A stretch of 44,854 nt of DNA from a virus (Duplodnaviria > Caudoviricetes): the IMG/VR virus record IMGVR_UViG_3300027819_000020, positions 1 through 44,854 of that record; one strand, 5' to 3'. This document shows, in pieces, positions 1 through 44,854 of the stretch. A model generated the notes under the pieces. That model made no database searches and was not told the origin of the DNA. It was given only the letters and a program-made list of their open reading frames with translations. The position numbers were made by a program, and so were the translations under genes. How positions within the stretch are numbered: the stretch's first letter is position 1; every line of letters begins with the position of its first letter.

Positions 1-356
1 GGCGGGAAGCGCCGGCTCGTCAGCCACAACCGCCGCACCCAGGACCCCGAGCACCCAACCTGCGACGCCACGTGGCGCGCCGCGCGGGGCTCCAGGCGCC
101 GCGGCCGCCAGGCTGCGAGGATGTCCCCCTGCGCCCACAGGTTCTCGACGCCAGCCTCCCGCAGCTCCATGAGCGCAGAGACGACCACCTCGATGTCGGC
201 CACGACCTCGGGGTCTCGGGTTCTGGTACGCGGCTGATGCCTCAGGTCGGTGATCTGGCCATTGAGTCGGTCGATTGGCACGTCCCTCTCGTACTGGACG
301 CCTGCCTCGTCCAGCATGCCAGCGACCTTGTCCGCGAACTCCCGATGGGTTGTCAT
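1..356 (-). CDS. N-terminal half of an LmbU-like DNA-binding protein; continues across the circular junction into 44436..44847
   Basis: Manual translation MTTHREFADK...NLWAQGDILAAW...VGCSGSWVRRLWLTSRRFPP joins in frame to MHRESLPPPISWWHYELAA...WVEAAARHDWSVDTLRAQI. The W-x-x-GD / RRF / SWxHY / WSxxxLR pattern resembles the LmbU family. Confidence 0.65.
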   Translation of the reverse strand, partial: MTTHREFADKVAGMLDEAGVQYERDVPIDRLNGQITDLRHQPRTRTRDPEVVADIEVVVSALMELREAGVENLWAQGDILAAWRPRRLEPRAARHVASQVGCSGSWVRRLWLTSRRFP

Positions 357-739
357 TCCCTCTTCTCCTCTCCTACCACCATTTTGCCGATGTCAGCAAT
401 ATGGTCTCCGGGTGCGGGGTGACATGTCTGACACACACGCTCCGCCGGCCACGGCGCCGGGCGCTCCCAGTACACGGTGCCGCCGCAGGTCGGGCAAGCA
501 TCCGTCTGCCCCCCTACTCGCCCGCCCACGAAGGCCGCCGAGAGCTTGTAGAACCGCACCCTGTCCAGATGTCGCCGCCGCGCCGCTCTCGCCGCCGCCG
601 TCTCGTCCTTCGGTGCGTTGTAGACCCATCGCCCGCAGGCTACGCAGTAAACGCATTGCTGCCCGGCCTTCGGCTCGATCCTGCCCTCCCAACCGCCGCA
701 GACTGGGCAGGCTTGACGCATCGGGTACGGCTCAGCCAT
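353..739 (-). CDS. Zn-ribbon protein
   Basis: MAEPYPMRQACPVCG...CVACG...CPTCG...CQTC; ATG overlaps the primase stop. Confidence 0.65.
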   Translation of the reverse strand: MAEPYPMRQACPVCGGWEGRIEPKAGQQCVYCVACGRWVYNAPKDETAAARAARRRHLDRVRFYKLSAAFVGGRVGGQTDACPTCGGTVYWERPAPWPAERVCQTCHPAPGDHIADIGKMVVGEEKRE

Positions 740-1509
740 CAAAACGCGCCTGGGCCCATGCCCTTGCGGTAGGCGCTCCTGATCGTCCGCTCTACTTCCC
801 CCCAGTCCTGGTCGCCCTGCGCGTAGTCCTGCTCCCACCGCAGCGCCATGTAGCGCAGCGCCAAGCCGAGCGGCATCTGGGCCTGCCGCAGCATGTGGGC
901 CTCGACGTAGGCGCTCTTGTTCCGCTCCTCCAAGGGCACCTCGGGGCGCCACGGTGAGGGGAAGCCCGCCGATACGGCGCTGCCCTCGTCCTTGATCCCC
1001 ACCTTGTCGCAGAGCCACTTCCATGCCGTCGCGATGCTGGGCGATGGGTACGGCGCCCCACGGCCAATCAGCTCGTACCCCGGCGTCGGCGGCGCCGCGA
1101 CCTGGGTCCCCTCTGCCTTCAGTTCGATCTGAACCGTTCTCCCCTCCCATTGGATCGTGAAGGCCCGCGATGGCGAGAGTTGTGCCACCTCCTGGACATA
1201 GACGTGGGCTCGCTTGCGGATGGTGCGGACGGAGCGCGGCCCGTCCCTACCCAGCAGCGCCAGCACCTTGCCGCCGAGGCCCACGTCGTCGATGTCGATG
1301 GCAGCGAGGCCGCCGCTCGGGTGACCTAGTACTACCCCAAGGCCGGCAGCACCATCCCATGGTAGTGCCGCGATGACGTCGGCGGTTGCTACCAGGGTGG
1401 GCCAGTTAGCGACGATGGGGCGCTTCGGGAGGCCGGCGCTGTCCAGGGTTAGGGGCATGGGGCACCATCCACGTTGTACCAGGATAGACGCTGATCCTCG
1501 GAGGTCCAT
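739..1509 (-). CDS. bifunctional DNA primase/polymerase (Prim-Pol) domain protein
   Basis: GW-x-P-x-P...KRP...W, GLGVVLG...GLAAIDID, HVY and QVAAPPT motifs. Confidence 0.85.
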   Translation of the reverse strand: MDLRGSASILVQRGWCPMPLTLDSAGLPKRPIVANWPTLVATADVIAALPWDGAAGLGVVLGHPSGGLAAIDIDDVGLGGKVLALLGRDGPRSVRTIRKRAHVYVQEVAQLSPSRAFTIQWEGRTVQIELKAEGTQVAAPPTPGYELIGRGAPYPSPSIATAWKWLCDKVGIKDEGSAVSAGFPSPWRPEVPLEERNKSAYVEAHMLRQAQMPLGLALRYMALRWEQDYAQGDQDWGEVERTIRSAYRKGMGPGAF

Positions 1510-1540
1510 CTCTTTACTACTCCCCGGTCAGCTTCCAAGC

Positions 1541-1632
1541 CGCAACCCCCCTATAATAGGGGGGTGTGTTGCGTTGCGTTGTTGCGTGACCCATGGCGCA
1601 ACAGTTGCGCAACAACGCAACGTGTGTTGCGT
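1541..1632. repeat. candidate replication origin: TTGCG/CGCAA iterons plus a palindrome
   Basis: Nine TTGCG/CGCAA copies in about 90 bp and the palindrome ACCCCCCTAT-A-ATAGGGGGGT, between helicase and primase. Confidence 0.55.
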
Positions 1633-1635
1633 CCA

Positions 1636-2859
1636 TCATTCGGCCATCAAGAGCATGACGTAATCGTCCTTGACCGCCACCATGGCAGCCCGTTCTAGCC
1701 GCCGTACTACCTCGCGCAGAGTGTGAGCGGGGATGCTGGTATCGAGTTGGAGGTCCTTCCTGGTCATACGACCGCCTCCATCTCGTAGGCTGGCGAGCAC
1801 GCGGTCCTTCTGGCGGAGATGCTCCCTGAACTCCTGGAGCCTGCTCGCATCCTGCCAGCGAATGAAGATCGACTCGGGCGTGAAACTAACCTTGAGGCCG
1901 AAGGGTTTCTGTAGCGGTCCTCGGTTGACCTTGCGGTGAATCAGGGCAAGGTTCAACGTGCCATCGTCGTCACGGTCTCCGGCCTTAGCGAACCAGACAG
2001 ACCGCATGGTGTTCTCCCAGAAAATCGATCCGAAAACGCCTTCGCTATCGTGCTTGGCGTGATGGGCCAGGTTCAGGGAGCTCCGGATGCCGGTCGAGAT
2101 CAGTGCACGGTAGTACATGGTCGCCGTGTCTGCCTTCTCGGGGTCCGCGCCGCAGGCTAACGCCACGGAGTCGTTGACCATGTAGCGCACACCGTCACGG
2201 GCGATCAGGCGAGCGATCGCATCGGCCGTAGCGTAGAGAGGCCCCCCCATGTGCTTGTAGACGATTGGCGCCGGGTCATGCTCGCACCCGGCGCAGAGCA
2301 TCGCCAGGCGCTCGCGGTGGATATCCTCAGTCGGCTCCTCCCAGTCGGCATAGATTCCCGGACCAGGTTCGCCCAGGACGGGGAGTCCTAGATGCTCAAC
2401 CCCGGTTGTCAGGCTGACCAAACTTGCCAACGCAACGAGGCTCTTCCCTGTGCCGCCTCGTGCGTACAAGATGGTATGGTCTCCCTCTCGAAGTAGCGGG
2501 GGCATGAGATACCCCGGTGCCTCGCTCGGCGGCTTCGGTGTAAGGGGGATTGCGGGATCTCCCTCTTCCACCGATTGCCGCACCGTGCGGCAGGCCTTCT
2601 CCAGTAGTGGGTACCAGTCGGTTTCGCCAACGCGGTCCTTGCACGCCTTGACCGCATCGGATTTCGATCGGCTTCCTGTAAGTACGATCTTCCCCTCGTA
2701 CAGTTCCCCGTCTGGTCGGCCGGGGAACCCATGTAGAGAGACATTGAGCAACCCGCTCAGGTCGTCCCGCGAGTCGTGCAGGCGGGAGAAACGGAACATG
2801 ACCCCCGGCCATGAGGCGATGTAGTCGGGGCCTTCGCGCGTGAGTTCTGGCGGGTCCAC
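1636..2859 (-). CDS. AAA/RecA-like replicative helicase (RepA/AAA_25-like) with C-terminal HTH
   Basis: Walker A ARGGTGKS, YADWEE, Walker B YMVNDS, HHAK, FGSIFW; adjacent to primase. Confidence 0.85.
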   Translation of the reverse strand: MDPPELTREGPDYIASWPGVMFRFSRLHDSRDDLSGLLNVSLHGFPGRPDGELYEGKIVLTGSRSKSDAVKACKDRVGETDWYPLLEKACRTVRQSVEEGDPAIPLTPKPPSEAPGYLMPPLLREGDHTILYARGGTGKSLVALASLVSLTTGVEHLGLPVLGEPGPGIYADWEEPTEDIHRERLAMLCAGCEHDPAPIVYKHMGGPLYATADAIARLIARDGVRYMVNDSVALACGADPEKADTATMYYRALISTGIRSSLNLAHHAKHDSEGVFGSIFWENTMRSVWFAKAGDRDDDGTLNLALIHRKVNRGPLQKPFGLKVSFTPESIFIRWQDASRLQEFREHLRQKDRVLASLRDGGGRMTRKDLQLDTSIPAHTLREVVRRLERAAMVAVKDDYVMLLMAE

Positions 2860-2862
2860 TGG

Positions 2863-3027
2863 CTACAGCCGAGCCACCAGCCGGCGGGCCTCGCGCACCT
2901 TCCCCGACGCCGCCGCGGCCAGCGCGCTCACCCGCTCCAGCGGATGCAGAGCCACCAACGCGGCCTCAAGGAGGCGCTCGATCTGCTCCTGGCGCTCGAG
3001 CCGCGCCGTGGGGTTGACCGTTCCCAT
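2863..3027 (-). CDS. hypothetical protein (54 aa)
   Basis: Manual translation MGTVNPTARLERQEQIERLL..., with GAGGAGG upstream. Confidence 0.55.
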   Translation of the reverse strand: MGTVNPTARLERQEQIERLLEAALVALHPLERVSALAAAASGKVREARRLVARL

Positions 3028-3453
3028 TCTCGTGCCCTCCTCTCATAGTTCCGGCGGAAGCATTTGGCCCAGACCTCCCAACACCTCGGGCAGAGCCATT
3101 GAGCGTTCCCTCGGTGCTTCCATCGGTCTCTCTGACAACAGATACACGGGCCGTGTTGGTCCGCTCGCCAGTACCGTTCCATGCTGACTCGATACAGCAC
3201 CCCATCCATCTCCGCGCACGCCGTGGCGTAGACAGGCCAAGGGCCCCTCCCACGTAAGACACTACGCCGCACCATCGGGCTCGGCAACCGGGGCCACGTA
3301 CCGATGCCTCCGGCACAACTCCACGATTCGGCAGCCCAGCGAGCCATCGATGAACAACTCTACGACAACGCAGCAGCCGCACTGCCGCCGCGTGAACTGG
3401 GTTGACCAGACGGGCTTAGCTGGCACCGGACACCTCGGCAGCATCGATTGTTA

Positions 3454-3681
3454 TCATGCCGTAATCTCCGGGGCCAGCCGCACACGCCAGCGGGGCAGAA
3501 AGGCCACGCGTGATGGATTCGTGCGCTCGATGCATACTTGGAACTCCGCCCACCTGAGAGGGTCATCTGATAAGACCTGACCTGGCAGCACAGGCCGACT
3601 CGCCCGGTCCCATGTGAGCACGCGGTCCCCACGCTCGTAGCGCGGCTTCGAGGGCAGCGCGGCGAACTCTGCGCGGGTCAT
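3454..3681 (-). CDS. hypothetical protein
   Basis: ATGA-coupled to the upstream gene. Confidence 0.55.
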   Translation of the reverse strand: MTRAEFAALPSKPRYERGDRVLTWDRASRPVLPGQVLSDDPLRWAEFQVCIERTNPSRVAFLPRWRVRLAPEITA

Positions 3682-4031
3682 GGCACCGCTTGCCCGCCAG
3701 GCTTCGCGCTGACAGGCTCACAGAGGATACAGACGAGTTGTGGTGTTGCGGGCACCGCCTCCAGAGCGTCGAGCAGCCGCGTCAGCCGCTCCGGGCTCGC
3801 CCATGCGATCAGCCGGGCACAGGCCTCGGCGCCGCCGTAGAACTCGCTGGCGTGGACCCCGTCCGTCGTTACCCACCAGTCCTGCTCCGGCCATCCGGTC
3901 TGCGCCGTCACTGCGATGGGCCAGTTGCGCATGGGATCCTGGTCGCCCCGAACAGCCAGCCAGTTGCAGCGCACCACCTCCTCCAGCAACGCGCGGCCCT
4001 CAGCGATCTCATCTGGTGACACGTCGGTCAT
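3678..4031 (-). CDS. hypothetical protein
   Basis: GGAGGAGG RBS, start MTDVSPDE, coupled at both ends. Confidence 0.7.
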   Translation of the reverse strand: MTDVSPDEIAEGRALLEEVVRCNWLAVRGDQDPMRNWPIAVTAQTGWPEQDWWVTTDGVHASEFYGGAEACARLIAWASPERLTRLLDALEAVPATPQLVCILCEPVSAKPGGQAVP

Positions 4032-4243
4032 GGCGTCGCCTCCTCCCGCTGCGGCCAGCACCGGCGACAGCGTGGCCAGTCCTCGGGCGGCTTGAGTCTC
4101 CAGGTGTATTCGTACAGACGACCACAGCCGGTCAGTGCAAACAGCATGCTAGTGGGACTGTCTGAAGCACTCCGATGAACCGTCGGGCCGCGACCCGGCT
4201 TCAGTCTGCTGCCCGTGGGGGTCCGTAGTGCCACGTCGGTCAT
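4028..4243 (-). CDS. small Cys/His protein
   Basis: MTDVALRTP...H...CG...CRRC; coupled. Confidence 0.6.
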   Translation of the reverse strand: MTDVALRTPTGSRLKPGRGPTVHRSASDSPTSMLFALTGCGRLYEYTWRLKPPEDWPRCRRCWPQREEATP

Positions 4244-4503
4244 GGCGTCATCACCCGTTCTGGCTTTCTGGCGCCCTCCCGCCACGCCAGCCACCGGGTC
4301 GCGAGCTGGCGCAGCCCACAGGCGGCGGGCGAGCGGGTGCCCGCGTAGGCTTTTCTAGCCCGGTACATGCTAACGAGATGCTGCCGCCCCTCCGGGATGG
4401 CGATCCACACGAAGGCGAAGTGGCGGTTGAGCGGTAAGAGCGCCCATGCCGCGGCCGCCTCGCAGCGCAGGCAGTGCTCCCCACGGGCGCTGATGCTGCT
4501 CAT
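4240..4503 (-). CDS. hypothetical protein
   Basis: ATGA-coupled ORF. Confidence 0.55.
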   Translation of the reverse strand: MSSISARGEHCLRCEAAAAWALLPLNRHFAFVWIAIPEGRQHLVSMYRARKAYAGTRSPAACGLRQLATRWLAWREGARKPERVMTP

Positions 4504-5147
4504 GGCGCCACCAGCCCGGCCGCAGCGAGCATCTCGGCAAGGTGCTCCCGCCGCCGGTCCCTGGCGGCGGCCCTGGCGGCGGCCCTGGCGGCGTCCCAGG
4601 CGGCGTCCCAGGCGGCGGCCCTGGCGGCGGCCCTGGCGGCGGCCCTGGCGGCGTCCCTGGCGGCGGCCCTGGCGGCGGCCCTGGCGGCGTCCCAGGCGGC
4701 GGCCCTGGCGGCGGCCCTGGCGGCGGCCCTGGCGGCGTCACGCTCTTGCTCGCTCGCCTCACCGGCCAGCCAGCGCCGTTTCGTCGCGATGGCGGCCCAC
4801 GAGCGCGCGTCCGGCTCTCGCCCGGCTTCCCTCTCGCGGAGCAACGCCTGCTCGGCGCACCAGCAGGCAAACTCGTGCAACTCGCGCGTCACGTCACGCG
4901 CGGCCACGAGCCTCCGCCGAGCCGAGACTCCCTTGGTGTCATCATGCGGGCCGTCATCCACGTCCACGATGCAGGCCACCGGCCCCGTCGCATACTGGAG
5001 GGCGTCGAGCCATGATGGTGAGTGGTGGTAGCCTCGCTCGCAGAGCACCAGCGGCCCCGCGATGGTCCGCTCCTCGCCCACGGTCCAGGGCGGCTCATCA
5101 CCCGAGCCTGTAGTCATGTCCGCCCGCAGAAAATGGTAGGCGATCAT
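4500..5147 (-). CDS. phage protein with AARAAA(R/W)D low-complexity repeat
   Basis: MIAYHFL...LCERGYH...DALQYA domain followed by an Ala-rich repeat. Confidence 0.8.
   Translation of the reverse strand: MIAYHFLRADMTTGSGDEPPWTVGEERTIAGPLVLCERGYHHSPSWLDALQYATGPVACIVDVDDGPHDDTKGVSARRRLVAARDVTRELHEFACWCAEQALLREREAGREPDARSWAAIATKRRWLAGEASEQERDAARAAARAAARAAAWDAARAAARAAARDAARAAARAAARAAAWDAAWDAARAAARAAARDRRREHLAEMLAAAGLVAP
4558..4738. repeat. 12-bp tandem repeat, about 15 units
   Basis: Units of ccctggcggcgg / cccaggcggcgt. Confidence 0.9.
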
Positions 5148-5335
5148 GCAACCACCCCCTCCAGCAGCGTCGCATGCTCCCGCGCGCTGGCCTCCCGCTC
5201 GTACAGCGCGTGGACGTGCTCCAGGGCAGCCGCGCTGTCCCATGACCACACCTCCCAGAGGCCCGTGCCAGGGCGAAACCGCACCAGCACCGGCAGGCCC
5301 AGCGCGTGCTCCTCGGGCACCGGATCGCGGCTCAT
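5144..5335 (-). CDS. hypothetical protein
   Basis: GGAGG RBS; coupled. Confidence 0.6.
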   Translation of the reverse strand: MSRDPVPEEHALGLPVLVRFRPGTGLWEVWSWDSAAALEHVHALYEREASAREHATLLEGVVA

Positions 5336-6306
5336 GTGGGCACCTCCTCGAGGGCCGGCCGCGCGTTGTGCTTCGACAGCTCGCCGCTGCGTGCCCCGAT
5401 GCGACGGCGCCGCTCGGCCTTCTCCGCCGTGCTCAGGTTCGGGTCGGCCTCGATCTCGCGCTTCGCCTCCAGCAGCTCGTCCTGGGTCAGGCAGGCCTTG
5501 GTCCGCTCGGCGTAGTAGAGCAGCCGCCCCTCATGGTCGTCGTCCGTGGCAGCCACGGGTCCCGGCGCCTCCGCCAAGGGCTCGGTCGTGGCCTGGGCAG
5601 GCACCTCTTCGCTCGGGCGTGCCCTGGGCGCGCAATCGGGATGGTTGAGCGCCCCGACTGTCCAGCCCTCCGGCGGAACGATGGGCAGGTTGCACGTCGC
5701 ACATCGGGCCTCGCTGGGGTCTGGCCCGACGACCTCGCCCTCAGCGTCCCACGCCTCCGGGGGCAACTCATCAATCAGCGCCGGCGTCATGCCCCGCACC
5801 TTGAATCCCGCCTTGCGGTAGGCCTGAATCTGCGCCCGCTTCTCGGCCATGCGGAAGGCGTAGGTTTTCGTTGTCGGGTCGAAGCTCCTGCCGTCGCGCG
5901 TCCGCCGTTCCTGGCGCTCCGCTGCCCGCACGACGCCGAAGGCGGTGCTAGGCACTCGCTGGCCCTTGATGTGGACCCGGACGCCGACCACCATGTCACC
6001 CGTCTGGGCCTCGATCATCCGCAGATCGTCCGTAGTCGGGGCGAAGGTCTCCTCACCGTCGTAGATGCCCGACTCGCGTACCTTGCGGTACCATCCGTCA
6101 ATCTCGATGTAGAGCTGGCCCTCGTAGATCGTGATCTCTCGGAACAGCGGGTCAAGGCGCAACTCGACGGCCACCTCCGCGAGCATCTGCCGTTGTGCTG
6201 GGCTCAGGTCCTTCGCGAACCGGATAAGCCCGCGCTGCTCGGCTCCCGAGATGCGCTCCAGCATCCGGTCCGGCTGCCATACCGTTACGTCCGTGATCGG
6301 CTCCAT
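5332..6306 (-). CDS. RecT/Bet-like single-strand annealing protein (possible longer isoform from 6669)
   Basis: LDPLFREI...YIEIDGW and MAEKRAQIQAYRKAG motifs; strong RBS before MEPITD. Confidence 0.75.
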   Translation of the reverse strand: MEPITDVTVWQPDRMLERISGAEQRGLIRFAKDLSPAQRQMLAEVAVELRLDPLFREITIYEGQLYIEIDGWYRKVRESGIYDGEETFAPTTDDLRMIEAQTGDMVVGVRVHIKGQRVPSTAFGVVRAAERQERRTRDGRSFDPTTKTYAFRMAEKRAQIQAYRKAGFKVRGMTPALIDELPPEAWDAEGEVVGPDPSEARCATCNLPIVPPEGWTVGALNHPDCAPRARPSEEVPAQATTEPLAEAPGPVAATDDDHEGRLLYYAERTKACLTQDELLEAKREIEADPNLSTAEKAERRRRIGARSGELSKHNARPALEEVPT

Positions 6307-6665
6307 TCCTACCTCTCCCTCCGCGAACCGCTTCAGGTCGCGGATTTTCGATTCTGCAAAAGCGAGCTTCCCCGCCCGCCAGGACTCCGGCGACGGGTCC
6401 CCGTAGTACCCACCGGCCCGTGGCCCGAACGCACCGCGCATCATTGCCTCGGCGTCGCGCAGGTCCTGGCGCAGGTCGTCGTCCGTCATGGCAGCGTGCC
6501 GCTCCATGTCGCGCTGCGTCAACTCGATCTGCTCCAGCGCTCGCCGCACGGGATTGCTGACACCCCGGCGCCTCACGTGGCGCTGCGGTGGCTCCCATCC
6601 CTCCAGCCGCTCGACGAGCACGCCGGCGCGCCCGTAGGCGTGGTTCCATGCGCCCTGGGGGTCGC

Positions 6666-6800
6666 TCATGATCCACAACCTCCGCCGATAATCGCCTGGA
6701 CGAACCACCATGCCGCCACGATGCCGACAATGGCTAGCAATGTCGCTACGATGCCCCCCACGCATCCGCAGGCGAGGCCGCCCGTATCGTCGTCGCTCAT
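6666..6800 (-). CDS. small membrane protein (44 aa)
   Basis: MSDDDTGGLACGCVGGIVATLLAIVGIVAAWWFV...; GGAGG RBS. Confidence 0.6.
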   Translation of the reverse strand: MSDDDTGGLACGCVGGIVATLLAIVGIVAAWWFVQAIIGGGCGS

Positions 6801-6985
6801 GCGCTCGTCTCCTCCCTCTCGTCTCGCTGCGCCTCGGCCCAGCGCTCCAGCAGCCAGGCGTCGAGGCTCGGGTCAGTGGCGGGCCACTCGCCCGGCGGCA
6901 ATGGCGCATGGGAGCATCGGCCAGGCCGATCCCCCCTTTTGTCCCAACCCTGCCACTCAACGTATGGAGGGTTGTCCACGCTCAT
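6797..6985 (-). CDS. hypothetical protein
   Basis: MSVDNPPYVEW...; coupled. Confidence 0.55.
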   Translation of the reverse strand: MSVDNPPYVEWQGWDKRGDRPGRCSHAPLPPGEWPATDPSLDAWLLERWAEAQRDEREETSA

Positions 6986-7338
6986 GGCCCTTCCTCGCGC
7001 TGCCGTTCCCAGCGCTCCAGCGCCGCGTGCTCCCGGTCGCCATCGGCGAGGTCGTCGCACCGGCACGGCGCCGCCTCGGGCAGCACCAGCATGGGCAGAT
7101 CGTCTTCGTCCCACCACCCGGCTGCCATGCACTCTTGGCAGAAACGCGGCAGGTTCGACGGTAACTCTAGGAGGCTGTCCCCTAACAGCGGCCAGGCCAA
7201 CACGCGACCGCAGTTCTCGGCGCGGCACACCGTACTCCGGTCATCGTGCTGCGGGCAGCGGGCGTCGTGCGTCACGCCGGCGATCTCAGGCTCGTTGCCC
7301 GTCACGCCGGGCGGGTAGTTCCAGTTGAAGTTGCTCAC
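6982..7338 (-). CDS. hypothetical Cys-rich protein
   Basis: GTG start, SNFNWNYPPGVTG; coupled. Confidence 0.65.
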   Translation of the reverse strand: MSNFNWNYPPGVTGNEPEIAGVTHDARCPQHDDRSTVCRAENCGRVLAWPLLGDSLLELPSNLPRFCQECMAAGWWDEDDLPMLVLPEAAPCRCDDLADGDREHAALERWERQREEGP

Positions 7339-7457
7339 GGCTTCGCCTCGCGCCACTTCACGCTCTGGCACCGGGGGCACCGGACCGGCTCCGGTACACG
7401 CGGCAGCCAACGGGCCCCGCAACGTTGGCACTTCTTGGGCGGGTAGCCGATCTGCAT
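7335..7457 (-). CDS. 40-aa Zn-ribbon protein
   Basis: MQIGYPPKKCQRCGARWLPRVPEPVRCPRCQSVKW; GAGGAGG RBS; first gene after a promoter. Confidence 0.75.
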   Translation of the reverse strand: MQIGYPPKKCQRCGARWLPRVPEPVRCPRCQSVKWREAKP

Positions 7458-7487
7458 CGTCTTGTCCTCCTCTACTACCTACATGGT

Positions 7488-7516
7488 AGTATAGGGCGCT
7501 CCCGTGGCCATGTCAA
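7488..7516 (-). promoter_or_regulatory. sigma70-type promoter
   Basis: TTGACA-17-TATACT; overlapped by the inverted repeat TACTACC-N5-GGTAGTA. Confidence 0.85.
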
Positions 7517-7561
7517 TACCCCTGGCCACCAATGTCGCCCCGGCTACGATACTGCGGCGGG

Positions 7562-8206
7562 TTACGCGCGGTAAGCGGCTGGCACGTCGGCCAGGGCGCG
7601 GAGGAGCTGGGCGCCGATGTAGCGCGTGTAGGCAGGGGGGATGGCCTGTGTCAACTCGGCTTCCGTCATCCAGTCGATACCCATGGCACGTTCCTGTTCT
7701 CCTCTCTGCCTACGCCCTTGAGCACGGCGAGCGTTGGACCCGCCATGTACGGTGACCGGGTGCCCGATATGCGCACAGCCTGCGCCGGACAGCGCCCAGA
7801 ATCCCACCGTCTCAAACCAACGATGCCGCCAGACACGCAAGCCAAACATGGAACCGCAGAGTAGCACCGGGTTGTTCAACCACCTGCGAGCCCCGTCAAC
7901 GTTCTCGATCACATACGCTTTCCCCGTCGCCTGCAAAGCGGATCGTGTTACCGGAATCAGGTTCGGGTGCTTCGCCCTAGCTGCCAATGGAGTGATCTCA
8001 CTAGCGAACTGGCATGGTGGGCTGGCGTGGATCGCGTCGTACTCGCCACCATGCTCGGCCAGGTACTCCAATGCGTCGGCCTGAACGAATGCGTCGCCGC
8101 AGTAGTGCGGCTGGGGCCGGTTATCGACGCCCGTGACGTGGAAGCCCGCCTGCTGGTAGCCACGTGCCGCGCCACCTGCCCCTGAATACAAATCAAGCAG
8201 TTTCAT
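7562..8206 (-). CDS. DNA cytosine-C5 methyltransferase (short phage type)
   Basis: LDLYSGAGG, HASPPCQ, YVIENV, RHRWFE, QAIPPAY motifs. Confidence 0.9.
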   Translation of the reverse strand: MKLLDLYSGAGGAARGYQQAGFHVTGVDNRPQPHYCGDAFVQADALEYLAEHGGEYDAIHASPPCQFASEITPLAARAKHPNLIPVTRSALQATGKAYVIENVDGARRWLNNPVLLCGSMFGLRVWRHRWFETVGFWALSGAGCAHIGHPVTVHGGSNARRAQGRRQRGEQERAMGIDWMTEAELTQAIPPAYTRYIGAQLLRALADVPAAYRA

Positions 8207-8382
8207 TACCCAAGCCCGGAACACAGGATGCAGCAGCAGTGCGGCTCGAAGCGCCCCAGTGCCTGCTGGCAGCGGATGCCGGGATTGGCCACCGGGTCAG
8301 TACCACACCGGCGCACCATGCCCAGCGGCCAGAGCACGGCGCCGGCCAGGGCGTGGAGCAGGATGGCGCGCAGGAGCCTCAT
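8206..8382 (-). CDS. hypothetical small protein
   Basis: Fills the gap with coupled ends. Confidence 0.45.
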   Translation of the reverse strand: MRLLRAILLHALAGAVLWPLGMVRRCGTDPVANPGIRCQQALGRFEPHCCCILCSGLG

Positions 8383-8615
8383 TCTCGTCGCCGACGGCGC
8401 TGGGCGAGTTCGCGGCTCGTGACCGATACCGCACCCAGGAGCAGGGCATGCTCGCGCTTGTTGGCCGTGATGTCGTAGTGGTCGCCCTGGAACCAAGCCC
8501 TCCGAATGCCCAGGCGATGGGCGAACTCATGCAGCTCGTCTAGGCTCAGGTCGCTGACTAGGTGGCACCAGTAGCGGCGCCGCCAGAACCACAGCGGCGA
8601 ATCGACGAGGATCAT
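8379..8615 (-). CDS. DUF4031-like protein
   Basis: MILVD...WCHLVSD...ELHEFA..LG...WFQGDHYDI. Confidence 0.85.
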   Translation of the reverse strand: MILVDSPLWFWRRRYWCHLVSDLSLDELHEFAHRLGIRRAWFQGDHYDITANKREHALLLGAVSVTSRELAQRRRRRE

Positions 8616-8971
8616 GGCGCACAGCCAGACCAGGGCGCCCAGCCGCTCGCGGTCCATATCTCCACCGCCAGCGCCGTCTGCTTCGCCGGGTCGGCGTGCA
8701 TCTCCTCCCACGTCCAGCCGCGTCGTAGTGCCTTCGCCTCGTGGCTGGCCCGGTGCAACTGCCAGGCGCCCCAGTACTCGCCGTCCTCGCTCACGACGTC
8801 CCAGCGGCCTCTCGACTCGCACCAGATCACATCCTGTGCTGCTTCCATGCCCGGCGGCACCACGATCACGACGACCTCGGGCGGCGGCTCGGCCCCGGCA
8901 GCGGCGGCGCAGTGCCCCAGGAGCCCCAGCAGCACGGCGGTGACGCCGGCGCGGACGGGAAGGGGCGCCAT
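8612..8971 (-). CDS. secreted lysozyme-like transglycosylase (SLT/Rpf-like)
   Basis: Signal peptide, IWCESRG, YWGAWQL, Q...A...GWAPW-x-C. Confidence 0.8.
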   Translation of the reverse strand: MAPLPVRAGVTAVLLGLLGHCAAAAGAEPPPEVVVIVVPPGMEAAQDVIWCESRGRWDVVSEDGEYWGAWQLHRASHEAKALRRGWTWEEMHADPAKQTALAVEIWTASGWAPWSGCAP

Positions 8972-9225
8972 CAGGGCTCCCTCTCCCAAACCCCCTCCGG
9001 TCGTTGGATGACATGGGGCCTGGGCAGGGCTGATGGACTTCGGCTTCTACGAGCATTCGCGGTTCGAACTGGAGCGCTGCTGGTGGCCGGGGTTTGGCCT
9101 ACACACGTAGGGCAATAGTCATCGTCCCCCTCGCTGACCCAATCGTCGAATTCGTCGACTGTGTTCTCTTCTTGCAGGCCACAATCGGAGCAGAGTACGT
9201 AGTAGACCTGCTCATTCCACCGCAT
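8971..9225 (-). CDS. Zn-finger-like hypothetical protein
   Basis: CSDC...W...YCPTC. Confidence 0.6.
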   Translation of the reverse strand: MRWNEQVYYVLCSDCGLQEENTVDEFDDWVSEGDDDYCPTCVGQTPATSSAPVRTANARRSRSPSALPRPHVIQRPEGVWEREP

Positions 9226-9377
9226 CAGCCCGGCCCCACCACCAACCACGGGCGGACCGCCCGGAACGCGGCATCCGCGCAACGAGAACAGAGCAGCTTA
9301 CCGCCATATGCCCAGCTCCGCCCCAGGAATTGTGGGTTGTCACTCATAGCGCCGCAGCCATCGCATTTGCCAGCCAT
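9225..9377 (-). CDS. small Zn-finger protein (50 aa)
   Basis: MAGKCDGCG...LCSRCA; coupled at both ends. Confidence 0.6.
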   Translation of the reverse strand: MAGKCDGCGAMSDNPQFLGRSWAYGGKLLCSRCADAAFRAVRPWLVVGPG

Positions 9378-9856
9378 CAGCCTTGCCCCACCAGCGCGCG
9401 GGCCGTGAGAACGGCCGTCTTAGAGACGATGTAGTCGTCCTGGGTCAATACGGTGGTGGCATATCTTCCCTCTACTGCTGTGGCCACGACGCGGGCGATC
9501 TCCCGCAGGCCAGCTAACTGCTGCCCAGCGGTAGCCGCTCCCTCTAACAGGGCGTCCCGCTCCTCCCGCAGCGCCTTGACCTGTGCCACGAGCCACGCCA
9601 GGGCGATATGCACCTGTCTGTCGAACTCCCTGCCCCGAGCAGTGCCGTAGTCATAAGGAACCGGGCGACGGAGCAGCTTCTCGATCTCGGCCAGCCGCTC
9701 CTTGTCGTCGCTGTTCAAGCGCATCCCTCCTAGCCCGAAGACCTCCGGATGCTTCTCCCGCGAATGTGCCTCCATGGCTACTAGGTCGGCAGGCACCATC
9801 TCATTGCAGTAGGAGCACCGGAGAGGCGCGGTCCTCAGCCGCTCCTCGTCAGTCAT
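9377..9856 (-). CDS. hypothetical protein with C2H2-like finger and coiled coil
   Basis: CSYC...H....H; GGAG RBS. Confidence 0.65.
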   Translation of the reverse strand: MTDEERLRTAPLRCSYCNEMVPADLVAMEAHSREKHPEVFGLGGMRLNSDDKERLAEIEKLLRRPVPYDYGTARGREFDRQVHIALAWLVAQVKALREERDALLEGAATAGQQLAGLREIARVVATAVEGRYATTVLTQDDYIVSKTAVLTARALVGQG

Positions 9857-9961
9857 GCTCTCTCCAACAAACCGCCTCATGCGCTCTCCTCCAGGTACCG
9901 CTCCAGGTGCTCAATGAGTCCTATTACGTCGTTGACTGAGGTGGCCCCATCGCCAACTAAG

Positions 9962-10368
9962 TCATGGCGCCACCAGAAACGGCGCAGGGTCCACCGGCTC
10001 ACCGTCCACCCTCACCTCGGCATGTAGGTGCGGCCCCGAGCTACGTCCGGAATTGCCGCTGAGCGCCACAACCTGCCCCTGGGCCACGAACTGGCCATGC
10101 AGCAACCCCGCAAAGCTGCTCAGGTGCGTGTAGTAGGTCTCTAGCCCATCCCCGTGGCCCAGGATCAGCAGGTTCCCGTACTCGCCGATGGAGGTCATGC
10201 GCGCCACCGTCCCATCGGCCATCGCGTAGACCGGAGTCCCAACCGGACAGCCGATGTCGATGCCAGTGTGGAATCCCCGGACGTAGGGACCAGGTGCGCC
10301 GTAAGGCTGCGTCACAGGCCAACGCTCATCGACAGGCCAGAGCAGGCGCGGCCCGTCTGGCCTCAGGC
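9962..10368 (-). CDS. M23 family metallopeptidase, probably the frameshift extension of the endolysin
   Basis: LLWPV...VTQPYG, HTGIDI, YTHL, GNSGRSSGPHLH, VDP; first in-frame start is at 10315 and lacks an RBS. Confidence 0.9.
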
Positions 10369-11559
10369 TGGGGGGAACTTGTCCGCCAATACCACCGCGT
10401 TGCCGCTGCCATCGACGTAGACCAGCGTCTCGGGCCTGCCGTCGATGAGCACGGACTGCACGATGAGCCCAGCGCCCGCCGCCCTCTCATTGGCCAGGGG
10501 CGTGACGGTGTGGCCCTGGGTGCGCAGGATGTTCGCCTTGACCAGCATGGCTCCGCCCAGGCCGATTTCGTCCATCGGTGGCTCCTCCTCTTCGGTCTTA
10601 GGGTGCTGTGAGATGTACAGCGCGATCCGCCGCAGAGCGGACCGCAGCAGGTCGCTCCGGAACAACTCCCACGCCTGCTGGTGGTCATCATCGTCGGCCC
10701 AGGTGTAGTAGGTCGAGCAATCCAGGTGCGGGATGCCCTCGTACAGGGTCACGTGGAAATCGACATAGCGATCCCGCCAATACGCCTCGTTCTCATAGGG
10801 TCCCGGAGTGTTCCACTCGGTCAGGGCGAACGCCTTGTGCGGGAACCGCGTCACGATGCCGCCCAGGTCAAACTCGTCACGGTGGCCTCGGGGACGCAGC
10901 GGGCGCCGCGTGCCCCAGAAGCTCCCCTTGTCCCACACGGTGTCCAGGTAGCAGTGGATGTCGACGATGTCGGCCAACTCGATGGACTCCGCGCAGATCG
11001 AGATGCCGTCGTAGCCCCAGATCACAGTCTCCATCCCAGCGGCGCGCTCGTCCTCGCTCGGCACCCAGCGGTCGTCATCTTCCCGGTTGCCGGGACTCCA
11101 GGCGGGGAAGTGGGTCAGCACCCTGGGACACGCTGCCTTGACGCGGCGATAGTAGATCGGGAAGGCCAGATTGCAATACTCGAACTGCTCCCGACTGTGT
11201 CCACCGCTCTCCTCCAAGGGGAGGTTGGTCTCGTTCCAAGGGATCGCCTCGCACCAGATATCGAAGGCGTCGTGAATCTCCCGTGCGATGGCGATCATGT
11301 TGTCAGCGTGGGACTCAACCTCACGAATCCAGTCGCCTCCGTCCCGCCACTCCCGGAAGCCCCGGAGCTGGGGCACCTGGTGCTGACGAATCACGATGCG
11401 CGGGTCTGGCCAGCCCCTACGCCGATGCTCACTGACGATGGTCCCGAGGTAGTGGCCGCGCTCCCCGGCCAGCATCAGGTAGACGTGGTACCGCTCCGTC
11501 AGAAGGTCGTTGATGTCGGTCCGGTCAGGACCATGCAGATGGATGCCAACATCTGTCAT
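10363..11559 (-). CDS. putative glycoside hydrolase (clan GH-A-like) endolysin
   Basis: WNETNL, DIHCY and LTEWN motifs; Pro/Glu linker; adjacent to the M23 domain. Confidence 0.7.
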   Translation of the reverse strand: MTDVGIHLHGPDRTDINDLLTERYHVYLMLAGERGHYLGTIVSEHRRRGWPDPRIVIRQHQVPQLRGFREWRDGGDWIREVESHADNMIAIAREIHDAFDIWCEAIPWNETNLPLEESGGHSREQFEYCNLAFPIYYRRVKAACPRVLTHFPAWSPGNREDDDRWVPSEDERAAGMETVIWGYDGISICAESIELADIVDIHCYLDTVWDKGSFWGTRRPLRPRGHRDEFDLGGIVTRFPHKAFALTEWNTPGPYENEAYWRDRYVDFHVTLYEGIPHLDCSTYYTWADDDDHQQAWELFRSDLLRSALRRIALYISQHPKTEEEEPPMDEIGLGGAMLVKANILRTQGHTVTPLANERAAGAGLIVQSVLIDGRPETLVYVDGSGNAVVLADKFPPA

Positions 11560-11599
11560 CACTCAGCCCCCTCCAGGATGCGCGCTACGTCAGCGGGGG

Positions 11600-12124
11600 T
11601 CATGGCTTCGTCTCCAACGGGTGCTGCGACACAATCACGCGCGGCTCAGTGTAAACCGGCCGTGTGTCTGGCCCATTCGGGTCCTTGCAGAGCACCCAGG
11701 TGCCCTCAGCGGACGACGGGGAGAACAGGCCATTAATCTCCGGCTGAGGCAGCCGCTCGGTGCCATAGCGCCTCTCCCCACCAGAACTCCTTGCGGCCAG
11801 GTTGTAGGTCTGCATCGCCTCCGGGGCGGTGAACTGCGTCGCATAGGGGAGAGGATAACCGATCGAGTTGCAGAGGAAGACGAGTTTGCCGTTGAACTCG
11901 TTCCAGAGATACGTGTAAGTGGTGAGGCCAGTCTGGTCCCTCATCTCGTAGATGTCCTTCGCTAGCTTCATCTCGCGAAAGTTCTTGATAGATGGCACAC
12001 CGACCTCTTGAATGCCCTCCGCAACAACAAGCTCCTGACGATCACGCTGAACATCAGCAGCTGTGGGCGTAGGGGCGCAGGCAACGGTCAAGATGCAGGC
12101 TAGTACCAGAAGGACGACTCGCAT
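11600..12124 (-). CDS. phage lipoprotein of unknown function
   Basis: Lipobox TVAC after a hydrophobic N-terminus; SIGYPLPYATQFTAP and PQPEINGLF. Confidence 0.8.
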   Translation of the reverse strand: MRVVLLVLACILTVACAPTPTAADVQRDRQELVVAEGIQEVGVPSIKNFREMKLAKDIYEMRDQTGLTTYTYLWNEFNGKLVFLCNSIGYPLPYATQFTAPEAMQTYNLAARSSGGERRYGTERLPQPEINGLFSPSSAEGTWVLCKDPNGPDTRPVYTEPRVIVSQHPLETKP

Positions 12125-12126
12125 TT

Positions 12127-12471
12127 CTACCTTTCTCCTGTCGTGCGGTCTCTCCGTAGACCGTTGATGAAAGAGCGCAAGGCCTGCGGCACGATGGGAT
12201 CATCCATGTCGTACCCGCTCGCCCGGTGCAAGATGATACTGGACAGAGCGTCTCGCTGTTCCGGGGATGCCTTCACATACTCGAACTGCATATTCTCCAA
12301 CTCCTGAACCATGCCTTGGTTGAATGCGCGAGACTGCTCGAAGATGGTGCGCCGCTGCTGCTCGTAGCGGGGGGCGAAGACGCTGTACCTGAGTAAGGTC
12401 TCTCCCTCGAATAGCCACACCAGGCCGAACACCCCGATAAGCACCGCAAGGACTATGCCGATCACCTTCAT
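12127..12471 (-). CDS. membrane-anchored protein, neighbour of the lipoprotein
   Basis: N-terminal TM helix; FAPRYEQQRRTIFEQS; AGGAGG RBS. Confidence 0.8.
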   Translation of the reverse strand: MKVIGIVLAVLIGVFGLVWLFEGETLLRYSVFAPRYEQQRRTIFEQSRAFNQGMVQELENMQFEYVKASPEQRDALSSIILHRASGYDMDDPIVPQALRSFINGLRRDRTTGER

Positions 12472-12950
12472 TGCTCTGCTCTCCTCCTATCCAGTTTGGG
12501 CGGGTGCCCGTTCTGACCGGGCTGCCTCAGGGTAGCAACATCCCCAGCGGACGCGCCCCGGTATGCCTGTTTTGCCGGATAGCCCTCCGTAGGCAGGGCG
12601 ACCATGGGAGCCTGACGGCCTACATCTCCGGTTGCTACTCTCCACAAGCCCTTTACACCGAGGATCATCGCCGCGCGTCACCATCCGCGCTGACCCGCCC
12701 AGCCATGACCAGGAGGCGCGTTTCGGCGCAGGCGGGAGCCCGTTCCAATGCGTGTGGGGCTCCACTCATTCGACGCATGCGGCCTGCCGAAATGATGTCG
12801 CTGAGGTAGCGTCGCGCGACGCATCCCCAGAAGCCCTCCTGGCCATGGCTGGATGGGGCAGTTGGCCCGTCCAGATCGGGGCATGAGGGACGCCCGGTTC
12901 AGCCGTGAGCGGGAGAGCACGTGTTCCTCGCCCACAACTCGCCTTCAGGC

Positions 12951-13139
12951 TCACGCCCCGGTCTCGATTACGTAGCGCATGACCGCCTCAATGGCGCGTT
13001 CGTGGCCATCGAGTATTTCCCGCCGGTCCGCAATCCGCCGCAGGTCCTGCTCTACATCGGCCGCCGTGACTCCCCTTCCACGGGCGATGGCGTCCACCAG
13101 AACATCGGCCAGCAGCCGCAGCTTCTCGGCGTCCGTCAT
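12951..13139 (-). CDS. hypothetical protein
   Basis: Coupled helical ORF. Confidence 0.6.
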   Translation of the reverse strand: MTDAEKLRLLADVLVDAIARGRGVTAADVEQDLRRIADRREILDGHERAIEAVMRYVIETGA

Positions 13140-13576
13140 TGCAGCAGTCGCACTTCCGGCATGGCCCCCGCCGCCAGTCCGGCCCGAATCTGCTCCGTCG
13201 CCAGATCGCCCATCGTCCGATCCCCAGGACCCAGGAGATACGGCAGAAACTCCTGCTCCATGTCCACTAGCCCATCCTCAACCGCCACCAGCTTGGCCTT
13301 GATGTGGTTCAGGAGCACACGCAATCGGCGCCGTCTCTCCTGCTCGCGCTGCTTCGGCGTCAGGGTGTAGCCATCCAGCGACCGAGGAATGGCCAGGTCA
13401 ACGCGGAACGCCAGGCTGCTGCCCTGATACGGCCAGGAGAACTCAAGGCGGATCACGCCCATCGTGTTCGTCCACCTGGTGGCGTCGACCTTGTGGCGCC
13501 GCAGCAGCACCTCAATCTCAGAGAGAGACTCGCCCTCCGAGACAGCCGTACCCTCGTAGTGACGCCGTTGGCTCAT
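13136..13576 (-). CDS. conserved-looking phage protein
   Basis: YEGTAVS...IKAKLVAVEDG....EFLPYL; GGAGG RBS. Confidence 0.75.
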   Translation of the reverse strand: MSQRRHYEGTAVSEGESLSEIEVLLRRHKVDATRWTNTMGVIRLEFSWPYQGSSLAFRVDLAIPRSLDGYTLTPKQREQERRRRLRVLLNHIKAKLVAVEDGLVDMEQEFLPYLLGPGDRTMGDLATEQIRAGLAAGAMPEVRLLQ

Positions 13577-14184
13577 CCCTGCACCTCCGAGATGGCGCGG
13601 TCCGCCTCTCGGGCGACACGCCGCAGGTGCCGCTCCACGACACGCCGCAGGTAGTGGCTGGGCTTCAGGCCGCGCACCCTGGCTTGCTCAACGAGCACAG
13701 CCCACCAGCGGGAACTGATTCGGAGCGCCACGGGGTACGTTAGGTGTCCGCTATGAGGTTCCGGTGGGCTTGGTTCGGCCACAACTCCATGAGAGTGACG
13801 CCGAGATGGGCCATCAGGGTTATCGCTTCCCTCATGCTGGGGAGTGAGCGGCCCGTCTCCCATAGGCTGATCCGCATGCGCGATAGCTCTGTCCTGTCGG
13901 CGAAGGCGCGCTGCGAGAACCCCCGGTTCCTCCGGTACAGGGACAGGTTGTTCGGGAACATCGCCCCGGCAGAGGGCGACATAGAACCCCCTGGCGAGAG
14001 TGAAGATATCGAGCCCGGCCTGCTTTCTGCTGTTACAGGTCCGGCAGCAGGCGACGCGGTTTCCGTCTTCATTCGTGCCTCCAAGGTGGCGAGGGTGAAC
14101 ATGGTCGATGGTGTCCGCTGGGCCGCCGCAATAGGCGCATGTGTAGTTCGCCGTCTCCAGGATAGAACGCCGCGTCTCTGCCAT
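13573..14184 (-). CDS. HNH endonuclease with C-terminal ribbon-helix-helix-like domain
   Basis: CAYCG...TIDHVHP..LGG.....NRVACCRTCNSRK; C-terminal PVALRIS-helix-G-x-x-x-S-x-YLR. Confidence 0.75.
   Translation of the reverse strand: MAETRRSILETANYTCAYCGGPADTIDHVHPRHLGGTNEDGNRVACCRTCNSRKQAGLDIFTLARGFYVALCRGDVPEQPVPVPEEPGVLAARLRRQDRAIAHADQPMGDGPLTPQHEGSDNPDGPSRRHSHGVVAEPSPPEPHSGHLTYPVALRISSRWWAVLVEQARVRGLKPSHYLRRVVERHLRRVAREADRAISEVQG
13740..13961 (-). CDS. XRE/Cro-CI family HTH protein nested in an alternative frame
   Basis: NNLSLYRRNRGFSQRAFADRTELSRMRISLWETGRSLPS...LGVTLMELW. Confidence 0.85.
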   Translation of the reverse strand: MFPNNLSLYRRNRGFSQRAFADRTELSRMRISLWETGRSLPSMREAITLMAHLGVTLMELWPNQAHRNLIADT

Positions 14185-14191
14185 CGTGCCT

Positions 14192-14223
14192 ATGGTATAC
14201 CACGAGCCGGGGAGCGTTGTCAA
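14192..14223 (-). promoter_or_regulatory. sigma70-type promoter, probably leaderless mRNA
   Basis: TTGACA-18-TATACC(AT) with upstream TG; ATG follows 7-9 nt later with no RBS. Confidence 0.6.
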
Positions 14224-14260
14224 GGGGTTTGTTGGGGGCATGGCCGAGTTGAACGGCGGC

Positions 14261-14527
14261 GCAGGTAGAGGCGGGCTATTGCGCGCGCTGCCCCCTCTAG
14301 ACCTAGACCAACTGGCGGGAGCGAATGCCCTCGCCAGTGCGGCGGAACCGTCCGCCGCTTCTCGCCCCCGCGAGAGTTGTGGGCCTGCGGGGAACCTTGT
14401 TCAGGGCTAACCCGCCTACTGCTGGACGACTGGCCAGGTACACCAGCGCCCGAACCGGGGCTATGGGTGGGCGCCTGCGGCCCACGATGCAGGCGCCGAG
14501 GCAGGGTATCCCCTACCCCTACTGGTG
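14261..14527 (-). ncRNA. candidate structured RNA C (two multibranch domains, possible pseudoknot)
   Basis: Many helices found by hand; preceded by TGCTAGAAT; no credible ORF. Confidence 0.6.
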
Positions 14528-14543
14528 GGCATTCTAGCATGGT

Positions 14544-14621
14544 TGGTAGCGGGGGCGGGATTCGAACCCGCGACCTGCGACTTATAAGGTCGCTGCTCTC
14601 AACCGCCTGAGCTACCCCGCA
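14544..14621 (-). tRNA. tRNA with TAT anticodon (nominally Ile), CCA encoded
   Basis: Cloverleaf: TGCGGGG/CCCCGCT, GCTC/GAGC, GCGAC-CTTATAA-GTCGC, GCGGG-TTCGAAT-CCCGC, ACCA. Confidence 0.95.
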
Positions 14622-14625
14622 TCAT

Positions 14626-14718
14626 TGGCCCCCGCGCTCCACTCGCTGCCCGGCTGGTGTCTGCTCCGCCGGGTCCGAGCCCGCTGACAAACTCAATAGC
14701 CCAGGGCCACGGGGGCCA
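14626..14718 (-). ncRNA. candidate rod-shaped RNA B (about 93 nt)
   Basis: TGGCCCCCG/CGGGGGCCA terminal helix; TATACT at 14724-14729. Confidence 0.5.
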
Positions 14719-14728
14719 GGGGCAGTAT

Positions 14729-14920
14729 AGCTGCTGGGCCGGGGGCCACGCTCCCCCGGATGCCTGCTCATGCCCCGTATCTTACGGACTTAGGGGTTGT
14801 CGTTGTCGGCCCGGTCGCGCTATCCGTCGCGTTGACCGGCCTACCGGAGCAGGCTCCACGTCTTTCTGGGCCACCTACCTGCGCAGGCTCCCCAGCAATC
14901 TCTTCTGCCACCCAGCAGCC
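14729..14920 (-). ncRNA. candidate multibranch RNA A (about 190 nt)
   Basis: GGCTGCTGGG/CCCAGCAGCT closing helix with internal helices; TGCTAGACT 6 nt upstream. Confidence 0.6.
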
Positions 14921-14960
14921 GACCCCAGTCTAGCACAAAGCAAGACGCCCCCCGATGTGC

Positions 14961-15089
14961 TCACCGCCAGACTGCCCACACCACCACGAGCAGCACGAGC
15001 AGCCCCAGCAGGTACCAGCCCATGCCCGAGGTGCCGGCCCACCACGCCAGCCGCGCGACCGGCGAGTCAGGCGCCGCGAGGGGCGGCAC
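14961..15089 (-). CDS. small membrane protein
   Basis: ...WYLLGLLVLLVVVWAVWR. Confidence 0.45.
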   Translation of the reverse strand: MPPLAAPDSPVARLAWWAGTSGMGWYLLGLLVLLVVVWAVWR

Positions 15090-15091
15090 GT

Positions 15092-15295
15092 TTACCCTGC
15101 CAGCTTCGCCTTGCCCACCATCGCGAGCAGGGCCACAGCAGCAGCGCGCACGCTACCAGCTCCGAGCGAGATGGCCCAGAGCTTCCAGTCGGCGACCTGC
15201 GCCGGGTCGAAGTCCACGAGCACCTGAAGCAGGCTCGTGGAGACGGCGATCAGCACCGCCCAGAGTAGCTCCTGCCCCCATTTCCAGTTGTACAT
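15092..15295 (-). CDS. putative holin
   Basis: 67 aa, two TM helices, basic C-terminus, AAGGAGG RBS. Confidence 0.65.
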   Translation of the reverse strand: MYNWKWGQELLWAVLIAVSTSLLQVLVDFDPAQVADWKLWAISLGAGSVRAAAVALLAMVGKAKLAG

Positions 15296-15305
15296 GTCCC
15301 CTCCT

Positions 15306-15545
15306 TTATCCCGTCGCCTCTACGGCAGTCGCGTGGTACACGCTGCCGCACCTCTGGCAGGCTCCCGGCTCGCTGCCTGCCAGGTCGATCAGGCAGGCGT
15401 GGGCCATCTCGTGCAGCAGCTCGATCCGGTACTCGGCCCCGCACTGGGCGCACCGCGCGACGTGAGCCGCGTCCGGGTGCTGCCGCAGGAACCGGCAAAC
15501 GTGGGGCTTCCGGTCGGCCTGGGCGTCAATGGTGCTGGTGGCCAT
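15306..15545 (-). CDS. Zn-ribbon protein
   Basis: CAQCG and CQRCG. Confidence 0.55.
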   Translation of the reverse strand: MATSTIDAQADRKPHVCRFLRQHPDAAHVARCAQCGAEYRIELLHEMAHACLIDLAGSEPGACQRCGSVYHATAVEATG

Positions 15546-15547
15546 CG

Positions 15548-15679
15548 TTACACGAGATGCCCCGCCGCGAACAGCGCCAGCCCAGCCGGGAGCAACGCCA
15601 CCGGCCCGAGCTGGACGCCGAACGCTGCCAGCACGAACACGATCACCGACGCCAAGTACAACGCACGCGCCACGGTCAT
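15548..15679 (-). CDS. small two-TM membrane protein (43 aa)
   Basis: MTVARALYLASVIVFVLAAFGVQLGPVALLPAGLALFAAGHLV; AGGAGG RBS. Confidence 0.65.
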   Translation of the reverse strand: MTVARALYLASVIVFVLAAFGVQLGPVALLPAGLALFAAGHLV

Positions 15680-15704
15680 GCCTCCTGCTCCATCATATCA
15701 AACC

Positions 15705-16082
15705 TCAACCCCACACCTTCAGCGCTACCGAGATCACCAGGCTCGCCAGCGTGACGCCCACGGCACCCGCGGCACCCCACGCGCGCATCGATGCCTGCGA
15801 TGCCCGTAGCTCGCCCTGGAGGTCCCCCAGCGCGCGCTCGATGGTCCGCATCCGGGACTCCGCCGCCCCCGCGTTGGTATCGAACACCTCCCTGGGCAGG
15901 TAGCGTTGCCAGTTCTGGACGGCCTGGGCGTGGGCGTGGTTCAGCTCATCCAGCCGCCGCGCGTACTCAGAGTGCTGAAGCCGCAGGGCCTCGGCCAGCG
16001 CCGCCAGGCGAGTCTCTACCAGGTCGTGCTCGTGCTGGACCCGCGCTTCCAGGTACTCGCGCAACTCAACGCTGAGCGTCAT
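15705..16082 (-). CDS. coiled-coil protein with C-terminal TM (lysis cassette)
   Basis: Helical region plus hydrophobic tail. Confidence 0.7.
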   Translation of the reverse strand: MTLSVELREYLEARVQHEHDLVETRLAALAEALRLQHSEYARRLDELNHAHAQAVQNWQRYLPREVFDTNAGAAESRMRTIERALGDLQGELRASQASMRAWGAAGAVGVTLASLVISVALKVWG

Positions 16083-16381
16083 GGCCGCCGGTGCTGACGC
16101 CGGCCCAGCAGCTCCGCCGACAGGTCGTCCAGGATGTCGATGATTCTCCGGTGCTCAATCTGGCTGGCCTGGGCCGCTACTGCCGCCTGTACAGTGTGCT
16201 CGGCCAGCACCTTGGCCTGGGACTCCATCTGCCCATGGCACGCCGCGAGCAGCTCCCGCAGGGTGCCGATGAACGTCCGCGCCAGCCACGACATGCCGAC
16301 GATGGCCATGAGCAGCAGGGCTCCAGCCGGCCCCCACTGGCGCGCGATCTCGCCGGTGTCGATGACTATCTCGGGAGTCAT
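16079..16381 (-). CDS. holin-like membrane protein
   Basis: QWGPAGALLLMAIVGMSW TM segment followed by a coiled coil. Confidence 0.65.
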   Translation of the reverse strand: MTPEIVIDTGEIARQWGPAGALLLMAIVGMSWLARTFIGTLRELLAACHGQMESQAKVLAEHTVQAAVAAQASQIEHRRIIDILDDLSAELLGRRQHRRP

Positions 16382-16440
16382 GCCGCCCGCTCATCGAGGC
16401 GCGGCAGCAGGTCATCGGACTGGCGGCGGTAGTCGGTCAT

Positions 16441-16929
16441 CTAGCTCCCTATCGCGAGCACATACGCCGTCACGGTTACAGTGCCAGCACCAGCCTTGTA
16501 GATACGCACCGCCGCCGAATTGGCCCAGACGTTCTCAATATAGCATCGGAGATCAGCCGCTCCAGTGTAGCGCACCGACGCAAACGGGAATATCGCCCCG
16601 CCTAGTTGGGAGTTCTCGATGAATGGGACTACTACCTGAGTGTAATCGTCGCCCGCCGCTGCCACCGCTGCCGAGCCGCCCGCGACCGTATTGTTCCCGG
16701 ACCAATATATCCCGGCGTTACGAGCACCAGCAGGTATCCCATGCACCCCAGAAGTGCGCGCCGAGTGCTCGAAAGCGACGCCGGACGCCGTATAGGCCCG
16801 CGCGCTGTTCGCCGTGATCCCCGCGTGGAACGAGCTGGCATTGAACGAGATGAAGTTGTTCCAGTAGCCGAAGGGGAGGATCGAGCTTGCGGTTACTGCC
16901 GAGACGGCGCTGTAGTCATATGCTGCCAT
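16441..16929 (-). CDS. minor tail / receptor-binding protein
   Basis: Follows the tail-tip gene; beta-rich; ends VLAIGS. Confidence 0.65.
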   Translation of the reverse strand: MAAYDYSAVSAVTASSILPFGYWNNFISFNASSFHAGITANSARAYTASGVAFEHSARTSGVHGIPAGARNAGIYWSGNNTVAGGSAAVAAAGDDYTQVVVPFIENSQLGGAIFPFASVRYTGAADLRCYIENVWANSAAVRIYKAGAGTVTVTAYVLAIGS

Positions 16930-16940
16930 GTGCCCCTACC

Positions 16941-18659
16941 TCACCAGATCAGGATGCCCCGGTCGAAACCCGGCCCCACGTCGAACCGGAAGAAGTCGCG
17001 CCCACCGGCCTGAACCAGGCTCTCCGTGAGAAACCACGTCGATACCACGTCGATGCCCTCAGCCGCCTTCGGCCGGATCGTGTCCTGGATCGCTGCCAGG
17101 TGATAGCGCCCGTAGCGGTTCGGGGCGTCCTCGGGGTCGCCCAGCCAGGGGTCCCAGTTGCCATCGTCGTACCGCACCTCAACGCTGTCGCCGAGCTGGG
17201 CGTCCACGGTCATGGCCGGGTCATTGGCGAACGTCACCTTCGGCGTGGCCCGGCTCGGACCGCGCGTTAGGACAATCTGCGTCGCCAGCGAGCCCGCGAG
17301 TCCACGGTCCTGGACCAGCTTGCTGCTCACCTGCTCCGGCTCCATCTGCCGAAACTCGGCAATGCTGCCATCATGCAGCCGCTCGTCAATGATGGCGAGC
17401 TGGGCGTCCATGACGGTGCCGCGAATCTTGAGCGTCTGGACCCAGATAACTCCGGTGTCAGTGTTCTGCAGATTGAAGTCGGCCGAGGCCCCATAGGCTA
17501 CGAAGTTGGGCGCCAAGTTCCCCGTCTTGTCCGCGCCGCTGCCGTCCTCGTTGGCGCTGGCCGTGTAGTCCGTCGTCGCTACCGGCGTCGTCACGGCGCT
17601 GGCCGGCCCCGTGTAGGCCACGTGCAGCGGGATGTACTCCCCCGGCTCCATGCGAATGGGCACCTGCTGATCCTGCAGGCTCCAGAGCGTGCTGGGGCTG
17701 CCCTGCGGCTTGTACGCCTGAGATTGCACCTGGGCGATGTTGCGCAGGTCGTCTATGCTGATCTCCTGCTCCTCGGAAAACATCTCGGCCCCGAGCGTCT
17801 GTTGGGCCGCCCAGGTGCCAGAGCCCTTCGAGCCGGCGCCAATGCTCCGCGCGGCCGTGTACTCGTGGTAGCGGCTGTGCACCACTACGGTGCCGTCGCC
17901 ATCGACGAAATACGACGCACCATAGGCGCTCACGATCTCATCGAGCGCCGCTTTCAGCGTCGAGCGGTCCCACCATGCGTAGGGGATGATGTCGCTAATG
18001 CTGTCAATGCTCCGGGCAATAAAGGCTAGCTCCTCATTGAACAGCGGCGCATTATCGAAGCCATTCCACGCGCCTTGCATATCGAACGTGAACCACAGGT
18101 TAGGGGAGTATTTGAGAATACGAGCCTGATTCAGAATGGTTCCAATGAGAGTATCCACCGCAACGTTGGCCTGCATCGCCAACGAGAACTTGATGCGCTC
18201 CATCTGCTTCATGGCGTCGCTGGCGTAGATGACGCAGGTCTTATCCCCGCCGGGGCTCGTGCGGGTTATCATGCGGTCAATCCAGCCAGTGAAGCGCCGA
18301 TAGACCGTGTGGGCATTGAGTATGTCGATGCGCACCTCGCGCTGTGGCCGCAGGTAGGCGAGCCACGGCTGACCAGACTGCTGGTCAGGCACCAGCTCGC
18401 TGCCGTCGCCGACGAGGATGCTATAGCGGTTCCACGGCGAATACAGGCCGTCGTCGTTGGTCAACTCGATAACGGCCTGCCCAGCCGCGAAGCCGCGCGT
18501 GATGCTCGACTTCCCACGGGAGTAGCGCACGCTGATAACGTGGTCACTGACATCGTTCAGCCGGGCCGAGCTGGGGTTGAGGCTGCCGCTCGTCGCCGCA
18601 GGACGGCTAAACGTGCCGTCATTGCCCCAGTCGATGCGGACCCTCAGCTCGTAGGCCAT
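16941..18659 (-). CDS. tail tip / baseplate hub protein
   Basis: Follows the tape measure gene; VRIDWGNDGTF, SRGK, LTNDDGLYSP, RFTGWI. Confidence 0.75.
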   Translation of the reverse strand: MAYELRVRIDWGNDGTFSRPAATSGSLNPSSARLNDVSDHVISVRYSRGKSSITRGFAAGQAVIELTNDDGLYSPWNRYSILVGDGSELVPDQQSGQPWLAYLRPQREVRIDILNAHTVYRRFTGWIDRMITRTSPGGDKTCVIYASDAMKQMERIKFSLAMQANVAVDTLIGTILNQARILKYSPNLWFTFDMQGAWNGFDNAPLFNEELAFIARSIDSISDIIPYAWWDRSTLKAALDEIVSAYGASYFVDGDGTVVVHSRYHEYTAARSIGAGSKGSGTWAAQQTLGAEMFSEEQEISIDDLRNIAQVQSQAYKPQGSPSTLWSLQDQQVPIRMEPGEYIPLHVAYTGPASAVTTPVATTDYTASANEDGSGADKTGNLAPNFVAYGASADFNLQNTDTGVIWVQTLKIRGTVMDAQLAIIDERLHDGSIAEFRQMEPEQVSSKLVQDRGLAGSLATQIVLTRGPSRATPKVTFANDPAMTVDAQLGDSVEVRYDDGNWDPWLGDPEDAPNRYGRYHLAAIQDTIRPKAAEGIDVVSTWFLTESLVQAGGRDFFRFDVGPGFDRGILIW

Positions 18660-21600
18660 CTAGCTCCAGTCCCGCTCCCGGACGATGTACTGGTGGACCA
18701 ACTTCGCGAAGTCCTGGGCGTCGCGGTCGGTGCCCATCATGGCGCCGACATGCAGATGCACCTCCGGGCCTGAGCCAGCCCGACCCGAGCGGGTGAGCAT
18801 GGCCGTGTCGGCGGCAGGCACCACGCGAGAGCCTGACGGGAGCGAGACAAGCTCGGGCCCCAGCTCGCCTACGCGCACCATGCCGCCAGTCTGAAATGCA
18901 GGCCGCGACGCAACCTGTACGCGGCCACCCACCTGGAAGCCGCCCGTCTGCTCCACAGATGTGAATGCCTCAGCGAAGGCGTTGCTCGCCACGATCATTT
19001 TGGAGATCAGCTCTTGGTAGCGCCGCTCGGCAGACTCCAGGTTTTTCATGGCCTCGTCGGTAACGGTGGTCATGAAACTCAGAGACTCGGTCAGCATGTT
19101 CGAAATGGCCTCATCAACCATCTGGGCCTGCTCCTCCGAGAGGAGGCCGGTTTTGAGCATCTCCGGCCGGAGCTTCGCGTGCCACTCGATGCCGGTCTTG
19201 ATCGCATCGGACACCATGTCATGCGCCCGACGCGCCTTGGCCAGTGCGATCCCCACCTGCTCCTGCTGCTCGGCTAGCGCCTGCCCGGCCGCCTGGAGCG
19301 CACGCACGACATCTTCCTGCGCCCGGATCGCGGCCTCGTTGGCCCGCAGCTCCCCCTCCAGCCGGGCGATGTTGGCGTGCGTCGACTGCACCTGGGCCAT
19401 GGCGGCCTCGAAGCTCATCTCCGGCTTCGCAGGCGTTGCGGCGGCCTGGATCTGACGCATGAGCGGGTCGTTCGCCAGCGAGCGTTCCAGTTGCGCCGCC
19501 TCGCGCAACGACTCCAGTTGCTCGCGCGTCATGCCGGCGAACTGGGGCGGCGTACCGGTGACGGGCTTGCCCGTGATCTCGGCCAGCCGCAACCGCTTCA
19601 ACTGCTGCTCGATCTCGAACTGCGATTCCTCAAAGGCGCCTTGCCCGGTCAGGCGCACGCTGGCGAGGTCCTGGAGCCGCGACTTGGCCTCGCCCAGCTC
19701 CTTGTTCAGCCGGCTCTGTGTCTCCTGGAGCTTCCGCAGGGCTTCCTGAGCGTCGCGCACGGCCGCCGAGTTGGCCCGCATGGCTGCCGTTAGGCCAGCC
19801 TGCTCCGCCTCCAGGCCAATGATCTGCATGTTGATGCCCTGAATGACGGGGGAGGTCGTCACCATGGCGTCGGCCAAGCGGCCCACGTCGAGAGAGGCAG
19901 TCTTGAGCGCGCCACCGCCGCCGGCTGCACCGGAGAGCCCGGCTAGGGCCGCGTTGACCTTTTCCAGGCTGTTCTCGTACTCGCGGGCGGGAGCCTCACC
20001 GGCTGCCACCTCCTCGTTGAGGCGCTTCCACTCTTCGAGCGCGGCGGTAGCTGCCGCGTCGCCCTGCTGCATGTCGGAGATGATCTGGTCGAACGGGTTG
20101 CTAGGGCCGGACATGCGCTCGTCGAGTTGAGCCAGCGCTGCGTCGATCTCGTCTATCGTCGTTGGCAGCCCACTCCCACCCAACGTCTCCTTCATGAGCG
20201 GCCCCGGTCCGATAGGGCCGAACTGCGATTCGATGAGGCGGCGCTGGGTCAGGAGCTCCGCCGCGCGTCTCTGGGCTTCCTGCCGCCGCTCGGTGACACC
20301 AAAGGCATCCTCTAGCCCGCCCAGCATCTCCTGGCCGAACTCGCCCGGCCCCAGCATGCCCTTGCCGGTCAGAACGCGGGATAGGTTCATCGCAGCGAAG
20401 GAGGCCGCCCCAATGGCGCCAATGACGAGGCCGATCTTGCCCACAGCGGTAGCGGAAAACGCTGTGATCGCCCCGGACAGTGCCGCGAATCCCCGAATCG
20501 CCAGCCCGATGCCGATGAGGAGCGGCCCACCCGCGGTGAGAGTCAACGCCAGCAGGACGATCTTGGCCTTTCCCTCCTCGCTCATGCCGGTAATGGCCTG
20601 CTGCAAGGCCCGCGTGGCGCCGATAGCGCGCGGCATAGCCACTTGGGCCATGTCCAGGAGGCTAGCCATTACCTGATTCCGCAGGATTTCGGACTGGAAG
20701 GCGAAGGACTTGCTCTGCTCATCCAGCGCCACTTTCGTCGAGCCGCTCGCCGCGCTCATGTCGGCTAGCATCTGGTTGAAGAGGGTGCCACCGTCCTGGG
20801 TCAGGCTCAGCACGCCGCGCAGCGCCCGCACGTCGCCGGTGAGGACGGCAACGGCCTCTTTGCTCCCAGCCGTCTTGCTTATCATGTCGTCCAGCACGCC
20901 GATAAGGCCCTTCGATGCAAGAGCCTCGGCGTTCCACTCTAGCCCCAACGCCTTGGCCAGCTTCTCGGCTTCCTTGCTGGGATCCAACAGGGACAGCATG
21001 ACACGGTTCAGACTGGTCGCTGCCTCTGCCGCGTTGATGCCCCGGCGCGTCATGGTTGCCATCGCGGCACCCAGTTGCTCAAGGGGCACGTTCAGAGCGG
21101 CGGCTGTGGGCAGGGCTTCGCCCATGTGCTGTGCCAACTCCTCAAACGTCAGGACGCCCTTGTCCACGGTCTTGAAGAGGATGTCGCTTGCCTGGTCGGC
21201 TGTGTAAGCAGCCTCACCGTAGGAATTGAGTACGCCAGTAATCACGCGGGCTGATACGGCCGTACTCGTGAGTCCAGCACTCGCGGCCCGTGCCGATGCC
21301 TGCAACACTTCGACGGCTTTGGCCCCTGCGAACCCGCTCGACTCGATGTCGTAGAGGCCGCGCGCCAGCTCGACGGCGGATTGCGGCAGACCCTTGCTCA
21401 GGTCTAGCACGGCCTTCCTCATGGCGGCCAGGTCGCGCTCCGACATTTTCGCAATGGAGTTGACGTTGCGCATCGCCCGGTCGAAGTCGATGGCGACCTT
21501 CGTCGCCATGCCTCCCATGACGGCAAGCGGCGCCGTCGCGATGGTCAGCGACTGGCCGATAGATGTGAGAGAGCGGCCAGCCCGCTCCAACCCGGCGAGC

Positions 21601-21698
21601 CCACGTTGGGCCTGCCCGAGGCCATGCTCGAACTGACGCAGCGGCCCCGAGAACGCGTCGGCGACGCGCAGGGTGATGGTGGTCGTGCGGTCAGCCAC
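18660..21698 (-). CDS. tape measure protein (TP901-type)
   Basis: 1012 aa helical protein; FDRAMRNV, ELARGLYDI, GELGPELV. Confidence 0.95.
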   Translation of the reverse strand: MADRTTTITLRVADAFSGPLRQFEHGLGQAQRGLAGLERAGRSLTSIGQSLTIATAPLAVMGGMATKVAIDFDRAMRNVNSIAKMSERDLAAMRKAVLDLSKGLPQSAVELARGLYDIESSGFAGAKAVEVLQASARAASAGLTSTAVSARVITGVLNSYGEAAYTADQASDILFKTVDKGVLTFEELAQHMGEALPTAAALNVPLEQLGAAMATMTRRGINAAEAATSLNRVMLSLLDPSKEAEKLAKALGLEWNAEALASKGLIGVLDDMISKTAGSKEAVAVLTGDVRALRGVLSLTQDGGTLFNQMLADMSAASGSTKVALDEQSKSFAFQSEILRNQVMASLLDMAQVAMPRAIGATRALQQAITGMSEEGKAKIVLLALTLTAGGPLLIGIGLAIRGFAALSGAITAFSATAVGKIGLVIGAIGAASFAAMNLSRVLTGKGMLGPGEFGQEMLGGLEDAFGVTERRQEAQRRAAELLTQRRLIESQFGPIGPGPLMKETLGGSGLPTTIDEIDAALAQLDERMSGPSNPFDQIISDMQQGDAAATAALEEWKRLNEEVAAGEAPAREYENSLEKVNAALAGLSGAAGGGGALKTASLDVGRLADAMVTTSPVIQGINMQIIGLEAEQAGLTAAMRANSAAVRDAQEALRKLQETQSRLNKELGEAKSRLQDLASVRLTGQGAFEESQFEIEQQLKRLRLAEITGKPVTGTPPQFAGMTREQLESLREAAQLERSLANDPLMRQIQAAATPAKPEMSFEAAMAQVQSTHANIARLEGELRANEAAIRAQEDVVRALQAAGQALAEQQEQVGIALAKARRAHDMVSDAIKTGIEWHAKLRPEMLKTGLLSEEQAQMVDEAISNMLTESLSFMTTVTDEAMKNLESAERRYQELISKMIVASNAFAEAFTSVEQTGGFQVGGRVQVASRPAFQTGGMVRVGELGPELVSLPSGSRVVPAADTAMLTRSGRAGSGPEVHLHVGAMMGTDRDAQDFAKLVHQYIVRERDWS

Positions 21699-21890
21699 CT
21701 ACTCGCCCCACAACAGCCAGAGCCGGTCGAGCACGCCCGTCATGCTCTCCTCCGGCAGCGCGTCGAGCCACGCGCGCCGCTGCTTCTCTCGGATGTGCTC
21801 ATAGGCCATCGTCGCGACCCGGTCATCCCTGCTCTGCGCACGCCACTGGGCCAACGTCCACCCCCGGCGCGCGCAAATGCGGTGGACCAT
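21699..21890 (-). CDS. tail assembly chaperone frameshift extension (gpT-like)
   Basis: Lies in the -1 frame after the G GGT TTT slippery site. Confidence 0.75.
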   Translation of the reverse strand: MVHRICARRGWTLAQWRAQSRDDRVATMAYEHIREKQRRAWLDALPEESMTGVLDRLWLLWGE

Positions 21891-22369
21891 CAGGTCGCGA
21901 GCGGAAAACCCTCGGCGGCCTCTTCGACCTCCTCGTCAGTGATCCGGTTCAGCCGCAGCATGTGGTTCGTGAGCTGCTTCAAGGCCCAGAAGCCGAGCTG
22001 GGAGCGCAGCGCTGCGGCGTGCTCGGCGTCGCTCTCGCCGGGCATGTCGAGCCCCACCAGGGACCGCGCCAGCAGCCGATGCATCTGCTCCTGGGTTGCG
22101 TCGGCAAGCTCCTGCTCGTACCGCTCCCGCAGAGGCCCGACCACGACTGGCAGCAGCCGGACCTTGTTGTCGGTGGGGTCCCGCTGCGGCTCCCGTGGCT
22201 CCTGGGGCCACGCGATGCCCCGCCGCACCTGTTGCATCTCGTCGGCGCCCAGGGAGCGCAGCCGCAGCCGGAGCCCCCGGCCGTCGGGGCTCGTGATCTG
22301 GACCACCTGCACGACCTCGCCCAGGTCCCCCAGGACCGCGAAGCCGTTGTCGCTCGCGTGTTTGCTCAT
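21890..22369 (-). CDS. tail assembly chaperone (gpG-like)
   Basis: Position between tube and tape measure genes; slippery site near the end. Confidence 0.8.
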   Translation of the reverse strand: MSKHASDNGFAVLGDLGEVVQVVQITSPDGRGLRLRLRSLGADEMQQVRRGIAWPQEPREPQRDPTDNKVRLLPVVVGPLRERYEQELADATQEQMHRLLARSLVGLDMPGESDAEHAAALRSQLGFWALKQLTNHMLRLNRITDEEVEEAAEGFPLAT

Positions 22370-22379
22370 GTGCCCTCCT

Positions 22380-22799
22380 TCATACTCCGTGGGCGCTCAC
22401 GTCGGCGGCCTGGAGCCCGAAGCTCCCGAAGAACAACCCCCCCACGGCGCCGTCGATCTGAATCAGCGTAGGGACAGCGCTCCAGAGCTGCCATGCCGCC
22501 GTAGCCTGGAGGCTCGACGCCGACAGCACGGCGTTCATCGCCGTGGCCTGCTTGAGCAACTTCGCCGCGCTCATGCCAGCCCACATCTGCTGTACCCGTA
22601 GCATCACGTCCGTCTCGGTCTGGTGGAACCGCGTACGCCCAGCGATGCCGCCGGCCGTGGCGAACGTCTGCCGCTTCTCCCATCGCTGACTGATGACGAG
22701 GCTCACGCCCTGGACGTAGACCATGGCGGCGCTCTCAGCACCAGCGCCGCCGGTCCACAGGTGCAGCGTGGCCTCGGGCCACGAGAACACCTCCGCCAT
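22380..22799 (-). CDS. tail tube-like protein 3 (divergent paralog)
   Basis: N-terminus MAEVFSWPEATLHLW resembles paralogs 1 and 2. Confidence 0.55.
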   Translation of the reverse strand: MAEVFSWPEATLHLWTGGAGAESAAMVYVQGVSLVISQRWEKRQTFATAGGIAGRTRFHQTETDVMLRVQQMWAGMSAAKLLKQATAMNAVLSASSLQATAAWQLWSAVPTLIQIDGAVGGLFFGSFGLQAADVSAHGV

Positions 22800-22805
22800 G
22801 GGCGC

Positions 22806-23288
22806 CTAGCTGAGAAACCCGGTATTGCTGGGCCCGCTCGCGATGAGGCCCCGCACCCGGAACTCGTGGATGTTGCCCTCGGGCTGCTCCGTCACCGGGG
22901 CATCGAGCAGAACGCAGCGATGGAGCCGGTAGTAGATACCCGTGGTCGCGGCTTCGACGGCGGGGACGGATTGCTTCCATTCCAGGTGGAACGCAGGGAT
23001 CGTCGAGCCCGTCGCCGTCGCCAGGTTGATGGGCCAGTCGCCCGTCACGCCCTCCAGGACGCGGAATGACGCCTCCACCGGCGCACGACGCACGAGCTTG
23101 TGATGGCTCGGGATGCCCCGGTCCTCCGGCGTCGCGTACTCGCGGGGGTCGTTGAAGGTCCAGCCGGGCTGCACGAACCCGATGAGCCCGGACTGCGGCG
23201 TCGCGGCCGTGGTCCACGCCGTGCCCGTCTGTCCACTCGCCAGCACCCAGCGCAGGGTGCCCTCCTGCAGGACTCTGATCTCAGCCAT
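22806..23288 (-). CDS. tail tube-like protein 2
   Basis: Clear paralog of 23307..23846. Confidence 0.7.
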   Translation of the reverse strand: MAEIRVLQEGTLRWVLASGQTGTAWTTAATPQSGLIGFVQPGWTFNDPREYATPEDRGIPSHHKLVRRAPVEASFRVLEGVTGDWPINLATATGSTIPAFHLEWKQSVPAVEAATTGIYYRLHRCVLLDAPVTEQPEGNIHEFRVRGLIASGPSNTGFLS

Positions 23289-23306
23289 AGTTGCCCCTCC
23301 CTCCCT

Positions 23307-23846
23307 CTAACTCAGATAACCGCTGGCGGTCGGCCCCTGGACGGCCAGCGCGCGTAGTCGAAACTCCACCATGTTGCCCTCGGGCTGCTCCGTGTGGACG
23401 CGGTCCAGGATGCGCGCGCCATGGAACTGGTAGTAGATGCCGGTCAGGTTCGATTCCGTCGCCGGGATCGCCTGTTTGAACTCGACCATGAACTGCGGCG
23501 GGTTGGTCAATCCCAGCGCGCTCGGGCCGATGGCGGTGTTGCCGGTGGGCCAGTCGCCCGTCACGCCGTCGAGCACCCGAAACGACGCTTCGACGAACGG
23601 CACCCGCGCCAGCTTGTGCATCGTGGGCACGCCACGATCCTCGATGGGCGCGTACTCGCGGGCATAGTTGAAGGTCCATCCGGGCTGTACGAATCCGATT
23701 AACCCGGAGAGCGCGCCCCATGCGGCGGTTGCGGTGCCTGTGGGGACGGCCGACGCTGTGACCCAGCCCGTCGCGCTGATACCGGGACCGGCGCTGGCCT
23801 CAACCCAGCGGAGCGTCCCCTCTTGCCAGTTCCTGATCTCCGGCAA
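23307..23846 (-). CDS. major tail tube protein
   Basis: Follows the tail terminator; has its own leader; TTG start. Confidence 0.7.
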   Translation of the reverse strand: MPEIRNWQEGTLRWVEASAGPGISATGWVTASAVPTGTATAAWGALSGLIGFVQPGWTFNYAREYAPIEDRGVPTMHKLARVPFVEASFRVLDGVTGDWPTGNTAIGPSALGLTNPPQFMVEFKQAIPATESNLTGIYYQFHGARILDRVHTEQPEGNMVEFRLRALAVQGPTASGYLS

Positions 23847-23888
23847 TTCCCCTCACCTCCTGGCAGACGCAACGCGACCCCGACCATT

Positions 23889-23912
23889 GGGGGCGGTCGG
23901 GGCCGCTCAGGA
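23889..23912 (-). repeat. 24-bp late leader motif, copy 1
   Basis: TCCTGAGCGGCCCCGACCGCCCCC, identical to 36299-36322. Confidence 0.9.
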
Positions 23913-23946
23913 GGCGGAGGGGGCCGACGCGGCGGCTACTGCTGGT

Positions 23947-23955
23947 AGTCTAGCA
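23947..23955 (-). promoter_or_regulatory. extended -10 promoter TGCTAGACT
   Basis: One of four TGCTAGANT copies upstream of non-coding leaders or RNAs. Confidence 0.6.
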
Positions 23956-23960
23956 GATTC

Positions 23961-24491
23961 CTACGGCCAACGCTCCAGATAGCTCCAACGTTGGACGAAC
24001 CGATAGCGGCGCACGGCGGGATTCGCCGCGTCCTGGGGGATGTGCTGCTCCGCCGCCAGCCCGTCCAGCCGGAACATGCCAGCCGTCGGCGGTGTGCCCG
24101 TGCCCGAGTAGACCATGTAGATTTGCCCGGCCCGCTGCTGGCGGAGCATGAGAACCAGCGTGTCCCGGAGCTGCCGGATGTCGCGGCTCCAGTTGGGGTT
24201 GCCCTGCGCGTCAACCCAGCAGGATAGCTCAGTCTGCCGGTGCTGCATGACGCCTGAGACGATGGGGTTGCCCTGGACGATGTCGCCCGCTGCCACGCGC
24301 TCAGGATTGCCGCCCAGGTGCTCCACGGTGACGCAGGGGAAGGTGAGATTCTGCGTCGGGCGGTCAAAGTAGGCGCTCACCCCGGCGGGGAAGGCGCTGG
24401 GCCAGCCGTTGGCGCTCAGGTAGTCCTTGACCATGCGGTTGAAGGAGCCCTCGGAATCGTAGAGGCCGGCGGACCAGGTGAGGTCGGGCAT
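23961..24491 (-). CDS. tail terminator protein
   Basis: Synteny; TFPCVTV, TELSCW. Confidence 0.65.
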   Translation of the reverse strand: MPDLTWSAGLYDSEGSFNRMVKDYLSANGWPSAFPAGVSAYFDRPTQNLTFPCVTVEHLGGNPERVAAGDIVQGNPIVSGVMQHRQTELSCWVDAQGNPNWSRDIRQLRDTLVLMLRQQRAGQIYMVYSGTGTPPTAGMFRLDGLAAEQHIPQDAANPAVRRYRFVQRWSYLERWP

Positions 24492-24517
24492 CTAAGCGCT
24501 CGCCTCCGCTATGTGCA

Positions 24518-24931
24518 TCAAAACAGCACCCCAGCCTCTGCGAGCCGTTGCTGAAGCATCTGCTCGGCTGCCTCCTCGGCCAGGTCCAGAAACCCCGCCG
24601 GCGCCTTCTGGCTGTGACCGTCGTTGAGGCTACCGATGTAGGGCACGTTGCTCCCCTGCACCGTGACGAGCTGGCTCTCGTCCAGTCGCAGCACGGTATC
24701 GGCCTCGGTCGCCTCTGAGTTTGCCGCGCGAATGTCGGTGCTGGTCCAGAGTCCCCAGCTCGCCCGAGCCCGCCCGGTGTCCACGGGCATCATCACCTTG
24801 ACCCCTCGGATGGTCTCCATGGTCGTCTCGCGCAGCGCCCGCCAGGCACGTTGCCGTTGCCGAGGTGTCAACTGGCGCGCGTCCTCCATGAGCCGCTTCA
24901 ACTCGCGCGAGTCTACGTCGAGCGCTGTCAT
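24518..24931 (-). CDS. HK97 gp10-like tail completion protein
   Basis: PVDTGRARASW, SNVPYI..LNDGHS.KAPAGF. Confidence 0.9.
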   Translation of the reverse strand: MTALDVDSRELKRLMEDARQLTPRQRQRAWRALRETTMETIRGVKVMMPVDTGRARASWGLWTSTDIRAANSEATEADTVLRLDESQLVTVQGSNVPYIGSLNDGHSQKAPAGFLDLAEEAAEQMLQQRLAEAGVLF

Positions 24932-24934
24932 CGG

Positions 24935-25099
24935 CTATGGCTCGTACGCCGTAACCGGCTCTAGCCCTGGGTACAGGGCGGCAATGCGCTCGCTGAGCGC
25001 GAACATCTCCGGGCTCGCCTGCGACTCGTGCTCGCAGACGCTCATGGCATGCAGGATCGTGTCAGCCTCTTCGCGGCTGAGCATGATGAACTCGCCCAT
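24935..25099 (-). CDS. hypothetical protein (54 aa)
   Basis: Manual translation MGEFIMLSREEADTIL... Confidence 0.5.
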   Translation of the reverse strand: MGEFIMLSREEADTILHAMSVCEHESQASPEMFALSERIAALYPGLEPVTAYEP

Positions 25100-25108
25100 A
25101 TCCTCAGT

Positions 25109-25762
25109 CTACACCGCCACCAGGTCGGCCCGCACGTTGACCCCGAACGTCTCCGGCATCTCCGGATGGTGCGCCCTCCCAAGTGTCACCAGGGCCGTAT
25201 GGGCGTCGAAGCGGTAGCCAACGGCGTACCCTGCACTGGTCACCCCGCCGTCCGGTCCCCGGAGATAGGAGAAGGAAGAGGGGACCAGGTATCGAACGTG
25301 CGTCGGGTCTTGCATGGCCCCCCAGGTGAACGCGTATGGGGAGATGACGCAGCACTGGCCGCCGGGGATCAGCACGCGATGCACCTCGCGGAAGAAGCGG
25401 AACCAACCGTCCTCCTGGGTGCTCACTCCCCAATGGTGATGCCAGACATGCGGCGAGCTTCCCGGCTTCTGCCATGGTGTCTGTTGCCACGTGGACTCCA
25501 TAACCTCGTGCGGGATGTGCTCGGCCAGGTGGCAGCACATGACGTACCCGACGCTGTGGTCCCTGATTGGCCAGGGAAAGCGGAACAGGTTGCAGATGAC
25601 CGAGACTCCCTCGTCCCGCGCCAGGTCCAGGTTGACCCAGCCCTCGCTCTCCGGCAGCACCACCTCGCCACTGCCCAGGTTCAGCTTCGGCCCCGGCGGT
25701 ATCTCGGCGGCGCTGGGCCAGCCCTCGATGTGCTGCTCCAGCTCTGCCCAGCTACGGGACAT
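25109..25762 (-). CDS. SAM-dependent methyltransferase (glycan-cluster type)
   Basis: KLNLGSG..GWVNLD, HLAEHI, EVHRVLIPGG, QDPTH. Confidence 0.9.
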   Translation of the reverse strand: MSRSWAELEQHIEGWPSAAEIPPGPKLNLGSGEVVLPESEGWVNLDLARDEGVSVICNLFRFPWPIRDHSVGYVMCCHLAEHIPHEVMESTWQQTPWQKPGSSPHVWHHHWGVSTQEDGWFRFFREVHRVLIPGGQCCVISPYAFTWGAMQDPTHVRYLVPSSFSYLRGPDGGVTSAGYAVGYRFDAHTALVTLGRAHHPEMPETFGVNVRADLVAV

Positions 25763-26777
25763 ACTGCCCGTACACCTCGCGCAGTCTCGCACCGATGGCC
25801 TCGTGCCCAAACTCATGGCGCGCCCGATCCTCGCACCGCCGCGAGCACTCGCGCCAGAGCTTCGCCTCACCAAGGATCGTGTTGACCGTGTCCCGCAGCA
25901 GATCCCAGCGACCAGCCGGAAAGAATGGCACGAACCCATGATCGTACCGATAGCTCATGTGCACCGTCGGCACAATCTCGCGGAACGCCCCGCTGTCGCT
26001 CGTCACGATCGGCGTACCGCAGGCCATCGCCTCGATGCTCACGACGCCGAACTGCTCGATCCACGTCGGGGTCGAGATCGAGGGCATGACGACGATGTCG
26101 GCCGCGTTCATCAGCGCGACCAAGCCCGGCCCATGCTCAAGCTGACCAAGCACCCCCTCTAGCCACGGGCCGTCATATCCTCGCGCCGGTCCATAGACGC
26201 TCTCCGCCCACTCGCGCATCGGGCCATCGCCGGCCAGCGCAACGCGCCACTCCTGGCCCCGGCAGGCGTACGCGAGGTCCATCAGCCCCTTCTCCCATGT
26301 GAGCCGCCCGACGTACAGGACGCGCCGCCCACCAGAAAGGCGCCGCTCGGCCAGGGGCCGGAACAGCGTCGTGTCCACGGCCGCCGGCACGATATGAATG
26401 CGCTCCCGCTCGATCCCGTAGGTCGCGATGCACTCGGCAGCCATCTGGCTCCGGGGGATGAATGCACGGACTCCCGCGAGCATCCTCGCAGCAGCCGGGC
26501 TCCAGTAGTTGAACGGGATGTTCTCCCAGATGGTCGCCACGCACTTGCCCGGCCAGCGCTCGACGGCCTCCTGTGCCCAGGGGTACATGAGGTCGGCCAC
26601 GTCGTAGAGATCGGCGCCGTCCAACTCCTCCAGGCGCTCATACTGCCGGTAATCAGCCCAGGGCTGGGGCACGGTACCGCAGAACTCGTGAGTCCAGCCG
26701 TCCACGTCGAAGCCCGCCCAGGTCATGCGGTCCGTGGGGTTGGCGTGCCGGTCTCGGATCACGCGGAGCAGGGGCAT
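25752..26777 (-). CDS. glycosyltransferase family 4
   Basis: VDTTLFRP, YVGRLTWEKG, EQFGVVSIEAMACG. Confidence 0.95.
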   Translation of the reverse strand: MPLLRVIRDRHANPTDRMTWAGFDVDGWTHEFCGTVPQPWADYRQYERLEELDGADLYDVADLMYPWAQEAVERWPGKCVATIWENIPFNYWSPAAARMLAGVRAFIPRSQMAAECIATYGIERERIHIVPAAVDTTLFRPLAERRLSGGRRVLYVGRLTWEKGLMDLAYACRGQEWRVALAGDGPMREWAESVYGPARGYDGPWLEGVLGQLEHGPGLVALMNAADIVVMPSISTPTWIEQFGVVSIEAMACGTPIVTSDSGAFREIVPTVHMSYRYDHGFVPFFPAGRWDLLRDTVNTILGEAKLWRECSRRCEDRARHEFGHEAIGARLREVYGQYVP

Positions 26778-27583
26778 CAGTAGCCGACGTAGACCTGCGT
26801 CGATTCGGGCACGATGTGCTCGTTCCATCGCCTGTGGAACTCGAACGAGTTGGCCATGAACTGCCGCGCGTGACGCATCGCGTCGCCCGGCGTCTGAGTG
26901 TGCGCCACGGTGCTCTGGCCCACCAGGTGGACGAACTCGGCTTCCGGGCAGTACCAGACCTCGCGGCCCGCCGCCTTGACCCGCTCGCAGTAATCCACGT
27001 CCTCGAAATAGGCTCGCGGGTAGGCCACGGCATCGAACCCGCCCAGCTCATGGAACAGCGAGCGCGGCGTTGCCATGACGGCGCCCGTGATCCATGAGAC
27101 GGCGCATTCTGAGCCCACGATGCGATGATCGCCCGGCCAGCCCAGGTAGCGGTGATAGGGGCCTCGGCCAGCATCGTACTGCCCACCGCATGACTGGACC
27201 TTGCCGTTGGGAAACAGCAACTTCGGCCCCACGATGCCGGACCCGGGGTGCCGCTCGAAGCAGTCGAGCACCGCCTGGCACCAGCCGGGCCGCGCGAATG
27301 CGTCGCTGTTGATGAACACGAGGATGTCCCCCTGGGCAGCCGCCGCGAGGGCGTTGCAGTTGCCGCCGTAGCCCAGGTTCTCGGGGTTGCGCTGGCAGCG
27401 GAGGCCCGCCGTGAACCAGTCGCGGCAGTCGCAATCCGGAGAGGCATCGTCGCCAACGATGATCTCGGCCATGCCCTCGGGCACCGTCGTCTGGAGGTGC
27501 ATGACGCAGCGCATGGCGAGGGCGAGTTGGCCATACACCGGGACCAGCAGCGAGAGACGCGGGCCAGTGCCCCGGCTATCCAC
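26777..27583 (-). CDS. glycosyltransferase family 2
   Basis: VGDDAS, NLGYGGNCN, FINSDA, GGFD...YFEDVD. Confidence 0.95.
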   Translation of the reverse strand: MDSRGTGPRLSLLVPVYGQLALAMRCVMHLQTTVPEGMAEIIVGDDASPDCDCRDWFTAGLRCQRNPENLGYGGNCNALAAAAQGDILVFINSDAFARPGWCQAVLDCFERHPGSGIVGPKLLFPNGKVQSCGGQYDAGRGPYHRYLGWPGDHRIVGSECAVSWITGAVMATPRSLFHELGGFDAVAYPRAYFEDVDYCERVKAAGREVWYCPEAEFVHLVGQSTVAHTQTPGDAMRHARQFMANSFEFHRRWNEHIVPESTQVYVGY

Positions 27584-27806
27584 CCCGATACCCTAGCTCG
27601 CCTCTCGCTACCGCTGCGATAACCTCAGGAGGCGCTCCATCCAGGTGGCCAAGCAGAATCTCTGGTCGGTCCGATCCATGATGCGGTTTGTGCACCCAAC
27701 CATATGGCACCGCCCCACACAGGCAATAACTCCCGTCCGACGGCTCGCCACGCCATATCCGCCGATGAAGTTCGACTGGGTCGTCAGCCACCCTAGCCCC
27801 GCTCAT
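27576..27806 (-). CDS. hypothetical protein
   Basis: Coupled ORF inside the GT cassette. Confidence 0.5.
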   Translation of the reverse strand: MSGARVADDPVELHRRIWRGEPSDGSYCLCGAVPYGWVHKPHHGSDRPEILLGHLDGAPPEVIAAVARGELGYRGG

Positions 27807-28324
27807 CCACGCGCCTGCTTCCGCTGTGCCTCGCTGATCCGCGCCCAGAGCAACACAGCGCCGTACAGGTGCACCTCGGCGCGCCATGTCCTGCGGCGAC
27901 TCACGAGCACCGGGGAGGGCGCCTCGCCTGGTCGCCGCGATGGCTCCATGCGCCACTCGCTCGTGTCGATGAGCACGTCATGGAGTAGCATCAAGGACGG
28001 AGAGTAAGAGCCCCCAAGAGCGATGTCCGCCGCCCAGAAACTCGACATCTGCGGGGCTGGCGGCAGCAGGTACGTGCCAGCCCACCGCATGCGCGCGGCG
28101 ATCTCCTCCGGCACGATAGGTCCGTGGGTCCGCTCATCGGCCGCGAAATCGAGCACGAAGGCAGCGTCACCCTCGGGCAGGCCATCCGGTGGGTCAGGGT
28201 CGGTAGGCCACGGCTTGACGCTGGCTTCCCCTACTCCGAGCGGCGGATCAATAGGCCGGGACCATGCGTCACGATATACCCATTGGCCGTCTGGGGTTGC
28301 ATGTCCACCATGAATCTCCGGCAT
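27803..28324 (-). CDS. hypothetical protein
   Basis: MPEIHGG...; coupled to the GT4 stop. Confidence 0.6.
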   Translation of the reverse strand: MPEIHGGHATPDGQWVYRDAWSRPIDPPLGVGEASVKPWPTDPDPPDGLPEGDAAFVLDFAADERTHGPIVPEEIAARMRWAGTYLLPPAPQMSSFWAADIALGGSYSPSLMLLHDVLIDTSEWRMEPSRRPGEAPSPVLVSRRRTWRAEVHLYGAVLLWARISEAQRKQARG

Positions 28325-29568
28325 CACACCAGCGCTCCTATCCCGAGCGGCACGGCACCGTCTCGCGCCACGATCTCCGTCAGGTAGTCCGATCGCTGCT
28401 CCACGACCTGCCTCAACACCGCCTCCACAGCGTCCGTCGCCCTGTCCCACGTGCGCTGCGCTGCCCACAGCCGCCCAGCCTCACCCATGCGCTCGCGCTC
28501 AGCCCGGTCGTAGTAGAGCCGGTTCAGCGCCTTGACCAGCGCGGGGATATCCGGGTCCGCGTCCATGGCGTTGCCCCAGGTGCCGTAGCGCATCTCGGGC
28601 TGGCGTGGTACGAGCACGCCCCGGCCCTCCTGCATGACCTCGGTCCCCGAGCACCAGTCAAGGGCGAACGATGGCAGCCCCATGGCCATGCCCTCGATGA
28701 GCGGCAGGCCGAAGCCCTCGCGGTAGCTCAGGACCCCGTGCACGTCCATGAGGCCGTAGCGCTCCCGCAGGTCCACGATGCCCCTCGCTGCCAGGTCGGG
28801 ACGATAGAGCACCTGCTCGTCACGGAGGCCGATCTCCTGCTGGAGCCCCCGCGCATCGTGTGGCGCCAGCCGTGTCAGCTTCCAGCCACCGGGCCCGGCC
28901 TTCTCCATGTCGAGCAGTAGCCGTGCCCCCGGCTTGTCGAGCGCGAAGTCGCGAAACCCCTCCATCGTGCTCGGGATGTTCTTACGCCCCTGATTCATCG
29001 CCGCCATGCCCACGACGAACGCGTCCGGGGCGATGCCCGCTCGCCCGCGTAGGTGCGCCCGCTCCTCTGGCGTGAACGGCCGGAACCGCTGCGAGTCCAC
29101 GCCGGGCGGGCAGTGGTAGGCATGGATGCCGCGTTTGCGCAGAGCTTCGACGCCAAACTCGGAGATCACCATCGTCGCGTCGGTGACCTTCGACAGCTCC
29201 ACCCATTCGTCAAATACCGGCTCGCCGTCGATAGGCGTGATCGTCACCTGCCTGATGTGCTCCCAGTCGATCCGGCAATCGCGGAACAGCGAGACGCTAT
29301 ACGGGTAGTCCTGGCAGCAGACCACCACATCGGGGCGCCGGTTGTCCGGGCCGAACCGGAGCGTGTTCGCCACCTCGGTACAGAGCGCCCACAGGTCGGG
29401 GACGTTCGTCGGCCAGACGTGGAATCCCAGGTTGTGCGGCCAGCCGGAGTACTGAATGCCTACGCCGGCGACCTGGTGGCCGCGCTGAATCAGGCGCTTG
29501 CAGACCTCATTGCCGATGCGTCCGAAACCGCTCTCGGCCACAAGATCGCCCACCCACAAGATGTTCAT
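28324..29568 (-). CDS. glycosyltransferase family 4
   Basis: MNILWVGD...SGFGR, NQGRKN, EGFGLPLIEGMAMG. Confidence 0.95.
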   Translation of the reverse strand: MNILWVGDLVAESGFGRIGNEVCKRLIQRGHQVAGVGIQYSGWPHNLGFHVWPTNVPDLWALCTEVANTLRFGPDNRRPDVVVCCQDYPYSVSLFRDCRIDWEHIRQVTITPIDGEPVFDEWVELSKVTDATMVISEFGVEALRKRGIHAYHCPPGVDSQRFRPFTPEERAHLRGRAGIAPDAFVVGMAAMNQGRKNIPSTMEGFRDFALDKPGARLLLDMEKAGPGGWKLTRLAPHDARGLQQEIGLRDEQVLYRPDLAARGIVDLRERYGLMDVHGVLSYREGFGLPLIEGMAMGLPSFALDWCSGTEVMQEGRGVLVPRQPEMRYGTWGNAMDADPDIPALVKALNRLYYDRAERERMGEAGRLWAAQRTWDRATDAVEAVLRQVVEQRSDYLTEIVARDGAVPLGIGALV

Positions 29569-29855
29569 TCGTGGCCCACCGGCCCGTAGGCTTCCAATGG
29601 TCGCCATCCCCCATTCTGACCTCGGGTGAACCCCTCATAGTGGATCTGTCCTGATGCGGCCCATGCGGATACGTTGCTGTACCGCGTTAGCCCCCGGTAA
29701 TCCCATGGCCACCCTGCGAGCCCTGGGCCATGCAGCGCCTTATGATGCTCGATCTGGCTAGCCGGGTAGACCGGATTGCCGGGGCACCTCATGCAATGGA
29801 CCGGCGGCTCCTCCGGCGTTTCCGTAGGAGATGTTGGCTTGCGGAAGATGTTCAT
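29565..29855 (-). CDS. hypothetical protein
   Basis: Coupled at both ends. Confidence 0.6.
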   Translation of the reverse strand: MNIFRKPTSPTETPEEPPVHCMRCPGNPVYPASQIEHHKALHGPGLAGWPWDYRGLTRYSNVSAWAASGQIHYEGFTRGQNGGWRPLEAYGPVGHE

Positions 29856-30229
29856 CCTGCCCCAGCTCTCTCAAGGATCAATCGATAGAAACATGCCCCG
29901 CCGACAATCGCCGTCGTCGGCGGCCCAGCTACCCGGTACTGCGCTCCCGTGCCAATCCGGAACATGTCCTGCTGGCTCACGGGCTCCCGCACGAGTAGCG
30001 CGAACTGAGCCCGCGTAATCTGGCCCCCAGCAACCTGCATCTCCGCCGGCGTGAGGTCGCCTTGTAGCACCGCCAGCGTGCCGGTGATGTAGGTCTCCAC
30101 GCCCGCGATGCCGTACTCGGGCGAACCCGCCGCTGAGCCGCTGTAGCGGTACCACGTCGCGGGCTGCCCTGCCTGCTCGAACACCTTCCGCAGACCGAGC
30201 TTGACGCGCTGATCGAGCCGCTGAACCAC
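29852..30229 (-). CDS. head closure / head-tail joining protein
   Basis: Synteny and size. Confidence 0.7.
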   Translation of the reverse strand: MVQRLDQRVKLGLRKVFEQAGQPATWYRYSGSAAGSPEYGIAGVETYITGTLAVLQGDLTPAEMQVAGGQITRAQFALLVREPVSQQDMFRIGTGAQYRVAGPPTTAIVGGACFYRLILERAGAG

Positions 30230-30232
30230 GCG

Positions 30233-30391
30233 CTACGGCCCGCCGCAGCGTATCAGCGCTAGCGCCACTTTCCAGAGCACGAACACCACGGCACCCGTAG
30301 AGGCCAAGCCGAGGATTACCTGCCCCACCCTATCGCTGGTCTTAGTATGCGCCCAGCAGGTGATGTCCCCGATACATGAGTGGCACTCCAT
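30233..30391 (-). CDS. small membrane protein (52 aa)
   Basis: Manual translation with one TM helix. Confidence 0.45.
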   Translation of the reverse strand: MECHSCIGDITCWAHTKTSDRVGQVILGLASTGAVVFVLWKVALALIRCGGP

Positions 30392-30392
30392 C

Positions 30393-30524
30393 CTACTGAT
30401 CGCCAATCGTCACGACGGGGACGTACGTCCGGTAGGGCATCGCGGGCTGTGGCCTGGGGATCACCATCTGCAGGACCACCAGCCCACCGACGAAGCCGAG
30501 CGCCACCCAGGCGATCCTAGACAT
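30393..30524 (-). CDS. 43-aa signal/TM peptide ending YRTYVPVVTIGDQ
   Basis: Manual translation; AGGAGG RBS. Confidence 0.6.
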   Translation of the reverse strand: MSRIAWVALGFVGGLVVLQMVIPRPQPAMPYRTYVPVVTIGDQ

Positions 30525-31047
30525 AGTCCTCCTGAGTACTGGACCACTCCTCCAGACCAGCTCCGCCGAATGCCTGGTCCAACTGGTCGGCCTTCAGCGT
30601 CTCGTACCAGTCCTTCGCGTTCTTGGCCAGCATGGATTCGTCAACGCTCAAGCCCTGGAGGTTCGTGCCCCACTTCGTGCGGCGCGCGCCGTCGGCCATG
30701 AGAATGAGCGCACACTCCAGCAGCGCGTCCCGCACGCTGCCCCTGCGGTCGATGATGTCCTGCAGCTCGGTATCCGTCCAGATGACGGACCTCGCCTGTA
30801 CGGTGACGCGGGCGGCGTTGACCGGCGCCGTCACGAACGTGATCCGCCCCGTAGCGTCCACGAGCGCGTAGTTGGTCGGATCCGTCTGGAGCGTGCCCGC
30901 CACACGCACCTGCTCTGATGCCGCTACAACGGGGAAATGGGAGAGATCGAAGATGGTGGTGTTGCCGTCGCCAGCGAACTCCTCAGCAAACGTGCGCTCT
31001 GGGTCCGCCGCTCGGAGTCTGATCTGCTCGATGTCAGTTAGCGGCAT
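30517..31047 (-). CDS. head-tail adaptor with inserted beta domain
   Basis: LTDIEQIRL...IWTDTELQDI adaptor pattern flanking GDGNTTIF...GRITFVTAP. Confidence 0.7.
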   Translation of the reverse strand: MPLTDIEQIRLRAADPERTFAEEFAGDGNTTIFDLSHFPVVAASEQVRVAGTLQTDPTNYALVDATGRITFVTAPVNAARVTVQARSVIWTDTELQDIIDRRGSVRDALLECALILMADGARRTKWGTNLQGLSVDESMLAKNAKDWYETLKADQLDQAFGGAGLEEWSSTQEDYV

Positions 31048-31050
31048 GGA

Positions 31051-31089
31051 CACACAAAGGCGGGGCCGAGAGGAGTATTCGGCCCCGCC
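31051..31089 (-). terminator. intrinsic terminator / attenuator hairpin
   Basis: GGCGGGGCCGA-N9-TCGGCCCCGCC followed by TTTGTGTG. Confidence 0.65.
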
Positions 31090-31137
31090 ACTTGATCGGT
31101 TGTCTCGTTGTCAGGACGCACACGGGCATCTGGCGGG

Positions 31138-31167
31138 AGTGTAGGGGATGGCCCCGCGCGCTGTCAA
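31138..31167 (-). promoter_or_regulatory. sigma70-type promoter
   Basis: TTGACA-18-TACACT. Confidence 0.7.
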
Positions 31168-31174
31168 GCCCCCA

Positions 31175-31417
31175 CTACAGGTCGCGCCCCTCACGTGCCG
31201 TCAACCTACGCCGCAAGGGCACCAGTGGAGCGGCCCTCTGCAGGTAAAGGCGCCGCGTCTCGGCGTAACTGTCTGCCTCTGGCACGTCGAGACCCCAGCG
31301 CGCCTCTTCGGTCACAGCAGAGCGAGGGCCGCCCGGCTGGCCGGATGCGATGGCTGGGGAGGTCTCGATGACGTACACGCGGGCTACGTCGGTTTCGTAG
31401 GCGCTGATGATCTTCAT
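31175..31417 (-). CDS. hypothetical protein
   Basis: AGGAGG RBS. Confidence 0.65.
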   Translation of the reverse strand: MKIISAYETDVARVYVIETSPAIASGQPGGPRSAVTEEARWGLDVPEADSYAETRRLYLQRAAPLVPLRRRLTAREGRDL

Positions 31418-31426
31418 GGTAGCCTC

Positions 31427-32623
31427 CTATCCGTACCCGACATAGTGCGCGTCCAGTTGGTACGACGCGCTGGCATTGGCGTCAAGCGCACCGGAGACGA
31501 TGGCGCGCCAGTCGCGGGACAGCGGCACCGGAGCCACGCCTGCGTAGAGCGTCCCGGCGCCCGCGCCCGGATGGATGGCGTAGGAGAACAGGCCCGCCGT
31601 CGTGATCGAGCTGGCCCATGCGGTGATGGTCCGGTACTTGCCGTTGTGCTTCACCTGCACGATGAGGCCGCCGATAATGGCCGTCGCGGCGGTGCCGTAG
31701 ACGTTGAGATGGAGCACGACGCCGGCGTGCTGGTAATTGACCTGATCTGTAGACGTTCGGCCGCCTACGATATCTGAGGCGCTGGCCAGGAGGACGGCTG
31801 TGGCGTTGTTCCGCTGGCGATCCCAGGTCGCGCCGTTGAAAATGTTGTTGAGCACGCCCTGGTAGACGATGGCATCCGTGTCTGGGGTTGCGATGATGCT
31901 GGGGGAGGCCTGATCGTCTGCTCCGTTATCCGTACGTCGCATCTGACCGACCAGCACGACCGTCCCCACCGTGACGGCCCGTTGTCCGGAGATGAGCGCC
32001 GTAACCGTCCCCACCTGCGCGGTGAGCGTCCCCGCTACCTGAGCTGTCAGGGTGCCAGCCACCTGTGCGGTGACGGTGCCGACTTGCGCCGTGATCGTGC
32101 CAACCGCCGTCACCTGCCCACGCGCTTCAGCGGTGAGAATACCGGCCACCTGAGCCGTCACCGTCCCCACCTGCGCCGTAACGGTCCCGTGGGCGGTGAT
32201 CTGTCCGCCCGCCGTGACTTGGCCATGAGCCGTCACATTGCCGGACATCACCATGGCGCTGATCCCGCCCAGCACTTGCGCGCTCACGGTCCCCACTTGA
32301 GCTGTGATCGTTCCATGGGCCGTGACTGCGCCACCGGCAGTAACCTGCCCGTGCGCTGTCACGTTCCCGCTCATGACCATCGCGGAAATGCCGCCAAGCA
32401 CCTGAGCCGACACGGTGCCCACTTGCGCCGTCACGGTCCCATGGGCCGTGATCTGCCCATGGGCCGTGACGTTCCCGCTCATTACCTGCGCGCTGATAAC
32501 GCCGCCCAGTACCTGGGCCGAGACGGTCCCGTGCGCCGTGACTTCGCCGACCTGAGCAGTCAGCGTGCCATGCGCGGTGACTTGCCCCGAGACACCCTGG
32601 ATGTCGCCGAGTCTCGTCACCAT
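31427..32623 (-). CDS. Thr-rich repeat virion protein (putative head fibre)
   Basis: About 200 aa of VTAHG/VTAQV repeats followed by a beta-rich domain. Confidence 0.7.
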   Translation of the reverse strand: MVTRLGDIQGVSGQVTAHGTLTAQVGEVTAHGTVSAQVLGGVISAQVMSGNVTAHGQITAHGTVTAQVGTVSAQVLGGISAMVMSGNVTAHGQVTAGGAVTAHGTITAQVGTVSAQVLGGISAMVMSGNVTAHGQVTAGGQITAHGTVTAQVGTVTAQVAGILTAEARGQVTAVGTITAQVGTVTAQVAGTLTAQVAGTLTAQVGTVTALISGQRAVTVGTVVLVGQMRRTDNGADDQASPSIIATPDTDAIVYQGVLNNIFNGATWDRQRNNATAVLLASASDIVGGRTSTDQVNYQHAGVVLHLNVYGTAATAIIGGLIVQVKHNGKYRTITAWASSITTAGLFSYAIHPGAGAGTLYAGVAPVPLSRDWRAIVSGALDANASASYQLDAHYVGYG

Positions 32624-32624
32624 C

Positions 32625-32954
32625 TCAGTTCACCACGCTCAGGTAGTCCGTTACCTGCGCGCTCCCGCCCGCAGCGCTGGCCGCCTTCACGAGCCGCGAC
32701 CGGATGTAGCGGTAGTAGTTATTCAGGTCGTACATGCCCGTCGCGGCTCCACCCGCCGCCCCGGCCGTCACGGTGACGATGGGCGTCCACGGCATGAGGA
32801 TGCCCCCATCCTGCGAATAGACGAGGTCGAGCACGGCCGAATGGCCGGTGATCGTGTAGGTCCAGAGGCCCCGCTTCTGGCCCAGGGCCGAGATGACGGT
32901 GCCGCTCGTTCCGTCGGCTGCGGCACCACTGAGGCTATACCCCGCCTCTGCCAT
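32625..32954 (-). CDS. putative virion beta-sandwich protein
   Basis: Follows the capsid gene; YRYIRSRL; AGGAGG RBS. Confidence 0.65.
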   Translation of the reverse strand: MAEAGYSLSGAAADGTSGTVISALGQKRGLWTYTITGHSAVLDLVYSQDGGILMPWTPIVTVTAGAAGGAATGMYDLNNYYRYIRSRLVKAASAAGGSAQVTDYLSVVN

Positions 32955-33009
32955 GTCTCAATCCTCCTGGGGGGCCGCAGCAAGCCCGACCCCCCATTCG
33001 TCGTTGTCG

Positions 33010-34050
33010 CTAGTTGATCGTCCCTGCCGTGGTGCTGTTCGCGCAGACCCAGTAGCGCGAGTCCCGCATCCCGACGCCGAAGATGTCCCGCACGCGATAG
33101 CGGTAGACGTCCCGGATGAATGCCTCCCCGCTATTGCGGGGCTCCTCCAGGAGCTGCAACGGCTCGACCTCCTGGAGCAGGAGGCCGCGCTTGGCCTGGC
33201 ACAGCAGCCAGTGATGACTCGTGCCTAGGGCTCCGAGCCAGGTCGAGGGCATGATCCGCACGAGGCCGGCCCTCGGGTTGGTCGAGCCCATGCCGAAGAC
33301 GACCGTGGCATCGGCGTCACCCATGCCGGTAGTCTGGGGCGAGCCCAAGAGCTGCTTGGCGTAGAGCCACAACTTCGGAGCCACGACGATGGTATCGGGC
33401 CGCACCATGAGCGGCCTGCCGCTGTTGCGGTCCTTCATCGTCATGAGCGTGGTATAGCCCGTGTCGAAGCCGGTCGGGCTTAAGCCGGTGGTGAACGTGT
33501 TGTTCCCGATCTGGTTGTCGCTCACCGTGGCGTCGAAGTTGCCGGTTGTGGTCAGGACGGTGAAGACGGCTTCCTCGCGCGTCTGGGCCGCCGCGCGGGA
33601 GAGGTCGCTGATCGCCTCTTGCATGGCTCCCAGGCGGTCGTAGCGCAGCATCTCGTCGGTGATGGCGAGGAGGGCGCCGTATTTGAAGTTCGTGATCGTC
33701 TTTTCCGGCCGCGAGTCCGGTACCCGCAGGCTGGGATACTCGACGCCCTCTCCGACGCGGGCCAGCGTGCCCATCGCCTGGTTGCTCATCCAGGTCTCGT
33801 GCTCGCGGTTGCTGGGCACGACCTGGGCGAGCTGGTCCCACTCGCTGGGGATGCCCCCGAACTCGGAGAAGAAGGCAGCCCGGAGGCCGTCCTTCAGGAG
33901 TTCGGGGAAGTCGGCGGTGCTGTTGGCCTCGCGGAGGAAGACGCCGCGCTTGAAGGCATCGTAGGCCTCGCTCAGCCGCCGGTAGCGGCCGAAGAGGTAG
34001 CCGTTGCGGCTCTCGGCGGTCAGGAGCTGCTCGAACGTCTGTGTAGTCAT
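33010..34050 (-). CDS. major capsid protein (Mu gpT-like)
   Basis: STADFPELL, VGEGVEY, KYGALLAITDEML.YDRLG, P..IVVAP, YRVRDIFGVG..D.R. Confidence 0.9.
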   Translation of the reverse strand: MTTQTFEQLLTAESRNGYLFGRYRRLSEAYDAFKRGVFLREANSTADFPELLKDGLRAAFFSEFGGIPSEWDQLAQVVPSNREHETWMSNQAMGTLARVGEGVEYPSLRVPDSRPEKTITNFKYGALLAITDEMLRYDRLGAMQEAISDLSRAAAQTREEAVFTVLTTTGNFDATVSDNQIGNNTFTTGLSPTGFDTGYTTLMTMKDRNSGRPLMVRPDTIVVAPKLWLYAKQLLGSPQTTGMGDADATVVFGMGSTNPRAGLVRIMPSTWLGALGTSHHWLLCQAKRGLLLQEVEPLQLLEEPRNSGEAFIRDVYRYRVRDIFGVGMRDSRYWVCANSTTAGTIN

Positions 34051-34062
34051 CTCATGCACTCC

Positions 34063-34671
34063 TTACCGCTGTTCCGCCTGGCCCACAAGAGCGCCCAGGA
34101 ACATGGTGGGGAACAGCTCCACGATGGCGGAGCCGGTGTTGCCGGCCGTGTAGACGTGGAAGATGCGCCCCAGGGCACTGTTGGGCAACGCGCTGGGAAT
34201 GCGCGCCGTCCCGGTGACGACGTTGGTCGTGTTGCCGGAAGCGCTCAGGACGAACAGCACACCGGAGATGGCCGCTGCGACGGCGGTAGCCGTCCACACT
34301 GGGCCGCGTCCCGTGGCGCCTGTCTGCCCGACTCGCCCTGAGCCCGGCAGATGCTGCCAGGCGAGGTAGCCGGCCGAGAAGTTGCCGACGGCGCTGACCA
34401 CGGCGTACCCGCCGCCCACCAGCACCGGGGCAGCGGTCGCGCTGTAGCCGGAGCCCTGCGGAGTCCAGCGCGGGTGGTCCTCCATGATGTAGCCCAGCGC
34501 CGATGCCCTGGCATACGCGGTGAGCGCCGAGTCCGCTTCGACAGCGGCCACGATGGGCGCGCCGCCGGACCAGCACAGGAAATCGCCCTTGTGGGCCGTG
34601 GTGACCCCGCTCATGTTCACCGGGATCACGCCCCCCTTCCCCATAGGGAAGTCGTATGGGTTTGTGGGCAC
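34063..34671 (-). CDS. head decoration / cement-like protein
   Basis: Between scaffold and capsid genes; Ala/Gly/Thr-rich. Confidence 0.6.
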   Translation of the reverse strand: MPTNPYDFPMGKGGVIPVNMSGVTTAHKGDFLCWSGGAPIVAAVEADSALTAYARASALGYIMEDHPRWTPQGSGYSATAAPVLVGGGYAVVSAVGNFSAGYLAWQHLPGSGRVGQTGATGRGPVWTATAVAAAISGVLFVLSASGNTTNVVTGTARIPSALPNSALGRIFHVYTAGNTGSAIVELFPTMFLGALVGQAEQR

Positions 34672-34683
34672 GTTCTTGCCTCC

Positions 34684-36282
34684 TTATTCGCTCTTGTTGG
34701 ATGCTTCGGCGAGGCGCCGCTTGTACGCGTAGGCGTCCTCATCCTTCAGCGGCAGCAGCGTCACCTTGACGCCCAGCATGGCGGCAGCCTCGCGGGTCAC
34801 AGCCTCGGCCTTCCGCCCGTCGTCCGGCGCGCCCTGACCTCCGCCCTTCACCTCGGCCTTGAGCATGCCCTTGTCGCGCAAGGCGCGGAGCTTGCCCAGC
34901 TCGCCTTCGATGACGGCCTTCTGCTCGTCCTCCGCCTTGCCCGCTAGCAGTGGCCGTACAGCGTCGTGCCACACCTCGGGCAAGGCCAACTCGCGCAGGA
35001 GCCGGTCGCCGCGCTCCACGCTCTCACGGGCGGTGGCCTGAGCCTCCAGTGCCGTGATGCGCTGATCTCGCGTCGCCAGTTGCTCGCGCAGGGTCTGGAC
35101 CTCGGATTCCTCGCTCATCTGTGCCTCCTTCAAGGCTGTGATCTCGGCGTCACGGCGCTTGACGGCGTCCGTCTGCCGTTCGCTCTGCATCTCGCGCCGC
35201 AGCCGCTCCAAGTGCGCCGGGCTGGCCTCGCGCCACTGCTCGTAGCTCGCAGCCGCCAGGAGCGCGGCAGTTTCTTCCGACGTGCTGGCGCGGATAGCCT
35301 GGAATCCGCCACCGGCCGCCGGCGTCGTCACGATGTCAGCGGAGAAGCCGCGCGTGATGTCTTCGACGATCTGACCCTTGCGACCCTCAGCCTCGCCCTC
35401 CGCCATGCGGCCCACGGCGTTGATGCTCACGCCCACCAGGTCGCGGCCCGCCCGCTTGGCCTCACGGGCCAGCGCGCTCACGTGGGGGGCATGCATGCCG
35501 AGCAGCCGCAGGTCGGCGACAGCGCGGCCATCCTGGTCCACGCGGGCCCCCTCGTAGTAGCCGGCCAGGTCTCGCACGCTGCGCTCTGGCCTGTCGCGTT
35601 CGTCGGACTTCGACGGGTGGTCCAGGAAAGCGCGGGTGCCCTCCCAGTGCGCCACGCTGCGCGCCACGACCTCGCGGGAGTAGTAGCGACCATTCTTCGA
35701 CCAGCCGGGGGCCAGCAGCACGACGTTGCGCAGCCGGTCGCCGCCCTCGGCCTCTTCGAGTTCGATGCCGGAGAGGTCGCCCGACTCGCTGAGCAGCGCG
35801 GCTGTAGGAGAAGGAGCGACAGATTGATCGCTATAGACGCAGAGCCCAGCACTCTCATAAGTGGCCCGGACTAGTTTTGGTTCCTCATCAGCGAGAATAA
35901 CCTCCCCCTTCGCTGAAATCGTGTAGTGCAACCGATGAAGTCCGGTGCGGTTCGCGATACGTAGGATAACTGCGTCATCCAGCACGTCCTCGCACCATGC
36001 GCCGGAAGGGTAGACGTTCTCTTGCCTAGGGAATCGCTTGGAGACCGCGTCTTCTACTGCACGCACACGCTGGGTTATCGATTCCGACTCCCCCAATACG
36101 GCATAGATGCTCTCTCTCACGCCCTTCATGGCGGCGTGGGCGATGGCCATGGCTTTGCCCTCATCGCCCTGGTGCTGGGCCATGGCCGAGTTGAAGGCAG
36201 CAGCGAAGGCCCGGCGCTTCTTGGCGCTGGCCTTCTTCACATCGTCGGGGAGCTTGGGGTCCTCGGGACCGCTGTACGGCAA
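34684..36282 (-). CDS. prohead protease/scaffold with N-terminal ChaB-like domain
   Basis: MPYS...LP..V...AFNSA...DE..A.AIA.AA.K; GWSKNGRYY, FLDHP, GVSIN, SADIVTTPAAGG; coiled-coil tail. Confidence 0.85.
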   Translation of the reverse strand: MPYSGPEDPKLPDDVKKASAKKRRAFAAAFNSAMAQHQGDEGKAMAIAHAAMKGVRESIYAVLGESESITQRVRAVEDAVSKRFPRQENVYPSGAWCEDVLDDAVILRIANRTGLHRLHYTISAKGEVILADEEPKLVRATYESAGLCVYSDQSVAPSPTAALLSESGDLSGIELEEAEGGDRLRNVVLLAPGWSKNGRYYSREVVARSVAHWEGTRAFLDHPSKSDERDRPERSVRDLAGYYEGARVDQDGRAVADLRLLGMHAPHVSALAREAKRAGRDLVGVSINAVGRMAEGEAEGRKGQIVEDITRGFSADIVTTPAAGGGFQAIRASTSEETAALLAAASYEQWREASPAHLERLRREMQSERQTDAVKRRDAEITALKEAQMSEESEVQTLREQLATRDQRITALEAQATARESVERGDRLLRELALPEVWHDAVRPLLAGKAEDEQKAVIEGELGKLRALRDKGMLKAEVKGGGQGAPDDGRKAEAVTREAAAMLGVKVTLLPLKDEDAYAYKRRLAEASNKSE

Positions 36283-36298
36283 AAGACCGCCTCCTTTC

Positions 36299-36322
36299 GG
36301 GGGCGGTCGGGGCCGCTCAGGA
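36299..36322 (-). repeat. 24-bp late leader motif, copy 2
   Basis: Identical to 23889-23912. Confidence 0.9.
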
Positions 36323-36348
36323 TGGGTGCGGCGTCTGGCGCCGCTGGA

Positions 36349-36612
36349 CTACGTCAAAGCAGACTCTAGCACCATGACTGGCCCCTGCGCAAGCCGGGCC
36401 AGCAGCGCGGCGGCCACGACGGGCAGCGATGCCTCAGTTACCGTGGCCTCCAGGAGCTGGGCCAGGGGGACAGCGATCTCGTGATTCTCGCCATGATGGC
36501 GGGCGCGGAGCACCAGATGACCAGCGCTAATCATCGCGACCGGCAGCAGACATGGCGCCGTGGGCAATGATCCGCGCGCGGGGAGAGTCGCCTCGCAGCG
36601 CAGCGCGGTCAT
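36349..36612 (-). CDS. hypothetical protein
   Basis: ATGA-coupled to the MuF stop. Confidence 0.55.
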   Translation of the reverse strand: MTALRCEATLPARGSLPTAPCLLPVAMISAGHLVLRARHHGENHEIAVPLAQLLEATVTEASLPVVAAALLARLAQGPVMVLESALT

Positions 36613-37631
36613 TCTCGCTTCGCCTGCGGTGCCTTCGTCGCCTTCGTCCCGGCGAGCCCGCCGTCCTCAGCACCGCCGATGTTCTGCTTCGCTGCCCAGT
36701 CGGCGTAGGTCTCACGCGGCCCGAGCATGGGATTCATCACGGCGGGAGCCTGGGAACAGCGGCACATCGGATGAAGGGGCGGCCGTCGCTGTCCCGAGTC
36801 GAGCTTGAACACGCGCCCGTCAAGCTTCGCGCAGTCCGGGTCCGTGCGCTTGTCCTGCGTGGCGATCCACTCCCACCCCGTGAGCACATCGCGGTTCTCG
36901 CGCATCACGGCTTCCATTCCGATGTTGCTCGTGCGGATGAGCTCCGAACGGGCGATCCGCTCCAGTTGTGCCGTAAGCCCGGTCAACCTCACCGCCCGGC
37001 GGTGGCCCACCGGGAAGCGGAAGTCGGGGCTCAGGTTCCAGCCTAGCTCCTGACTGAGCCGGTGCATCGCCTTGCCGATGGGGTCGCCCTGAGCTTGGCT
37101 CGTAGCCACGGCGCGCCGCATGCGGCGGATGAAGTCCTGCCGCGCATCACCAAAGCGCATGAACCACGTCGACCCCTCGTACGGCGCGTTGATCGCGGCG
37201 GCCACGGCCTCCTGGGGCACTGGCCCATAGCGTAGGCTCTCGGGCGCCACCAGGTTCGCCATGACCCAGGCGCGACCATAGTAGCCGGCGCGGTAGGCTC
37301 GCTCGGCCTGACTGCGCAGGAAGGGCTCGCTGCTGTTGAGGATGCGTTGAGCACCGGCGTCTAGCTCGGCCAGCAGCCAGTCGTTGCGAGCCATGGCGCC
37401 GGCGTCGGTGAGCTGCCAGCGTCCGTCGGGCCCGGCTGCCGCGAAGGCCCGGACGATGGCCTGAGCCATGGGCTGCGCTCCGATGGCGGTTCGGGCGTAG
37501 AGCCCGCGCACCGCCTCTAGCTCCAGGCCGAACAGGCGACCACGCAGCCACTGCTCCAGTTGCAGGAGGCGAAGGCGGGCCCGGACCTCTGGTGGCGTCG
37601 CCTCACGGAGGGGGCTAGCGGCGCCGCCCAG
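36609..37631 (-). CDS. minor head protein (MuF / SPP1 gp7 family); inferred CTG start
   Basis: ERIARSE, WIATQDKRT...C..LDG, PPLHPMCRC. The ORF track starts it at 37511. Confidence 0.85.
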   Translation of the reverse strand: MGGAASPLREATPPEVRARLRLLQLEQWLRGRLFGLELEAVRGLYARTAIGAQPMAQAIVRAFAAAGPDGRWQLTDAGAMARNDWLLAELDAGAQRILNSSEPFLRSQAERAYRAGYYGRAWVMANLVAPESLRYGPVPQEAVAAAINAPYEGSTWFMRFGDARQDFIRRMRRAVATSQAQGDPIGKAMHRLSQELGWNLSPDFRFPVGHRRAVRLTGLTAQLERIARSELIRTSNIGMEAVMRENRDVLTGWEWIATQDKRTDPDCAKLDGRVFKLDSGQRRPPLHPMCRCSQAPAVMNPMLGPRETYADWAAKQNIGGAEDGGLAGTKATKAPQAKRE

Positions 37632-37833
37632 GTGATGCCTCCACCAGCGGGACCTCCTGGCTCACCGGCGCCGTCACTGACCCATCGGGCCGCAGGTCGG
37701 CCGCAGCGAACGCTGCATGGCAGTTGACGCACTCGTACACCACCCGGACGCGCGACTCGCTCGCGTCCAGGCCCAGCGAGACCACCTCACGGCGCTCAAA
37801 GTAGAGTGCTCGACAGTTAGGGCACCTCAGCAT
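37615..37833 (-). CDS. Zn-ribbon protein
   Basis: MLRCPNC...YECVNC; GGAGGAG RBS. Confidence 0.65.
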   Translation of the reverse strand: MLRCPNCRALYFERREVVSLGLDASESRVRVVYECVNCHAAFAAADLRPDGSVTAPVSQEVPLVEASPGRRR

Positions 37834-39271
37834 TGTTCGGCTCCTCCTCTGGCTCCTCTTCTGGCTCGCCCTCATCCTCGGGCGGCGCGCCATACGTCGG
37901 CGGCAGCTCCTGCCGCTCGGCAGACATGTACTTCTGCTCCTGCTCCCAGTCGTAGCCGGCGCGCTGCGAGGCCGTGCGAGTGCTCACCCAGCCATTGGCC
38001 GCGTGGATCGCCAACGCCTCCGCCAGGTTCTTCGGGTCATCTTCGACGATGTCTGGCAGAGTCACGTCGAACGCGTCGCAGATGCGCACCTGCTCGCTCG
38101 TTGGCTGGCCGTCGTCGTCCACGGCATCAACCATCTTGTCCAGGTCCCCCAGCGTGGCCAACAGAACGGCCTCGTAGATCGGGCGCCAGACCTGCTTCGT
38201 GTAGATGTCCTGATAATCCGCAAACGACTTGAGGGCCGGGAGCTGCTGGCTCTTGGTTGTGGCCAAGTTGCTGTTCTCGCCATCGGCCATCATGTATTCG
38301 GGCAGGCCGAGGCCCACGATGGACATGAGCTTGATCTGGCGCCCGTCCTCGCTCGCGTCTCTGGCTCCGACGTCCTGGTCCAGCTTGGTCAGCGTCTCGC
38401 GGTCGCTAGTGACGAGGATGCTGTTGGGCTCCGGTGGCCGTCGGAAGCGGGAGCGTATCGCCGCGATCTGAGACGGGCCGGCACCCTGAGCCTGGAGGTG
38501 GTACAGCACGCCCAGATATCGGTTGATGCGTGCTCGGTTCTCAAGCCACTGCTTGTGGGCCGTGAGCCACGGGAGAATGGCAAACAACTCGGGCCGGCCT
38601 CGCACCTCGTAGGCCAGCGAGTTGATGGCACAGTGCACGATCTCATCCGCGTCGATGCGCTGGCTCGTACCCGTAGTGTGGACGGGCGAGGTAGGCGCCC
38701 CCGAGCCAGTCTCTGGCACGATCCAATAGGCCACGACCTCCGTGCGGTCCTCAGGCTCCGTCTCGACTGCCTCCACGAGCCATGGCTTCAGGGGCAGCAC
38801 GCGCACGTCGGCGAACTCATCCTGGAGGCCGTTGCTAAACCGCCGCAGGAACAACTCGCCGTCGACCAGGAGCTGGTCGAATAGCTGCTTCTCCCAGCGC
38901 TCTACGTGCTGGCGGTGTTGCCGGCGCCACGCCTCGATGATGTTCTCGACCACCGGGGAGCGGTAGGCGAGCTGGACCCCCTGGCCCACGACGAAACGGC
39001 GGATGAGGCCCACGCCTTGCTTCGCTAGCGGGTTGCGCTCCCACGCCTGGTGAGCGCGTAGGAGTTGCTCCCGCCGCTCGACGTAGGACCACTCCTGGGG
39101 CTCGTTGGCTTGGCTCTGTGGGCGCCCCAGCCGTTCGGCATCGCGGCGCGAGTAGGGGGTGCCGAACTCGCTGGGGAAGTCGATGTCCTGCTCGGCCAGC
39201 GCACCCTCCAGAAGCTCGGCCAGTGGGTCAGGGCCGGCGAGGCGCCGTAGCCAGTCACGCCAGGACATCAC
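37817..39271 (-). CDS. portal protein
   Basis: Follows TerL; NPLAK, DGELF, RGRPEL, acidic C-terminus. Confidence 0.85.
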   Translation of the reverse strand: MMSWRDWLRRLAGPDPLAELLEGALAEQDIDFPSEFGTPYSRRDAERLGRPQSQANEPQEWSYVERREQLLRAHQAWERNPLAKQGVGLIRRFVVGQGVQLAYRSPVVENIIEAWRRQHRQHVERWEKQLFDQLLVDGELFLRRFSNGLQDEFADVRVLPLKPWLVEAVETEPEDRTEVVAYWIVPETGSGAPTSPVHTTGTSQRIDADEIVHCAINSLAYEVRGRPELFAILPWLTAHKQWLENRARINRYLGVLYHLQAQGAGPSQIAAIRSRFRRPPEPNSILVTSDRETLTKLDQDVGARDASEDGRQIKLMSIVGLGLPEYMMADGENSNLATTKSQQLPALKSFADYQDIYTKQVWRPIYEAVLLATLGDLDKMVDAVDDDGQPTSEQVRICDAFDVTLPDIVEDDPKNLAEALAIHAANGWVSTRTASQRAGYDWEQEQKYMSAERQELPPTYGAPPEDEGEPEEEPEEEPNNAEVP

Positions 39272-39390
39272 ATGCAGCCCTCAGGATCAAGGGGCACGAA
39301 CCGGCAACTGAGGCACTTCTTCTGCGGCAACCTGGGGTTGCAGAAGAACCCACACCCACACCGCTCGCAGGTCAGTAGCAGGAGCTGCAT
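39268..39390 (-). CDS. 40-aa Cys-rich protein
   Basis: MQLLLLTCERCG...KCLSC. Confidence 0.5.
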   Translation of the reverse strand: MQLLLLTCERCGCGFFCNPRLPQKKCLSCRFVPLDPEGCM

Positions 39391-39392
39391 CG

Positions 39393-39554
39393 TCAGAACT
39401 CCCCCGCGTCATCGGGGCGCCAGCGCCCGGAGTCGCGTACCTGCCAGCCCTGCTCGTCACGCCGCACGAAGTCCGGCTTCGGTGGCCTGTGGTCGGTGCC
39501 CTCGTAAGGCTGCTCGGGGTAGATCATCTCGCCGGGGAACTCAGGTTCGGGCAT
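39393..39554 (-). CDS. hypothetical protein (53 aa)
   Basis: TGATG-coupled to TerL. Confidence 0.5.
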   Translation of the reverse strand: MPEPEFPGEMIYPEQPYEGTDHRPPKPDFVRRDEQGWQVRDSGRWRPDDAGEF

Positions 39555-40870
39555 CAGTACGCGCTCCGGCTGTACTCGAACGGCTCCGGCTCGTACATCT
39601 CGGCGTCCAGGCTCCCGGCGCCCTCGCTCAACTCAGTCAGAGCATACACCAGGGCGTCGACCATGTCATCATGATCGTCGTTGGTCTTCGACAGGTCCAG
39701 GGCCCCGAACGTGCACATCTGTTCCTCGGCCCGCTCCATCGCGGTACCCACGTGGTGGACGCGCCCCTGCTCGTACAGCGCCGCGATAGGCTCGGCCCGG
39801 ACCTTTTTGCCGCGTGAGGCGTGGATCGTCTTCAGGGCGATATCCTGCCGCACGGTGCGGATGTTGCTCTCGACCATCTCGCCGCCGTTGTTGATCTCGC
39901 CCACCATCCGGTCAGCCTGATACTGGTCATACAGGTCCACCGCAAGCCGGGCCCAGCCTAGCGGACTCCGGCGGTAGCCCTCGATGTGCAGGGCGTAGTA
40001 GTCGCCGTTGCTGCCCAGAGCTGCCACTGCGATGCCGGTCTCGTCAGATTCCGGGCCGTGGGTTGTTGCCGGGTCGACGGCCGCGACAACGCGGACAAGG
40101 GTGATCTGGGCAGGCACCGCCGGGACGCGGTGCTCGTCTATCATGGCGCGATTCCACAGCGCCCCCTCCAGCTCCTCGATGTCCTGGCCCAGCAGCTCCT
40201 GGCGCTCCAGACGGGTGCCGGCGTAGCGGCGCACGAGGCGCGCGGCCACGCGGGGCGACAGGTACGGGTTCTGGTACATGGTCCCGTAGGAGACGGCCGT
40301 GCTGGGCAACTTCTCCAGTTCGCGCAGGAACTTGCGCGCCTTGGGCGTCGTGGTAGCGATGGCTACCGGGCGCTCGCCGACGCGGACGCCGAACTGGGCT
40401 TGATCCCAGGACTCGACATTCCACAGCGCCAGCTCGTCAGCCCAGAGGAGAGTCCACTGCGGCCCATTCCAGCGGTCCGGCTCCTCGCTGCCCAGGAACT
40501 TCACATAGCCGCCATCCCTGTGGCGCGCCTCGCCCATGGAACGGTTGTACAGACTGAACTCGTCACGGTGCAGGGTGATGAGACCTGACTCGCCCTCAGC
40601 GCACACGTCACGCGCGTCGGGGAAGGTCGGAGCACCGACGCCAACGCGGGCCTTGGCCCCGAGGCTGCGCAGGTGCGCCATGACGTACTCAACGCCGGCG
40701 CGAGTCTTGCCGCTGCCACGGCCACCCTTGATGAGCCAGAGGTCCCAGTCCCAGTCGGGCGGCGCGAAATGAGGGAGCGGCTGGTAGGCTGTGTGTTTCT
40801 GCCGCCAGAGGCGCACGCGAGCGACCTCGACGGCGCGGGCCTCAGGTGTGGCCAAGTGTTGGGACGACAT
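39554..40870 (-). CDS. terL: terminase large subunit
   Basis: GGRGSGKT, WADELA, TTTP, AVDPA, HDDMVDALVYA. Confidence 0.97.
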   Translation of the reverse strand: MSSQHLATPEARAVEVARVRLWRQKHTAYQPLPHFAPPDWDWDLWLIKGGRGSGKTRAGVEYVMAHLRSLGAKARVGVGAPTFPDARDVCAEGESGLITLHRDEFSLYNRSMGEARHRDGGYVKFLGSEEPDRWNGPQWTLLWADELALWNVESWDQAQFGVRVGERPVAIATTTPKARKFLRELEKLPSTAVSYGTMYQNPYLSPRVAARLVRRYAGTRLERQELLGQDIEELEGALWNRAMIDEHRVPAVPAQITLVRVVAAVDPATTHGPESDETGIAVAALGSNGDYYALHIEGYRRSPLGWARLAVDLYDQYQADRMVGEINNGGEMVESNIRTVRQDIALKTIHASRGKKVRAEPIAALYEQGRVHHVGTAMERAEEQMCTFGALDLSKTNDDHDDMVDALVYALTELSEGAGSLDAEMYEPEPFEYSRSAY

Positions 40871-41266
40871 CCGGGTCTATCAAGTCTACCAGAACTGCGC
40901 GTGATCCCCGTGGACCCGAGCCTGCCGGCCCTAGATGTGCCCGGTGCCCCTCCCAGCAATAGCGCCAGCCAGGGCGACATCCCCAGCACGGTGCCTGCTC
41001 CTCTGGCAGCGGCGCATGAGCGGCGTAAGAGATGCGTTTCGAGCAGCGCCGTCGAAGCGCGGCGCGAGCCTCAGGGCTTGTGGTCATGCTATGATCAGCA
41101 CCAATGAGAGACGCACTCGCGCCCTGACCGCCCGCACCGGCGACGACGGCCGGGGGCAGATCATCCGGGACGCCCGGAACTCACAGCCAGCAACGGAAAC
41201 GGAGCTGCGCTAACTGCGTCCAACAGAAACGCGAGTCGCGGGTTGCAAGCCCCGCCATGGGGGGCC

Positions 41267-41512
41267 TCAGACCCATATCGCTCCACAGTAGATACATCGC
41301 CCCGTGTTGTCAGGATCCTCGTGGCCGTCCCATTCGCAGACGTGATTCCGTAGACCGAACGGGGGATCGTCATCTAAAGCCTGCTCGGGGCTAGCGTCGC
41401 CCACTCCTCTCGACGGGAGCCCCCTCACGTACAGATAGAGATTCCGCCATATCTTCTGGCGCGTCGTTGCAGAGAAGCCCCCTCCCACCGCCTGTGCAAC
41501 TACCCGCCTCAC
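41267..41512 (-). CDS. hypothetical protein
   Basis: Coupled to the TerS stop. Confidence 0.5.
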   Translation of the reverse strand: MRRVVAQAVGGGFSATTRQKIWRNLYLYVRGLPSRGVGDASPEQALDDDPPFGLRNHVCEWDGHEDPDNTGRCIYCGAIWV

Positions 41513-42018
41513 CGTTGCCCCTCCTTGAGCACGACCAGGGCCTCGCGCATCACGTCCTCGACGCTCATGCCCGTCTCGCGTGCGGCGCGTTCGGCTTCCT
41601 GGCGTAGCAGGTCCTCGTCGATGTGCTCCTGGCGCCGTGATCCGGGGGCCGGGTAGAGGCCGAGCAACTTCGCGCGTTCGGCCAGGATGGCGCGGGCCTC
41701 AGCACTGGCGGCCAGGTCGCTGGGAATGATGACCTTGCCATCCGGGCCTGTGAGTCCCACCGCCTTGACCCAGCAGGCTACCAGGAGCCGGTCCAACCGC
41801 TGTAGGTTCATGGACAGCTCGCCCGCCACGTTCGCGCGGAGGTTTGCCTGTATGGCCGCTTGCACCGCCTCGAAGGCACCGTTACGCGCTCTATAGCCGA
41901 GCTTGGTTGCGATTTCCGGGTAGCCGACGCCAGCCATAGCGAGGGCGAGCGCCTGAGCCTGGCGCTGTTTGGCCAGCAGGCGCCGGGGGCTGGTCGTGGA
42001 CTCGCCGGGGCGGGCCAT
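41509..42018 (-). CDS. probable terminase small subunit (HTH)
   Basis: ALALAMAGVGYPEIATKLGY...RLDRL...RAKLLGL; upstream of TerL. Confidence 0.75.
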   Translation of the reverse strand: MARPGESTTSPRRLLAKQRQAQALALAMAGVGYPEIATKLGYRARNGAFEAVQAAIQANLRANVAGELSMNLQRLDRLLVACWVKAVGLTGPDGKVIIPSDLAASAEARAILAERAKLLGLYPAPGSRRQEHIDEDLLRQEAERAARETGMSVEDVMREALVVLKEGQR

Positions 42019-42233
42019 CAGAGCATCACCGCCCGCAGCAATCGCGATAGCGCCTGCCACGCGTGCGCGAGGCTGACCAAGCCTCCCGCGATCTCGCAAC
42101 TCGGAGGGGGCTCCGTCGGTGGAGGGGGTGGTGCCCTCAGCAGCCTGTAGCACGGCTCACAGTAGCGATTGCGGCTGGCGGGCGCCAGTGCGCGGCTCTG
42201 ACCGCAACGCCGACATGCCCCCCAGCGCCTCAT
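42018..42233 (-). CDS. Zn-finger hypothetical protein
   Basis: CRRC..YCEPC. Confidence 0.5.
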   Translation of the reverse strand: MRRWGACRRCGQSRALAPASRNRYCEPCYRLLRAPPPPPTEPPPSCEIAGGLVSLAHAWQALSRLLRAVML

Positions 42234-42457
42234 GCCGTCATTGTACTCCGTGCCCGCCACGCCTGCCGCGCCATTTCCAGGCACCGCGCGCACCGCGCCC
42301 GCCCTGGGGCCCGCTCGGCACCGCAGCCCAGGCAGCGCGCTTCACGCCGCCAACGGGCCCGTTTGGCGCGGGCAGCCGCAGCGGCGCGGTCCCCGCACGT
42401 GGCGCAGGTGCGCCGGCCTGGGCGGGCCTGGGCGAGGCACCGGCGGCACTCGCTCAC
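42230..42457 (-). CDS. Zn-finger basic protein
   Basis: Four CxxC pairs. Confidence 0.6.
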   Translation of the reverse strand: MSECRRCLAQARPGRRTCATCGDRAAAAARAKRARWRREARCLGCGAERAPGRARCARCLEMARQAWRARSTMTA

Positions 42458-42765
42458 TCGCAGCCCCCGTGTTTCTCCCAGCAGCTCGGGCAGTACTCCC
42501 GACGGCAACCCGAGCAGGTGTACGCGGATACGTGCGCCCGGCAGGTATCGCATATGAGCGGCGGCCCTGATACCCGAAGGCTCGCCCCGCACAGGTAGTC
42601 CCCCTCGTAGTACTGGTGCCCGTCCACCACTCGGCCGATGGCGCCCACGGCGTAGACCTGCCCGGCCTGAGCGATGCTCAGGCCCAGGAGCAGGACTCGC
42701 TCGGCCCTGCTCATGCACATGGGGCAGGTGATGCCCTGTAGCGCCCACCCGATTACGCCGGTCAT
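42454..42765 (-). CDS. Cys-rich protein
   Basis: Multiple CxxC; AGGAG RBS. Confidence 0.6.
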   Translation of the reverse strand: MTGVIGWALQGITCPMCMSRAERVLLLGLSIAQAGQVYAVGAIGRVVDGHQYYEGDYLCGASLRVSGPPLICDTCRAHVSAYTCSGCRREYCPSCWEKHGGCE

Positions 42766-42905
42766 CGTCTCGGCTCCTCCCAATTGTTCTTGGCCAGGTC
42801 GCGCAACGCTACGCCGGCCAGCCACAGCATGAGCCCGGCCAGGGTGAGCGCGCCCAGCAGCGCCCACTCGGGCGACTGGAGCCAGGGGATCAGCCAGCCC
42901 GTCAT
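42762..42905 (-). CDS. small membrane protein (47 aa)
   Basis: MTGWLIPWLQSPEWALLGALTLAGLMLWLAG... Confidence 0.55.
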   Translation of the reverse strand: MTGWLIPWLQSPEWALLGALTLAGLMLWLAGVALRDLAKNNWEEPRR

Positions 42906-43108
42906 GCGATCGTTACCCTAACGACGAGCGGCGGGCTCCCGCACTCGGCGCGGTGAGCCGGGTGCTCCATCGCATCCGACAGCGCGCGTAGGCCGTTACC
43001 TCGTAGGGCGGGATCAGCCCACGCTTCGATGCGGCGAGCTACCGCCTCCGCTGTGCCAGTCAGCGATACGCCGCCATGCTCCCACAGTATCCTCGTGTCC
43101 ATCATCAT
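42902..43108 (-). CDS. hypothetical early protein
   Basis: GGAGGAG RBS. Confidence 0.6.
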   Translation of the reverse strand: MMMDTRILWEHGGVSLTGTAEAVARRIEAWADPALRGNGLRALSDAMEHPAHRAECGSPPLVVRVTIA

Positions 43109-43119
43109 CTCTACTCCTC

Positions 43120-43341
43120 CTACGCCTGCCGGGTTGCCCCGGCCTCGGCGTCCTCTGCGTCCAACTGCTGCTCCGCCAACTCGGCAGCCTCCCGCGCTGT
43201 CCGTCGCGGGTCCTCTGAGTAATCTGGCGTGACCTCCTCACAGTAGAGAGACCATGCCCTACTATGCACGTCATCGGCGAGTTGCATTCGGTCCAGCCAC
43301 TCTCCGACCAGGTAGTCATGTTCGCTCGCGATCGCCGTCAT
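43120..43341 (-). CDS. acidic early protein
   Basis: AGGAG RBS; downstream of a strong promoter. Confidence 0.7.
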   Translation of the reverse strand: MTAIASEHDYLVGEWLDRMQLADDVHSRAWSLYCEEVTPDYSEDPRRTAREAAELAEQQLDAEDAEAGATRQA

Positions 43342-43436
43342 CGTCTCTCTCCTGCTACGCCTGCCGGGTTGGTTTCCTGGTTTCGGGGACTCGTGCGGGT
43401 CCTCATGGTTCTCTCTCCTCTCCTGTCTCTAGTAGT

Positions 43437-43465
43437 AGACTACCACGCCTAGTAGCGCGTGTCAA
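43437..43465 (-). promoter_or_regulatory. sigma70-type promoter
   Basis: TTGACA-17-TAGTCT with a TG extension. Confidence 0.8.
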
Positions 43466-43652
43466 GTAGGTTGTGGCACGAGTTACAGGGCACCCGCGAA
43501 ATCTTTATCTGGCGTTCTAGTCCTGTGCTAGCGCCCCCGCCTGCCCCGGACGCCGGCCAGGAAAACGCGCCGGGCTGGGGCTTTGATTCGCCTCGCGCCA
43601 TTGCCAGACCTTCGCGCCGTCACTGATGCCGCACAGAACAACGCCAGCACAC

Positions 43653-43949
43653 TCATAGCTCCCTCTCCGCCGCGCTCAGCTCGCCCCGGTCGTTGTAGGG
43701 CGCGCCATAGCCGCGCGGCAGCCGGAGCGCACCACAGCACCGCACGCAGCGCGGGCGACCCATCCGGCTGAGCACGCCCGGCATGGCGAAGCGCCCCCGC
43801 GCGCCGCAGACAGCGATGCCATCGCCCCAGATGCGCTCGCCGCCCTTCCACTCAATCTCCGCGATCCGATGCAGCACGCGCCACGACGGCAGCACGAGCC
43901 ACCGTTCGTGCCATTGAGCAAGGGCAAGGGGCGCTCTCACGCCAGCCAC
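43653..43949 (-). CDS. hypothetical protein
   Basis: H..CG...CVRC pattern. Confidence 0.55.
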   Translation of the reverse strand: MAGVRAPLALAQWHERWLVLPSWRVLHRIAEIEWKGGERIWGDGIAVCGARGRFAMPGVLSRMGRPRCVRCCGALRLPRGYGAPYNDRGELSAAEREL

Positions 43950-44260
43950 TCAGCGACCCGGCCAGACGTCCAGTCCGATGGGTACACGACGCGCCACCCG
44001 ATGCCCGCCTCCCGCAGCGCAGCGCCCCAGGCGGCCTGCTCCGGCGTCACGCTGCCGCGCGCGCTCTTCAACTCCATCGCCAGCGCGAGGTTGCCCCTCA
44101 CGAGAAATACGTCGGGCCACCCGACGCCGTCGCCTGCTGCCTGCGTCCGCCACGTCTCGACGCCACGCTTACGGACGCGGGCCGGCAGAGGGTGATAGGT
44201 CCTCCACCCACGCACAGCAGCCAGCTCCAGGATGGCCGCCAGCAGCTCGGCTTCGCTCAA
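43937..44260 (-). CDS. VRR-NUC domain nuclease (Holliday-junction resolvase-like)
   Basis: SEAEL, GWPDVFL, ELKSARG..TPEQAAW. Confidence 0.9.
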   Translation of the reverse strand: MSEAELLAAILELAAVRGWRTYHPLPARVRKRGVETWRTQAAGDGVGWPDVFLVRGNLALAMELKSARGSVTPEQAAWGAALREAGIGWRVVYPSDWTSGRVAEWLA

Positions 44261-44457
44261 TTCCGCTGTGCCCTCTCTGCGTCCCGCCCCCGGCGCACGA
44301 TAGCCAGCCCCTCCTCGGCCAGGCGTGTCATCGCAGCGTCAAACGCGCGGACCAGCTCCGCCTGCTCCACGGCGGGGAGACATCGGATGCCGGCTATCAC
44401 GGCCCTCACCCCTTCCACCCGCAGCTCATCGTCGGTCATCCTGGCCCATCCAGCCAC
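44257..44457 (-). CDS. hypothetical protein
   Basis: Coupled ORF; the real start may be MTDDEL. Confidence 0.55.
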   Translation of the reverse strand: MAGWARMTDDELRVEGVRAVIAGIRCLPAVEQAELVRAFDAAMTRLAEEGLAIVRRGRDAERAQRN

Positions 44458-44854
44458 ATGCCCAGGGCGTCCGCGCTACCCCGCAACGACGCGAGCGCGT
44501 CCAGCAGGTCGTCGCGCTCATCCTCGTCGCTCCACTCGGGTTCGGGCTCGGCCTGCGCCTCCTCCCACAGCGCCTGCATCTTACGCCGACATGCCGCCAC
44601 ATCCCGCACCAGCCGCTCCCGCAGCGTCGCCTCATGGCCGCACGCCTCGGCGATCTGCGCCCGCAGCGTGTCCACGCTCCAGTCGTGGCGCGCTGCCGCC
44701 TCGACCCACACGTCATGGGCGGTCCGTAGCTCGCTGCCGTTGACGATCTCCTTCCACCAGCGTGGCGGGTTGATCGGCGCATCAGCCTTCGCCGCCAGCT
44801 CGTAGTGCCACCACGAGATCGGCGGGGGCAGGCTCTCGCGGTGCATCGGCGGGA
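44436..44854 (-). CDS. C-terminal half of the junction-spanning LmbU-like protein
   Basis: In frame with 1..356 after merging the 7-nt overlap. Confidence 0.65.
   Translation of the reverse strand, partial: PPMHRESLPPPISWWHYELAAKADAPINPPRWWKEIVNGSELRTAHDVWVEAAARHDWSVDTLRAQIAEACGHEATLRERLVRDVAACRRKMQALWEEAQAEPEPEWSDEDERDDLLDALASLRGSADALGMWLDGPG

Follow-up and report, generated by a model that had tools for sequence, protein, structure and literature searches.

Stable RNAs to which no role has been assigned have long been known from the tRNA regions of phages, among them RNAC and RNAD of T4, GOLLD and ROOL. GOLLD is one continuous, cage-forming RNA of more than 400 nt with a conserved 3' region. 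HEARO, or omega RNA, is a structured RNA that lies directly upstream of an HNH gene, the protein IscB combining a PLMP domain with a RuvC domain split around HNH, while the tRNA-associated HDV-like (theta) ribozymes fold into a nested double pseudoknot with a catalytic C and sit at the 3' side of the tRNA. SegB of T4 is reportedly a homing endonuclease for the tRNA region of that phage. Two reports describe T4 RNAC and RNAD as small, non-coding and late, encoded in the tRNA region and of unknown role (PMC3014915; PMC9697503), and others state that GOLLD linkers can hold tRNAs (10.1101/2024.12.08.627333; PMC6582537) and that HNH genes occur in mycobacterial tRNA clusters (PMC6582537). As for tRNAs with the anticodon UAU, one paper describes them as generally missing in prokaryotes, which use a lysidine-modified CAU tRNA instead (PMC8007984), and another describes an unmodified tRNA-Ile2(UAU) in Mycoplasma mobile and the poor charging of UAU by IleRS of the E. 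coli type (PMC3575796).

Here we describe a phage locus in which a tRNA(UAU) gene is accompanied by two well-bounded predicted RNAs, A and B, and a weaker candidate, RNA C; A is the strongest of them and B is backed by one variant. The locus adds uncatalogued candidates to the RNAs listed above, and they stand out by their unusually well-predicted 5' ends and by their origin in a phage of a likely Chloroflexota host.

Genomic Setting of the Island

The window is the whole stretch of DNA analyzed here, a tailed-phage whole assembly of 44,854 nt (44.9 kb) with an estimated completeness of 85%, in which the terminase, portal, head, tape-measure, primase, Bet-like and methylase genes all lie on the minus strand. 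Between a stop at 14961 and the ATG of the HNH gene at 14184, the minus strand contains a gene-free gap of 776 nt (14185-14960), the biggest in the ORF map, other gaps of 300-630 nt being present elsewhere in the genome. An earlier, sequence-only reading had called this island free of credible ORFs, and the codon usage agrees: on a score built from the phage genome, the nine candidate ORFs inside the gap lie between -0.09 and -0.43, while the reference ORFs, 32 in number, range from 0.12 to 0.48 except for one that overlaps the primase gene in another frame. The order of elements that it had given for the minus strand is also confirmed, namely TGCTAGACT at 14935-14927, TATACT at 14729-14724, the tRNA at 14621-14544 and TGCTAGAAT at 14539-14531. 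The island lies 3' of the small ORFs that close the virion operon and 5' of an operon of HNH and helix-turn-helix genes. In the direction of the minus strand, its features and flanks are as follows.

14961-15295, minus strand: two small hydrophobic ORFs at the end of the virion operon, upstream of the island; from the ORF map, with no match in the family scans, Pfam among them
14927-14935, minus strand: extended -10 element of RNA A, TGCTAGACT, predicted +1 at G14920; TGCTAGAnT motif, of the same type as before host stable-RNA genes
14729-14920, minus strand: RNA A, 192 nt, predicted multibranched fold with an 11-bp closing stem; from folding against shuffles, the closing-stem test and a repeat; no Rfam family
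14724-14729, minus strand: bare -10 hexamer TATACT at the junction of A and B, a doubtful internal promoter, predicted +1 at G14717; hexamer only
14626-14717, minus strand: RNA B, 92 nt, with a 10-bp closing stem, a hairpin (14673-14649) and a candidate pseudoknot (14689-14683/14664-14658); from the fold, the closing-stem test and a variant contig of run X7
14544-14621, minus strand: tRNA gene, anticodon UAU (Ile2 type), with A73, an encoded CCA and a U1-U72 mismatch; ARAGORN, and Rfam RF00005 at 67.3 bits
14531-14539, minus strand: extended -10 element of RNA C, TGCTAGAAT, 4 nt past the CCA of the tRNA, predicted +1 near A14523; TGCTAGAnT motif
14255-14523, minus strand: RNA C, about 270 nt, a predicted chain of hairpins; from folding and the closing-stem test; no Rfam family
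14194-14223, minus strand: promoter-like site of the HNH operon, TTGACA-N18-TATACC, after RNA C; sequence motif
13573-14184, minus strand: HNH ORF, with an HNH domain at residues 16-55; Pfam

The predicted +1 positions follow from the usual spacing of 6-8 nt after a -10 element. The host likely belongs to the Chloroflexota, as judged from the relatives of two proteins: the three nearest Atlas clusters of a 399-aa hydrolase-like protein are mostly from this phylum, and among 80 terminase relatives listed in genomes seven are Chloroflexi or Dehalococcoidia records. A reading of the island as an attP site was discarded, as no integrase family was found among the 44 and 43 ORF translations scanned from this 85% complete record. 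Elsewhere in the genome, the virion operon includes a block of glycosyltransferase and methyltransferase-like genes (25109-29607), collinear in the loci L139, L141 and L146-L148, which possibly serves virion glycosylation, and a 12-nt repeat array at 4509-4785 codes for the Ala/Arg-rich tail of a DUF7666-like ORF.

Family and Homolog Searches

When cmscan was run with Rfam on the genome and on each module, only the tRNA scored, and A, B and C matched no known family at the gathering threshold or at E ≤ 10. The GOLLD model (RF02032) had no match on the genome at E ≤ 10, nor did ROOL, OLE, manA or other Rfam family models have a match. No tmRNA was called by ARAGORN or passed in Rfam, and SRP domain IV, tRNA-Sec and common riboswitches, whose motifs were compared by eye, found no Rfam support.

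Homologs of the modules were absent from INPHARED and PLSDB, from pattern scans of IMG/VR, from 129 UAU-tRNA loci and from 63 related virus records (13 capsid-related and 50 of the 80 terminase-related ones). BLAST against Chloroflexota (401, 301 and 301 genomes) returned none, and covariance models built from the single sequences gave 0, 2 (chance hits) and 0 in 150 Chloroflexota genomes each, a silence that is weak evidence. Those weak hits that were inspected lay in apparently coding or unrelated contexts, two further ones being checked against Rfam only, and a metagenome scan returned only an identical copy (L009), which adds nothing. Among collinear phages, the closest are represented by fragments that stop short of the island region, and the sole variant sequence of any module is a partial contig of B from run X7; the contigs of this run and of run X6 are flagged as probably DNA, so no use is made of the depth of the X7 contig or of the fact that it ends close to the 3' end of B. 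RNA C is covered in none of four runs, from which nothing follows. The blanks in the homolog searches limit the evidence rather than show absence. The literature searched holds no description of the locus and turned up no RNAs of Chloroflexota phages; a match could exist among the 10,006 viral candidate RNAs of PMC10690425. As orphans, A, B and C remain candidates.

The tRNA(UAU) Gene

The tRNA is a real gene, of a type that is rare but known. Its cloverleaf, UAU anticodon, A73 and CCA are present, and the 1:72 pairing of elongator tRNAs is absent (U-U). Such a mismatch has precedents among phage tRNA(UAU) genes, eight of 111 being mismatched at 1:72 and three of these 111 carrying U-U, in a set of 120 IMG/VR UAU-tRNA loci (114 distinct, 111 parsed) out of about 1500 matching stretches. 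If accepted by the host IleRS, the tRNA would decode AUA with no modification by TilS. Its presence is not explained by codon supply, since AUA makes up only 18 of the 385 Ile codons of the phage and since TilS is present in all five Chloroflexota genomes tested. Half of the counted AUA codons (9/18) fall in three tail-region genes upstream of the island (16441-21698). Recent capture from a host was rejected as an origin, because the tRNA(UAU) genes of Chloroflexota, found in 10 of 301 genomes, share only 50-57 of 78 letters with the phage gene.

Several tRNA genes were also seen at other loci. In L130-L137, a group of related phages, a lone tRNA(UAU) lies just 5' of an apparent terminase large-subunit gene (at about 1500-1575 in most), and in the tRNA(UAU) of L138 (619-693) the body is initiator-like and the first base unpaired. 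An array of 29 tRNAs adjoins a related terminase in L263 (3826-8348), and a permuted tmRNA is called near another in L215 (11437-11841).

Promoter-Like Elements

The statement in the sequence-only reading that each module stands behind its own -10 element holds for A and C, which have host-type extended -10 elements, and is weak for B, which has a bare hexamer. The exact motif TGCTAGAnT has four copies in the genome, none of them on the plus strand; base frequencies predict about 0.2 copies per strand. Outside the island it is found at 36371 and 23955, only before two virion genes, 89 and 109 nt ahead of a head-protease gene and a tail-region gene; since the motif was defined from the island copies, only these two serve as a test. 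The general form TGnTAnnnT shows no genome-wide excess (13 copies on the minus and 10 on the plus strand, compared with 11.2 expected), and the island holds two copies compared with 0.17 expected. Among 25 stable-RNA genes of Chloroflexota, comprising 16 of 19 6S hits, 4 of 5 RNase P hits and 5 tmRNAs and including several near relatives, TGnTAnnnT ends at most 20 nt from the 5' end in 12, and the 66-nt upstream window contains it in 14 of the 25, as opposed to 154 of 5000 random windows (3.1%). Because the same type of extended -10 precedes host stable-RNA genes, the elements of A and C are credible as host-type promoters.

A strict sigma-70 promoter scanner made no call in the island. The TATACT before B has neither a TG extension nor a recognizable -35 element, and its two sites in the genome are about what base composition predicts; the other copy (7493) has TTGACA 17 nt upstream. 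The hexamer also precedes two of four host RNase P genes, and the copy at B could be due to chance, leaving it doubtful as a promoter.

Some further sequences near these sites were noted. The leaders behind the two TGCTAGAnT sites outside the island share a 24-nt element (about 23912-23889 and 36323-36300, minus strand), a candidate late translational operator. The word CCAGCAGTAG occurs inside RNA C (14425-14416) and right behind the -10 element at 23955 (23945-23936), and a one-letter variant of it lies at the start of RNA C (14528-14519).

Start-Anchored Stems and Folding of the Modules

It had further been claimed that the ends of each module pair just after its -10 element. This is borne out for A, with 11 bp, and for B, with 10-11 bp; in C the best closing helix starts at the 9th nt and is 8 bp long, which 16% of random positions also achieve, and so is at chance level. 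Over 1500 random positions, a closing stem of at least 11 bp was obtained in 0.5% and one of at least 10 bp in 2.3%. At six other promoter-like sites of the phage the stem is at most 6 bp, and in 23 related-phage loci 4 of 508 promoter-like sites reach 10 bp. The claim of three folded modules likewise stands in part. RNA A folds better than all of its 200 shuffles (z -3.56), a value flattered by the choice of its 3' end at the closing stem, and C is modest (z -2.06, 5/200 shuffles as good), while the fold of B is no better than chance (z -1.40, 22/200). In windows of 100 nt, 5.7% of 299 across the genome reach z < -2; within the island only the tRNA and parts of C pass, and the windows of A and B do not.

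These statistics bear on two alternatives. According to the first, the stretch apart from the tRNA is a GC-rich spacer that folds by chance, as its GC content of 67-74%, the behavior of B against shuffles and the missing homologs would allow. This is very improbable in view of two closing stems at predicted starts, each expected by chance in 0.5-2.3%, of the z-score of A, of two rare promoter 9-mers within 400 nt and of the pattern of changes in the X7 contig described below. The second takes the whole stretch as one large ornate RNA with an embedded tRNA, similar to GOLLD or ROOL. Its size of about 700 nt and its place beside a phage tRNA would fit, tRNAs are known in GOLLD linkers (10.1101/2024.12.08.627333; PMC6582537), and cross-module helices of 11-13 bp can be drawn if G-U pairs are included. 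We nevertheless consider it quite unlikely: RF02032 and the other large-RNA families have no cmscan match, a strong promoter element directly follows the tRNA, the whole region reaches only z -2.18 (20 shuffles), and A and B close locally.

RNA A

The 11-bp closing stem of RNA A begins at the 7th nt after the -10 element, and its partner strand ends at 14729, where the hexamer of B starts. A shorter form (14928-14790, z -1.19), which starts inside the promoter spacer, was dropped in favor of the 192-nt form. RNA A contains an 18-nt direct repeat (14857-14840 and 14891-14874) that permits alternative pairing: 14769-14762 is a possible partner for either copy, and a hairpin with a UCCG tetraloop is a further option for the second, which suggests a switch.

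Two host RNAs were rejected as identities for A. A 29-nt likeness to host RNase P RNA (E 0.001) is of a score reached by 10, 107, 87 and 157 of 300 shuffles, and the type A RNase P model RF00010 has no match on the phage genome. As to 6S RNA, RF00013 has no match and A, when aligned to two host 6S RNAs, scores less than shuffles do on average; moreover, 6S RNA is a long rod with a central bubble, whereas RNA A is predicted to be multibranched.

RNA B and Its Variant

The closing stem of RNA B, 10-11 bp long, starts at the 6th-7th nt after the -10 hexamer and ends at 14627-14626. In run X7, a 166-nt contig is identical to the window over 53 nt in the 3' part of B (14629-14681); the next 31 nt contain six substitutions and a 1-base deletion (14682), 30 loose letters aligning to 14683-14712. 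By eye, pairs of the inner fold as computed are lost through the changes at 14690, 14692 and 14698 and through the deletion, the change at 14709 disrupts the ninth pair of the closing stem, and that at 14697 falls on an unpaired base. As the variant breaks the three-way fold computed for B, this fold was abandoned. At 14685, again judged by eye, the change creates a U-A pair at what is otherwise the sole mismatch of a 7-bp helix, formed by 14689-14683 with the hairpin loop at 14664-14658. The variant fits a pseudoknot or an alternative helix in B; in the window sequence, the nested form of this helix costs 7.1 kcal/mol. It is a single contig with a one-sided change, which is not covariation, and could be a recombination junction. 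No Rfam ribozyme family matches B or C.

RNA C and the tRNA as a Possible Sole Product

In RNA C, a terminal GC hairpin without a U tail (14299-14266) has a rival in a long-range stem (14417-14408/14278-14269), the form with this stem lying 3.9 kcal/mol above the minimum. In its strongest window, C has the better score on the plus strand (-4.7, as against -3.0 on the minus strand), and a terminator scan called nothing in the island.

These properties are relevant to the possibility that only the tRNA is functional, A and B being discarded pieces of its leader and C a terminator or attenuator that insulates or tunes the HNH and helix-turn-helix operon. The strong hairpin at the end of C, whose 3' strand can pair long-range instead, has the layout of a terminator and antiterminator, the best hairpins of C fold on either strand, and homologs of the modules were not found. 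A tRNA leader would, however, need neither 300 nt nor two start-anchored closing stems, the HNH operon has a promoter-like site of its own, no U-tailed terminator was called, and in the X7 contig the 3' part of B is unchanged while its 5' part differs. On balance, this explanation appears unlikely.

Relation to the HNH Gene

The suggested link between the RNAs and the adjacent HNH gene is unsupported, because this gene has its own promoter-like site and lacks the IscB domains: Pfam finds only the 40-residue HNH domain in the protein and no RuvC or PLMP family. Its nearest clusters are plain HNH proteins, all below 0.9. The strict scanner leaves the promoter-like site uncalled, as it lacks a T at position 6. 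An XRE helix-turn-helix gene (13961-13740, minus strand) lies entirely within the HNH ORF, in another frame, and the end of the HNH ORF resembles a ribbon-helix-helix protein by eye, with no Pfam match; the overlap region possibly represents three small genes or a frameshift.

An association of the island with the HNH protein, in transfer or in function, either as the cargo of a homing endonuclease following the precedent reported for SegB at the T4 tRNA region or, much less likely, as a guide RNA, is improbable. The adjacency would suit it, and a distant relative (G010, 72% complete) shares the tail and lysis genes in weak tblastx matches, with neither an island nor an HNH match between them; mycobacterial tRNA clusters contain HNH genes (PMC6582537). 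The short HNH domain and the separate promoter-like site argue the other way, as do the lack of a repeat-spacer layout and of an Rfam match for an HNH-associated RNA.

A Possible Stable-RNA Unit

The sequence-only reading had proposed undescribed phage RNAs beside the tRNA, which is supported by the lack of an Rfam family, the host-type promoters of A and C, the start-anchored stems of A and B and the one variant of B. We give about an even chance to the reading that the island is a small stable-RNA unit whose separate late RNAs A, B and C act in trans by shape, likely as protein decoys. Host sigma-A polymerase would transcribe A, B and the tRNA from the first extended -10 element and C from the second. 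RNase P cleavage and 3' trimming are established in bacterial tRNA processing; here RNase P would cut at the 5' end of the tRNA, trimming would proceed back to the closing stems, and A, B and C would be released by host processing as separate stem-protected RNAs. Late timing is inferred because the same 9-mer precedes two virion genes. A shape-based action in trans on proteins is favored, as A and B have no gene to regulate in cis and as the phage holds no long antisense match to them.

In this stable-RNA unit, A, B and C would, as decoys or sponges, sequester host proteins that bind or cleave RNA late in infection. This is the weakest step and, even if the RNAs are real, a tentative one that we rate below even; it is reached by analogy and by exclusion, in that there is no ORF, no long phage antisense match and no gene under A or B. 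Two specific modes were dismissed, a CsrB-type sponge, as GGA counts of 4, 3 and 2 are not above the genome rate, and antisense action on phage mRNA, where the best match is 14 nt (E 0.03). A bolder version would make A, B and C three new RNA classes forming an all-RNA counter-defense unit of Chloroflexota phages, with B as a catalytic or ligand-binding RNA, compact and pseudoknotted, that lies 4 nt upstream of the tRNA and controls the release of the latter; this is a long shot. At 192 and 92 nt, A and B are of a size that allows direct transcription, probing and testing, and for B there is a variant-based structure prediction.

Comparison with Known Systems

Like the tRNA-Ile2(UAU) of M. mobile (PMC3575796), the phage tRNA combines a UAU anticodon with A73 and would read AUA without lysidine. 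It differs from that case in that the host phylum keeps TilS and in its U1-U72 mismatch. Compared with the theta ribozymes, RNA B sits 5' of the tRNA rather than on its 3' side and has one candidate pseudoknot. With HEARO, or omega RNA, and IscB, the island shares a structured RNA directly upstream of an HNH gene, from which it is set apart by the short HNH domain, the promoter-like site of that gene and the lack of an Rfam match.

The earlier comparison with GOLLD applies to the location, in a phage and near a tRNA, and fails on the family, since RF02032 has no match. As with GOLLD and ROOL (10.1101/2024.12.08.627333), a gene-free structured stretch lies beside or around a phage tRNA; unlike in these, no Rfam family is matched, the modules close separately and there are internal promoter elements. 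From T4 RNAC and RNAD, to which no homology was found as no T4 record matched in the phage collection, the island differs in having one tRNA rather than a cluster, in belonging to a 45-kb GC-rich phage and in its host-type extended -10 promoters. With RNAC and RNAD (PMC3014915; PMC9697503), it has in common that it is encoded in a phage tRNA region, and it is like these RNAs that the island most likely works.

What the first reader, a model, noticed from the sequence alone, without database searches (positions are those of the whole stretch)
14261..14527. RNA C: two multibranch domains joined by a 7-bp long-range pairing
Domain 1 is closed by CACCAGT/GCTGGTG and holds GGGGTAGGG-GATA-CCCTGCCTC and GGCGCCTGC-loop-GCAGGCGCC. 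Domain 2 is closed by AGGCGGGTTA/TAGCCCGCCT and holds TCTCGC/GCGAGA, GCGGCGGA/TCCGCCGC and ACTGGCG/CGCCAGT. The loop sequence GTGGGCC (14485-14479) complements GGCCCAC (14385-14379). Inference: a tertiary-folded RNA such as a ribozyme, scaffold or multimerising RNA.
Basis: partly seen in the sequence, partly recalled or inferred. Interest (0 to 1): 0.75.

Follow-up and report, generated by a model that had tools for sequence, protein, structure and literature searches.

The report
Orphan hairpin RNA beside phage tRNA
Right after its only tRNA gene, an uncultured phage carries a hairpin-rich 270-base stretch that matches no known RNA family and is likely made as its own non-coding RNA, predicted to be tied by one long-range pairing, but no relative was found to confirm the fold.

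Summary
The stretch looks non-coding and has no Rfam match. An extended -10-like 9-mer precedes it; the 9-mer occurs four times in the genome (0.33 expected, pattern chosen after seeing the sites), each time ahead of a structured stretch. Four local hairpins are firm in every fold tried, and the three-hairpin block is the second most stable of 896 windows. The two closing helices that make 'two multibranch domains' are weak (pair probability 0-0.32 and at most 0.05); a row of hairpins ending in a long 3' hairpin folds as well or better. The 7-bp pairing has H-type pseudoknot geometry and is affordable, but chance gives it 5-11% of the time. No homolog was found, so covariation is untested. HDV/theta ribozyme, tmRNA, SRP, C4 and IscB-type tests failed. 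Best reading: a late, stand-alone structured RNA in a small RNA island (two more candidate RNAs upstream of the tRNA), likely a protein-binding scaffold or decoy. A plausible orphan, unproven.

The parts
14531..14539 (-). Extended -10-like site TGCTAGAAT, candidate promoter of RNA C; implied start near 14523
   Evidence: TGCTAGAVT 4 copies, all on the minus strand, 0.33 expected; promoter role is inference
14258..14527 (-). RNA C, candidate non-coding RNA of about 265 nt
   Evidence: no Rfam hit
14441..14527 (-).
   Evidence: z -3.74 alone; P1 probability 0.00-0.32
14498..14519 (-). Hairpin P2, 9 bp with two G-U pairs, loop GAUA
   Evidence: probability 0.88-1.0
14470..14497 (-). Hairpin P3, 9 Watson-Crick pairs, 10-nt loop
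   Evidence: probability 0.87, 0.63 or 0.25 depending on the 5' end
14479..14485 (-). Pseudoknot 5' strand GUGGGCC, flush with the 3' side of the P3 loop (3 nt left to bridge)
   Evidence: sequence; duplex -13.5 kcal/mol
14424..14451 (-). Rival 10-bp hairpin with one bulge; excludes P1 and the small 14461-14448 hairpin
   Evidence: probability 0.19 (5' end 14530) to 0.82 (5' end 14523); 0.65
14379..14385 (-). Pseudoknot 3' strand GGCCCAC
   Evidence: freeing both strands costs 2.1-3.0 kcal/mol
14311..14375 (-). Three abutting hairpins P6 (6 bp), P7 (8 bp), P8 (7+4 bp): the firm core
   Evidence: probabilities 0.71-1.0
14269..14417 (-).
   Evidence: z -3.12 alone; P5 probability 0.01-0.05 in the whole RNA
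14258..14309 (-). Long irregular 3' hairpin (about 17 bp) that uses the 3' strand of P5
   Evidence: probability 0.53-0.97, 0.83-0.91
14544..14621 (-). tRNA-Ile, anticodon UAU, encoded CCA; ends 17 nt before RNA C
   Evidence: ARAGORN; Rfam 67.3 bits
14626..14718 (-). Candidate RNA B, about 93 nt, closed by a 9-11 bp stem; a TATACT hexamer lies at 14729-14724
   Evidence: z -1.38, weak
14730..14926 (-). Candidate RNA A, about 195 nt, closed by a 9-11 bp stem, behind TGCTAGACT (14935-14927)
   Evidence: z -2.73, 2 of 200 shuffles; no Rfam hit
14194..14223 (-). Promoter-like TTGACA-18-TATACC between RNA C and the HNH gene
   Evidence: read; not passed by the consensus scan because the last base of the -10 is C
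13573..14184 (-). HNH endonuclease reading frame, overlapped in another frame by an XRE helix-turn-helix ORF (13740-14102)
   Evidence: Pfam HNH and HTH_3; PHROGs

Best explanation
This is likely a stand-alone, late-expressed non-coding RNA of about 265 nt, one of a small island of phage RNAs around the single tRNA, predicted to fold as a row of hairpins pulled together by one long-range pseudoknot and to work as a stable protein-binding scaffold or decoy rather than as an enzyme. Shown: the position, the lack of coding signal, the hairpins, the 7-bp complementarity and the repeated upstream 9-mer. Inferred: transcription from the TGCTAGAAT site (start near 14523), or release from the tRNA precursor when the tRNA 3' end is cut; folding into P2, P3, a 10-bp hairpin, P6-P7-P8 and a 3' hairpin; an H-type pseudoknot in which the P3 loop docks just upstream of P6 and stacks on P3. 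The decoy or scaffold role is a guess by analogy with tRNA-island RNAs of other phages; no partner was identified.
For: All annotated genes and the tRNA lie on the minus strand. The ORF over the stretch scores -0.24, and the four other ORFs tested there -0.04 to -0.33, against 0.04-0.29 for 18 genes. TGCTAGAVT occurs 4 times, all on the minus strand, against 0.33 expected (0 of 100 shuffles); the four sites precede RNA C, RNA A and two small elements that share a 24-nt core (0 of 300 shuffles) and lie in two of the four best-folding windows. P2, P6, P7 and P8 have probabilities of 0.71-1.0 in all folds of RNA C alone. Five of 64 pairs in the named helices are G-U on the minus strand. The hairpin chain with free pseudoknot strands costs 3.9-4.5 kcal/mol over the best nested fold, against -13.5 for the duplex. 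Precedents: ROOL and GOLLD lie near phage tRNA islands (10.1101/2024.12.08.627333, passages); T4 RNAC and RNAD are late RNAs of unknown function (PMC9697503, passages).
Against: No homolog, so no covariation. The whole-stretch fold is only in the top 5-10% of this genome, and the plus strand folds about as well (z -2.07). The promoter pattern was narrowed after seeing the sites; the looser TGNTANANT gives 6 against 3.0 expected (8 of 100 shuffles), and the consensus scan found no promoter in 12000-17000. With the 14523 start, P3 drops to 0.25, because GCCCAC occurs again at 14472 and offers a rival partner. The pseudoknot is within chance (5-11%). No GNRA tetraloop closed by 4 bp was found in the island, unlike many tertiary-folded RNAs (general knowledge).
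Confidence: 0.4

Rival explanations
1. One reading: the RNA is released from the tRNA precursor with its longer 5' end, closes into two multibranch domains linked by the 7-bp pairing, and is an elaborate tertiary RNA (new ribozyme or self-assembling unit).
For: Each domain alone folds as drawn with z -3.74 and -3.12. With the 5' end at 14530 it ties with the chain fold (-141.8 vs -142.4). Domain 2 has two 32-nt linkers that can zip into an irregular stem under the three hairpins. Nearest-neighbour models handle multiloops and tertiary contacts poorly (general knowledge).
Against: P5 probability is at most 0.05 and P1 at most 0.32. The fold loses by 4.9 kcal/mol once the pseudoknot strands are free, and by 9.7 with the promoter-implied start. 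No known catalytic core was found.
Confidence: 0.2
2. The stretch is a cis element: the 3' trailer of the late operon and tRNA precursor, a run of tandem hairpins that stops transcription, guides tRNA 3' processing and insulates the downstream HNH/HTH promoter.
For: It lies at the end of the structural and lysis gene block, directly after the tRNA and directly before a TTGACA-type promoter-like site. Only local hairpins are firm.
Against: No U-tailed terminator in the stretch. 265 nt and about seven hairpins exceed what a terminator needs. A promoter-like 9-mer shared with three other elements sits at its 5' end.
Confidence: 0.2
3. It is a G+C-rich spacer whose hairpins arose by chance or local inversion and do nothing.
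For: Helix counts are matched by 92 and 25 of 300 shuffles; 8 of 149 same-sized windows fold as well; no conservation could be shown.
Against: Three abutting perfect hairpins are unique in the genome. The tRNA and its flanks take about 740 bases without a credible gene in a densely coding phage. The upstream 9-mer is shared with three other elements.
Confidence: 0.12
4. It is a trans-acting antisense regulator of the C4/CI type: the strand GCCCACAACUC, gated by the pseudoknot, pairs with phage transcripts.
For: An 11-nt complement lies at 12940-12930 in a non-coding stretch, and a 9-nt complement at 13787-13779, at a possible internal start of the HNH frame's C-terminal part.
Against: One search lists several other 11-12 nt complements in coding sequence. 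These two sites are not among the 10 best of 1332 accessibility-corrected duplexes. The Rfam C4 model does not match here (best 11.2 bits, elsewhere; cut-off 45).
Confidence: 0.08

Closest known systems
ROOL and GOLLD RNAs (Rfam families; Kretsch et al., 10.1101/2024.12.08.627333, passages read)
   Same: Phage-encoded, next to tRNA genes, many hairpins, loop-mediated long-range pairing, function unknown.
   Different: RNA C is about 265 nt; many GOLLD RNAs exceed 800 nt and ROOL is about 600 nt (recalled). No Rfam match. One candidate pseudoknot instead of many; no evidence of cages.
T4 RNAC and RNAD (PMC9697503, passages read)
   Same: Small phage RNAs classed as late and of unknown function; their place in the T4 tRNA region is recalled.
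   Different: No sequence match to any phage record. RNA C is about 70% G+C and, from recall, about twice as long.
Theta (minimal HDV-like) ribozymes (PMC10879173, passages read)
   Same: Structured RNA just 3' of a phage tRNA; a 7-bp helix starting with G.
   Different: The candidate P1 starts 59 nt after the tRNA end, not within 5 nt; no P3/L3/P1.1 core; far longer than a minimal ribozyme.
raiA motif RNA (PMC10861870, passages read)
   Same: Stand-alone RNA of similar size (about 200 nt) with multi-stem architecture and pseudoknots.
   Different: raiA has six covarying stems, two pseudoknots and 51 conserved positions and is chromosomal. No hit in the Rfam scans (that Rfam holds raiA is recalled).
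HEARO / omega RNA of IscB systems (recalled)
   Same: Multi-hairpin, pseudoknotted RNA directly upstream of an HNH-containing gene.
   Different: The gene shows only a short HNH domain, with no RuvC family in Pfam; a separate promoter-like site lies between RNA and gene; no Rfam hit.

Membership tests
Theta / HDV-like ribozyme | Cleavage-site G within 5 nt of the tRNA 3' end | tested here: not met
   tRNA ends at 14544; the structure starts at 14527 and the only 7-bp G-led long-range helix at 14485 (criterion)
Theta / HDV-like ribozyme | Nested double pseudoknot: P3 closing a 7-nt L3, then P1, then the G of P1.1 | tested here: not met
   Own descriptor, both strands of 14200-14960: 0 hits. An L3-like heptamer at 14393 lies just before GGCCCAC but has no closing P3 and no following G. 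The descriptor was written from recall and not run on a positive control.
Theta / HDV-like ribozyme | Self-cleavage in Mg2+ | not testable with these tools
   needs in vitro transcription
ROOL / GOLLD | Phage location near tRNA | tested here: met
ROOL / GOLLD | Match to the family covariance model, and large size | tested here: not met
   No hit at gathering score in the window, nor at E<=10 in 14100-14750 and 14625-15000; 265 nt
ROOL / GOLLD | Homo-oligomeric cage through kissing loops | not testable with these tools
   needs biophysics
tmRNA (standard or permuted) | tRNA-like ends with an Ala acceptor plus a tag reading frame | tested here: not met
   ARAGORN finds only tRNA-Ile; the best permuted-tmRNA score is 11.6 bits against 47, on the tRNA T-arm
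Bacterial SRP RNA | Helix 8 with symmetric loop and GNRA tetraloop | tested here: not met
   no Rfam hit; recalled core motif and GNRA tetraloop absent
RNase P RNA, group I and group II introns, hammerhead, T-box | Conserved core sequence motifs | tested here: not met
   no Rfam hit; strict recalled motifs absent
C4 antisense RNA (RF01695) | Match to the model; loops complementary to repeated target sites | tested here: not met
   no match here; no standout target for RNA C
HEARO / omega RNA with IscB | Adjacent gene with split RuvC plus HNH | tested here: not met
   only HNH families on the 222-aa frame
raiA motif | Six stems, two pseudoknots, 51 conserved positions | tested here: inconclusive
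   no Rfam hit; not aligned by hand to the published consensus, whose figure could not be seen
Any structured non-coding RNA family | Compensatory base changes among homologs | tested here: inconclusive
   no homolog found in any search

The most novel reading that the evidence does not exclude
This phage runs a dedicated small-RNA programme: a shared TGCTAGA-T promoter class drives RNA C, RNA A and two paralogous small RNAs, and RNA C founds a new class of compact pseudoknotted phage RNA that folds differently depending on whether it is transcribed from its own promoter or cut from the tRNA precursor, acting as a ribozyme, a self-assembling unit or an anti-defence decoy.
Probability: 0.2. Interest if true: 0.8.

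Novelty: new variant of a known kind. Interest (0 to 1): 0.45.

Why it matters
Structured RNAs beside phage tRNAs (GOLLD, ROOL, T4 RNAC/RNAD) are a standing puzzle: abundant, late, without known function. A 265-nt example is small enough to transcribe, probe and image directly, and it comes with two more candidate RNAs and a shared promoter motif in a 45-kb genome. Comparative screens need homologs, and one large IMG/VR screen reported only motifs of 29-151 nt (PMC10690425, passages), so orphans of this size would be missed. Without homologs or expression data it stays a candidate.

Tried and rejected
Homolog searches, none gave a relative of RNA C. Viral contigs: two neighbour proteins (0 of 4 and 0 of 3 candidate stretches confirmed); a two-motif RNA pattern; G+C-rich tRNA-Ile(UAU) (2 loci of one unrelated phage type); a holin-like alignment (3 loci, no tRNA or RNA match); tRNA end plus the 9-mer (24 loci, local scores to RNA C 14-21, at the level that shuffled sequence gave); a three-motif junction pattern (25 loci, none with the three hairpins). 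Metagenome scan: 1 of 241 stretches, the identical contig L004. Genome scan: 3 of 34, weak protein hits only. blastn of phage and plasmid records: only tRNA hits or E>=0.8 fragments. Covariance models R1 and R2 were each built from the single window sequence aligned to its own copy, so they have limited reach and no positive control besides the window. They found no paralog in the window, none in 42 of the fetched loci (R1 only), 0 of 150 and 0 of 150 genomes of two phyla for R1, 0 of 150 for R2 and 0 of 5 records each. The holin-like alignment matched 0 of 401 genomes of one phylum. The host phylum was not determined. Sequencing runs: no RNA holder listed. Wastewater and drinking-water contigs carry 93-100% identical pieces of the HNH/HTH region at depth 2-7 but have no cover over RNA C, which shows nothing about its presence. 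Runs X1 and X2 match RNA C without a difference but may be the source of the window. Rejected readings: a 106-aa ORF over the stretch (its one Pfam hit is below cut-off); RNA A and RNA C as paralogs (local score 29 against 37 +/- 6 for shuffles); one 670-nt RNA spanning A-B-tRNA-C (z -2.55; a 10-bp A-C complement at 14884/14259 does not form in the predicted folds); a T-armless tRNA-like reading of 14470-14410 (by eye, acceptor 5 of 7, dropped). Paper search returned nothing; some searches listed only the general papers cited. That this RNA is not in print rests only on these term searches; the supplementary tables of PMC10690425 were not opened and could hold a fragment of it.

Full report
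Setting. The window is a whole virus record of 44,854 bases, estimated 85% complete. PHROGs matches give a tailed-phage layout with all annotated genes on the minus strand: terminase, portal, head and tail genes, tape measure, then small lysis-type genes, then replication genes. Between a 42-codon membrane-like ORF ending at 14961 and an HNH frame whose likely start is 14184 lie about 740 bases with one tRNA-Ile(UAU) at 14621-14544. The finding is the part between the tRNA and the HNH gene, read on the minus strand.

Checking the observation. The stretch looks non-coding: the 106-codon ORF over it scores -0.24 on a codon model trained on 18 genes that score 0.04 to 0.29, and four other ORFs there score -0.04 to -0.33. 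Contigs of the two runs that may be the source reproduce the stretch without a difference. Folding is above chance locally. The window 14301-14400 has z -5.36, second of 896 windows, and it is the only one of 8957 70-nt windows with three disjoint perfect hairpins, a width chosen after the fact. The whole stretch is less striking: z -2.47, plus strand -2.07, and 8 of 149 same-sized windows do as well.

Which fold. P2, P6, P7 and P8 hold in every ensemble of RNA C alone (0.71-1.0). The closing helices do not: P1 0.00-0.32, P5 0.01-0.05. The 3' strand of P5 prefers a local irregular hairpin at 14309-14258 (0.53-0.97), and the 3' strand of P1 can form a 10-bp hairpin at 14451-14424 (0.19-0.82).

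The 7-bp pairing. It is one of five Watson-Crick helices of 7 bp or more in the RNA. The loop strand lies flush against the 3' strand of P3 and leaves 3 nt to bridge, the geometry of an H-type pseudoknot (established knowledge). Freeing both strands costs 2.1-3.0 kcal/mol, or 3.9-4.5 with the chain helices enforced, against -13.5 for the duplex; a pseudoknot penalty of 7-10 kcal/mol (recalled) leaves it marginal to favourable. But chance gives this loop a 7-nt partner in 10.9% of shuffles and in the flush register in 5.1%; 3 of 33 other genome hairpins show the same. GCCCAC also occurs at 14472, and with the short 5' end P3 falls to 0.25. The pairing is plausible and unproven.

Signals for expression. 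TGCTAGAAT lies 5 nt after the tRNA's CCA. TGCTAGAVT occurs four times, always on the minus strand, against 0.33 expected (0 of 100 shuffles); the pattern was narrowed after seeing the sites, and the looser form gives 6 against 3.0. The other copies precede candidate RNA A (14926-14730, z -2.73) and two elements at 23946 and 36362 that share a 24-nt core and a hairpin (0 of 300 shuffles). TTGACA-type sites with a 16-18 nt spacer occur separately at 43465, 31167 and 7516, and an imperfect one lies between RNA C and the HNH gene (not passed). I infer two promoter classes, with the TGCTAGA-T class serving small RNAs. If it is used, RNA C starts near 14523 and P1 cannot form; if RNA C is cut from the tRNA precursor it keeps the longer end and P1 can form.

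Homologs. Eight viral scans, one metagenome scan, one genome scan, blastn of phage and plasmid records and single-sequence covariance models over loci and genome samples found no relative. The phage itself is isolated: its tail protein has three relatives at 24-28% identity and its terminase about 41%.

How it likely works. I commit, at 0.4, to a late stand-alone RNA that folds into a hairpin row compacted by the pseudoknot and serves as a stable scaffold or decoy for a protein, alongside the tRNA and RNAs A and B. Position, hairpins and motif are shown; transcription, pseudoknot and role are inferred. The last rests on 11- and 9-nt complements at 12940 and 13787, which do not rank among the 10 best of 1332 duplexes.

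Comparison with known RNAs. Rfam gives only the tRNA. Theta ribozymes cleave within 5 nt of the tRNA end and need the HDV core (PMC10879173, passages); neither holds here. ROOL and GOLLD share the setting but are much larger (10.1101/2024.12.08.627333, passages). T4 RNAC and RNAD are late RNAs of unknown function (PMC9697503, passages). raiA is similar in size but is defined by features not matched here (PMC10861870, passages). C4 does not match (PMC2864571, passages). The HNH neighbour shows no RuvC family, so an IscB-type guide RNA is unlikely. It sits where tRNA-island phage RNAs sit but is a member of no family tested. One earlier unchecked AI note describes a pseudoknotted phage RNA plus accessory hairpins after a tRNA mimic in another genome; sequence look-ups found no look-alike.

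Verdict. This is a credible orphan phage RNA candidate within a small RNA island, interest 0.45.

Noticed in passing
window 23955-23870 and 36371-36278, minus strand: Two paralogous elements inside the structural gene block: TGCTAGA-T, about 35-40 nt, an identical 24-nt core (TCCTGAGCGGCCCCGACCGCCCCC) and a hairpin, with a T tail in the second. No Rfam match; a 17-nt piece has 6 viral matches, one (L016) also behind a promoter-like site.
   Followed up: partly
window 14926-14730, minus strand: Candidate RNA A, about 195 nt, closed by a 9-11 bp stem (z -2.73). It contains a short frame reading ADNDNP-stop that resembles the start of tmRNA tags (recalled), but ARAGORN and Rfam see no tmRNA.
   Followed up: partly
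window 14718-14626, minus strand: Candidate RNA B directly before the tRNA. Its loop region TTGTCAG complements CTGACAA at 41313, 31114, 11306 and 2412, which recalls C4/CI-type antisense systems; the Rfam C4 model does not match.
   Followed up: partly
window 31167-31045, minus strand: TTGACA-17-TACACT promoter-like site followed by an 11-bp hairpin whose loop (ATACTCCTC) is anti-Shine-Dalgarno-like and pairs best with GAGGAG sites, one just before the gene at 43106: a candidate small RNA.
   Followed up: partly
window 14184-13573, minus strand: One open frame joins an N-terminal HNH domain to a C-terminal stretch that looks ribbon-helix-helix-like by eye, while an XRE helix-turn-helix gene is nested in another frame of the same strand. 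Codon scores favour the XRE frame in the overlap.
   Followed up: partly
window 14621-14544, minus strand: The tRNA has anticodon UAU and a U-U first pair; AUA is 15 of 316 Ile codons in 20 genes counted.
   Followed up: no
window 12950-12480, minus strand: About 470 nt without a credible gene (codon scores -0.20 and -0.26), holding 11-nt complements to both RNA C (12940) and RNA A (12887); no Rfam match.
   Followed up: partly
window 43465-43425 and 7516-7475, minus strand: Both TTGACA-type promoter-like sites are overlaid by CTAC...GTAG inverted repeats, possibly operators.
   Followed up: no
window 4509-4785 and 31998-32569: A 12-bp tandem repeat in a DUF7666-like gene, and longer repeats in a 398-aa gene near the head module.
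   Followed up: no
L029:633-1001 (also L041, L046 by the same sequence): An A+T-rich phage contig carries a permuted tmRNA (tag ANDNFAPLALAA) with TGCTAGAAT in its intervening segment; unrelated to this finding.
   Followed up: no

Follow-up and report, generated by a model that had tools for sequence, protein, structure and literature searches.

A single tRNA gene is encoded in the 44,854-base stretch of viral DNA analysed here in full, hereafter the window, and it carries the anticodon UAU on a body resembling those of methionine tRNAs. The reading that we favor, at somewhat better than an even chance, is that of an isoleucine-charged, lysidine-independent reader of AUA codons that was recruited from a methionine tRNA; it is mainly the formylation signals of the molecule that hold our confidence near one half. 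A sequence-only reading of this DNA had offered three ideas: an AUA decoder independent of TilS, an escape tRNA directed against anticodon nucleases, and a non-decoding processing module. The first is the best supported of the three, although the tRNA lacks an Ile-type acceptor stem and C29-G41, and nothing was found in support of a module that serves processing only.

The tRNA gene and its mosaic body

ARAGORN places the gene at 14544-14621 on the minus strand, as the sole tRNA of the record, with anticodon TAT and an encoded CCA. Its sequence matches the full RF00005 model (positions 1-71) at 67.3 bits (E 1.2e-12), where the gathering score is 29, with cloverleaf, T-loop, and 3′ end intact. 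The acceptor stem, whose 5′ strand lies at 14615-14621 with U1 at 14621, reads U1·U72, G2-C71, C3-G70, G4-C69, G5-C68, G6-C67, and G7-C66, followed by A73; in the Rfam alignment 1-72 is the lone nonstandard pair, all other stem pairs being Watson-Crick. The D arm (14595-14612, minus strand) is of elongator type by Rfam alignment, direct inspection, and profile score, with G10-C25, C11-G24, U12-A23, and C13-G22 in its stem and G16 and U20 in its loop. The anticodon arm (14577-14593, minus strand) presents U34-A35-U36 at 14586-14584, followed by A37 and A38, on a stem of G27-C43, C28-G42, G29-C41, A30-U40, and C31-G39, in which G29-C41 is the only one of the three G-C pairs that initiators carry at 29-31/39-41. 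Positions 44-76, comprising the variable loop, T arm, 3′ acceptor strand, A73, and CCA, occupy 14544-14576 of the same strand. The TAT anticodon, G2-C71, C3-G70, A73, unpaired 1-72 position, elongator D stem, and missing triple G-C run to which the sequence-only reading drew attention can all be read from this anatomy. Free-energy folding of the RNA by itself gives a structure other than the cloverleaf (z −2.75, with 2 of 200 shuffles equally stable), so that the cloverleaf rests on the covariance model.

Contigs from sequencing runs X1 and X2 span 14547-15700 at a depth of about 17 with no letter differing from the window, and across 10,039 bases another assembly (L254) is 100% identical and likewise shows the TAT anticodon. 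The window, the X1 and X2 contigs, and L254 possibly derive from one source DNA, and contigs rather than raw reads were compared; at that level neither of the readings named earlier as a check, a CAT anticodon or G1, appears. Assembly error is contradicted by this agreement, with the same proviso of a possibly shared source. The UAU tRNA gene is real and intact.

The runs that bear the window are groundwater metagenomes, with no RNA dataset among those listed, a finding that speaks neither for nor against expression. The virus record is of linear class and is estimated by CheckV to be 85% complete; the L254 contig, which exceeds the record by 114 bases in length and lies at an offset of 12,862 bases, suggests a circular genome close to the size of the window. 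Genes for terminase, portal, capsid, tape measure, primase, helicase, glycosyltransferases, and an M23 peptidase all lie on the minus strand, and the tRNA gene sits between late and early-type genes. Upstream of it are co-oriented tail genes and small membrane-protein ORFs (14961-21698, minus strand), the tape measure gene occupying 18660-21698 on that strand, and their transcript likely carries the tRNA as well. Within 13500-16500 no match to a sigma-70-type promoter or terminator was found, within 13900-15200 no second RNA exceeded any gathering score, the flanks of the tRNA fold no better than shuffled sequence (z −1.57 and −1.73), and none of the repeats listed for the window involves the tRNA. 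About 300 bases downstream lies an ORF (13573-14241, minus strand) whose residues 14-78 contain an HNH endonuclease domain; its association with the tRNA is so far one of position. This ORF overlaps an HTH_3 regulator ORF (13740-14102) in another frame, reflecting either overlapping genes or a frameshift.

Several other features of the genome deserve mention in their own right. Three glycosyltransferases and a methyltransferase-like gene between the head and tail genes (25109-29607, minus strand) suggest glycosylation of the virion or its DNA. At 9962-11562 (minus strand), a 399-residue protein outside all Pfam and PHROG families, with a predicted glycoside-hydrolase-like fold, is followed by a stand-alone M23 peptidase; these are likely lysis genes, set apart from the tail module. 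A 12-base tandem array occupies 4509-4785 inside ORF 4500-5147, imperfect repeats occupy 31998-32569 inside ORF 31427-32623, and two adjacent tail-region genes (22806-23288 and 23307-23846, minus strand) are paralogs with 74% identity over 168 bases. A terminase scan returned no close phage relatives, and a capsid profile returned 46 loci, mostly at 36-44% identity or lower. The sole tRNA-bearing locus with a protein in common with the window is L192, through its terminase (41% identity).

The origin of the tRNA body was approached with a pattern for its 5′ half in which the wobble base was left free. This pattern recovered 93 viral loci and 40 distinct sequences, comprising 38 with a CAU anticodon, one with UAU (L180), and one with GAU (L116), most of them the lone tRNA of their locus. 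At 1-72 the 38 CAU members have a mismatch in 26 cases, A-U or U-A in 8, a wobble pair in 4, and G-C or C-G in none, and 30 of them have at least two of the three initiator G-C pairs. On sequence, then, the 5′ half of the window tRNA is that of a family of Met tRNAs in viruses whose members are initiator-like and have a D stem of elongator type. The CAU members (38 distinct sequences among L096-L188), lone viral tRNAs that join an initiator acceptor stem and a 1-72 mismatch to an elongator D stem, include several with altered D or T loops.

Class profiles give a concordant picture of the whole molecule. These were home-made, position-specific profiles built from 54 reference sequences with position 34 masked, and since class labels were assigned from rules at positions 3 and 11/24, they are to some degree circular (leave-one-out assignment, 51 of 54). 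Over the whole body the elongator Met profile scores highest (81.9 bits), followed by native UAU (71.4), initiator (56.3), and Ile2 (54.4). The acceptor stem is instead scored best by the initiator profile (23.8 bits, against 18.1 for elongator Met and −4.6 for Ile2), the D arm by the elongator profile, and the anticodon arm by native UAU (12.1 bits, with the three CAU classes at 2.1 or below). The Met-like body described from sequence inspection is therefore upheld, with elongator Met leading for the entire tRNA and initiator for the acceptor stem. Comparison with single genes agrees: the best elongator Met tRNAs match at 62-63 of 78 bases, and all 14 acceptor-stem bases, U1·U72 included, are identical to those of the initiator of genome G044. 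Read in this way, the tRNA is a mosaic in which an acceptor stem of initiator type is joined to an elongator D arm and an anticodon arm of the UAU class.

The 3′ part of the gene raises the question of whether it is kept for another purpose. Attachment cores often copy tRNA 3′ ends, and positions 44-76 could form such a core for a host initiator gene, the phage gene being retained mainly for that or having arisen by the recombination. All 33 of these bases are identical to the 3′ end of the initiator of G276, a 1,213-base X1 contig carries the exact 30-mer of positions 44-73 followed by a hairpin while other contigs continue into an initiator-type CAU arm, and the location between late and early-type genes would suit an attachment site. 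On the other side, neither a tyrosine integrase (PF00589) nor a resolvase (PF00239) was found in the record (0 of 1 each) or among the 54 ORFs scanned, and the offset of L254 suggests that little is missing despite the CheckV estimate. The 30-mer is moreover a conserved stretch, identical in the initiators of 2 of 301 and 3 of 151 sampled genomes from two phyla, elongator Met tRNAs have the same variable loop and T arm, and an attachment core has no need of a full cloverleaf. We consider this explanation improbable. As a marker of the host the 30-mer was rejected, the same counts (2/301 against 3/151) being nondiagnostic.

Marks of the UAU class at positions 31-39 and 1-72

The feature that most clearly sets the anticodon arm apart from that of the CAU family is the pyrimidine at position 31. 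Among UAU tRNAs it is present in 44 of 59 from viruses and 22 of 33 from genomes, but among CAU tRNAs in 1 of 39 from viruses and 3 of 42 from cells, and it occurs in 1 of 7 GAU tRNAs; the Fisher p of 9e-14 for the UAU-CAU contrast is overstated because relatives were counted. These counts, like those for U72, describe related sequences rather than independent events, and the pooled sets (position 31, U72, profiles, UAU carriers, and the elongator Met comparison) take in the G193 and G392 loci, although none of the conclusions depends solely on these two.

The first base pair shows a second tendency. In a viral UAU set that was partly selected on a Met-type acceptor, U72 occurs in 32 of 51 tRNAs, against 47 of 227 of other isotypes, and a 1-72 mismatch in 13 of 51 against 5 of 227; in genomes U72 occurs in 19 of 31 UAU tRNAs and 14 of 69 others. 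Within a set of 32 distinct viral UAU tRNAs that was unselected on the acceptor (4 rows being out of register), U1·U72 is found in four, including that of the window, and two of the other three have Ile2-type stems with G3-C70 and C4-G69. Weak first pairs that involve U72 are a frequent trait of UAU tRNAs in their own right. The earlier interpretation of the 1-72 mismatch as an initiator and formylation mark is accordingly retained in part: the stem is initiator-like, but the mismatch had been given too much weight, given how frequent a weak pair with U72 is among UAU tRNAs.

Together with the family comparison, these marks bear on whether the gene is a decaying or freshly mutated copy of a CAU family member without a selected function. 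Such an origin would fit the predominance of CAU in the family (38 of 40 sequences), the commonness of C-to-T changes, and the lack of a close phage relative with the same gene: among 34 capsid-related records, mostly fragments, three have a tRNA and none a UAU tRNA. Apparent fresh switches also exist. L240, for example, equals the elongator Met tRNA of its host from the D stem onward save for position 34. Yet these near-copies of host elongator Met genes (L236, L240, L243, and L245) all keep a purine at 31, whereas the window tRNA has C31-G39 as in the UAU class, two more coordinated changes from the family state, and its score, intact CCA, and Watson-Crick stems (save 1-72) speak against decay. 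Judged by its stem, then, the window tRNA is not a fresh C34-to-U mutant, and we regard loss of function as quite improbable, somewhat more so than the attachment-site explanation. The near-copies themselves (L243 at 3001-3052, L240, L245, and L236) are TAT-bearing genes in cellular genomes that reflect either fresh mutations or sequence errors; one of the group sits in a complete Pelagibacter chromosome.

The combination of a UAU anticodon with G2-C71, C3-G70, and G4-C69 was found at 47 viral loci, which gave 29 distinct tRNAs after 5 loci were dropped in parsing; a true 1-72 mismatch is present in 10 of the 29 (11 were scored, L200 being misregistered). In 185,579 species genomes, UAU together with a Met-type acceptor and an elongator D stem occurred only 14 times, in 13 cases with tilS over the cut-off, and two Streptomyces copies of a UAU tRNA with this acceptor are the same as tRNAs in viral records. 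GC-rich Streptomyces and viral loci (L019/L209, L219, L239, L244, and L246-L248) carry UAU tRNAs with a Met-type acceptor where ATA is almost absent nearby, and in L019/L209 the UAU tRNA is paired with a tRNA-Leu(UAA).

Charging, formylation, and the demand for AUA decoding

Measured against the isoleucine elements in Table 1 of PMC9976931, the window tRNA has A73, U12-A23, G16, U20, A35, U36, A37, and A38, and its loop (U34-A35-U36, A37, A38, with A73) is that of a UAU reader. The acceptor stem is not of Ile type, having C3-G70 and G4-C69 in place of C4-G69 (native UAU tRNAs have G3-C70 in 13 of 13 and G4-C69 in 5 of 13), and the Escherichia coli IleRS element C29-G41 is replaced by G29-C41. 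Nor does the molecule resemble a TilS substrate of the tRNA-Ile2(CAU) kind, which has C34, G3 or A3, C4-G69, and C5-G68, where the window tRNA has U34, C3-G70, G4-C69, and G5-C68. How well an IleRS would accept it may depend on the enzyme: that of E. coli performs about 360-fold worse with a UAU anticodon than with the lysidine-containing LAU, a single Arg lets Mycoplasma mobile IleRS cope with UAU, and type-2 IleRSs have been suggested to be UAU-reading (PMC3575796); one type-2 enzyme is more exacting about the anticodon than type 1, the text naming no G34U variant (PMC13752280). Once charged, a tRNA with unmodified U34 can read AUA strongly and AUG weakly, as reported in Bacillus subtilis (PMC3919564).

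Because the body lies nearest to elongator Met in whole-tRNA score (81.9 bits, above native UAU) and in its best single matches, one must ask whether the tRNA might instead be charged with methionine and read AUA or AUG as Met, in a partial recoding. The CAU anticodon that tRNA-Met carries is replaced by TAT in the window, L254, X1, and X2, and C34 is a listed MetRS determinant (PMC9976931). At the few informative ATA sites that could be aligned with homologs, 0 of 14 residues are Met; the terminase site has Ile in 3 of 3 homologs, and the portal site has Ile and Val in the two closest homologs and Met in 3 of 119. No sign of AUA-to-Met recoding was found at the aligned sites, and of all the alternatives weighed here we hold this one the least probable.

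The acceptor stem nevertheless carries the complete initiator set (unpaired 1-72, G2-C71, C3-G70, G4-C69, and A73), and every listed formyltransferase acceptor element is present, as far as the list in PMC9976931 shows. The D stem, in contrast, has C11-G24 rather than the A11-U24 of initiators, purine 11 and pyrimidine 24 being the initiator feature (PMC1635315; PMC9976931), and the three G-C pairs are reduced to one. An E. coli tRNA with the mismatch and without the three G-C pairs was formylated, initiated poorly, and entered the EF-Tu pathway mainly when Fmt was limiting, and the mismatch alone left EF-Tu binding possible (PMC6393288). For the window tRNA, the missing A11-U24 and an amino acid other than Met would be expected to slow formylation.

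These signals could be taken to mean that the phage deploys an AUA-specific initiator, charged and formylated, that starts its proteins at AUA codons. An acceptor stem identical to that of an initiator, a source family in which at least two G-C pairs are kept in 30 of 38 members, the occurrence of a full initiator D arm in other viral UAU tRNAs (L192, L201, and L204), and the ability of engineered initiators to start at non-AUG codons (PMC11744186) all agree with this idea. It is difficult to reconcile with a D stem that lacks A11-U24, with one G-C pair of three, and with the genome itself, since none of the called genes starts at ATA and none of seven distinct Shine-Dalgarno-plus-ATA sites falls at a gene start, one of them lying inside a tail gene. 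Initiation at AUA is in our judgment very unlikely, only marginally less so than methionine recoding. The internal site, at 17756 (minus strand), is an in-frame ATA at codon 302 of a 572-residue tail protein with AGGAG six bases upstream, and is probably a by-product of Glu codons. L192, L201, and L204, which combine a UAU anticodon, an initiator D arm, and a 1-72 mismatch, as well as L218 and L233, whose D arms are initiator-like, would be better candidates for AUA initiation; L192 is the locus whose terminase is 41% identical to that of the window.

A further alternative dispenses with decoding altogether. The tRNA could act as a decoy or sink, either poorly charged or charged and formylated and then neither initiating nor elongating, which would bait enzymes that attack initiator or isoleucine tRNAs. 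The full formyltransferase signature, the presence of fmt in the probable host phylum, the single initiator G-C pair, and the low demand for AUA are all compatible with it, as are reports of phage tRNAs altered near nuclease sites (PMC10264068). The same paper indicates, however, that phages tend not to encode tRNA-fMet when its anticodon is the target, and a decoy leaves the UAU-class 31-39 pair unexplained. We therefore rate it unlikely, while giving it more weight than the attachment-site, decay, initiation, or recoding explanations.

Codon use gives the favored reading, an Ile-charged AUA reader, little work to do. ATA makes up 22 of the 478 Ile codons of the 62 called genes and is spread over 15 genes, among them those for terminase, portal, tape measure, and tail proteins; the count includes one hand-added 56-codon entry that is out of frame and has no ATA, and a second gene caller gave 20 of 427. 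Relative to four-fold boxes, where A/T is 598/631, the phage avoids AUA by a factor of about three (ATA/ATT 22/72), and with a log-ratio of −1.01 its avoidance is at least as strong as that of the capsid relatives (median −0.72 over 15 loci). These per-gene counts agree with the earlier judgment that codon demand is a weak explanation. Among viruses more widely, avoidance of AUA is weaker in carriers of UAU tRNAs with a Met-type acceptor than in those of the CAU family (median log-ratios −0.29 for 28 of 32 loci and −0.76 for 28 of 35, p=0.008), a difference that becomes borderline after GC3 is taken into account (0.43 ± 0.22, t=1.9).

The probable host and precedents for lysidine-free decoding

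The host is probably a member of the Chloroflexota. The three best Atlas clusters for the putative lysin and 5 of its 10 structural rows are mostly from this phylum, and the portal homologs include one named from an Anaerolineae bacterium along with a weaker one from Pseudomonadota. The lysin sequence was found in 0 of 151 and 0 of 151 genomes, and neither the terminase in the Atlas nor the glycosyltransferase among plasmids gave a host signal. Distant capsid-profile matches in 68 of 401 genomes had no control phylum beside them and were not used for the host call. The sample G049-G448 carries its Chloroflexota label putatively.

In this probable host phylum the UAU pattern matched 41 of 401 genomes, many by chance, and 28 carriers were accepted by ARAGORN or stem pairing and, in a few cases, by eye. 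No tilS match was found in 19 of these 28, compared with 1 of 30 noncarriers; the sampled genomes are incomplete to an uncertain degree, so that absence here means not found. In four tilS-less genomes that were inspected, the CAU genes found were of initiator and elongator Met types only, and all five IleRSs examined have the type-2 C-terminal domain without the type-1 zinc finger. On the evidence of tilS-less UAU carriers, Met-only CAU genes, and type-2 IleRS, decoding by UAU thus appears to be native to part of the probable host phylum. The tilS-less carriers fall into three groups (G384, G264, and G432; G127, G349, G397, G333, G309, G172, G405, G357, G181, and G317; and G188, G143, G161, G427, G179, and G197), one of which has U38 in the anticodon loop. 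The formyltransferase gene fmt was detected in 5 of 5 genomes tested, in four over the cut-off.

The closest functional precedents are chromosomal. The tRNA-Ile(UAU)s of M. mobile, Bifidobacterium, and Neorickettsia and a B. subtilis tilS suppressor share with the window tRNA the UAU anticodon, A37 and A38, A73, and an elongator D arm, and lysidine-free reading of AUA is predicted here as for them (PMC3575796; PMC3919564); Bifidobacterium and Neorickettsia also have a type-2 IleRS, as does the probable host phylum (PMC3575796). Those tRNAs, however, are Ile-derived and replace tilS (PMC3575796; PMC3919564), whereas that of the window is viral, with a Met/initiator acceptor (C3-G70, G4-C69) and a 1-72 mismatch. 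Mobile UAU tRNAs are also on record: a Latilactobacillus curvatus prophage carries one alongside the tilS of its host (PMC10688831), and a horizontally acquired tRNA cluster of Mycobacterium mucogenicum includes one that is expressed, with an HNH gene nearby and tilS in the host (PMC6582537). Unlike the latter, the window tRNA stands alone in its genome, the comparison with these mobile tRNAs being one of setting rather than of body.

Compared with initiator tRNA-fMet, with which it shares unpaired 1-72, G2-C71, C3-G70, G4-C69, and A73 (PMC9976931; PMC6393288; PMC1635315), the window tRNA lacks C34 and A11-U24 and has one of three G-C pairs. Elongator tRNA-Met has the best whole-body score, the same D stem, and the same pairs at 2-71, 3-70, and 4-69, some examples with G1·U72; it differs in that the window tRNA has U34, a 1-72 mismatch (0 of 19 elongators), and C31-G39 (1 of 19). 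The process most like the one we envisage is the alloacceptor anticodon shift described in eukaryotic genomes, in which identity changes through an anticodon substitution (PMC3923123); here it would have occurred in a phage, from a Met type to UAU, and with a matching change at 31-39. Searches of GenBank phages and plasmids returned generic tRNA matches only, the four that were opened having CAU, and in a literature search with most subscription journals outside its scope, neither a Met-type body on a UAU tRNA from a phage, nor the pattern at 31-39, nor the loss of tilS from Chloroflexota was found to be described. A list of UAU carriers in Supplementary Table S1 of PMC3575796 may bear on novelty. 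Phage UAU tRNAs are thus already published, while the Met-body mosaic is found in no paper searched. According to a review, the tRNA genes missing from phages are the same as those missing from bacteria, UAU included (PMC8007984); the approximately 59 distinct viral UAU anticodon arms recovered here with narrow patterns stand in contrast to that statement.

Taken together, these observations are most consistent with a model in which a viral Met-type tRNA underwent a C34-to-U switch along with remodelling of its anticodon stem, and lost charging by MetRS together with C34. The tRNA would be cotranscribed with the late genes and processed by host enzymes, after which a type-2 IleRS of the host would likely charge it with isoleucine and it would likely read AUA in elongation without lysidine. 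Incomplete formylation, for want of A11-U24 and with Ile in place of Met, would leave a pool for EF-Tu. We infer that the benefit, if any accrues, is insurance for the 22 AUA codons of the phage when the minor AUA reader of the host is scarce or under attack; for this particular phage the stakes would be small.

There is still only a partial explanation of how a U34 that lacks modification can decode AUA yet not misread AUG, and of how IleRS comes to accept it; the window gene and its relatives provide a natural series from CAU initiator-like tRNAs to UAU tRNAs that points to positions 31-39 and 1-72. A broader and more speculative proposition, which we think unlikely in its full form, is that phages repeatedly rebuild start-codon tRNAs into AUA readers, that UAU works only with pyrimidine 31 and purine 39 and a first pair loosened through U72, and that the window tRNA is of dual use, its Ile form being split between EF-Tu and the formyltransferase. 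If this is true, then the window tRNA would be a natural formyl-isoleucine tRNA, and the series to which it belongs would supply a rule, expressed in sequence, by which AUA is read and AUG is not misread.
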